This document shows, in pieces, positions 1 through 32,000 of a stretch of DNA of 32,000 bases; the stretch's first letter is position 1; each line of letters begins with the position of its first letter. The stretch comes from Bilophila wadsworthia ATCC 49260 (GTDB lineage Bacteria; Desulfobacterota; Desulfovibrionia; Desulfovibrionales; Desulfovibrionaceae). The DNA lies in contig NZ_JNJP01000002.1 in assembly GCF_000701705.1 (NCBI RefSeq), positions 175,210 through 207,209 of the forward strand. The letters are read 5' to 3'. The position numbers and the translations under genes were made by a program. Under the pieces are notes generated by a model. The model was not told the DNA's origin, ran no database searches, and saw only the letters and a program-made list of their open reading frames with translations.

Positions 1-1728
1 CACCAGCAGATCGTTGCCCTCTTTGAGCGTCACGGCCCGATTGCCTTTCTCAAGGCTCAGCGCGTCGTCACCTTCCTTTAATGTGGCACTGCGGCTGCCC
101 TTTTCAATGGTGAAGGCATCGTCACCTTCCTTGAGTTCGACGGAGCGGTTCCCCTTTTCCAACGTAAGGGCATCGTTGCCTTCCTTGAGCGTCGTGATCC
201 GGCTGCTCTTTTCCAACGTGAGCGCGTCGCCGCCCTCCCCGATGATCGTCACCGTGCGGGCGTCCTCCACATCACAGGAAAACATCTTCTGGGCGTGCAG
301 ATACACCAGCTCCGCATCCTTCGTATCGTCGAAGCGCAGCTCATTGCCGGCCTGTCCGTCCGGAAAACTCCGGGTCAGCAGGCCGGAACAGGCCGCGTGC
401 TCCGGCAGCGCCCACGGCGGCGGATTGCCCGAATTGTAGACCATGCCCGTCACAAGGGGCCGATCCGGATCTCCCCCGACAAAACCGATCACCACTTCCT
501 GCCCGATGCGAGGCAGGAACAGCGCGCCGTAGCCGTTGCCGGTCCACGGCTGTGCCACCCGCACCCAGCACGACGAGGTTTCATCCGAGGCACCCTGCCA
601 ATGGAACCGGACCTTGCACCGCCCGTGCTGGTCCGTCCAAACCTCTTCACCTTCCTTGCCCGTGACCACACCCGTAAGCGGGCCGCTCATGCGGGACCGC
701 GCGAAAAACGGCAGGGGGCGATAACGGGCGGAAGCGGGCACAGCGGAAACATCCGCCAGGAAACGCCCGGTTTCGGCAGTGCCGTCACCGGGGAACGATG
801 CCGTAAAACGGACTTCCGTAGCCACCCACCGGGCATTCACCTGCCCGTCGGGGTGCCCCTTCACTGCAAAGGCGCATCCTGCGGACAGCCCCGGACAGGA
901 AGAGCGCCCGCGCAGCTTGAACCCTCCCGACTCGCACGCGTCCAAGCGGATAGCCGCGAGCCCTTCGCCGGACTGCTGATCGATATGCCCGGCCAACGGA
1001 TAGCCGAGGCAAGGGAACCCTTCTCCCGCGGACGCGGCAAGGCTGGTTTCAGGGGTCAGCGGGTTATAGTCATCCACGGAGCAGGAAGCCGCAGCAACCT
1101 GCCGTGACAGCGAAAGCTCAAAAACATGCGCAGAGGGTTCCGTGGGCGGCCCACCCTCCTTGTCCTGCGCGTCGGGAAGCCATTCCAGCGTCGCACCCTG
1201 CGGGCAATCCGCGAAAACGTCGGGCGAATCGGCCATGACCAGCGTGTGCGCGGACCCACTGTGCTCGAAAAAATACACAATCCCGGCCTCCGCCATGAGA
1301 CGGCTCAAGAAGGCGAACGACGTTTCGCCATAACGGACGGTGTACTCCTTTGCCGGATAGGTTGAGGAAAGGGCATTGCGGATATGCCCGAATCCAGCGT
1401 CAGTGCAGACTTTGGTGACGATTTCCGGCACGCTCATATTTTGGAAGACAGCGCAGGTGCGTTCCTGATCAAGGCGCAGGAACCACGGGCGCAGCTCCAG
1501 CGTATACCGGGCGGAGCGCACAGTGGACGGCCCCTGTTCGGCACGGAACACGATGCCGTTGAGCGGACGCGTCGAGCCGTCGGGCATGGGCAGCCGTACG
1601 GTATGCGGTTTGCCGATCAGCGCCGCCAGTTCCGGCTGCTCGTCAGGGTAATATTCCAGCACGTAACGAAACGGGCGGGAAAGGGCCTCGTAACCGGTAA
1701 GGGTAGTAGACATATCGAGCGATTCCAT
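1..1728 (-). CDS. vgrG: VgrG (TssI) spike protein, C-terminal end cut by the window edge
   Basis: The minus-strand frame is open from the ATG at 1726-1728 (alternative ATG at 1711-1713) to position 1. It has no stop in the window, which is why it is absent from the ORF track. Hand translation gives MSTTLTGYEALSRPFRYVLEYY at the N-terminus. It also gives the gp27/gp5 hallmark VGGDPDRPLVTGMVYNSGNP (421-480) and C-terminal beta-helix repeats of the LTLEKGNRSVELKEGDDA type. Confidence 0.9.
   Translation of the reverse strand, partial: MESLDMSTTLTGYEALSRPFRYVLEYYPDEQPELAALIGKPHTVRLPMPDGSTRPLNGIVFRAEQGPSTVRSARYTLELRPWFLRLDQERTCAVFQNMSVPEIVTKVCTDAGFGHIRNALSSTYPAKEYTVRYGETSFAFLSRLMAEAGIVYFFEHSGSAHTLVMADSPDVFADCPQGATLEWLPDAQDKEGGPPTEPSAHVFELSLSRQVAAASCSVDDYNPLTPETSLAASAGEGFPCLGYPLAGHIDQQSGEGLAAIRLDACESGGFKLRGRSSCPGLSAGCAFAVKGHPDGQVNARWVATEVRFTASFPGDGTAETGRFLADVSAVPASARYRPLPFFARSRMSGPLTGVVTGKEGEEVWTDQHGRCKVRFHWQGASDETSSCWVRVAQPWTGNGYGALFLPRIGQEVVIGFVGGDPDRPLVTGMVYNSGNPPPWALPEHAACSGLLTRSFPDGQAGNELRFDDTKDAELVYLHAQKMFSCDVEDARTVTIIGEGGDALTLEKSSRITTLKEGNDALTLEKGNRSVELKEGDDAFTIEKGSRSATLKEGDDALSLEKGNRAVTLKEGNDLLV
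7..222 (-). repeat. Four tandem 54-bp (18-codon) units encoding the gp5-like beta-helix of VgrG
   Basis: Hand translation gives four consecutive units: LTLEKSSRITTLKEGNDA, LTLEKGNRSVELKEGDDA, FTIEKGSRSATLKEGDDA and LSLEKGNRAVTLKEGNDL. The DNA shows the recurring string gtcaccttcctt. The array may continue beyond the window edge. Confidence 0.8.
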
Positions 1729-1842
1729 CCAGATTTTCGGTTTTACCGATCAACGTTGGGATGTCCGGTTCTCTTTATCAACGGGTCACACGGACGAAGC
1801 GCGACTTTCATATACAAATGTGACTCGGAAAACGGCAAGGCG

Positions 1843-2382
1843 TCAAGTTTTACCCTTACTCAGCGCTGCAACGAATCTATCCTTGGCCGTAGGCGGCGTG
1901 GGTGTAGGCGTGAGGGGGGCCGTAGGGAGGGAAACAGGGCCGGGGGAGGGCGCGGGCTTAGCGATGACAGGGCCCATGTTGGCCGACCAAATACTCTTCG
2001 CCCCAGCCGTGCGGTACGGCCTGGGCGAATGCGTAAATGCTTTGGGGCCCAGCGTGGGATCAGCCTCCCATGCGGGCATCAGCTCCGTAACAAGCGGAAA
2101 GGCAGAACTCTCGGACCTGCAAAAACAAAAATCCTCATGTATGTTATTGTAATAACTTTTTGTACTAAAAAAATCCGGAGGTGCCGTAATCGGTTTGTAG
2201 GCTACCGAAAGCTCGTGCCAGCAGGTAGAATTGCTCGTCAACTCTTTTGCGAAGCAAATCTCACCAACGATGTCATAAACAACAAAATAATGATCAGGAG
2301 GGCCTGTTATCCCAAGGGGATTACCGTCAAAACCAAAAAAAATTGCGTTCGACAAATAGTAAACATCTCCTATATCAGGCAT
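1843..2382 (-). CDS. Hypothetical protein (179 aa), no recognised domain; sits in the tssG-vgrG slot
   Basis: ORF from the track. Its ATG lies 4 nt after the tssG stop, and a GAGGAG sits 11 nt upstream. The first ~85 codons are conspicuously AT-rich (TTT, AAT, GAT, TAT codons), unlike the neighbouring genes. The C-terminal part is GC-rich and Pro/Thr/Ala-rich (PAPSPGPVSLPTAPLTPTPTPPTA). Coding status of the 3' half is uncertain. Confidence 0.4.
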   Translation of the reverse strand: MPDIGDVYYLSNAIFFGFDGNPLGITGPPDHYFVVYDIVGEICFAKELTSNSTCWHELSVAYKPITAPPDFFSTKSYYNNIHEDFCFCRSESSAFPLVTELMPAWEADPTLGPKAFTHSPRPYRTAGAKSIWSANMGPVIAKPAPSPGPVSLPTAPLTPTPTPPTAKDRFVAALSKGKT

Positions 2383-2386
2383 AGTT

Positions 2387-3313
2387 TCACCCGCTCCTCG
2401 TAAAATTATTCAGTATCACCTCACACCCCACGTCCCCCAGATACCAGCGGACCAGTGCAAGCAGGTCGGCGCGGCACGTTCCGGCGGGAGGGGGTAGAAA
2501 CATCCGGCGCTGTGCCTCCGTCAGCGGGCCGAGGCGCAGGATGATCCCCGCCGAAGCGTCAAAAACCCGGCTTCCGAGCAGGGCCGTGCTTCCGAGCCGC
2601 GCATTGCCCGCATCCCTTCCGCCAAGGCGGGTGAGAGCCTCCTCGGGCAGATCGACCCATGCGCCGTGGAACGGTTCCACGCGGGCTTCAACCCCAAAGG
2701 CCGCCTTCACCAGCTTTTCCAACCCCGCCGCGGATCGCGGCTGCCGGGCCCATACGGCCGCGCAGGACCGGAACAGCGCGGCGGGCACGTCTCCCCTCCC
2801 AGCCACCGGGCCGGGCATGGGCACATCCCGCGCCCGCTCTCCCGTATTGGGAAGGCCGGAAACCGCCTCCAGGAACGCGGCGAAGGGGTGAGCCTCCGGC
2901 AGGCCGTCAGCCCGCAGTTCCGGGCACAACGACGACGCCATATCCCGCCACAGATGCAGGATCCTGTTGTGGAACAGATCCAGAAACTCCTGAAATGCCG
3001 GGTCCCCGGCCCGCATCCGCTCCCGCACCAGCAAGGCCACATGCGGCGGCAACGGCCCATCCATGCCCGCCAGCCCAAGCAGATTCACATCAAGGCGCGG
3101 AGCCCCGCCCTCCGGGAAGGCCACGCCGCGGACCACCCCAGCAGGGATGCTGTCCGAAGCCGGGACGCCCCAGTCCATGCGGCCTTTCCATGCCTCAAGA
3201 ATCGCACCCGCCTGCCAGACGTCGAAACGCCACGGCGCGGACCGGAAGCGCGACAGGGCATCGCCGTCTAGATCAGCGGAAGCGCGCCGGATCGCAGAGG
3301 CCATCTGTGCCAC
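2387..3313 (-). CDS. tssG: TssG (ImpH/VasB family) baseplate subunit
   Basis: 308-aa ORF. It carries the N-terminal WRFDVWQAGAILE motif (FDFFQAVRLLE type) and LLGLAGMDGPLPPHV (LLGLxGPNGPLP type). It lies directly downstream of tssF. Confidence 0.85.
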   Translation of the reverse strand: MAQMASAIRRASADLDGDALSRFRSAPWRFDVWQAGAILEAWKGRMDWGVPASDSIPAGVVRGVAFPEGGAPRLDVNLLGLAGMDGPLPPHVALLVRERMRAGDPAFQEFLDLFHNRILHLWRDMASSLCPELRADGLPEAHPFAAFLEAVSGLPNTGERARDVPMPGPVAGRGDVPAALFRSCAAVWARQPRSAAGLEKLVKAAFGVEARVEPFHGAWVDLPEEALTRLGGRDAGNARLGSTALLGSRVFDASAGIILRLGPLTEAQRRMFLPPPAGTCRADLLALVRWYLGDVGCEVILNNFTRSG

Positions 3314-5067
3314 GTCCCTTTACGGTTACAGGTTTTCAGCACAAGCTGCGTAAACGTGTTGATTCCGGCGTACAGCCCGAAGAACACGTCGAGGACCTCC
3401 GCGAACAGAAACGCGCTGCCTCCGGTGAAGGCGTCCTCGTCGAGCGTGAGCGTCAGCCGGGTTCCCCTCGCCGCACAGCCCGGAGCGGAGCGCAAGGGAC
3501 GAATGAGCGGCTTGGCACACAACCCGTTCACGCCGGCGATCTGGCGCTGCGCAAAAGCGTCGCGCGGAGGCGCGTACAGGCGGAGCAGTTCACGCAGGAC
3601 ATTGTCGGCATCCGGCCCGCTCAAAGAAAGTTGATGGAGGCTGAGATGGGAAACGAGCTTCCACAGTTCGCCGCCGAACATGGGCGGATCGTGCTGTTGC
3701 GAAGGAGGGCCGCAGAAGCGGATAGCCGCCGTGGGCATGTCCGTATCCCGCGTCAGTTCGCCCTGACGCCAGCGCTCGGCGGCACGGTGGCGGTTCGTGC
3801 ACAATACCCGCGCGGAAGCCACCCAAGGCCGAGCCGTCTCCGGGCGGAACCCCGCTTCCTTGAAATGCAGAAACACGTCCGTCCCTATGCCGTCCAAAGA
3901 TGGCTTCCTGCGCAGGAACCACATCAGGGACGGCGGCGCATCCCCTTCTCCTGAAAGAGAAAAATACGGCATAACCGAAGAACGTTCCCCTCCCTCCAAA
4001 GCGTCCACAGCGATCACGGAATGGACTTCCGTACTGTCCCGGTGCCGCAGATCCGGCACGAGCAGGTGTCCCGAGCGCTCGTGATCCACCCGGATGGGTT
4101 CCGCCATGCGCTCGAACAAGTTGACCACAGGTACGGCGCAGGTGCGGAACAATCTTGAGGAAACCGTTTTCGGCGGCGGCGCGTCCACGGGGAACAGGAG
4201 ATCGAAGCCTGGCAAATCCCCGAGTTCCCGCCGACGTTCCAGCCCGAACACCTCCCAGAACAGCAGGTGTTCGGGATAGGCAAAATACTCCTGCAGCAAC
4301 TGGTATCCGGGCAGAGCGTAGGCGGATTCGGGGAACAGACGCCCGCCCGGCTCCAAGCCCGCATGACACAGGGCCTCCCGGCCAAGGGAGAGCGCCCTGG
4401 GCTTTGCGGCCCCGGCGTCGTCCGCGAGAAAGACATCCTTACACGCGCCGTGCACCCATTCGTGCATGGGAAAAGTCGCAAACCGATCACCGCCAAGGTG
4501 GAGAGATAACGAGGGCAATCCGAACTTTGCCAGCGAAAGCCCCGCGATACCCTCGATCCGCAGGCACAGGACACCGGGCACGCCCTGCGCCGCAGCGGGC
4601 ATCCAAGACGCCGGAGGGATGATGGAAGCCCGTACAACCTTCGCAGGATGCAACGTCAGAGGCCAGGCCGTCCGCCAGCGCAGCACGCCGCCGCGCTCGT
4701 CACGGTTGTGGATCGGGGTGTGCGCCGGAATGCCGAATCCGTCCGGCAGCCCGGCCACGCCCGCCGGATTGGGGATGAATTCCGCCACGCCCACGGACGG
4801 AATCGGGCAGACGAACTGCGGATAGAGCAGCCCGAGCAGGCTGTGCGAAACCAGCGGCAGCCGGGATTCCGCGTCCGCCCTCACCCGGGCGGCAAGCCAT
4901 GCGAACGACTCCAGCAGCAGATTAACCAAAGGATCGGGCTGCGTATCGGACGCCAGCCCGAGCTGGCGCGCCATGCCGGGATTCCGCACGGCGAAGCGCA
5001 CCGCGTCCTCACGCAAGGAACGCAATTCCTCCCGGTACAGCCCGGCGATGTCCTCAAAGGCGTGCAT
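3268..5067 (-). CDS. tssF: TssF (ImpG/VasA family) baseplate subunit
   Basis: Long ORF with a TssF-like N-terminus, MHAFEDIAGLYREELRSLREDAVRFAVRNPGMARQLGL...DPLVNLLLESFAWLAARVR. The preferred start is the ATG at 5065-5067, which overlaps the tssE stop as TGATG. The track's upstream ATG at 5112 adds 15 Arg-rich residues and lies inside tssE. The 3' end overlaps the tssG start by 46 nt. Confidence 0.88.
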   Translation of the reverse strand: MHAFEDIAGLYREELRSLREDAVRFAVRNPGMARQLGLASDTQPDPLVNLLLESFAWLAARVRADAESRLPLVSHSLLGLLYPQFVCPIPSVGVAEFIPNPAGVAGLPDGFGIPAHTPIHNRDERGGVLRWRTAWPLTLHPAKVVRASIIPPASWMPAAAQGVPGVLCLRIEGIAGLSLAKFGLPSLSLHLGGDRFATFPMHEWVHGACKDVFLADDAGAAKPRALSLGREALCHAGLEPGGRLFPESAYALPGYQLLQEYFAYPEHLLFWEVFGLERRRELGDLPGFDLLFPVDAPPPKTVSSRLFRTCAVPVVNLFERMAEPIRVDHERSGHLLVPDLRHRDSTEVHSVIAVDALEGGERSSVMPYFSLSGEGDAPPSLMWFLRRKPSLDGIGTDVFLHFKEAGFRPETARPWVASARVLCTNRHRAAERWRQGELTRDTDMPTAAIRFCGPPSQQHDPPMFGGELWKLVSHLSLHQLSLSGPDADNVLRELLRLYAPPRDAFAQRQIAGVNGLCAKPLIRPLRSAPGCAARGTRLTLTLDEDAFTGGSAFLFAEVLDVFFGLYAGINTFTQLVLKTCNRKGTWHRWPLRSGALPLI

Positions 5068-5471
5068 CAGCCCTCCGCGGCCGCTCCAGCGGAGAACACG
5101 CCTCCGTCGCATTGGAGCAAAAACGTCACCGGTTCCTCTTCGGACGCCGCATCCACCCGCAAATGCAGCCGACCGTCCTCAAATCCAAGCGGGCTCACCC
5201 TTATCTTTTTCAGGCGCGGCTCGAAACGCTCCAGCGCAGCCGAAACGGCACGGGCCACCTCTCGCCCGTCCAGCGGGGCCGAACTCCAGTCCGCCAGGCC
5301 GTACCCCATCACCAGATCCGCCGCATCCCCATTCCCACAGGGGGCACGGGTGTTGAGCAGTTCCTCGACGTCTTCCGCCACGGCCGACAGGTATTCGCTC
5401 CGGGACAATCCGCGCCCCGAAGCTTTCCCAGCAAGGCGGGACAACAGCGGAATGCGCCTTTCCTCCTTCAT
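5067..5471 (-). CDS. tssE: TssE (gp25-like baseplate wedge protein)
   Basis: 134-aa ORF of gp25-like size. The sequence reads PLLSRL...EDVEELLNTR...GYGLADWS...ERFEPRLKKIRV. It sits between hcp and tssF, and its start overlaps the hcp stop as TAATG. Confidence 0.8.
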   Translation of the reverse strand: MKEERRIPLLSRLAGKASGRGLSRSEYLSAVAEDVEELLNTRAPCGNGDAADLVMGYGLADWSSAPLDGREVARAVSAALERFEPRLKKIRVSPLGFEDGRLHLRVDAASEEEPVTFLLQCDGGVFSAGAAAEG

Positions 5472-5953
5472 TACGAAACCTTATTCGTCTTGAGATCGTG
5501 GCTGGCGGCAATGTTGCCGTCGGATCCGCCCTCTTCCTTCTGGCGGATATAGGTGTACTTGATGGTCGCGTAATTCAGCGCGATCTCCTCATACGGCAGA
5601 TCCCCGCCGCCACGCAGGTTGTAAGAGGCCACCACCACGTTCTCCATCGTGATTTCAAGGAACTTGATCGCGGCGTCGTTGTCCATACGGCAGCAGGTGA
5701 GCACCACGGAATCCAGGACCTTGGCGCTCCACAGGGCCTTGCAGATATTGGGCGAGGAACTGTCGAGATATTTGGTCACGTTCATCATCGAATGGACGGC
5801 CTGCCCCGTGGTGGGGCCGGTACTGCTGCGGATCGGCGAGGTCGGCTGATGAAACCCGTTGGTGAAATTGATGAGTTCCATCTGCTTCTCAAAGCCGCTG
5901 ATGGTCGATTCGCCCTCAATATCACCGAGCTTGAGAAAGGTATTCGTGGACAT
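5471..5953 (-). CDS. hcp: Hcp (TssD) inner tube protein
   Basis: 160-aa ORF starting MSTNTFLKLGDIEGESTISGFEKQMELINFTNGFHQP, with IALNYATIKYTY near the C-terminus. A GAGGAG lies 8 nt upstream of the ATG. Confidence 0.9.
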   Translation of the reverse strand: MSTNTFLKLGDIEGESTISGFEKQMELINFTNGFHQPTSPIRSSTGPTTGQAVHSMMNVTKYLDSSSPNICKALWSAKVLDSVVLTCCRMDNDAAIKFLEITMENVVVASYNLRGGGDLPYEEIALNYATIKYTYIRQKEEGGSDGNIAASHDLKTNKVS

Positions 5954-6349
5954 GGATTCTGCTCCTCAAGAGTTGTATGCTCCGGCGGCAAGGCCTGCCG
6001 CCCTCTTGCCCCCATCCGGAGAAATGGCTCGTGCCCGTGGAACTTCCGGTTTCCCTCCTGCCCGGCGCACAGGGCGGATGGGATTCACAGACATTGGGCA
6101 GTTGCGTTTTATGACGCGGCGACGTCGCAGTGGAAGGCATCAAAGACGGAAACCATTTCCCCCTCCTTGGAATATCGCTCCAGCTCCGGCATCACCATTC
6201 ATGCGGAAGTCCGGGGCCGGTCCAAAGGGCGGTTTCAAAAAGGCCGGGCACCGGGCGAGCCTTCGAGCCGTACGGGTCGAGGGCACCACAGATCTCCTCC
6301 GGCGGGCAAAGGGATTCGCGGCCCCTCGCCGCCGGAGGCGCATCGTTTT
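5954..6349 (-). promoter_or_regulatory. 396-bp structured non-coding spacer between the tssBC stop and the hcp start
   Basis: No credible ORF. A 9-bp-stem hairpin (CTCCGGCGG...CCGCCGGAG in the minus sense) lies just after the tssBC stop, around 6296-6340. A 7-bp hairpin (GGCGGCA...TGCCGCC) lies around 5975-5998, just upstream of the hcp RBS. The function (internal promoter, attenuator or processing site) is not determined. Confidence 0.4.
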
Positions 6350-8509
6350 TTACACCGCGGGCGGCGGCAATTCCGCCACAAGCCGGATACTTGCGGTCAG
6401 TTCCTCAAGCTGGAAATGCGGCCTCAGGAAGATCACACACTTGTACGCGCCCGGATTCCCGGGATCCTCGCTCACGTCCACGCGGGCCTCACGCAGCGGA
6501 TAGCGCGCCTTGATGTCGTCCCCGGCGTCGTCGGAGAGCAGGACATACTGGCTGATCCAGTTATTCAGATACTTTGACACGTTATCCGCCGTCATGAACG
6601 ACCCCACCTTGTCCCGCATGTTCGCCTTGACATAATGCGCGAACCGCGATGCGTTCAGCAGATAGGGCAGCCGCGCCGAGATCCGGGCGTTGGCGTTGGC
6701 CGTGTCGGAAGTGTAAACCGGCGGCTTGTGGACCGTCTGGCCGCTGAAGAAAGCCGCCTTGTCCGAATTCTTGCGGTAAATCAGGGCGATGAATCCGAGA
6801 TCCGAAAGCTCCTTTTCGCGGCGGTCGGTGATGCTCACCTCGGTGGGGCACAGCGCCACCGTCTCGCCGTTGGTCTGGCGGTACTTGTAGACGTTGAGGT
6901 TTTCCACGGCCCCGCCGCCCTCATAGCCCCGGATCGCCGCCGTCCAGCCGTACTTGGCAAAGGCCGCCGTGATGCACGCGGCAAGGGCGAAAGCCGTGTT
7001 GCCCCAAAGGTAACGGTCTGGGGACGGCCCGGCGACATCCTCCTCATAAACGAAGGTTTCCACGGGATCGGTGTCGTTGCCATAGGGCAGACGCATCAGC
7101 AGATGCGGAAGGCAAAGGGTCACATAGCGGGAATCGTCCTTCTCGCGGAACGAACGCCATTCGATATAGTCCGCGCTCTGGAAAATCTTGTGCAGATCGC
7201 GTGGCAAGGGCAGATCGGTGAAGCTCCCCAGCCCGAAAAGCTGCGGCGACGCGGCACTGAGCAGGGGGGTGTGCGCTGCGGCGGCTACTTCCGCCATCTT
7301 CTGGAGCACGCCGAGGTCCACCGCCGACAGGCCGTATTCATGGACATGGAGCAGGCAACTGTAGGGCTCTCCGCCGAACGTGCCGTACTCCTCCTCATAG
7401 ACCCGCTTGAACAGCAGGCTCTGGTCGAACTCCACGGCCCGTTCCAGATCCGTACGCAGTTCCTTGAAGGAGGCGTTGAACAGCCGCAGCTTGAGCCGAT
7501 CGCTCGTCTCCGTGTTGAACACCAGATAATGAAGGCCACGCCAGACGGCTTCAAGCTCCTGGAATGCCTCGGCATGTAGAATGGCGTCGAGCTGGCACGC
7601 AAGGAGCTTGTCCTTGCAGGCCACCCGTTCCGTCAGCATCCCCAGCATACTCCCGCTTGCGGGCAGCGTGAACGGATTGTCCTCATGTTCGGCAAGGCAC
7701 GCCGCCAAACGCGCATCAGCGACTTCCCGCTGGCGCTTATCCTCATCGGGGTCTCCGGAATTGCGGACCATCGCGGCGGCGAAGGACTCGGTTTTCGCCT
7801 TCCGTTTCTCGTCCAGCTTCTTCTTGGCCTCTGACGCCTCCGTTTCGGCTCGCTGAACGTCTTCTTCAGCGGCCTTTTGCTTTTCTTGGTCCTCTCCGGC
7901 CTTGCTCACGGCATCACGGGCGGCGTCCACAGAAGCCAACGCCTCCTTGTACGCCTTCCGCAACGCGTCCAATTCCGAGACAGAGTCACCGGTAGGGAAC
8001 AGCATCTTCTGCAGGCTGGCCTGTAAAGCGTCGTTGCCGTCCAACTTGGCGGCAAGATCCTGCAACAGATTGCGGCGCTCAAAAAACGCTGCCAGCGTCT
8101 CGACGTTTTTCACCAAACACTCGGGCCTGAAATCGTCCAGCTTCTCAAACCGCAGCGCACAGGAGAACGCCGCCTTCTCAGGCTCAACGCCTCCTTCCCG
8201 CCACGCCGCACTCGCGTCTTCAGTAATGAAGCGGTCCAGCCCGGAAAGCTTGAGCGCGGGGGCAACGGTTTTCATGATGTCGTCAAAATTGTCCCGGTCG
8301 ACGGCGGCAAAAGTACGCAGCTTGTACTCGGGCACCGGCGGAAGCCCCAGATCTTCCCGAACGGTCCTGTCACCCGCGAGATCCGCCATAATGCCCATGA
8401 CAAAGGGAAGTTCCTTCTTGACGATGGCATCGCCCACTTCCACGTCATAGGTAATCTGTACGCGCGGCGGGCGTACCCTGCCGAGCCGCTTCTGGATCGA
8501 TTCTCCCAT
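6350..8509 (-). CDS. tssBC: Fused TssB-TssC contractile sheath protein (719 aa)
   Basis: One uninterrupted ORF. Residues 1 to about 200 are TssB/VipA-like (RVRPPRVQITYDVEVGDAIVKKELPFVMGIMADLAG, DRDNFDDIM, LRFEKLDDFRPE, KLDGNDAL). Residues from about 300 onward are TssC/VipB-like (LDAILHAEAFQELEAVWRGLHYLV, LLFKRVYEEEYGTFGGEPYSCLL, RLPYG, ending PHFQLEELTASIRLV). A K/E-rich segment at about residues 200-245 (nt ~7775-7912) joins them. AAGGAG lies 7 nt upstream of the ATG. Confidence 0.9.
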   Translation of the reverse strand: MGESIQKRLGRVRPPRVQITYDVEVGDAIVKKELPFVMGIMADLAGDRTVREDLGLPPVPEYKLRTFAAVDRDNFDDIMKTVAPALKLSGLDRFITEDASAAWREGGVEPEKAAFSCALRFEKLDDFRPECLVKNVETLAAFFERRNLLQDLAAKLDGNDALQASLQKMLFPTGDSVSELDALRKAYKEALASVDAARDAVSKAGEDQEKQKAAEEDVQRAETEASEAKKKLDEKRKAKTESFAAAMVRNSGDPDEDKRQREVADARLAACLAEHEDNPFTLPASGSMLGMLTERVACKDKLLACQLDAILHAEAFQELEAVWRGLHYLVFNTETSDRLKLRLFNASFKELRTDLERAVEFDQSLLFKRVYEEEYGTFGGEPYSCLLHVHEYGLSAVDLGVLQKMAEVAAAAHTPLLSAASPQLFGLGSFTDLPLPRDLHKIFQSADYIEWRSFREKDDSRYVTLCLPHLLMRLPYGNDTDPVETFVYEEDVAGPSPDRYLWGNTAFALAACITAAFAKYGWTAAIRGYEGGGAVENLNVYKYRQTNGETVALCPTEVSITDRREKELSDLGFIALIYRKNSDKAAFFSGQTVHKPPVYTSDTANANARISARLPYLLNASRFAHYVKANMRDKVGSFMTADNVSKYLNNWISQYVLLSDDAGDDIKARYPLREARVDVSEDPGNPGAYKCVIFLRPHFQLEELTASIRLVAELPPPAV

Positions 8510-8554
8510 AGATACGCTCCTTGACGCTTTTTCGCGGCGTGGGCCGAAAAAAGG

Positions 8555-9589
8555 CTATTCTTTGGTCATTCCGAGCAATTTTTTGATGGAGGCGAGGTTC
8601 TCCCCCTGCCCCAGCAACTCGTCGAGCAGTTCCGACAGCGTCATGCCGCCCCACGAGACGGCCCGTTTCACCAGCCAAGGGGCGGGGCTGTGCGGCTCTG
8701 TGCGCATGAGGTAATCGGCGATGGCGGAAAGGGAGGCATACGCCTGTTCCCGCGAGGAGAACGATGGCGGTGGCGGCGAAGACAAAGAGGCGGGAGAGGA
8801 AGGTGGGGATACGAGGGGATCTGTCCCGGCGGAGGGATGCCACGCGAGCACCCGCGCGTCGATGTGCTCCAGCCTGTCCCGCAAGGCATGAAAGCTTGGC
8901 GCCTGCCCGCCGCAAAGCGCGTCGGCGGCGCGGGCGAGTTCGTCCAGCGCCAGCAGCGCTTCACGCAACTGCCCGTGCAGGGAGGCGTGGAAGGCCGGGG
9001 AAGTCTGTGTCCCGGCAAGGTTCAGCATACGCCGGGCATCGCCAGCTACGCCGTTCTTGCCGTTGCCGTTCTGGATGCGCTCGCGGTGCTCCATCGCCAT
9101 CCAGTCCGCATAGGTGGCGGCAGGGACGTCCGGAGAGGCTTCCGTGATGGGCAGAGAGGCGGCCCGCTCGGCAAGGGTGGAGTCAAGCCATGCCAGCCGC
9201 GCCAGCCGTGCCTCCTGATCGCTTCCTTCCGGCTGCGGGTGCAGCCCGTCCCCAAAGCCGGAACACAATCCGGCGATCATCCTGAGCCCGCCCGGCAGGG
9301 AGGCAAAGCCATACCGCATGAGCGCGGCCTCGCAGGCCCATCCGGCAACCTGCATATCCTTGGAGCGCTCCCGGAGCACCCCGAGGGACAACGACAAGGC
9401 CTTATCCCAGTCTGCCCGCTTGAGTTCCCGTTCCCAGACCCCCTGCGGAAGGCCGGGGTCATCCTCCCGGCGCGCCTCTCTGATGGCGGCGCAAACGGGA
9501 TCATGCGGCAATGCCGGACCGTACGGATCTTCGCCAAACGGATGCAGACATGACGCCCAGTCGACAAAATCTGACTTTGCTCTGGACAT
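8555..9589 (-). CDS. tssA: TssA (ImpA N-terminal domain protein)
   Basis: 344-aa ORF with ImpA_N-like motifs (GEDPYGPALPHDPVCAAIREARREDDPGLPQGVWERELKRADW, RSKDMQVAGWACEAAL). The C-terminal end reads EPHSPAPWLVKRAVSWGGMTLSELL. It is the first gene of the minus-strand operon. Confidence 0.85.
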   Translation of the reverse strand: MSRAKSDFVDWASCLHPFGEDPYGPALPHDPVCAAIREARREDDPGLPQGVWERELKRADWDKALSLSLGVLRERSKDMQVAGWACEAALMRYGFASLPGGLRMIAGLCSGFGDGLHPQPEGSDQEARLARLAWLDSTLAERAASLPITEASPDVPAATYADWMAMEHRERIQNGNGKNGVAGDARRMLNLAGTQTSPAFHASLHGQLREALLALDELARAADALCGGQAPSFHALRDRLEHIDARVLAWHPSAGTDPLVSPPSSPASLSSPPPPSFSSREQAYASLSAIADYLMRTEPHSPAPWLVKRAVSWGGMTLSELLDELLGQGENLASIKKLLGMTKE

Positions 9590-9683
9590 AATAAACCCTT
9601 CGTTATAAATTAGCTTCTAATATAAAGAAAAACATAGAGTCAACACTTTATTCTATTTTTGTCTTTCTCATGGCTATAACAGT
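9590..9683. promoter_or_regulatory. AT-rich divergent intergenic region between tssA (-) and tssJ (+)
   Basis: 94 bp of AT-rich DNA between two divergent start codons in otherwise GC-rich sequence. A TTGACT lies on the minus strand, but no well-spaced -10 could be assigned. The exact promoters are not resolved. Confidence 0.5.
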
Positions 9684-10352
9684 ATGATTCGATTCTTAAA
9701 ATTCCATATTGCCGTCTTATTGGGCGTCATTGCGCTGTGCAGCGGCTGTTCCGCGCCGGAGCCCCCTCCTCCGACGCCGCCCGAAAATGATGTGCCGTGG
9801 GTCTACGAACCCGACGCTGTGGTATTGCGCATCTCCGCCGACGAGCGGCTCAACGAGCATGAGGGCGAACCGTCCAGCCTGATGCTGTGCGTCTACGAAC
9901 TGGCGACCCGAGAGGGAGTGGACAAAAGGCTCGCCAGCCCGGAGGGATTCGCCGAGCTGTTGGCCTGCGGGCGTTTCGACGATTCCGTGGTGACGAGCCG
10001 GAGGCTCTTTTCGGATCCCGGTCAGGCACAAAACCTTTCTCTGGACCGGGAAGAGGGTGTCCGCTGGATCGCGGTGATCGCCGGGTACTTCCACGGGACC
10101 CCCGCCCACAGCGCCCGGGTTGTCGCCGTGCCCGTGCGGAAAATCGTCGAAGGCTGGGTGCCGTTCTTCAAAGACACCCGCCACGAACCAGGACAGACGA
10201 TCATCCCCATACGCCTCGGCCCGGCGGAACTGATGGGAGGGGAACCCCCGCAGGCCCAAGCGGGACGGCAGTCCTCTTCAGCGCTGGCTGAACGTATGCC
10301 ATTAAGGAGGACTCCGCCGAAGGACGGCCAGAAACCTGTGGGCCAAAGTTAG
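9684..10352 (+). CDS. tssJ: TssJ-like outer-membrane lipoprotein
   Basis: 222-aa ORF with a signal peptide and a lipobox-like ALCSG|C. The body is TssJ-like (VLRISADERLNEHEGEPSSLMLCVYELA, WIAVIAGYF). It sits directly upstream of tssK-L-M. A Pro/Gly-rich C-terminal tail makes it longer than usual. Confidence 0.7.
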   Translation: MIRFLKFHIAVLLGVIALCSGCSAPEPPPPTPPENDVPWVYEPDAVVLRISADERLNEHEGEPSSLMLCVYELATREGVDKRLASPEGFAELLACGRFDDSVVTSRRLFSDPGQAQNLSLDREEGVRWIAVIAGYFHGTPAHSARVVAVPVRKIVEGWVPFFKDTRHEPGQTIIPIRLGPAELMGGEPPQAQAGRQSSSALAERMPLRRTPPKDGQKPVGQS

Positions 10353-10355
10353 AGT

Positions 10356-10390
<35 letters not shown>

Positions 10391-10460
10391 GTTTTACCAT
10401 CCGTTTTGATTGACGCGGGTTCCCCGAAGGCACCGCGCAAACCATATTGGGAAGGCCGAC

Positions 10461-11867
10461 ATGCAGCCTCAACGTCCGGTATACTGGTATTCGGGACAAT
10501 TCCTCGAACCGCAGCACTTCCAGCAGGCTGATGCCTTTCATGCCTCGGAACGGGCGTCGCTGCTCCAGTCGGCGCAGCCGTGCTTCTGGGGCGTGGGCAA
10601 CCTGGATGTGGACGAAGCGGCGCTTGCCGAGGGGCGGATTCTCGTCCGCAGCGGGATAATGCGTTTTCAGGATGGCACCGAGGTTGTAATCGCCGCCGTG
10701 CCGGAAGACGGCAACGCCATCCTGCCAAGCCGGGGTTTCCGCGAAGCATGGACGGACCCACATATGCCGTTTACGGTGTTTGCCGGCCTCCCGCCGTTGA
10801 AACCCTATGGCAACGTCGCCGGGATTCCATCGTGCATGCGGGACGGAGGCAGGCTGATCGGATGCGATGCGGACACCTTGCCCGAAGCGCCGGGCCGTTA
10901 TCTTTGTCCGAACAGCGACGACAGCATAGCCGATCGTTACGCCCTGCCCCTTGCCACGGAAAGCCGGAGGGACATGCCCGTGCGCACGCTCTATCTTTAT
11001 CCCCGCCTCTTCTGGGAAAACGAAACCACCGACCGCCCGGATTGGCTGTTTCTGCCGTTGTTGCGCCTCACGGACGAAGGCTCCGGACCGCGCCCTGATC
11101 CCGCCTATGCGCCGCCTTCCCTCTATGTGGAGGCCAACCCCGTGCTGCGCGGGCTCGCGCGCGGACTCGAAGCCCGGCTTGCCGCAGCCATCCGGCGCCT
11201 TGAGCCAGCCCGGCGGCGCGGACTCGATGAGCCCGCAACCTCCAGACAGCTTCTGCTCGTGAATGCGGCGCGGACGCTCTCCGAGCTGCGCCACGCGCTG
11301 GCATGGCCCGGAACCGCCCCCCATGAGCTGTTCGGGCTGCTCCGGAACGGCTTTGCGGCGGCAGCGGCCTGCGTCGGGATTGCAACGGCGGACGCCATGC
11401 CCCTCTACCGCCATGACGATCCGGCTGAAAGTTTCCGCAGCCTCGACAGTCTGTTGCGGGAGATCCTGCGCGGCCTGCTCCCGGAAACGGCGGCGGTGGT
11501 CCGCTTCCGTGCGGACGGCGAATTCCTGCGAGCCGAACTCCCCGAAGGTCTGGGCCGGACACAGGCCCTACTCGTACTCCAAACCGAAGAAACCGTTTCC
11601 TCCTTGCTCAATGAGGGACGCCTTGTGGCCGATGCTCCGGACACCCTCCCCGCCACGCTGGCCCAGGCCATCGCCGGAGTCCCGCTGCGCGAAATCCCCG
11701 CTCCGCCGGGCCTGCCGCAACGGGATGGCATCCACTATCTGGAGCCCGACGCCCGTTCGGAGCGCTGGCAGGCGGCGCTGCGTTCCGGAGCCCTCGGAGT
11801 TGCCCTCTTCCCCCTGTGCGGCCCTGCCCTACCCGGTCACCTTCGCCTGCTTTACTTGAGGAATTAA
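10461..11867 (+). CDS. tssK: TssK baseplate protein
   Basis: The N-terminus MQPQRPVYWYSGQFLEPQHFQQADAF matches the TssK signature (W.EGMFL.PQHFQQ). The start was chosen at the ATG at 10461, which has GGGAAGG upstream. The track's 10410 start adds 17 implausible residues. Confidence 0.85.
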   Translation: MQPQRPVYWYSGQFLEPQHFQQADAFHASERASLLQSAQPCFWGVGNLDVDEAALAEGRILVRSGIMRFQDGTEVVIAAVPEDGNAILPSRGFREAWTDPHMPFTVFAGLPPLKPYGNVAGIPSCMRDGGRLIGCDADTLPEAPGRYLCPNSDDSIADRYALPLATESRRDMPVRTLYLYPRLFWENETTDRPDWLFLPLLRLTDEGSGPRPDPAYAPPSLYVEANPVLRGLARGLEARLAAAIRRLEPARRRGLDEPATSRQLLLVNAARTLSELRHALAWPGTAPHELFGLLRNGFAAAAACVGIATADAMPLYRHDDPAESFRSLDSLLREILRGLLPETAAVVRFRADGEFLRAELPEGLGRTQALLVLQTEETVSSLLNEGRLVADAPDTLPATLAQAIAGVPLREIPAPPGLPQRDGIHYLEPDARSERWQAALRSGALGVALFPLCGPALPGHLRLLYLRN

Positions 11868-11870
11868 ACC

Positions 11871-12743
11871 ATGCTGCGCGACTGCTTCGGCCCGTGTTTC
11901 CGCCTGATGCTCCGTTTGCCGGATAGCCCGCCAACCGGAAGGACGGACGTGCGCCGGGAGGCGGAACGGCTGCTTGAAGAGGCTGGGCGTCTTGCGCTGC
12001 ACGGGCGCGAAGCGGCGACAGTGGAAACGGCCCGGCGCATGGTCGAAGCCTGGATGGACGAAACCGCCCTTGGCATCGCATGGGAAGGCCGCGCCGCCTG
12101 GCTAGGCAATCCACTCCAACGCCGCTGGAGGACGGGACGGAGCGGCGGGGACTGGTTTTTCGACGAAATCCGCCGCCTGTCTCCGCACAGAGCCGAAGAT
12201 GCCGAGCTGGCCGAGGTCGCCCTGCGTTGCCTCGGATTCGGATTCCGAGGACATTTTTATAACGATCCCAATGGGCTCGGCCTCGAGCACCGAGCGCTTG
12301 CCGAGCGGTTCGGCTGTACGGCGGTTCCGCTTCCTTTCCCACCCGCTCCATATCTGCCAAGGGAAAACCGCCTGTTCCGGCATGTCGGGCCTCTGCTGAC
12401 GGGGCTTTTCGCCGTATTGCTGCTGATCTTTTGGGGCATATGGCAACATCGGCTGAACCGGGAGTATACCGGGAGCCCACAAGTTCCCGCCGTGAGTGCG
12501 GTACATCCCGCAAGCGATAGCCCGCGAACGGGCGGCGCGCGATCCGCCGTATCGCTTTCGTCCCGACCCAGCACCATTATACAAAAAGGACGGGAGGCTG
12601 TCGGCTCAAAGAAACAACCCATTCCCGACGTGTACGGGGAGTTGCGGAATCGTCTGGCAGGGCGGACGCCGGCCCCCGCGTCGCATGACCCCGGACACCC
12701 CGGTGCGAACAACCGTAACACAACGCCGGGGAGGTCTTCATGA
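11871..12743 (+). CDS. tssL: TssL (DotU/ImpK family) membrane-complex protein
   Basis: DotU-like cytoplasmic domain (WFFDEIRRL, ELAEVALRCLGFGFRGHFY) followed by one TM helix (LLTGLFAVLLLIFWGIW). The tail of about 100 aa is low-complexity, and no OmpA/peptidoglycan-binding domain is seen. The stop overlaps the tssM ATG as ATGA. Confidence 0.75.
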   Translation: MLRDCFGPCFRLMLRLPDSPPTGRTDVRREAERLLEEAGRLALHGREAATVETARRMVEAWMDETALGIAWEGRAAWLGNPLQRRWRTGRSGGDWFFDEIRRLSPHRAEDAELAEVALRCLGFGFRGHFYNDPNGLGLEHRALAERFGCTAVPLPFPPAPYLPRENRLFRHVGPLLTGLFAVLLLIFWGIWQHRLNREYTGSPQVPAVSAVHPASDSPRTGGARSAVSLSSRPSTIIQKGREAVGSKKQPIPDVYGELRNRLAGRTPAPASHDPGHPGANNRNTTPGRSS

Positions 12744-15700
12744 GTCCGTGGAAAGTCCTTGGCTGGCTGCTTGTGGCCTTGCTTTGTCTGTTGCTGACGG
12801 CGGGCGCGTACGGCTTGGCGCTCCTGTGGGGCTGGTCCCTCCCGTCCGTCTGGTGGCTGGCGGCCATTGCCGGGGCCGGGGCGGGCGTGGCGCTGATCAT
12901 TTTTCTGTTCCGCACAATACGCGACGATACGCATGAACCCGCCGCTCCCCTGCCCGTGGAGCTGCCTTCGGAGCGCCTCCCCCGCTGGCTCCTGCTCGAC
13001 GGCGGGGGATTGTTTCCGCACTTGCCCGGCATTTTGGAAAGCGCGGGCCGCCCGCTTCTTTCCGATGGCGCAGCGGAAAACGCGGGATCTGTCGGATTAT
13101 GGAGCACGGCGCACGCCCATTGGATCGCCGTTGATTTTTCCGCGCCGCACCTGTCCGGCGAACGTAAAGGCGACGGAGGCGAAGGCAACACGCCCGACAA
13201 GGCTCCTTCCCTTCCGATGTGGGATCAACTCCTCGACGACAAGGCCGTACGCCGTTGGCTGTCCCCGCCCGCGGGAGTCGTCCTGTGCATCGGCGCGGAG
13301 AGCCTCTCCGGGCACGGGGACGATACCGCCGCCTTCATGCGCCAGCGGCTGCTGACCGTCCGGAATCGGCTCGGCAACGCGCCCGTGTGCCTTCTCGTCA
13401 CCGGGCTTGAGCACGCTCCCGGCCTGTCGCGCCTCGCACGGCATTTTACGGCGGAAATCAGCATCGGGCGCAATGCGCTGCACGCGCCGCTCGGATGGTT
13501 CATGCCCGTCCGCAGACCGTGGACGCCCATGCCCCGATGGGCCGCTGACGGCGTACGGGAAGGCATGAACAGCCTCACCGCCGCGCTGGACAGCCTTGTC
13601 CGATGTTCCGAATCCGGAATCCCCGCGCCGGGCGGTCCCGCATTCCTTCTCGAAGGAGCCCTCCGCCAGCTTGCCTCTCCGTTGGCCTCGTTCGCGGCGG
13701 GCCTCGGGGACGGGCTCGGCGGCATTTTCTGGGCCGCATCGCCTCCCGCGCCCTCTGCCTTTCAACAGGCTACGCGCCTTTCCCCGGTTATGAAGGATGC
13801 CCCCCCTACCGCTCTCCGCTCCTCGGCATCCGCATCCTTTTCGGTTCCCGGCGGCGCACCTCTTGCAACTTCTCGGGCCAGCCAACCCTCCGCGACCGTT
13901 CCAGCCGGCTCCCGGTTCACGCCCTCATCCGGGATTGCGGCACATCCCCTGTTCGTACGGGAGCTCCTCCTCGAAACATTGCCAGCCTCTGCCCTTCCAG
14001 CCACCGGACGGCGGGCACGGCAGCGGGCCGTCTGCTGGACCGCCGCAATCCTCTTTGCCGTCACCGCCGGGGTTGCGCTGTACCGTGGCGGGGAACGTTC
14101 CCAAACCCTTCTGCCGGACATGATCCGGTTTGAGGACCACCTTCCCCGAGCCGCTTCCATAGCGGAACTCGACGGCCTGATCGCCGAGTTCCACAAACTG
14201 GAACGCGGCTGCTCCGGGACCGTCCGGCTCTACGGCGCCCCCAAAAAACGGCTCGAACGGCTCCGTGCCGCACTCCGCGAACGCCTCACCGCATCCCTGC
14301 CGGAATCCGGTGATACCGACCGCTGGATCAACGATCTGATGATCTGGGCGGCGGCCCGGCCCGGCGTGGAGACGCTCCGGTTCCGGGCCCCGGACGGAAC
14401 CGTCCTTGCCAGCGTCGATGGCGCCGCGACAGCCTCGGGGCGGAAGGCGGCGGCCCGGTTCCTCGACAACGTGTCCGCATTCGCCTCCCAATCAAACATC
14501 TTGCCAGAACAGGATACGCCGCAGCACACCGGGGCCTCGGACTCGATCACGGAGCGCGTGGAGGCGCTGCGTCTGCGTTACCGCGCCTCGACATTCGCGG
14601 CATGGCATGCGGCGGGGCAGTGCCTGCTGGACGCCGTGCAAGCCCCGGGCATAGAGCCCCGGACGCTGCTGCCGACGCGCCATGTCCCACTGACGCCGCG
14701 CGATCTGCTTGGTCCGAACGATCCCTGCTCCGCCTTCCTTGCCGCAGCCGAACGCGAACTGCGTTCCGCCGAGGGCCCGTTGCCCGTATGGGTAGCCTCA
14801 TTGCGGGATATGCGCTCTGTCCGGCTGCTTACGCGGCTGCCCGGAAACGGAACCCCGCTGTCCGAAACGGCGGAACTCCTCGGGGAGCCTTCCGAAGGCG
14901 CCCGCCAAACACTCGGCAATCTGGAAACACTGTTCCGGGCCCGCACCGCGTGGACGGACTACCGCAGCGCCCTTGCCGCACTGTCCTCCGAAACGGGAAC
15001 CTCCGACGGCCTCGTACGGCTGGCGCGCTCCTTATACGGCGGGGAACTGAACGGCGCCCTCCGGGCCGCCGACGACGCATGGCAAGGGCTGGCCGCCGCC
15101 CTCAAAGCACGAAACCCGGACCTGCGAAACGATCCGCTGCCCCTCTCGCTCATGCGCGCACCGTTGCTGTTCGCCGCCGGAACCGCCACAGCCGAAGCCG
15201 CCCGCAATCTTCAGCAGCGCTGGTCAACCGAAGTGGTCGGCCCTGTGGAAGGGTTACAGGACGAAGCGCTCCAACAGGCCCTCATCGGCGAGGGCGGCCT
15301 CCTATGGACATTCGTGGCGGACGCGGCGCAACCTTTCCTGCGCCCCGCAGCCTCGGGATATGCGCCGGCCTCAGCCCTCGGGATGCGCTTTCCCCTTTCC
15401 CCGGCTTTCCTCAGCCTGCTTTCCGAAACGCCGCAACACATCGCGGTCTATCCGGCATCCTACCCTGTGCGGGTGGGGTTCTCACCAGTCACGGTCAACC
15501 CAAAAGCACGGGCCTATCCCCGTGGCCTGTCCTTGCGCATGGATTGCGGCGGCGAACCTCTCCGGGCGGATGCCTACAATTACCAAGGAACCGCCCTGTT
15601 CGACTGGTCGCCGGAACAATGCGGCAACCTGACATTGGCGATCCTGTTTGACGGCTTCACGGCGGAGAAGGTCTATGACAGCCCGCTTGGATTTGCGCAC

Positions 15701-15895
15701 TTCGTGGATCAGGCAGCCGCCGGAATCATGGAATTTACGCCAAGCGATTTTCCTACTGTCCAGCAACAACTGGAAAATCTTGGCATCACCCGGCTGCGGA
15801 CACGTTTCCGCATCGAAGGCGGCGAAGCCGTACGCGAACGGCTTCATGCGCTGCCTTCCGCTTTGATACGCAGTATACTGCATATAGAAAAATAA
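12740..15895 (+). CDS. tssM: TssM (IcmF family) membrane-complex protein with a degenerate NTPase motif
   Basis: 1051-aa ORF. It has two N-terminal TM helices, a cytoplasmic domain, and a third TM helix at about residue 430. A large periplasmic region ends in an IcmF-C-like segment. Where TssM usually carries PWYLxxGxxGSGKT, this protein reads PRWLLLDGGGLFPHLPG. Confidence 0.8.
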   Translation: MSPWKVLGWLLVALLCLLLTAGAYGLALLWGWSLPSVWWLAAIAGAGAGVALIIFLFRTIRDDTHEPAAPLPVELPSERLPRWLLLDGGGLFPHLPGILESAGRPLLSDGAAENAGSVGLWSTAHAHWIAVDFSAPHLSGERKGDGGEGNTPDKAPSLPMWDQLLDDKAVRRWLSPPAGVVLCIGAESLSGHGDDTAAFMRQRLLTVRNRLGNAPVCLLVTGLEHAPGLSRLARHFTAEISIGRNALHAPLGWFMPVRRPWTPMPRWAADGVREGMNSLTAALDSLVRCSESGIPAPGGPAFLLEGALRQLASPLASFAAGLGDGLGGIFWAASPPAPSAFQQATRLSPVMKDAPPTALRSSASASFSVPGGAPLATSRASQPSATVPAGSRFTPSSGIAAHPLFVRELLLETLPASALPATGRRARQRAVCWTAAILFAVTAGVALYRGGERSQTLLPDMIRFEDHLPRAASIAELDGLIAEFHKLERGCSGTVRLYGAPKKRLERLRAALRERLTASLPESGDTDRWINDLMIWAAARPGVETLRFRAPDGTVLASVDGAATASGRKAAARFLDNVSAFASQSNILPEQDTPQHTGASDSITERVEALRLRYRASTFAAWHAAGQCLLDAVQAPGIEPRTLLPTRHVPLTPRDLLGPNDPCSAFLAAAERELRSAEGPLPVWVASLRDMRSVRLLTRLPGNGTPLSETAELLGEPSEGARQTLGNLETLFRARTAWTDYRSALAALSSETGTSDGLVRLARSLYGGELNGALRAADDAWQGLAAALKARNPDLRNDPLPLSLMRAPLLFAAGTATAEAARNLQQRWSTEVVGPVEGLQDEALQQALIGEGGLLWTFVADAAQPFLRPAASGYAPASALGMRFPLSPAFLSLLSETPQHIAVYPASYPVRVGFSPVTVNPKARAYPRGLSLRMDCGGEPLRADAYNYQGTALFDWSPEQCGNLTLAILFDGFTAEKVYDSPLGFAHFVDQAAAGIMEFTPSDFPTVQQQLENLGITRLRTRFRIEGGEAVRERLHALPSALIRSILHIEK

Positions 15896-16054
15896 GTGCC
15901 CCATACAGAGCCATACCGACTACAACCTTCCCTGCCACACAGCCCATCCGCTGAACAAAATAGCGCGGGTACGCTTTGAAACGGCAGAGGAACATTGATG
16001 AAGAGTTTCCACATCCCGCTCAGACGAAGCCGCCATTTCCAAAACAGAACAGCA

Positions 16055-16097
16055 AACAAAAAGGCCGGAGAACTGCTTCTCCGGCCTTTCCTTCTTT
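16055..16097. terminator. Bidirectional intrinsic terminator between the convergent tssM and GGDEF genes
   Basis: Perfect 10-bp stem, GGCCGGAGAA (16063-16072) and TTCTCCGGCC (16077-16086), with a 4-nt loop. An A-run flanks it on the left and TTTCCTTCTTT on the right, giving a U-rich tail in both orientations. Confidence 0.8.
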
Positions 16098-16209
16098 GCA
16101 TAAGGAAGCTTTCTAGAGGCCATTCATAAATCGTCCATTGGAATGGTTGATGAGGATTCGTTCGCCGAAAAATGGAGTTTTCAGCCCATTTCCGAAGGCT
16201 TCTACGCAA

Positions 16210-17511
16210 TTATTCCAGCACGGTTCCGTTCCGGCCTTGCTGCTTGACCTGGTAGAGGGCCTTGTCCGCCTTGCTGTAGAGATCCGCAAGCGAGGATGGG
16301 CCGTTTCCGAACGCGCCGCCAATGCTCAGGGTCACGGACAAAGGCTCTTCTCCCGCACGGCAATCAAGCAACCGGGCGCGCAGGGCATCCAACCTTTCAC
16401 GCACGATTTCGCGAGATCTGACGCCGCGAAGAAAAATCACAAACTCGTCCCCACCCCAACGGCAGAGCACATCGCCGGACCGGAAGGATTTCCGCATGGA
16501 ACTGCCCATGTATTGCAGGACCGAGTCCCCCGCGAGGTGCCCGAAGCGATCGTTCACGCTCTTGAAATAGTCGATGTCGAGCAACAGAAAACAATAGCTG
16601 GAGGAAGCCCCCACCAAATCCAAATGCTCGGAAATGAGCTTTTCCGCCGCAGCCCGGTTGAGCAACCCGGTAAGCTTGTCGTGGCGGCTGGTGAGCATGA
16701 GCTGGCGGTTCGCTTCCTCAATCTTGCGGATGGAGGTCATGTCCTGTGCGAAGAGCAGCACGTATTCGCCCCGCAGATCAAGAGTATCCTTGACCAGGGT
16801 GCTCCTGATGAGCAGCTCGTGCCGGCCGTCCTCATAGATGACATTGCAGAACATGGAGACGGTCCCGCCACCGTTCTCCCTGATACGCGCCACCAGGTTA
16901 TCAAGGGCAAAATACTGTATGTAGTTTTCCCGCTCCTCCGGGACGACCACATTTTCCGCAAACCAGAGAATCTGTTCCTTGAAGGTCTGCTGCGGCAGCA
17001 TCTCCCCGTTGCCCGCGCCGATGACGGTTGTGCTCATGCCTGTCCGAACATCCACAGTCATGAAATTCTCGCACAGGTTGGACACAATAAAATTGATGCA
17101 GCTGTTCTTGAGCGCAAGGATGTTGGCGTCGCGGATTTGTTCCATCACCTCATCGGTTTCATCCCGCAACGCCGCAAGAATATGCTTTTCGTCACCCGGC
17201 AGAAATTTGAGGTTCCGGCACAGACAAATCCCGTCGTCGCGCCGGATGCGGTACTGGACAACGGCCTTCTCCACCGAATCGACCAGCTTCAAAATGCGAT
17301 CACGCTCCGTATGGCGCCGGAAGAACTCGCGCTCCTCTGGCAATACGTACTTTGCAAGAACCTCCATGCCCTCTTCATACGTCCCTTCGGAGGGGACCAC
17401 ATTGAACAATTTCTTACTCAGCACGAGCGTATGGTACTGCCCATTCTCACGATTGAAAACGAAGACGGCATCATAATCGCGGAGCAACAGAGACTTGGAA
17501 AAATCTTCCAT
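16210..17511 (-). CDS. Diguanylate cyclase: two PAS-like sensory modules plus a GGDEF domain
   Basis: 433-aa ORF containing RHDKLTGLLNR, LLLDIDYFKSVND and an intact GGDEF motif (nt 16441-16455). An RSGD I-site (RxxD) lies five residues upstream of GGDEF (nt 16471-16482). The N-terminal ~260 aa have no TM helix and contain two PAS-like segments (YRIRRDDGICLCRNLKFLP, and VIYEDGRHELLIRSTLV...LLFAQDMTSIRK). Confidence 0.93.
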   Translation of the reverse strand: MEDFSKSLLLRDYDAVFVFNRENGQYHTLVLSKKLFNVVPSEGTYEEGMEVLAKYVLPEEREFFRRHTERDRILKLVDSVEKAVVQYRIRRDDGICLCRNLKFLPGDEKHILAALRDETDEVMEQIRDANILALKNSCINFIVSNLCENFMTVDVRTGMSTTVIGAGNGEMLPQQTFKEQILWFAENVVVPEERENYIQYFALDNLVARIRENGGGTVSMFCNVIYEDGRHELLIRSTLVKDTLDLRGEYVLLFAQDMTSIRKIEEANRQLMLTSRHDKLTGLLNRAAAEKLISEHLDLVGASSSYCFLLLDIDYFKSVNDRFGHLAGDSVLQYMGSSMRKSFRSGDVLCRWGGDEFVIFLRGVRSREIVRERLDALRARLLDCRAGEEPLSVTLSIGGAFGNGPSSLADLYSKADKALYQVKQQGRNGTVLE

Positions 17512-17632
17512 AAAAAAACACCTTGCCCGGCAACCTCAACCAAACATCTTTGGCGGGACACAACCGGGCGCAAATGGGGAAATATGCCTCCCTCCATCCC
17601 AAAGTTCCAACCTGACGTCAAGGGATAGCGCG

Positions 17633-18131
<499 letters not shown>

Positions 18132-19478
18132 ATGCACGGCAAGGCGTTGATCAACGAGGCATTGAAGGGGAACCCCGTCGAGCGGACCCCCTGGGTTCCC
18201 TACACCGGTTCCCAAATCGCCAACCTCAAGGGGTATACCGCGCAGGAAATGTTCCGCGACGCGGACAAGCTGTACGAATGCTGCATCGAGGCGGAGTCCC
18301 AATACTCCCCGGACGGCATGACTCCCATGTTCGACCTGCAAGTCGAAGCTGAAATCCTCGGCTGCGATCTCGCATGGTACGACAACACCCCGCCCACCGT
18401 CTGCTCTCACCCGCTCGAAGGCGAGCTCGTCATCCCCACGCGGCGCATCCAAAAGACCGACGGGCGCATCCCGCTCATCCTCGACGTCATGCGCCGCTTC
18501 AAGGCCGCCAAGCCCGACATCGCCATGTACGGCCTCGTCTGCGGCCCGTTCACCCTCGCCTCGCACCTGCGCGGGACCAACATCTTTATGGATATGTACG
18601 ACGATGAGGACGGCGTGAAGGCCCTCGTCGCCTACTGTGAGGAAGTCGTCCGTGAGGTTGCGGACTACTACATCGAGGCCGGGTGCGACATCATTGCCGC
18701 CGTGGACCCGCTTGTCTCTCAGATCTCCCCGGACATGTTCGAAACCTTCCTGAGCGAACCCTACACGAAGTTCTTCGCCTCCATGCGCGAAAAGGGTATG
18801 CCCTCCTCCTTCTTCGTCTGCGGCGACGCCACCAAGAACATCGAACCCATGTGCCTCACCAGGCCCGACTGCATCGCCATCGACGAAAACGTCGACATCG
18901 TGGAAGCCAAAAAGCTCACGGACGCCCACGGCATCACCATTTCCGGCAACCTCCAGCTCACCATCACCATGCTGCTCGGCACGCAGCAGGACAACCAAAA
19001 GGCCGCCATCGAACTGATGGACAAGATGGGCACGCACCGCTTCATCCTCGCGCCCGGCTGTGACGTTCCTTTTGACGCCCCCGCCGCGAACCTCATCGGC
19101 GTGGGGCAGGCCGTGCACAACCCCGAAGCCGTCCGCAAGGCGCTTGAAAGCTACGTCGCCAAGGACAATCTGCCGGAAATCGAAATGCCGGACTACGTCA
19201 ATCTCGACCACGTCCTCGTCGAGGTCGTGACCATCGACTCCAAGACCTGCGCCGCCTGCGGCTACATGGTCGCAACCGCCAACAACGCCGCCAAGATTTA
19301 TGGGGACAAGGTCAAAGTCGTCGAACGGTCCATCATGTTCCCCGAGAACCTCGCGTTCGTGAGCAAGGTCGGCCTGACGAACCTCCCCTCGCTCCTCGTC
19401 AACGGCGTCATCAAGCACATCTCCCTCATCCCCACCGTCGAAAAGCTGCGGGAGGAGATTGAGGAAGCGATGAAGTAG
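18132..19478 (+). CDS. URO-D-family (MtaA/MtbA-like) methylcorrinoid methyltransferase fused to a C-terminal thioredoxin-like CxxC domain
   Basis: The start was set at the ATG at 18132, with AAGGAG 6 nt upstream; the track's 18087 start has no RBS. The body is URO-D/MT2-like (CGPFTLASHLRG, DPLVSQISP, FFVCGDAT, ILAPGCDVPFD). The last ~90 aa (VLVEVVTIDSKTCAACGYM...LPSLLVNGVIKH) resemble small thioredoxin-fold redox-active-disulfide proteins. The CAAC motif lies at nt 19248-19259. Confidence 0.75.
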   Translation: MHGKALINEALKGNPVERTPWVPYTGSQIANLKGYTAQEMFRDADKLYECCIEAESQYSPDGMTPMFDLQVEAEILGCDLAWYDNTPPTVCSHPLEGELVIPTRRIQKTDGRIPLILDVMRRFKAAKPDIAMYGLVCGPFTLASHLRGTNIFMDMYDDEDGVKALVAYCEEVVREVADYYIEAGCDIIAAVDPLVSQISPDMFETFLSEPYTKFFASMREKGMPSSFFVCGDATKNIEPMCLTRPDCIAIDENVDIVEAKKLTDAHGITISGNLQLTITMLLGTQQDNQKAAIELMDKMGTHRFILAPGCDVPFDAPAANLIGVGQAVHNPEAVRKALESYVAKDNLPEIEMPDYVNLDHVLVEVVTIDSKTCAACGYMVATANNAAKIYGDKVKVVERSIMFPENLAFVSKVGLTNLPSLLVNGVIKHISLIPTVEKLREEIEEAMK

Positions 19479-19482
19479 AACA

Positions 19483-19575
19483 GAGGATGGAGGGAAGAGG
19501 AAACCCTTCTGAAGAGGGATTTTCCTCCCCACCCCGCCCCTTTCCTGCCCAAGGCTTTGAAGGTGGGGAGGCGGC
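19483..19575 (+). repeat. Intergenic repeat family, copy A
   Basis: Begins 5 nt after the TAG stop. The sequence reads GAGGATGGAGGGAAGAGGAAACCCTTCTGAAGAGGGATTTTCCTCCCC...CCCAAGGCTTTGAAGGTGGGGAGGCGGC. About three quarters of positions match copy B by eye alignment. Confidence 0.8.
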
Positions 19576-19685
19576 GCGGCGGGAGTCCCTATCGGACTGA
19601 AAACGGACAGGATACGGAGTTTTCTCCAAAAGGGGCAAAGAGAGGCTCGGGCCTCGGCTCTTCCCCACAAGGCAGGATTGACGGA

Positions 19686-20570
19686 ATGCGCAAGGAACTG
19701 ATCATCCTCTCCGGCTTTCTCGGAAGCGGCAAGACGACGCTGCTGCGGTCGCTCCTGCTGCGTCACTCGGATCGGAAGATAGCCGTGCTGCTGAACGACT
19801 TCGGCGACATCCCCGTGGACGGGGAAACCCTGCGCCGCTCCGGCGTCGAGGGCGGCGTAGTGGTGGAGATCGGAGGCGGATCGGTATTCTGCTCGTGCCT
19901 GCGGGAGCCGTTCATCAAGACGCTGGCCAACCTCGCCGCCCGCGACGAGGATCTGATCATCGTGGAGGCCTCCGGCATGTCCGATCCCTCCGCCGTGGAC
20001 AAGATGCTCCGGCTCTCCGGCCTCGACGGCCTTTTTGAGCACACCTCGACCATCTGCCTGTTCGATCCCGTCAAGAGCCTCAAGCTGGCGCGCGTGCTGG
20101 AAGTCATCCCGCGCCAACTGGCCTCGGCCAGCGTCGTTGTCCTGACCAAGGCCGACATCACGACTAAGGAGGAACGGGACGCAGCCCGCGCCTATATCCG
20201 CTCGCAGGAACCCGACCTCCCCATAGTGGAAAGCCATAACGGAAACGCGGATTTTGCCTCCCTGCCCGAACGGGCGCTTCGCCTGTTCCCGGTCGGATTC
20301 AATACCCCGGAGACGCGGCCCGACTGCTTCGCACTGGAAGCTGTCAGGACCGACGCCAAGACGCTGCTCGACGCCCTGACCGCCGACGGAAACGTGCTGC
20401 GGGTCAAGGGGTATATCCGAGCCGCCGACGGCGTCCGATTCGTCTCGGATACCGGGCAGGGTTTTGAAACGATGGAAAGCCGGGACGCGCCGATACCCCT
20501 CATGATCATCTGTATGCAGGGAACCGCCGGAGCCGTCCGCGCCGCATTGCACGCGGCGGGCATCGCCTGA
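19686..20570 (+). CDS. CobW/COG0523-like G3E P-loop GTPase
   Basis: The start was set at the ATG at 19686 (MRKELIILSGFLGSGKTTLL, Walker A). It also carries VEASGMSDP and LTKAD (NKxD-like) motifs and a CobW_C-like tail. The usual CxCC metal motif reads C-S-C-L here. The track's TTG start at 19557 lies inside repeat copy A. Confidence 0.8.
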   Translation: MRKELIILSGFLGSGKTTLLRSLLLRHSDRKIAVLLNDFGDIPVDGETLRRSGVEGGVVVEIGGGSVFCSCLREPFIKTLANLAARDEDLIIVEASGMSDPSAVDKMLRLSGLDGLFEHTSTICLFDPVKSLKLARVLEVIPRQLASASVVVLTKADITTKEERDAARAYIRSQEPDLPIVESHNGNADFASLPERALRLFPVGFNTPETRPDCFALEAVRTDAKTLLDALTADGNVLRVKGYIRAADGVRFVSDTGQGFETMESRDAPIPLMIICMQGTAGAVRAALHAAGIA

Positions 20571-20597
20571 ATCAGCACAACCTTTAAGGAGCATACC

Positions 20598-21245
20598 ATG
20601 AGCGCTATTTTGCAGGACATTTCCGAGAAGTTGCAGAAAGGGAAAATGAAGGAAGTCGCCGAGCTGGTGAAGCAGGCCGTCGCCGACGGCATCCAGCCCC
20701 TGACCATCCTCAATGAGGGCCTCATGCCCGGCATGGACATCATCGGCGAACGCTTCAAGAAAAACGACATCTTCATCCCCGAAGTGCTCATCGCGGCCCG
20801 CGCAATGGCCGCCGGAACCGATGTCCTGCGTCCCCTCCTCGTGGGCGACCAGATGGAAGAAAAGGGCACCGTCGTCATCGGCACCATCAAGGACGACCTC
20901 CACGACATCGGCAAGAACCTTGTCCGCATGATGATGGAATCCAAGGGCCTCAACGTCATCGACCTCGGCAACAGCGTGCCCCCGGCCAAATACATTGAAG
21001 CCGCCGCCAAGCACAACGCCGACATCATCGCCTGTTCCGCCCTGCTCACCACCACGATGGTCCACATCAAGGATGTCGTGAAGGGCGTGGCCGAGAGCCC
21101 CCTCGCCGGAAAGGTCAAAATCATGATCGGCGGCGCACCCGTCAATGACGCCTTCCGCGAGTCCATCGGAGCCGATTATTACACCCCCGACGCCTCCTCA
21201 GCCGCGGAAAAGGCCCTCGAAATCTGCGCCGCCGCGAGGGCGTAG
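20598..21245 (+). CDS. mttC: Methylamine-type corrinoid protein (MttC/MtbC family)
   Basis: 215-aa ORF with the B12-binding DxHxxG motif (DDLHDIGKN). It has an N-terminal helical cap (IFIPEVLIAARAM) and a Rossmann-like tail (ADIIACSALLTTTM, IMIGGAP). AAGGAG lies 6 nt upstream of the ATG. Confidence 0.9.
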   Translation: MSAILQDISEKLQKGKMKEVAELVKQAVADGIQPLTILNEGLMPGMDIIGERFKKNDIFIPEVLIAARAMAAGTDVLRPLLVGDQMEEKGTVVIGTIKDDLHDIGKNLVRMMMESKGLNVIDLGNSVPPAKYIEAAAKHNADIIACSALLTTTMVHIKDVVKGVAESPLAGKVKIMIGGAPVNDAFRESIGADYYTPDASSAAEKALEICAAARA

Positions 21246-21253
21246 AAAAACAT

Positions 21254-21355
21254 TATGGGAACCGGGGGAAGGAAGAAGGAACCCTTCTGAAGAAGGGTTG
21301 CCCCTCTCCCGGGCCCCTTCCACCTCCCAAGACGTTTGACTGGTGGGGAGGCGGC
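21254..21355 (+). repeat. Intergenic repeat family, copy B
   Basis: Begins a few nt after the mttC TAG stop. It contains a perfect 8-bp hairpin, AACCCTTC-TGAA-GAAGGGTT (21280-21299), followed by CCCCTCTCCCGGGCCCCTTCCACCTCCCAAGACGTTTGACTGGTGGGGAGGCGGC. It shares the terminal GGTGGGGAGGCGGC with copy A. Confidence 0.8.
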
Positions 21356-21527
21356 CCGCAAGAAACCCCTCTGTATGGAAGGAATGGAGCGGAGGCGAAA
21401 CGGAAACCCCGCCGCCGGGAAACACGGCAAAGAGGCGGTCCGCCTCTCCCATGCTTCCCGCCGCAAGGCGGCTCCTCCCACCCAAACGGCCCCGGCAACC
21501 CCGCCACCCGGCGGAAAGGAAACGGAT

Positions 21528-22238
21528 ATGCACCTCATCGCCTGCGAAGTCTTCCGCCCCGAGCTGGAACGCCTGACGCGAGCCATGCGCAACGCGCCCG
21601 AGGTGACGTATCTCGAACAGGGCCTCCACGACACTCCGGACGAACTCCGCCGCCGCGTACAGCAAGCCGTCGACGCGCTGGAAGCCAAGGGCGAAACGGT
21701 CATTTTCCTCGCCTACGGCCTGTGCGGGCGCGGGCTTACCGGCGTGACCGGGCACACCGCGACTCTGATCCTCCCCCGCGTCCACGACTGCATCCCGGTC
21801 CTGCTCGGGGCGACGCAGGAACAAGCCAACGAATCATCGCTCGGCGGCGGCACTTACTGGCTCTCCCCCGGCTGGCTCCGCTACTCGCAAACCTCGTTCA
21901 TCCAAAACCGCGAGAAGCGCTTCAAGGAATACGAGGAACGGTTCGGCACCGATTCCGCGGCCTACCTCATCGAACTCGAAGGATCGTGGCTCAGAAACTA
22001 TACCAACGCCTGCCTGATCCTCTGGGAAGGCTGGGAAGACGAACGGGAACTCGTCCGGACCGCCAAAGCCGTGGCCGACGACGCCGGGCTCGGCTACCGG
22101 GAACTTCCCGGAGACCCGAATTTCATCCAAGCCCTGCTCGACGGCGGCAAGGACGGGCGCTTCATGCGCATCGCTCCCGGCTTCACGCCGGATCTCGACG
22201 GTAACGGAACCATTACAGCCGTGCGGGTGACATCATGA
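21528..22238 (+). CDS. DUF1638-family protein
   Basis: The start was set at the ATG at 21528 (MHLIACEVFRPELE), with GGAAAGGAAA upstream. Motifs LAYGLCGRG and LPRVHDCI are present. This family is typically found beside corrinoid methyltransferase genes. The stop overlaps the next ATG as ATGA. Confidence 0.65.
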   Translation: MHLIACEVFRPELERLTRAMRNAPEVTYLEQGLHDTPDELRRRVQQAVDALEAKGETVIFLAYGLCGRGLTGVTGHTATLILPRVHDCIPVLLGATQEQANESSLGGGTYWLSPGWLRYSQTSFIQNREKRFKEYEERFGTDSAAYLIELEGSWLRNYTNACLILWEGWEDERELVRTAKAVADDAGLGYRELPGDPNFIQALLDGGKDGRFMRIAPGFTPDLDGNGTITAVRVTS

Positions 22239-24025
22239 ATGTTTCAATCACCGTCCGCCACTGCGGAGAAACCACAACCCTCCGCGCCGAGGCGGGAACG
22301 CCCCTCGCTCCCCTGCTCCGCGAAGCGGGTTTACTCACCCTGCCCTGCGGCGTCGGCAAGTGCGGCAAGTGCCTCATCCTCGCCGCCACCGAACCCTGCG
22401 CCGAGGAACGCGCCCTGCTCGGCGACGCAGCCCTCGCTTCCGGGCTGCGCCTCGCCTGTTACACCCGCGCCGCTGAGGGGCTCGACATCGCCCTTCCGCA
22501 GGCCGGGGCCCTGCGCGTGCTCACCCGGTTCGCGCAATCGGACTACCCGTTCCGGCCCATCGTGGAGCGCCGCTCCTTCGCCATGCCCGAGCCGTCCCTC
22601 GACGACCAGCGCAGCGACCTGCAACGCCTCATCGACGCCTGCGGCGCAAAGGGCCACGCCCTCGGCCTCGGCCAGCTCGCCGCCCTGCCCGCCTTCATAC
22701 GCAACGCCCGCTCCAACGGCGGGTGCGGCGACGGGCACGGCAACGTGTGCGGCTTCGGCCTCATGCATGGGGAAACCCTCGTCGGCTATACGGCCTCGGA
22801 TGAGGCATACGCCCTTATCGTGGACATCGGCACCACCACCGTCGCCGCACTGCTCGTGGACACGGCACGCAGGCGCGTGGTCGCGGCACGCGGCGAACAC
22901 AACGCCCAATCGCCCTACGGCGCGGACGTCATCAGCCGCATCCGCCACGAAACGGAATGGGAAGAACACCGCAACGGCCCGAACCCGCTGCAACAGGCCA
23001 TCGCCAAGCAGGTTTCCGCAATGCTCGCCGGGCTGCTGGAACAGGCCGGGATCGGCGACGTGGACTTCCTGTCCCTGACCGGCAACACGACCATGATGCA
23101 CCTGCTCTGCGGGCTGCCCGGCGAACACATCGGCAAGGCCCCGTTCATCCCCGCCACGCTCGAACCCATGCGCCTGCCCGCCGCCGATCTGGGCATCGCC
23201 TCGCAAGCCCCCGCGTTCCTGCTACCCGGCATTTCCGCCTATATCGGCGCGGACATCGTGGCCTCGCTCCTCGCCGCCGACGCCCACCGCAGCCAGCCGC
23301 CCTTCCTGCTCGTCGACCTCGGCACCAACGCCGAAACCGTGCTCTGCGCAAGCGGCACGCTCTACGCCTGTTCGGCGGCCGCCGGGCCATGTTTCGAGGG
23401 CGCAACCCTTTCCTGCGGCATGGCCGGGCAGGATGGGGCCATCGATACCGTTTCGCCCGACCCGGAACGCGGCCTGTCCTTTACCACCATCGGCGACGCG
23501 CCTGCGCGCGGGCTGTGCGGCTCCGGGGTACTGGATGCGCTGGCCCTGCTGCTTGACGCCGGGATCGTGGACGAAACCGGACGCCTCGAAGCCGACGCCT
23601 CCCCGCTCGGCGCACGTATTACGGACGACGCGCTGACCTTCACGGATTCGGTGCGCTTCACCCAGAAGGACATCCGGGAAGTGCAGCTCGCCAAGGCCGC
23701 CGTGCGCGCGGGCATCGACATCCTGCTGCGGGAGGCGGGCATGGAAACCGCGGATGTGGCCCGCCTCTACCTTGCGGGCGGCTTCGGTTCCGCCATGCGC
23801 CCGGAAAGCGCGGCCCGCATCGGGCTCATCCCCGAAGAACTTTCCGACCGGGTCACGGTGCTCGGCAATGCCGCCGGTTCCGGCGCGCTGCGCTATGCGA
23901 CCGAGGAAGGCGCGGCCGAAAGCGCCCTCGGCATCATCCGCCGTACCCGGTACATCGAACTTTCCGCCCACGCGGGCTTCACCGACGCCTACGTGGAACG
24001 GATGCTCTTTCCCGAAAGGGAATGA
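22235..24025 (+). CDS. RACo-type reductive activator of corrinoid proteins (2Fe-2S ferredoxin domain plus ASKHA ATPase domain)
   Basis: 596-aa ORF. The N-terminal part has a plant-type ferredoxin cysteine pattern (LPCGVGKCGKCLI...RLACY). It is followed by an ASKHA-fold region (IVDIGTTTVAALL, LVDLGTNAE, LCGSGVLDA, LAGGFGS). Confidence 0.85.
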   Translation: MNVSITVRHCGETTTLRAEAGTPLAPLLREAGLLTLPCGVGKCGKCLILAATEPCAEERALLGDAALASGLRLACYTRAAEGLDIALPQAGALRVLTRFAQSDYPFRPIVERRSFAMPEPSLDDQRSDLQRLIDACGAKGHALGLGQLAALPAFIRNARSNGGCGDGHGNVCGFGLMHGETLVGYTASDEAYALIVDIGTTTVAALLVDTARRRVVAARGEHNAQSPYGADVISRIRHETEWEEHRNGPNPLQQAIAKQVSAMLAGLLEQAGIGDVDFLSLTGNTTMMHLLCGLPGEHIGKAPFIPATLEPMRLPAADLGIASQAPAFLLPGISAYIGADIVASLLAADAHRSQPPFLLVDLGTNAETVLCASGTLYACSAAAGPCFEGATLSCGMAGQDGAIDTVSPDPERGLSFTTIGDAPARGLCGSGVLDALALLLDAGIVDETGRLEADASPLGARITDDALTFTDSVRFTQKDIREVQLAKAAVRAGIDILLREAGMETADVARLYLAGGFGSAMRPESAARIGLIPEELSDRVTVLGNAAGSGALRYATEEGAAESALGIIRRTRYIELSAHAGFTDAYVERMLFPERE

Positions 24026-24118
24026 GGCTGGAAAGGGGGAAACCTTTCCGGCGAACGGGACACCCGCGCGGATTGCCTTTTCCCCCCGGCTCTCACCCTC
24101 CTTTTTCCAAAGCGCTCG
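24026..24118 (+). repeat. Intergenic repeat family, degenerate copy E
   Basis: Starts directly after the TGA stop. The sequence reads GGCTGGAAAGGGGGAAACCTTTCCGGCGAACGGG...CCTTTTCCCCCCGGCTCTCACCCTCCTTTTTCCAAAGCGCTCG. It has the same arm order as copies A to C but is more divergent. Confidence 0.5.
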
Positions 24119-24272
24119 CAATGCGATGCGGGAAAAAAGTGTTCCTTATGAATGAGGGTGCGGAAACATCCCGTTCGGGACATCCCCCGGAACTTTCCGG
24201 GCGAACAACGGCAGAGGCACGGCGGACCCGTTCCGCCTTACGATACGCTTCAGCAAACCCAGAGAGGCTTGT

Positions 24273-25793
24273 ATGAAAAGATGGGCACATTCCAGTCTGA
24301 TGGGGGGAGTCGGCGTCGGCCTGAACTTCCTCCGCGAAAAGGACTGCGAAAAGATCCATGAGGCATCCCTAGAAGTCCTGCACGACCGGGGCGCGTACTT
24401 CGACAGCGAAACGGCACGCGAAGTCCTGCGCGACCACGGCTGTTGGGAAGACGCGGACGGCTGCACCCATTTCCCGCGCACGCTTGTGGAAAGCGCGCTG
24501 GAAGCGGTCCCCGCCGAGTTCGTCCATCGCGGCAGGACGCCCGACGACGATATCCACATGGCGCAGGATCAGGTGTATGCCTCAAACTTCGGCGAAGGCA
24601 TCTTCACCCATGACCTTGAAACCGGCGAACGCCGTTCCACCGTCAAGCAGGACGCCGTCGACATCCTGCGCGTGGTGGACTCGCTCGACAACATCCACAT
24701 CTACAACCGCGCCATCGGCCCGCAGGACGTGCCGTCCGAATCCGCGTCGATGCACAATGCGGAAGTGGCGTTCTGCTACACCAGCAAGCCCATGCACCTG
24801 GTGTCCGGCAGCCCCTTCCAGACCAAGAAGATGATCAAGATGGCGGAGATCGCCGCCGGGGGCAAGGAAGAGCTCAAAAAACGCCCCCGCACCGCCTTCA
24901 ACCACACCACGATCAGCCCGCTCCGCATCTCGCATGAGGCCTGCGAAAACGCCATGATCGTGGCCGAGGCCGGGCTCCCCAACCACATCCTCGTCATGGT
25001 GCAGCAGGGCGCGACCTCGCCCATCAGCTATGCGGGGAGCGTGGCCGTACACAACGCGGACTTCCTCGCCTTCAACACCCTGTTGCAATGCGTGAACAGG
25101 GGCAACCCCACCCTGTACGGCGCGTCCGCCTGCGTCATGGACATGAAAAAGGGCCTTTCCCTCGTGGCGGCCCCCGAAGTGTTCGTGCTCAACGCGGCAA
25201 TGGCCCGGATGTCGAAATACTACAATATCCCGAGCTACATTGCCGGTGGATAGACGGACAGCATATGCAACGACGTGCAGGCCGGAGCCGAACGCGCTCT
25301 CAACCGCCTGATGACCGCGCTGGCAGGTGCCAGTGTTCTTTTCGGTCAGGGTATGCTTGAGACGGGACTTACGTTCGACATCCCGACCCTGCTCGTGGAC
25401 GACGAAATCATTGATTATGTGCTGCGGATGCTGGCTGGCTTCAAGGTTGACGCCACAACCCTCTCCACAGACCTGATCAAGGAAGTCGGCCCCTTCGGCA
25501 CGTACCTCGCTGAAATGAACACCTTCGAACATCTCGGCGACCTCAGCACCTACAACCTCATGAACCGCCGGAACTACGACATGTGGGCCGCCTCCGGGAA
25601 GCCCGATCTCTATGGGCAGGCCCGCGAACGCGCCAAGGAAATCCTCGCCACCCATAAGCAGAAGAACCCCTTGAGCCCCGAGCAGGTCAAGGCCATCCGT
25701 GACGTCCTTGTGGACGCGGAAGGCGAACTCGGCGTCGCAGACTTCTGGAAGGGCAAGGAAGAGAAGCGCTTTATCGACAACGACCTTTATTAG
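24273..25793 (+). CDS. mttB: Trimethylamine:corrinoid methyltransferase MttB with an in-frame UAG (predicted pyrrolysine) at codon 327
   Basis: Track ORFs 24273..25253 and 25275..25793 are in the same frame. Only the TAG and seven sense codons (TDSICND) separate them. Read through, the product is 506 aa, a normal MttB length. The sequence is MttB-like on both sides of the TAG (...MSKYYNIPSYIAGG-TAG-TDSICNDVQAGAERALNRLMTALAGASVLFGQGMLE...). The gene sits within a complete MttC, RACo and MT2 context. Confidence 0.88.
25251..25253 (+). other. In-frame amber codon (candidate pyrrolysine codon) inside mttB
   Basis: The TAG was read directly from ...gcc ggt gga TAG acg gac agc.... The frame is continuous on both sides. 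Confidence 0.85.
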
Positions 25794-25826
25794 GGCATCC
25801 CAAAGCGAAAAGGCTCTAACGGGCCG

Positions 25827-25910
25827 TCCGGCGGGGCTTCGGGTCCCCGCCGGAGTCGGAAAGATACCCGGCGCGTTTTCCTTTCCTCCTCTTGGGGAAA
25901 ACGCGCCGGG
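25827..25910 (+). other. Two perfect long stem-loops downstream of mttB
   Basis: The first has a 10-bp stem, TCCGGCGGGG (25827-25836) pairing with CCCCGCCGGA (25845-25854). The second has a 15-bp stem, CCCGGCGCGTTTTCC (25867-25881) pairing with GGAAAACGCGCCGGG (25896-25910). Neither is followed by a clear U-tract. Confidence 0.7.
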
Positions 25911-26044
25911 GCACAAAACGGCCTTTCTTCGTTCCCCCCTCTATGCGGAAAAAACGACGTCCTGCCGCCGAATCTGCTCCCGTGCACAACGGGACGAACT
26001 TTTCCACGGAAAACCGCGCCATACCCGCCAAGGAGCACCGTGCC

Positions 26045-27088
26045 ATGACCATGACATCAAGAGAACGCTTCGCCGCGATGCTGAATCACAAGACGCCTGA
26101 CCGGATGCCCGTATACCCGCTGGTGAACAGCATATCGCGCCAGTCGCTCGGCATTACCTATGAAGAATGGACCAAGGACATCAACAAGTGCGCCGAGGCG
26201 ATCATCCGCACCACGGACGAACTCGAACTCGACTGCCTGTGCACGCTGGTCGACCTCTCCGTGGAGGCCGCCGACTTCGGGCAGGAACTGCTGTACTTCA
26301 AGGACAAGGCCGCCTGCCCTGATCCCGCGCAGCGCGTCGTCCCCACCGAGGGGGATTACGACAAGATCCCCCGCATCGATCCCGCCAAGGGCAAGCGCAT
26401 GAGCGAACACGTGGAACTCTGCCGCAAGCTCGTGGAGGCGCGGGGCAAGGACAAGCCCGTGGTGGCCTTCGTGTTCGGGCCGCTCGGCATCGTCAGTATG
26501 CTCAGGGGCCAGCAGGAAATGTTCATGGATCTGTATACCGCCCCGGACGAAGTGAAAAAGGGCGTGGAGATCGTCTCCGACGTGCTCTGCGATTGGATCG
26601 ACCAACTCTGCGCCACGGGCATCGACGCGGTGATGTTCGATACGCTGTACGCCTCCCGGTCGATCATGAGCGCGGAGATGTGGGACGAGTTCGAGGGCGT
26701 CTACATGACCCGCATCGCAGAACGCGTGCGCTCCCACGGCTGCGCGGTGATGATCCACAACTGCGGGCAGGGCGCGTATTTTGACGAGCAGTACGAACGG
26801 ATGAAGCCTGTGCTGTTCTCCTTCGCCCACCCGCCGCAGGGCTGCGCGGATATGAAGGAAGCCGTCGAAAAGTACGCCGACAAGATGATACTCATGGGCA
26901 CCATCGATCCCGGTTGGTTCATGACCGCGACTCCTGAAACCCTGAAGGCGCGCGTGGAAGAAGAACTTGCCGTCTTCGGCCCTTCCAAGCGCTACGTCCT
27001 TTCGACCGGCTGCGAATACCCCGCCTGCCTCGACTTTGCCTTCCCCCGCCAGATGGTGGATATGGCGAAGGCGTACACCTACAAATAA
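26045..27088 (+). CDS. mtbA: URO-D-family methylcorrinoid methyltransferase (MtbA/MtaA-like MT2)
   Basis: The start was set at the ATG at 26045, with AAGGAG 9 nt upstream. The 347-aa product reads MTMTSRERFAAMLNHKTPDRMPVYP. It retains the H-x-C...C zinc motif (MIHNCGQG with H at 26756-26758 and C at 26762-26764; LSTGCEYP). The gene symbol is by family resemblance only. Confidence 0.78.
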   Translation: MTMTSRERFAAMLNHKTPDRMPVYPLVNSISRQSLGITYEEWTKDINKCAEAIIRTTDELELDCLCTLVDLSVEAADFGQELLYFKDKAACPDPAQRVVPTEGDYDKIPRIDPAKGKRMSEHVELCRKLVEARGKDKPVVAFVFGPLGIVSMLRGQQEMFMDLYTAPDEVKKGVEIVSDVLCDWIDQLCATGIDAVMFDTLYASRSIMSAEMWDEFEGVYMTRIAERVRSHGCAVMIHNCGQGAYFDEQYERMKPVLFSFAHPPQGCADMKEAVEKYADKMILMGTIDPGWFMTATPETLKARVEEELAVFGPSKRYVLSTGCEYPACLDFAFPRQMVDMAKAYTYK

Positions 27089-27164
27089 AGGCGGGCTATC
27101 CCCATCCCGCCCTCCGCCCGCGGTTCCCCCGAACCCGCGGGCAGAGCTTCCCGGAACGGGGCCG

Positions 27165-27330
27165 CGCGGCGGAAGGGCCGGTTTCCCTCTCCCGGGCCCG
27201 CCAGCGTCCGGCCCCGTCATCAAAAAACGGGGCGGGCCGCCCGTTCCCCGCCTTCCCGCCCCCCATGCCCCGGCTATACAGATATTTCTCCTGCCCAGCC
27301 CCTCCCCCTCCCCGCTCCAGACTCCGGATC
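27165..27330 (+). repeat. Intergenic repeat family, degenerate modules (copy D)
   Basis: GGAAGGGCCGGTTTCCCTCTCCCGGGCCCG resembles the core of copy B. CCCCTCCCCCTCCCCGCTCCAGACTCCGGATCG resembles the CCCCCTCCCAAGACTTTCGA tail of copy C. Other GC-rich hairpins surround these modules. Confidence 0.4.
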
Positions 27331-27518
27331 GCCCATGATGCCCCTCAAGCGGCACCCCGCCTTGCTCCGTCCGGATGAAGGGCCTTTGCCGCCCCATTTT
27401 CCGATCGAGATTTTTTTCCCATGCCGCTCCGAAAAGCTGGACAAGGGGGCTCTTCTGATATATGAGATAACCAACGGATGCGGAAAAGACGCACGATCCG
27501 GCGGCACGCGCCGCCATG

Positions 27519-27559
27519 CCTTTTGAGGTGCTATCATGGCAGTCCTCAAAAGGTTTTTC
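27519..27559 (+). terminator. Orphan intrinsic terminator in the mtbA-cbiK intergenic region
   Basis: Perfect 10-bp stem, CCTTTTGAGG (27519-27528) pairing with CCTCAAAAGG (27544-27553), with a 15-nt loop, followed by TTTTT. There is no U-tract in the minus-strand sense, so it is specific to the plus strand. Confidence 0.7.
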
Positions 27560-27809
27560 AGGGGAAACCATATGCAAGGCGCCGAGGTATTTCGGAACGG
27601 TTTAAGAAAAAAATCGCTTTCTGATATTCCTAACGCCCTCAACCCCCTTGAAGCCGCCGTGCAGGTAGGGTAAAACAATCTAATGTAGGCCGGAGGAACG
27701 GTGCGCAAGCGCCGTGATGCCCCGGAAAACAGGCGGGAGATCGCCCGCCAGCCCTCCGCCAAAAACCAACCCCGCCGGGCCAAGTGCCCCGCCGCAACCA
27801 ACGCAACCG

Positions 27810-27968
27810 TTTCAGGTGCCCGAATATTTCGGGATAATTGGGAAGTTCGTAAAAACGACGCTGACCCCGCAACCGTGAGAGGGGATGAACCCGCAACAGC
27901 CACTGTGGACGCCGTCTACGGGAAGGCGCGGGCAAAGAAGATCCTCAAGCCGGGAAACCAGCCTGAAA
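27810..27968 (+). ncRNA. Cobalamin (B12) riboswitch
   Basis: P1 pairs TTTCAGG (27810-27816) with CCTGAAA (27962-27968). The P2 hairpin is CCCGAA-TAT-TTCGGG. The conserved core reads AATTGGGAAGTTCGTAAAAACGACGCTGACCCCGCAACCGTGAG. A GCCACTG element lies at 27899-27905. A B12-box-like AAGCCGGGAAACCAGCC follows GGGAAGGCG. The aptamer sits about 65 nt upstream of cbiK. A hairpin GGTCCA...TGGACC abuts the SD sequence AAGGAG. Confidence 0.85.
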
Positions 27969-28034
27969 ACTCATATGGTACGGACGCCGCCAAGCGTTCC
28001 GTCCGGTCCACGATGATTGGACCAAGGAGTTGCC

Positions 28035-28907
28035 ATGAAAAAATGTTTCGTCATGGTTCTGCTGTGCTGCCTGCTGGTGGCCGGAACCGCCTTCGCCAAG
28101 ACGGGCACCCTGCTCGTCGCCTTCGGAACTTCGATGGACAGTGCAAGGCCCGCAATCGACGACATCGAAAAGGCCTACAAGAAAGCCGCCGGGAATGAAC
28201 CCGTGCTTCTGGCCTTCACCTCGGACATCATCCGCAACAAGCTGGCCAAGGAAGGCAAGCCCGTCCTCTCCGTCAACGCCGCGATGAATGAGCTCGCCGC
28301 GCAGGGCGTGACCGATCTCAAAATCCAGTCCCTGCACATCGCCCCCGCCGAGGAATACAACCAGCTCGAACGCATGGTCGTCAAAAACATCACCAAGAAT
28401 CCCGGCGTATTCAAGACGGTCAAGGTCGGCTATCCTCTCCTCGTCTCTGAAAAGGATCTCGACGCCGTCGTCAAGGTGGTGCTCGCTTCCCTGCCCAAGG
28501 ATCGCAAGCCCGGCGACGCCGTGGTGCTCATGGGCCACGGCAACGACCGCGGCCCCGGCGACCTGACCCTCGCCGCCACTGCCGCCGCCTTCCACAAGGC
28601 CGATCCCCACGTCTGGCTCGCCACCGTCGAAGGCTCCAACAGCTTCGACAACGTCCTGCCCAAGCTCAAGGCTTCCGGCGCCAAGCGCGTCTGGCTCCAG
28701 CCCTTCATGATCGTTGCGGGCGACCACGCCAACAACGACCTCGCCGGGCCGGAAGAGGATTCCTGGGCCTCCCGCATCAAGGCTGCCGGGATGACCCCCA
28801 TGCCCAACCTCAAGGGCCTCGGCCAGCTCAAGGGCATTCAGGACATCTTCCTCAGCCACACCCAGAACGCCGTTGTCGATCTCGCCAACACGAAGAAAGC
28901 GGATTAA
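28035..28907 (+). CDS. cbiK: Sirohydrochlorin cobaltochelatase CbiK carrying a signal peptide (periplasmic CbiK-P type)
   Basis: The start was set at the ATG at 28035, with AAGGAG 5 nt upstream. MKKCFVMVLLCCLLVAGTAFA|K is a Sec signal with an AFA cleavage site. The body is CbiK-like (LLVAFGTS, LKIQSLHIAPAEEY, VLMGHGN, WLQPFMIVAGDHANND). Confidence 0.85.
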   Translation: MKKCFVMVLLCCLLVAGTAFAKTGTLLVAFGTSMDSARPAIDDIEKAYKKAAGNEPVLLAFTSDIIRNKLAKEGKPVLSVNAAMNELAAQGVTDLKIQSLHIAPAEEYNQLERMVVKNITKNPGVFKTVKVGYPLLVSEKDLDAVVKVVLASLPKDRKPGDAVVLMGHGNDRGPGDLTLAATAAAFHKADPHVWLATVEGSNSFDNVLPKLKASGAKRVWLQPFMIVAGDHANNDLAGPEEDSWASRIKAAGMTPMPNLKGLGQLKGIQDIFLSHTQNAVVDLANTKKAD

Positions 28908-28909
28908 GT

Positions 28910-28995
28910 GAGGATGGAATAGCGAAAGAATCGGAGGGGGAAGGGGAACCTTTCTGGAGACGGGCTTCCCCTTCCCCCTCCCAAGACTTTCGACC
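28910..28995 (+). repeat. Intergenic repeat family, copy C
   Basis: Begins 2 nt after the cbiK TAA with GAGGATGGA, as copy A does. A perfect 13-bp stem pairs GGGGGAAGGGGAA (28936-28948) with TTCCCCTTCCCCC (28966-28978). The tail is CTCCCAAGACTTTCGACC. Confidence 0.8.
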
Positions 28996-29256
28996 TTATC
29001 GAATCCCTTTTCACGGCTTTCCCTGTAAGCCCAAAAAAAGGTCTGCAATACGGCATTGCCCCTCTCCTTAAAGACGTTCCGTCCCTTCAGAGGCAAGCTC
29101 ACAGAAAGTCGCCATTTTTGCAGAAAAACAAAATATGGTTCCCCCTTTCCTATCCTACAGAACAGAAACCGTTGGAGAGAAAGGGGGAGGTTCGGGGAAA
29201 GGCGAGAGAAGCCCTTCCTTTCTCCGAAAACATCAACCCACTACAAGGATTTTACC

Positions 29257-29958
29257 ATGAAACCGGGAAAACTGTACGGCGTGGGCATCGGCCCCGGCGA
29301 CCCTCGGTACCTGACCCTCCGGGCGGCGGACGTGCTGCGCTCCGTAGACGTAATCTTTACCGTCATCTCCCAAAACGCATCGAGCAGCGTTTCCCGGTCC
29401 GTGGTCGAATCCCTCGAGCCACGCGGAGAAATCCATCTCCAGATCTTCAGCATGTCGCGTGACAAGGCCGTCCGCGCCGCGCAGGTGCAGGCCAACGCCG
29501 ACGCCATCATTACGGAACTGAAAGCGGGCCGGGACTGTGCCTTCGCCACGCTCGGCGACGCCATGACCTACAGTACATTTGGTTATGTTCTGGAAATAAT
29601 ACGTGAATCCATCCCTGGCGTGGAATTGGAAATCGTCCCCGGCATCACCTCCTTCGCCACTCTGACGGCGAAAGCCGGAACTGTGCTCGTAGAAAACGGC
29701 GAACAGCTCAGAGTCATCCCATCCTTCAAGTCGGAAATGGCCGAAACGCTGGACTTCCCCAAAGGCTCCACCACGATTCTCCTCAAGACCTACCGTAGCC
29801 GCAAGGCGCTGGTGGAACGCCTCAGGCGCGAGGAAAATGTGGAGATCCTGTACGGCGAACATCTGGCAATGGAGGGGCAGACCCTCCTGACCGATCTGGA
29901 TGCCGTTGCCGACCGTCCGGAAGAATACCTGTCGCTCATCATGGTCAAAAAGCAATGA
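29257..29958 (+). CDS. cbiL: Precorrin-2/cobalt-factor-2 C20-methyltransferase (CbiL/CobI)
   Basis: The start was set at the ATG at 29257 (MKPGKLYGVGIGPGDPRYLTLRAADVL). The body is tetrapyrrole-methylase-like (FATLGDAMTYSTF, EIVPGITSF). The track's 5' extension to 29056 crosses intergenic repeats. Confidence 0.88.
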   Translation: MKPGKLYGVGIGPGDPRYLTLRAADVLRSVDVIFTVISQNASSSVSRSVVESLEPRGEIHLQIFSMSRDKAVRAAQVQANADAIITELKAGRDCAFATLGDAMTYSTFGYVLEIIRESIPGVELEIVPGITSFATLTAKAGTVLVENGEQLRVIPSFKSEMAETLDFPKGSTTILLKTYRSRKALVERLRREENVEILYGEHLAMEGQTLLTDLDAVADRPEEYLSLIMVKKQ

Positions 29959-31205
29959 AACGCGGACGCCGCCCTCTTCCGCCTCCGTGGAGGCGCCCGA
30001 GCCGCATCCTGTGGTTCGTTCTGGCCGTCATCGGAGCCTGTTGGCTTACGCTGCACATGCCGGAATCCCACATGATGCGCCCGAAGCCGGAACAAAACGG
30101 CACGAGCGCCCCCACAAGCCGGATGCACCGGCCCGCTCCCGTCAGTGAGGCTATGGACGCGGATGTGGGCGAAGACGCCGTGACTTCCTCCGGGCCGACA
30201 AAGATGGATACCGCGGCCCCCCGCATGAAGCGGCACGCGCCGCTCACCCCGGCGGAAAAAATCTTCGCCAAGATGAAAACCTTCGGACGCCTGTTCGCCA
30301 TCGTGGGCATCGCTGCCTTCCTTGGAGGGCTGATGGAGGCGCGGCGCTGGCACATGGCGCTGGCGCGGGTCATGGGCAAGCTGGCCCGGATGGCCCGGCT
30401 CCCCGAGATCGTGGGCCTTGCGATGCCGACCGCGCTCTGTTCCAATGCGGCGGCCAACAGCATACTGGTCAGCAGCCATGCCGACGGGCATATCCGCACC
30501 TCGGCGCTCATTGCGGGCGGCATGGCGAACAGCTATCTGGCCTACGTCTCGCACTCCATCCGGGTCATGTATCCGGTGCTCGGAGCCATCGGGCTTCCGG
30601 GGGCGCTCTACTTCGTGGTGCAGTTCTCGGGCGGGTTCATCGTCATTCTCGGCGTCCTGCTCTGGAACCGCTGGTATGTCTCCGGGCACGGGGATACGCC
30701 CGTTTCCGGCATTCCCCCGGTAGACGAAGCTCCGCTTGGGTGGCCTTCCGCCGTGGGAAAAGCCGCCGTCCGATCGCTGACGCTGCTGTTTCGCATGGTG
30801 TGCATCACGGTCCCGCTGATGCTCTGCATCGAATGGCTGTTGAAGAACGGCGCGTTCAATTTCTGGGAGCAGTATGTCCCTGATCAGGTGAACCGTTTTT
30901 TCCCTGCGGAACTGGTATCCGTGGTCGCCGCGCAGATGGGCGGCTTGGTGCAGTCTTCCGCGGTCGCCGCGAACCTCAGGGCCGAAGGGCTCATCGACAA
31001 CGCGCAGATCCTGCTGGCGATGCTCGTCGGGAGCGCGGTGGGCAACCCCTTCCGCACTCTGCGGAGGAATCTCCCTTCGGCGCTCGGGATTTTCCCCGTG
31101 CCCGTCGCGTTCGCCATAGTCATCGGTATGCAGCTCTCGCGCTTCGTCGTTACCCTCGTCGCCATCGCCGGGGTCATCGCGTTCATGCATTATGTGTTGT
31201 ATTGA
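29955..31205 (+). CDS. Polytopic membrane protein of unknown function (possibly the nucleoside-recognition/Gate-domain type)
   Basis: 416-aa ORF whose ATG overlaps the cbiL stop as ATGA. The N-terminal ~100 aa are Arg/Pro-rich and low-complexity. Multiple hydrophobic helices follow (FAIVGIAAFLGGL, LGAIGLPGALYFVVQFSGGFIVILGVLLW, MVCITVPLMLCIEWLL, VPVAFAIVIGMQL). The family assignment is tentative. Confidence 0.5.
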   Translation: MKRGRRPLPPPWRRPSRILWFVLAVIGACWLTLHMPESHMMRPKPEQNGTSAPTSRMHRPAPVSEAMDADVGEDAVTSSGPTKMDTAAPRMKRHAPLTPAEKIFAKMKTFGRLFAIVGIAAFLGGLMEARRWHMALARVMGKLARMARLPEIVGLAMPTALCSNAAANSILVSSHADGHIRTSALIAGGMANSYLAYVSHSIRVMYPVLGAIGLPGALYFVVQFSGGFIVILGVLLWNRWYVSGHGDTPVSGIPPVDEAPLGWPSAVGKAAVRSLTLLFRMVCITVPLMLCIEWLLKNGAFNFWEQYVPDQVNRFFPAELVSVVAAQMGGLVQSSAVAANLRAEGLIDNAQILLAMLVGSAVGNPFRTLRRNLPSALGIFPVPVAFAIVIGMQLSRFVVTLVAIAGVIAFMHYVLY

Positions 31206-31207
31206 AC

Positions 31208-31252
31208 TTGGAGGGGGAAGGAGTTCGTTCCCGCGAAAGACGTTGAAGAGGG
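31208..31252 (+). repeat. Intergenic repeat family, short degenerate copy G
   Basis: Starts 3 nt after the TGA stop. GGAGGGGGAAGGAGTTCGTTCCCGCGAAAGACGTTGAAGAGGGG shares the purine arm and the AAGACGTTGA tail with copies B and C. Confidence 0.4.
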
Positions 31253-31358
31253 GAGCAGGCGAGGGACACGGAAAAGCCGCAATGGTGGAGCAACAATGAA
31301 ACGGGATTATTGAACCAGCGGCATACGAAAAAGCGAAACTCTTGTTGCCGGAGGCGGC

Positions 31359-32000
31359 ATGAACATACGTTGGAATTTGAGCGGAATGGAAATCGAGCGG
31401 GAGAGTTTCCGTGTCATCGAGTCGGAGTGCGATCTCCACAAGCGGATGCCCGCACCGGAATGGCGTGTGGCGCGCCGCCTGATCCATACCACAGCGGACA
31501 TGTCCATCGCGGACACGCTGGTTTTCCGGCATGACGCCATCGGCTCGGGTCTGTGCGCGTTACGGGCTGGGGCGCCGATATTCTGTGATTCCAAGATGAT
31601 CCGCGCCGGGCTTTCCATCGAGCGGTTGAAGAGGCTGAATCCCGGTTACGGTCCCGAAAGCCTGCACTGCCATATCAGCGATCAGGACGTCATCGATCGC
31701 GCCAAACTCGAAGGCCACACCCGTGCCCTGTGCAGCGCGGAGAAGGCGCGGCCCATGCTTGACGGGGCCATCGTGCTCATCGGCAACGCTCCGCTGGCGC
31801 TGGCCCGCATTGCCCGGTACGCGCTTGAGGAAGGCGTGCGGCCCGCCCTTGTCGTCGGGATGCCCGTCGGATTTGTCAACGTGGTGGAGTCAAAGGAACT
31901 TCTTGCTCAGTGCGATGTCCCCCAGATCGTCCTTGAAGGACGGCGCGGCGGCAGCGCCCTCGCCGTCACCACGCTTCACGCCGTTATGGAGAGCGCGTAG
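31359..32000 (+). CDS. cbiC: Precorrin-8X/cobalt-precorrin-8 methylmutase (CbiC/CobH)
   Basis: 213-aa ORF with IHTTADM, LIGNAPLAL, VVGMPVGFVNVVESKE and GRRGGSALAVTTLHAV motifs. GGAGG lies upstream of the ATG. It ends with a TAG at 31998-32000, the last bases of the window. Confidence 0.9.
   Translation: MNIRWNLSGMEIERESFRVIESECDLHKRMPAPEWRVARRLIHTTADMSIADTLVFRHDAIGSGLCALRAGAPIFCDSKMIRAGLSIERLKRLNPGYGPESLHCHISDQDVIDRAKLEGHTRALCSAEKARPMLDGAIVLIGNAPLALARIARYALEEGVRPALVVGMPVGFVNVVESKELLAQCDVPQIVLEGRRGGSALAVTTLHAVMESA

Follow-up and report, generated by a model that had tools for sequence, protein, structure and literature searches.

In Bilophila wadsworthia, the sheath of the T6SS is specified by one gene, tssBC, which probably encodes a single-chain sheath protomer and is the sole sheath gene in a T6SS cluster that is complete apart from ClpV. 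We infer that this sheath is assembled from one chain and works independently of ClpV. On comparison with related loci, the gene would descend from an ordinary tssB-tssC pair that became fused. Its parts lie as follows in the window (the whole stretch of DNA analysed, 32,000 nucleotides):

6350 to 8509, minus strand: tssBC, fused T6SS sheath subunit, a single ORF of 719 aa (stop codon counted in)
8000 to 8509, minus strand: TssB (VipA) core module, aa 1-170, from Pfam and NCBIfam matches
7685 to 7999, minus strand: joined tails, aa 171-275, formerly the TssB C-terminal tail and the TssC N-terminal segment
7754 to 7786, minus strand: position of the TssC N-terminal ClpV-docking helix, aa 242-252, which reads SFAAAMVRNSG
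6350 to 7684, minus strand: TssC (VipB and VipB_2) core module, aa 276-719 plus stop codon, from Pfam and NCBIfam matches

TssB and TssC in one reading frame

ORF analysis of the window found no internal stop across the 719 aa, and both modules were recognised by family models. In Pfam, the protein contains one VipA domain only (T6SS_VipA, PF05591, aa 10-170, E 2e-33), followed by VipB (PF05943, aa 296-594, E 1e-117) and VipB_2 (PF18945, aa 604-714, E 1.5e-44). In NCBIfam, it passes both the TssB equivalog TIGR03358 (113.4 bits vs a cutoff of 97.25, aa 6-171) and the TssC equivalog TIGR03355 (610.7 bits vs a cutoff of 271.5, aa 262-715). The presence of TssB and TssC in one ORF, as described in an earlier note on this DNA, is upheld by the ORF, by Pfam and NCBIfam and by hundreds of independent contigs.

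The same note had feared an assembly or sequencing indel merging two genes. Given the ATGA overlap of the two genes in split relatives, a 1-nt error could indeed mimic a fusion. However, this explanation retains a negligible probability and can be considered as ruled out: the exact protein (WP_029434554.1, Bilophila wadsworthia) occurs on 15 contigs, its 90% cluster comprises 934 sequences, among them a 722-aa allele present on 201 contigs (NCBI, ENA, Logan), the same fused gene and neighbourhood are found in 6 independent assemblies, diverged alleles at 72-90% identity are likewise fused, and the junction DNA is devoid of long homopolymers (longest, 4 nt).

A T6SS cluster complete except for ClpV

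The tssBC gene is surrounded by the following genes:

1 to 1713, minus strand: vgrG (tssI), cut by the left window edge; blastp match, coordinates mapped from locus L003
1843 to 2382, minus strand: 179-aa ORF, function unassigned, between tssG and vgrG
2387 to 3313, minus strand: tssG
3268 to 5112, minus strand: tssF, 599 aa by gene callers, whose start lies 15 codons downstream
5067 to 5471, minus strand: tssE
5471 to 5953, minus strand: hcp (tssD)
8555 to 9589, minus strand: tssA (ImpA_N family), directly upstream of tssBC
9684 to 10352, plus strand: tssJ, lipoprotein
10410 to 11867, plus strand: tssK, 468 aa by gene callers
11871 to 12743, plus strand: tssL (DotU family)
12740 to 15895, plus strand: tssM (IcmF-related), final gene of the cluster

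A canonical T6SS-i cluster was taken to comprise 13 core components, TssA-M. Here, TssA, B, C, D (Hcp), E, F, G, I (VgrG), J, K, L, M and PAAR are encoded in one contiguous block, and the 12 core genes other than ClpV are intact and syntenic in 6 independent assemblies. No Clp-family match corresponding to TssH/ClpV was found in the window or in loci L002-L007 (about 40 kb around the gene), which extend into flanking non-T6SS genes on both sides, so that the cluster boundaries are clear. The earlier remark that no clpV is visible consequently holds for the window and for the full, otherwise complete cluster. The window and the extended loci contain no second TssB or TssC module, leaving the fused gene as the only one for the sheath. 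We also searched the fused loci for an ATPase that could replace ClpV and for gene families restricted to such loci; the search returned only a sigma-54 activator and a small unassigned ORF, neither of which is a candidate. The PAAR gene lies beyond vgrG, outside the window, and the place of the 179-aa ORF is taken by a 78-aa ORF in another strain.

The cluster might be regarded as a non-functional remnant, in which ClpV loss and fusion were steps of degradation: ClpV is missing from it, the docking helix is most degenerate in the Bilophila lineage, and our full-text literature search found no description and no functional study of a Bilophila T6SS. We judge this very improbable, as independent assemblies show the 12 other core genes and PAAR to be intact and in synteny, the TssC core is conserved at 96-100% within the species group and at 83-84% at genus-level divergence with in-frame changes only, and the invariant sheath residues are preserved over 24 fused homologues.

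Probable end-to-end joining of the native tails

Between the two cores, aa 171-275 are 43% charged and predicted helical (helices 175-203, 208-247 and 254-277 in the AF2 model). The peptide SKAGEDQ...KAKTE, placed by the earlier note at about nt 7775-7912, maps close to this, at nt 7787-7906 (aa 202-241), and is composed of 57% K/R/E/D. Its description as a K/E-rich linker was not borne out in the sense of an insert, since the 105 residues found here approximate the sum of the TssB tail (55 aa) and the TssC N-tail (48 aa) in L001, the nearest split relative, whose gene order is as in Bilophila. The TssB C-tail and the TssC N-tail thus seem, from these sequence lengths, to have been joined end to end with no linker added. 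On either side, the TssB module is 53% identical to L001 TssB residues 1-144, relative to which it has a 26-residue insertion, and the TssC module is 68% identical to L001 TssC residues 49-492.

As tssB and tssC of L001 overlap by ATGA, a 1-nt indel would fuse them, which is exactly what a frameshift has done in Pseudomonas aeruginosa PA99. The fused TssBC of PA99 (QFZ64412.1, 683 aa, on 25 contigs) belongs to an H2/H4-like i1 cluster and is a young frameshift, nested among split Pseudomonas relatives in the TssC tree. Like the Bilophila protein, it combines TssB and TssC in one ORF; unlike it, it retains an internal SD and ATG, the LLDEII motif and ClpV in the cluster, and a separate TssC may still be made through this SD and ATG. 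The PA99 cluster could not be equated with the published H4-T6SS: papers on the P. aeruginosa H4-T6SS describe separate tssB4 and tssC4, and PA99 is not mentioned in PMC11751169.

Among Desulfovibrionaceae alleles, the tails are fast-evolving (36-45% identity, vs 83-100% for the TssC core), and the indels in this region are all in-frame (+3, -1, +5 and -47 aa). As only in-frame indels occur despite such divergence, the reading frame through the tails appears to be kept by selection. The ORF could in principle still yield two proteins, internal initiation or tail proteolysis giving separate TssB-like and TssC-like chains and a canonical sheath. An internal SD and ATG are kept in PA99, and fast-evolving, highly charged tails are the type of segment that proteases can cut. 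We nevertheless hold two proteins to be quite improbable in Bilophila, where the tails are predicted helical, not disordered, and where no convincing SD and start codon were found in the junction DNA at the ancestral TssC start, the sole in-frame ATG of the tails (aa 247) being without SD. Moreover, strict upkeep of the frame is needed for TssC to be translated, although later cleavage is compatible with it.

Predicted sheath fold and handshake ends

The handshake between sheath subunits is formed by the N-terminal strand of TssB and the C-terminal strands of TssC (PMC5924787), and not by the TssB C-terminus and TssC N-terminus as the earlier note had it. The fusion would then join two termini of the T6SS-specific outer domain, the handshake ends staying free. 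This end topology would be that of phage-type single-chain sheaths, and normal polymerisation and contraction would be expected because both handshake ends are left free.

The AF2 model, a monomer built from 24 sequences and of moderate confidence (pLDDT 71.7), has a sheath fold with helical tails; its confidence drops only at the two ends that would form the handshake. Both fusion termini are conserved and are unstructured in this monomer model; the TssB module includes the N-terminal handshake strand region, of low pLDDT, and the TssC core module includes the C-terminal handshake strands. The TssC module matches all solved TssC chains, with fold agreement by Foldseek. The nearest solved structure is the Azotobacter vinelandii extended sheath-tube complex (PDB 9n4v; TssC aa 261-718 vs 9n4v_A, E 7e-184; TssB aa 1-187 vs 9n4v_B, E 7e-31), other canonical T6SS-i sheaths being V. 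cholerae VipA/VipB (3j9g, 5mxn) and P. aeruginosa TssB1/TssC1 (5n8n). In contrast, eCIS and phage sheaths gave weak Foldseek matches only (ranks 10-12), and a sequence relationship with single-chain sheaths of the T4 gp18 type is undetectable, the sheath fold being all that they share. Rather than preserving an ancestral state, the Bilophila protein results from a secondary re-fusion of T6SS TssB and TssC.

Absence of ClpV from the cluster and loss of its docking motif

[quoted passage not shown] 2014. In canonical systems, ClpV docks on this helix near the free TssC N-terminus and disassembles contracted sheaths. The Bilophila fusion lacks the LLDEII motif, SFAAAMVRNSG being found at the aligned position, and also lacks a free TssC N-terminus, since 275 residues precede the TssC module and an internal start is absent. 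A regular expression for LLDEII matched none of the 23 fused ClpV-less loci vs 29 of the 31 ClpV-positive loci, where the two misses are start-codon artefacts (effectively 31/31).

Considering loci with at least 7 kb downstream, ClpV itself is present in 0/16 fused vs 30/43 split loci, kinship being ignored; in cluster context, the figures are 0/10 fused vs 30/35 split, again ignoring kinship, the fused loci representing about 3-4 independent lineages. In the split clusters of relatives, ClpV directly follows tssG in 30 of 35. Seven fused Holosporales/alphaproteobacterial loci are orphan genes with no other T6SS genes within 10 kb and were discounted as ClpV evidence. On the TssC tree, at least 6 transitions between the fused and split states were counted, and all fusions but PA99 fall in the ClpV-less part. 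ClpV loss does not, however, force fusion: split clusters without nearby ClpV also exist (L051, L072, L089, L090), and the ClpV-less Campylobacter and Francisella keep split sheath genes.

Several counts depend on how loci were retrieved. Of the 80 species-representative genome loci retrieved, 21 contain stop-free fusions, a proportion that overestimates fusion frequency, as hit ranking placed same-frame and fused loci first. In 58 of 59 split loci, tssB and tssC share a reading frame, often with a single stop codon between them, which is an ascertainment effect of how the search for related loci ranks hits; readthrough or toggling was rejected as a reading of this pattern, the independently obtained split loci being in frame in one case of four (L093, vs L001, L092 and L094 out of frame), as expected by chance. 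Finally, fusions account for 96 of the 150 nearest representatives at 50% identity, a figure set aside as prevalence since long members seem to be favoured as representatives and merged gene calls occur among them. These merged calls include WD40+TssBC and ImpA_N+TIR+TssBC.

We propose that the fusion would be tolerated and maintained because the cluster has no ClpV, the motif has decayed and selection for a free TssC N-terminus is gone. Once contracted, the sheaths would either be removed by a general chaperone or protease, such as the ClpB used in Francisella, or be left unrecycled. Alternatively, the fusion could be a neutral accident of adjacent co-translated genes, the sheath still being recycled by a ClpV, or an ATPase resembling it, whose gene lies elsewhere in the genome and which engages an internal segment instead of a free N-terminus. 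The ClpV search covered the neighbourhood of the gene, T6SS genes are scattered in some genomes, and in PA99 one cluster contains ClpV as well as a fused tssBC. Besides, an amphipathic helix is retained at the docking position in most fused lineages, to which a partner might bind. This alternative is nonetheless unlikely in our view: LLDEII, found in essentially all ClpV-linked TssC, is in none of the fused ClpV-less loci, the 12 other core genes stay together in Bilophila, ClpV directly follows tssG in most split clusters of relatives, and the frameshift of PA99 is very recent, so that TssC may still be made there as a separate protein. The effect on recycling suggested by the earlier note gains comparative support from fused loci without ClpV and LLDEII, but fusion alone does not exclude ClpV, as PA99 illustrates.

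Relation to known systems

With our preferred reading of a ClpV-independent single-chain protomer, the Bilophila system can be placed among those described. It resembles canonical T6SS-i in that both modules are clear homologues and the gene order (tssA-tssB/C-hcp-tssE-F-G-vgrG, with divergent tssJ-K-L-M) is common to both; it differs by its single polypeptide, its cluster without ClpV and the loss of LLDEII. Like Bilophila, Francisella (T6SS-ii) and Campylobacter jejuni have clusters without ClpV, but their sheaths consist of two proteins (IglA/IglB and TssB/TssC, respectively), and the Francisella T6SS belongs to a distant subtype. In Francisella, IglB has no LLDEIM helix and ClpB disassembles the sheath (PMC5924787). 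Phage, pyocin and eCIS contractile machines fire once, without ClpV (PMC5924787).

The earlier note could not say whether such fusions had been described. They are neither rare nor undescribed: fused proteins are frequent in databases, where they are annotated simply as TssC, and a TssB-TssC fusion was published in 2022 (PMC9515649), the only paper on a natural fusion found in our full-text literature search. This protein, TssCL of Leisingera sp. ANG-M7 (roseobacter-clade Alphaproteobacteria), was interpreted as a TssB-TssC fusion by Suria et al. 2022, who consider its cluster closely related to the P. aeruginosa H1-T6SS and report TssCL only in some Alphaproteobacteria (PMC9515649). Like the Bilophila protein, TssCL is a natural combination of VipA (TssB) and VipB (TssC) annotated tssC; however, it has two VipA and one VipB domain, vs one VipA and a full TssC in Bilophila, and it is an extra paralogue beside separate tssB and tssC, whereas the Bilophila fusion is the sole sheath gene. 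Unlike TssCL, the Bilophila fusion is one of a group of fusions that is widely spread over other phyla.

Significance of the fused sheath gene

The sheath of textbook T6SSs is made of two proteins, and those of phage tails, pyocins and eCIS of one. We know of no accepted explanation for the split T6SS sheath. The clustering of re-fusions in ClpV-less lineages suggests that the split serves ClpV-mediated disassembly. We therefore advance, tentatively and as a possibility that may well prove wrong, that ClpV recycling keeps the sheath split, a free motif-bearing TssC N-terminus being needed, and that disuse of ClpV leads to repeated phage-like re-fusion. Such re-fusion appears to have occurred in Desulfovibrionaceae, Treponema, Planctomycetaceae, a marine gammaproteobacterial/SAR324 clade and Holosporales.

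For the field, the impact is moderate, as the parts are all known and a related fusion is already published. A natural single-chain sheath would be convenient for structural work and engineering. Since fused genes carry only the annotation "TssC", their clusters may be scored as incomplete by pipelines with TXSScan- or SecReT6-style rules, which need TssB as a separate protein; clusters at risk include that of Bilophila wadsworthia, a human gut pathobiont associated with bile. If the proposed link with ClpV is true, fused tssBC would offer an easy way to recognise, from genome sequence, T6SSs that do without ClpV and may be single-shot or recycled by ClpB; a common human gut pathobiont would have one of them.

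Structure and reality of the fused sheath gene

The sheath gene of the cluster, tssBC, is a single ORF of 719 aa with no internal stop, and its product matches Bilophila wadsworthia WP_029434554.1 exactly. Its modules were located as follows:

window 6350-8509 (-): tssBC, fused TssB-TssC sheath gene
aa 6-171: TssB (small sheath subunit) equivalog, NCBIfam, above the curated cutoff
aa 10-170: T6SS_VipA, Pfam
aa 262-715: TssC (large sheath subunit) equivalog, NCBIfam, above the curated cutoff
aa 296-594: VipB, Pfam
aa 604-714: VipB_2, Pfam

The ORF, the Pfam domains and both equivalogs confirm the stop-free fusion described in the earlier note. An assembly indel is excluded: the same gene with the same neighbourhood occurs in 6 independent assemblies, alleles at 72-90% identity are fused too, and the indels between the two cores are all in-frame (+3, -1, +5, -47 aa). 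The exact sequence was found in 15 contigs and a 722-aa allele in 201 contigs (NCBI, ENA, Logan); 934 sequences belong to its 90%-identity cluster. Among alleles, identity is 36-45% between the cores and 83-100% in the TssC core. No Shine-Dalgarno sequence with start codon is present at the ancestral TssC start, so TssC can be made only by read-through from TssB, and the open frame across the junction has been kept by selection.

The peptide quoted in the earlier note as part of a K/E-rich linker lies at aa 202-241 (nt 7787-7906), but the nearest split relative found (L001, TssC identity 68%) accounts otherwise for the whole stretch between the cores. In L001, tssB (199 aa) and tssC (493 aa) overlap by ATGA; TssBC aa 1-170 align with TssB residues 1-144 and aa 276-719 with TssC residues 49-492. 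The L001 TssB tail (55 aa) and TssC N-terminal segment (48 aa) add up to 103 aa, compared with 105 aa between the Bilophila cores, which argues for two pre-existing, fast-evolving tails having been joined, with no insertion. In the AlphaFold2 model (24-sequence alignment, pLDDT 71.7), the joined tails are predicted as long helices (175-203, 208-247 and 254-277, pLDDT about 70-80), and low confidence is found mainly at aa 1-31 and 700-719 and in a few short TssC-core loops. By Foldseek, the model matches every solved T6SS sheath, the best being the Azotobacter vinelandii extended sheath 9n4v.

The TssB module also carries an insertion of about 26 residues relative to L001 (SGLDRFITEDASAAWREGGVEPEKAAF; aa 88-113, window about 8170-8250 (-)), in part of low confidence (aa 100-104). 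The insertions of other fused lineages at this site differ from it.

The earlier note placed the TssB C-terminus and the TssC N-terminus in the sheath handshake. This is contradicted by published work, in which the TssB/IglA N-terminal strand and the TssC/IglB C-terminal strand augment the beta-sheet of the neighbouring protomer (PMC5924787). Judging from known structures, the fusion would then connect two termini outside the sheath mesh and leave the handshake strands at both ends of the chain, as in single-chain phage sheath proteins. TssBC is proposed to be a single-chain protomer, polymerising via its free ends like any sheath.

Genomic context

With flanks taken from other assemblies, the cluster begins beside a GGDEF gene with tssM-L-K-J on one strand and continues on the opposite strand with tssA-tssBC-hcp-tssE-F-G, followed by a small ORF, vgrG and PAAR; beyond it lie a 212-aa ORF and a gene for a hybrid sensor kinase. 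Every core component was found except TssH/ClpV, so the lack of a visible clpV noted earlier holds for the extended cluster and its flanks.

The GGDEF diguanylate cyclase gene (window 16210-17511 (-)) directly abuts tssM, and GC content falls to 0.45 at window 17001-18000 (about 0.62 elsewhere); a regulatory link or an island boundary is possible. Downstream of tssG (window 1-2382), the Bilophila locus L002 differs from L003-L007 in the next ORF (78 vs 179 aa), VgrG (703 vs 698 aa) and PAAR (99 vs 57 aa), and the stretch from tssG to the cluster end is probably a variable effector or adaptor part.

A corrinoid-dependent methyltransferase cluster adjoins the T6SS (window 18087-27088 (+)), with two URO-D/MtaA-like genes, a CobW GTPase, a B12-binding protein, DUF1638, a RACo reductive activase and mttB; CbiC starts at window 31359. 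The MttB-family ORF (window 24273-25793 (+)) has an in-frame TAG at 25251-25253 ('YIAGG*TDS'). Ahead of this stop the Pfam match reaches no further than profile positions 32-337 of 500, and the ORF behind it carries on in that frame. The TAG looks like a pyrrolysine codon; pyrrolysine use by Bilophila was reportedly described by Kivenson & Giovannoni in 2020.

Distribution and origins

A first protein search put fusions on top because they match both modules. With TssC only, 96/150 of the 50% representatives were fused, a number inflated by long or merged representatives. At the DNA level, 21 of the 80 best loci among at least 598 matches in species-representative genomes were fused in one stop-free ORF; as the locus ranking favours same-frame and fused loci, this count is a minimum and gives no frequency. 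The same frame shared by tssB and tssC in 58/59 split loci was rejected as a ranking effect, since it fell to 1/4 in an independent sample. Fused loci include Marinomonas transparens, Thalassomonas sp., Planctobacterium marinum and Ca. Endobugula sertula, and MAGs of Treponema, SAR324, Woeseiaceae and Holosporales. A neighbour-joining tree of the TssC module requires at least six fused/split changes.

In seven MAG loci of Holosporales or other Alphaproteobacteria (L018, L032, L035, L064, L069, L071, L080), tssBC stands alone: within 10 kb, blastp picked up hardly any further T6SS core genes, the sole match being VgrG in L080. The T6SS genes are either scattered or too divergent for detection. 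An ORF family of about 199 aa follows tssBC in several of these loci. Four very long representatives (P0202, P0230, P0160, P0225) join WD40 repeats or ImpA_N plus TIR to the TssB and TssC modules, one with two TssB-TssC repeats; they are probably merged gene calls, and less probably real higher-order fusions (TssA-TssB-TssC).

Fusion, ClpV and the docking motif

ClpV directly follows tssG in many split loci, and no Clp-family gene lies within reach of the fused GTDB loci. Among loci with at least 7 kb downstream, ClpV is present in 0/16 fused and 30/43 split, and in 0/10 and 30/35 when TssF and TssG are required as cluster context; these are counts of local neighbourhoods that ignore kinship, and the fused loci in cluster context represent about 3-4 independent lineages. 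The seven fused genes that stand alone are, as orphans, uninformative here. In the TssC tree, a ClpV-positive crown clade (Burkholderiales, Pseudomonas) has split genes throughout. The fusions lie where ClpV is lacking, and between them are sister clades that are split and also lack ClpV; the absence of ClpV therefore extends beyond the fused loci and plausibly predates fusion.

[quoted passage not shown] Among loci without ClpV it occurs in 7/12 split and 0/23 fused ones; Bilophila TssBC has SFAAAMVRNSG at this position.

The exception is Pseudomonas aeruginosa PA99 (CP042967.1), whose fused 683-aa protein (25 contigs) has ClpV in its cluster and is nested among split Pseudomonas relatives. 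A frameshift (L008 10526-10591) moves the ancestral TGA to another frame, and reading continues through the kept Shine-Dalgarno sequence (ggagaa) into the tssC ATG, both inside the ORF. LLDEII is retained as well. This young fusion, caused by a frameshift, shows how fusions begin and that fusion and ClpV can coexist at least briefly.

In the split locus L094, one tssB is followed by two TssC paralogues in tandem (498 and 520 aa; 9317-12409). The cluster also contains three hcp genes and ClpV, and it resembles the Tateyamaria clusters with two tssC genes (PMC9515649).

Precedents and significance

Roseobacters have a TssB-TssC fusion, described in 2022 as "TssCL" and believed restricted to some Alphaproteobacteria (PMC9515649). 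However, it has two VipA domains and accompanies separate tssB and tssC (PMC9515649), whereas Bilophila tssBC is the sole sheath gene. The searchable literature yielded no report of such a fusion as sole sheath gene, nothing on its breadth or repeated origin, and nothing linking it to clusters without ClpV and the docking motif.

Recycling of the TssBC sheath would bypass ClpV. It may depend on ClpB as in Francisella, a precedent for ClpV-independent sheath disassembly (PMC5924787), or on another chaperone or protease, or there may be no recycling; the fused loci encode no alternative ATPase. The interest of the fusion lies mainly in the hypothesis that recycling by ClpV is what holds the T6SS sheath as two proteins.

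Follow-up and report, generated by a model that had tools for sequence, protein, structure and literature searches.

Pyrrolysine-type mttB of Bilophila wadsworthia: a predicted pyrrolysine UAG in a bacterium that also uses UAG as a stop, and nucleotide-level constraint past it

Described pyrrolysine methyltransferases and the published Bilophila gene

In the MttB protein of Methanosarcina barkeri, residue 334 is pyrrolysine (Pyl). The active-site residue Tyr364 is 100% conserved in 66 Pyl-MttBs, Gly110 is also fully conserved, and a Y364F mutant has an approximately 28-fold lower Vmax (PMC9842639). The Bilophila protein shares with this enzyme the MttB TIM-barrel, an alignment of 465 residues, the correspondence of UAG codon 327 to Pyl334 and a cognate MttC encoded nearby. 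It differs in its host, which is a bacterium with a split PylS in which TAG is not avoided as a stop, and coenzyme M cannot be assumed to be the downstream methyl acceptor. MtgB of Desulfitobacterium hafniense (2QNE) has the fold and the type of corrinoid partner in common with the Bilophila enzyme. However, the non-Pyl enzymes of the MttB superfamily have a sense codon at the TAG position (Leu in 2QNE) and act on quaternary amines.

Two further systems resemble the Bilophila case in other respects. Acetohalobium arabaticum is likewise a bacterium in which TAG serves as a stop and, in mttB, as a pyrrolysine codon. Its pyl genes reportedly adjoin mttB and are switched on by trimethylamine (TMA). 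The PYLIS element of archaeal mtmB is, like the candidate described below, a conserved RNA located 3' of the Pyl UAG and inside the coding sequence. Read-through drops when PYLIS carries synonymous changes (summarised in PMC3639795), and no common structure has been reported for mttB (PMC3639795).

The Bilophila gene itself is already in the literature. B. wadsworthia was listed among Pyl organisms by Borrel et al. 2014 (PMC3941956). Kivenson & Giovannoni 2020 described a conserved in-frame TAG in Bilophila mttB with truncated public annotations, pyl genes that are not adjacent to it and a split PylS (PMC7593587). They also report Bilophila mttB transcripts in human and mouse gut samples and propose that Bilophila, by demethylating TMA in a Pyl-dependent way, removes it before the liver can convert it to TMAO (PMC7593587); the present finding adds nothing to that picture. 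MAGICdb 2023 gives 1,071 Pyl-type mttB genes from Bilophila (PMC10653893), and a 2025 study covers mttB expression in mice (PMC12125255). The gene published in PMC7593587 and PMC10653893 is the same one, with the same TAG position and the same truncation, and it too lies beside genes for a corrinoid protein and a RamA-like activase. The pyrrolysine mttB finding is correct, but with the publications of 2020 and 2023 it is already known. In the portions of the two papers that were read we found neither the synonymous constraint and hairpin past the TAG nor the change of Tyr364 to Phe, and the literature compared yielded no protein-level or enzymatic proof for Bilophila MttB. The RNA constraint with its hairpin and the altered active-site pair are presented here as leads worth following up. 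In most public annotation, mttB is still cut in two.

The mttB gene and its neighbours

The DNA analysed, referred to here as the window, is a stretch of 32,000 nt from B. wadsworthia ATCC 49260. The genes of the methyltransferase cluster and the features around them are as follows.

18087-19478, forward strand: MT2-type methylcorrinoid methyltransferase (MtaA/CmuA, URO-D fold) with a thioredoxin-like C-terminal tail
19557-20570, forward strand: CobW-family GTPase, within the methyltransferase cluster
20598-21245, forward strand: MttC-type corrinoid protein, B12-binding cap and Rossmann domain (PF02607 and PF02310)
21336-22238, forward strand: DUF1638 protein, within the cluster
22235-24025, forward strand: RACo/RamA-like reductive activase of the corrinoid protein (Fer2 and RACo linker, middle and C-terminal domains)
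24273-25793, forward strand: mttB, 506-codon read-through gene for a Pyl-type MttB-superfamily corrinoid methyltransferase
25251-25253, forward strand: predicted pyrrolysine codon, an in-frame TAG at codon 327, aligned with X334 (Pyl) of 7XCL
25892-27088, forward strand: second MT2-type methyltransferase, URO-D fold
27797-27980, 3' of the second MT2 gene: cobalamin riboswitch, the sole Rfam match at the gathering threshold in the window

The mttB frame runs from the ATG at 24273 through the in-frame TAG at 25251-25253 to the terminal TAG at 25791-25793, giving 326 + 1 + 179 = 506 residues. The list of open reading frames cuts the gene in two (24273-25253 and 25275-25793), the second piece beginning at the first GTG past the TAG, seven codons on. 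Most public records and gene callers also divide the gene, into pieces of 326 aa and 172 aa. The Pfam model PF06253 (MTTB) matches both halves, first at profile positions 32-337 and then at 341-491, of 500. The first-pass annotation had described two listed frames in register, separated by the TAG and seven codons, and this is borne out in every detail. Its further statements, that both halves are MttB-like with a joined length of 506 aa and that MttC, RACo and MT2 partners lie alongside, agree with the consecutive profile matches and the coordinates above, and its predicted peptide YIAGG-O-TDSICNDVQAGAER agrees with the translation across the TAG.

Among the 20 window genes taken as real, mttB is the only one with an internal TAG. 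Two window sequences have identical counterparts named Bilophila wadsworthia: WP_029434562.1 for RACo and MEF2679318.1 for the N-terminal half of MttB, which is present on at least 1000 contigs. Bilophila, which the first-pass annotation had named among bacteria with pyl genes, is thus the right genus. The assembly GCA_054601175.1, which is 99.97% identical to the window over the part that it covers (12229-32000), has a 506-aa product call at the mttB position. The only NCBIfam match for MttB is TIGR02369, the model for Pyl-type TMA methyltransferases. The score is 470.3 bits with X at residue 327 and 472.6 bits with K, which does not reach the equivalog cutoff of 525, so automatic equivalog naming would fail. 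MttC scores 192 bits against TIGR02370 (pyl_corrinoid), where the cutoff of 215 is also not reached. Upstream of the methyltransferase cluster there are a type VI secretion cluster and a GGDEF protein, and cobalamin biosynthesis genes (cbiK, cbiC and others) come after the cobalamin riboswitch.

Reading of the in-frame UAG and the active site

The mttB read-through product was compared with PDB sequences using phmmer. M. barkeri MttB (7XCL, 7XCM and 7XCN) aligned over residues 14-478 (E=3e-70, 240 bits), and the block around the site, which is gap-free and of high confidence, pairs codon 327 with X334 of 7XCL and K334 of 7XCM. Opposite the same codon, the non-Pyl MtgB (2QNE) has Leu; 9YCE, deposited as a glycine betaine methyltransferase, scores close to 2QNE. 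The alignment with M. barkeri MttB and MtgB that the first-pass annotation had proposed as a check therefore places the TAG at the Pyl334 position.

A genome scan recovered 13 species-level Desulfovibrionaceae genomes in which mttB is 77-99% identical to the window gene. The TAG is at codon 327 in all 13, and it is followed by exactly 179 open codons wherever the contig extends far enough. The TAG and the 179-codon frame are also present in 29 full-length metagenome copies. A metagenome scan with protein alignment, aimed at distant Pyl-mttB clades, returned Bilophila-like loci alone, its patterns being clade-specific, and five remoter mttB genes were added individually afterwards. These genes, at 57-77% identity and one of them a second paralogue from a Mailhella genome, retain both the TAG and the 179-codon frame. 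In total, each of the 16 lineages that were compared has the TAG, with amino-acid identity going down to 57%. A deletion was considered as the reason why mttB is shorter in L005 and was rejected, as the run of 100 N there is a scaffold gap.

Over the 179 codons past the TAG, dN/dS relative to the window is 0.05-0.13, equal to the value before the TAG. The 20 B. wadsworthia copies contain 49 synonymous and 6 non-synonymous polymorphic codons in mttB, and past the TAG the counts are 15 and 1. This purifying selection past the TAG, both between species and within B. wadsworthia, argues that the gene is not a pseudogene, the alternative that the first-pass annotation had raised; the sequence past the TAG evolves as coding sequence.

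The window itself contains no tRNA and no homologue of pylS, pylB, pylC or pylD by tblastn, in agreement with the first-pass annotation, which had seen no pylT, pylS or pylBCD there and had suggested a search of the rest of the genome. In Mailhella-like relatives pylT(CUA), pylSn, pylSc, pylB and pylC lie at most 10 kb from mttB. A search with the PylSc of one relative led to a 789-member cluster in which some entries bear the name Bilophila wadsworthia. B. wadsworthia-type contigs carry pylT-pylSn-pylSc-pylB-pylC-pylD away from mttB, so that on species-level contigs the genes are at a separate locus. Proteins of one such contig, L021, exceed the equivalog cutoffs of TIGR03912, TIGR02367, TIGR03910, TIGR03909 and TIGR03911. 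On L021 and on a second B. wadsworthia-type contig, L023, pylT is upstream of pylSn, and a complete cluster of this kind, pylT included, is what is usually seen (L021 and L023, plus 13 similar places). The Bilophila-type tRNA-Pyl and those of the relatives have a mean column identity of 94%. A third contig, L022, is B. wadsworthia-type and L021-like and runs from pylSn to pylD, with no pylT within 10 kb upstream, and its upstream flank differs from that of the other pyl contigs. This echoes the absence of a detectable pylT in strain ATCC 49260, as given in PMC7593587.

Taken together, the Pyl334 alignment, the conservation of the TAG, the purifying selection and the pyl locus in the species support the pyrrolysine decoding that had been predicted for the mttB TAG. 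Very probably, mttB is one gene in which UAG327 is read as pyrrolysine, and it encodes an MttB-type enzyme with MttC, MT2 and RACo partners. In this scheme tRNA-Pyl(CUA), charged with pyrrolysine by the split PylSn/PylSc synthetase, would decode the internal UAG at codon 327, and PylB, PylC and PylD, encoded with the other pyl genes at the separate locus, would make the pyrrolysine. The product would be a 506-residue MttB-type enzyme with pyrrolysine in its active site. It would demethylate trimethylamine and load the methyl group onto the Co(I) corrinoid of MttC, which is encoded alongside. The MT2 enzymes of the cluster would hand the methyl group onward, and RACo would re-reduce oxidised corrinoid. 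The steps that we infer are the insertion of pyrrolysine, the use of TMA as substrate and the last acceptor of the methyl group.

Three other readings of the TAG have to be weighed. The first is read-through without pyrrolysine, in which a near-cognate tRNA would decode the UAG at a low level, at least in strains lacking pylT. The full-length product would then carry an ordinary residue at this site and be inactive, or nearly so, on TMA. Some strains or contigs do lack pylT beside the pyl genes (L022, and the strain reported in PMC7593587), but the prevalence of the full cluster with pylT speaks against this reading, and the retention of the TAG for so long across lineages implies a dedicated decoder. 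We therefore give it only a small chance of being correct.

Judged on sequence comparison, both a two-piece enzyme and a pseudogene are very unlikely. For a split enzyme, translation would restart at GTG 25275 or at an ATG further on, and the resulting C-terminal piece would assemble with residues 1-326 in the absence of pyrrolysine. There is a start-type GTG seven codons past the TAG in the window and, depending on the relative, gene callers begin the second piece at codon 335, 347 or 361. Nevertheless, the seven-codon stretch that separates the TAG from this GTG is conserved in its protein sequence (T-D-S-x-C-x-D), and it aligns with what follows Pyl in M. barkeri. Codon 335 is GTT, GTA or TCA in L065-L069, so there is no conserved start codon at this position, and the residue left out of such an enzyme would be the catalytic one, making the arrangement highly improbable. 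A pseudogene, in which translation truly ends at the TAG, the product is no more than a 326-residue fragment and the remaining sequence is decaying, would fit the split calls of 326 aa and 172 aa and the use of TAG as a normal stop in the Bilophila genome, but it is strongly disfavoured, to the point of being scarcely credible, by the persistence of the TAG and exactly 179 open codons across lineages with saturated synonymous sites, by the low dN/dS past the TAG and by the 15 to 1 ratio of synonymous to non-synonymous polymorphic codons there.

Whether pyrrolysine-containing Bilophila MttB would truly behave like the archaeal enzyme is a question raised by two of its residues, both located by alignment.

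24594-24596, forward strand: Glu108 codon, at the position of M. barkeri Thr111 (Gly110-Thr111 cis peptide)
25341-25343, forward strand: Phe357 codon, at the position of the M. barkeri catalytic Tyr364

Both Phe357 and Glu108 are present in 16 of 16 clade members. Gly107 (corresponding to Gly110) and Met242 (corresponding to Met249) are kept in Bilophila MttB. The changes from Tyr364 to Phe and from Thr111 to Glu suggest that TMA specificity or turnover rate may differ from that of the archaeal enzyme, so TMA is a presumed substrate. The Phe/Glu pair seen throughout the clade may be the signature of an MttB whose proton relay has changed or which acts on another substrate.

Nucleotide-level constraint and a candidate RNA hairpin past the UAG

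TAG terminates 6 of the 20 window genes (approximately 30%), including mttC and mttB, and the next in-frame stop beyond the mttB terminator is 84 codons downstream. As TAG is a common true stop, read-through cannot be unconditional. It follows that UAG has not been reassigned across the genome and that something must limit or direct read-through. The question of interest is how a bacterium with UAG as an ordinary stop decodes one UAG as pyrrolysine, and a conserved RNA element right past that UAG would render the question testable. Two features are relevant here.

25254-25490, forward strand: about 80 codons past the TAG in which synonymous change is roughly halved; candidate cis-acting RNA element
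25306-25352, forward strand: core conserved hairpin, with P1 GCCU/RGGY, P2 UGACCG/YGGUCA, P3 CUGGC-AGGU-GCCAG and a U-rich 3' internal loop

We regard the nucleotide-level constraint past the TAG as real. Parsimony changes per 4-fold site are 3.0 before the segment, 1.5 within it and 3.2 after it (Mann-Whitney p=4.6e-8), and the 78-codon window with the lowest score begins at codon 327. The dip persists with 16 sequences (p=3e-7). Among deep lineages the 4-fold p-distance is approximately 0.8 before the TAG, 0.35-0.47 over codons 328-405 and 0.6-0.9 beyond, in nearly all pairs. GC3 also converges in the segment, falling from 0.85 to 0.73 in high-GC lineages and rising from 0.3 to 0.5 in low-GC lineages, and the dip involves codons ending in T that high-GC lineages seldom use as well as codons ending in C that low-GC lineages seldom use. 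Within B. wadsworthia there are 0.051 synonymous-polymorphic codons per codon in the segment vs approximately 0.107, a difference in the expected direction that is not significant (p=0.11).

Several causes of the dip were considered and rejected. An overlapping open reading frame does not account for it, since no alternative frame is open in all lineages and L016 and L019 have none at all. Recombination has in its favour that L009 looks mosaic in the constrained segment. It was rejected because almost every deep pair shows the dip to a similar extent, and the convergence of GC3 from both the high-GC and the low-GC side means that a single recombination donor cannot explain the dip. Codon bias at conserved residues was rejected because the dip stays at invariant-amino-acid columns (1.63 vs 3.14 and 3.33).

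RNAalifold was applied to the 240 nt from the TAG. The fold energy is -36.1 kcal/mol vs -23.3 +/- 3.3 kcal/mol in codon-column shuffles (z=-3.8), with none of 100 shuffles as low as the observed value. For the remaining 240-nt windows of mttB, z ranges from -0.2 to -1.7. Past the TAG the structure conservation index is 0.43-0.48 vs 0.05-0.19 across most of mttB. When the first 126 nt were folded as a single sequence, z was +0.45; z-scores from synonymous shuffles are confounded by the GC3 shift, and the alignment-level codon-column shuffles are the only informative test.

The core hairpin begins 52 nt past the UAG and is the minimum-energy fold in five divergent sequences folded singly. Double changes are seen from G-C to U-A in L013 and L066 and from C-G to U-A in L065, some of which GC-to-AT drift can imitate. 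Most pairs are invariant across the alignment and, as the hairpin was derived from the same sequences in which it was tested, pair counts lean in its favour. Within-species SNPs in the hairpin are loop-located or wobble-compatible.

Our tentative proposal, on which we remain somewhat doubtful, is that the approximately 240 nt past the Pyl UAG in Desulfovibrionaceae-type mttB form a functional RNA element, with its core at 25306-25352, acting in cis on UAG decoding. Such an element could favour tRNA-Pyl over release factor 1. Alternatively, it could be a pause or attenuator hairpin tying distal transcription to passage of the ribosome through the UAG. The inner hairpin (25317-25336) followed by UCUUUUC matches a loose terminator pattern, of a kind that is common by chance (19 matches vs 12 expected).

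The P3 stem is not formed in the M. barkeri primer sequence printed in PMC9842639, which suggests that the hairpin element is clade-specific at best. There is no match to PYLIS (Rfam RF01982) in the window at the gathering threshold. The two elements also differ in placement, PYLIS sitting directly past its UAG in contrast to the 52 nt spacing in Bilophila, and in distribution, the Bilophila hairpin being found in the Desulfovibrionaceae-type mttB clade only.

TAG as a stop codon and the sequence 3' of the pyrrolysine codon

TAG is an ordinary stop codon in the window, where it terminates six of the 20 genes, including mttC (20598-21245), the first MT2 gene (18087-19478) and mttB itself (25791-25793). 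The next in-frame stop lies 84 codons past the mttB terminator.

The stretch of about 80 codons directly 3' of the pyrrolysine UAG (25254-25490) has only half the synonymous change across 16 lineages, and its fold is more stable than those of shuffled controls (z=-3.8). It contains the following element, which has a U-rich tract 3' of it:

25306-25352, conserved core hairpin

Over codons 328-405, the mttB gene of 'Bilophila sp.' MGYG-HGUT-01277 differs from B. wadsworthia by a 4-fold distance of 0.21 but from the 'Desulfovibrio' gut group by only 0.07-0.12. This affinity conflicts with the whole-gene tree, suggesting a local recombination event within these codons.

Active-site residues and a second mttB

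Phe357 (25341-25343) and Glu108 (24594-24596) occupy the positions of catalytic Tyr364 and of Thr111, respectively, in M. barkeri MttB, and both substitutions are invariant throughout the bacterial clade to which the window mttB belongs. Tyr364 of the M. barkeri enzyme has been described as 100% conserved, and the Y364F variant as approximately 28-fold slower (PMC9842639).

Besides one of the related mttB loci (L019), its Mailhella MAG encodes another mttB with a TAG, which is divergent (L065, 8963-10483; 57% identity). Genes for a BCCT transporter, a glycyl-radical enzyme and the activase of that enzyme adjoin this second mttB, suggesting a choline-to-TMA-to-DMA gene set.

The pyl locus in B. 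wadsworthia-type contigs

In one B. wadsworthia-type contig, L022, pylT was not found within 10 kb although pylSn to pylD are present. The upstream flank on the CobU side (L022 9150-9660) differs from those of the pyl contigs L021 and L023. The arrangement may represent a strain polymorphism or a rearrangement. It agrees with the absence of pylT reported for strain ATCC 49260 (PMC7593587).

There is a long G/C-rich palindrome, GGGGAGGGGAGGAAGGGACTTTCTCCAGAAAGTCCCTTCCTCCCCTCCCC, upstream of pylSn in L021 (9540-9640). Several assemblies are broken near it (the contig starts of L024-L028), and it may be a repeated element.

Other features of the window

A single 719-aa ORF (6350-8509, minus strand) combines VipA (TssB) and VipB (TssC) sheath domains and appears to be a fusion of the two type VI secretion sheath proteins. 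The first MT2, which has a URO-D fold, carries a C-terminal extension (residues 383-461) with weak resemblance to the MJ0307-family thioredoxin (E=6e-5). Finally, one element separates the cluster for corrinoid methyl transfer from cbiK and the cobalamin biosynthesis genes:

27797-27980, cobalamin riboswitch (105 bits)
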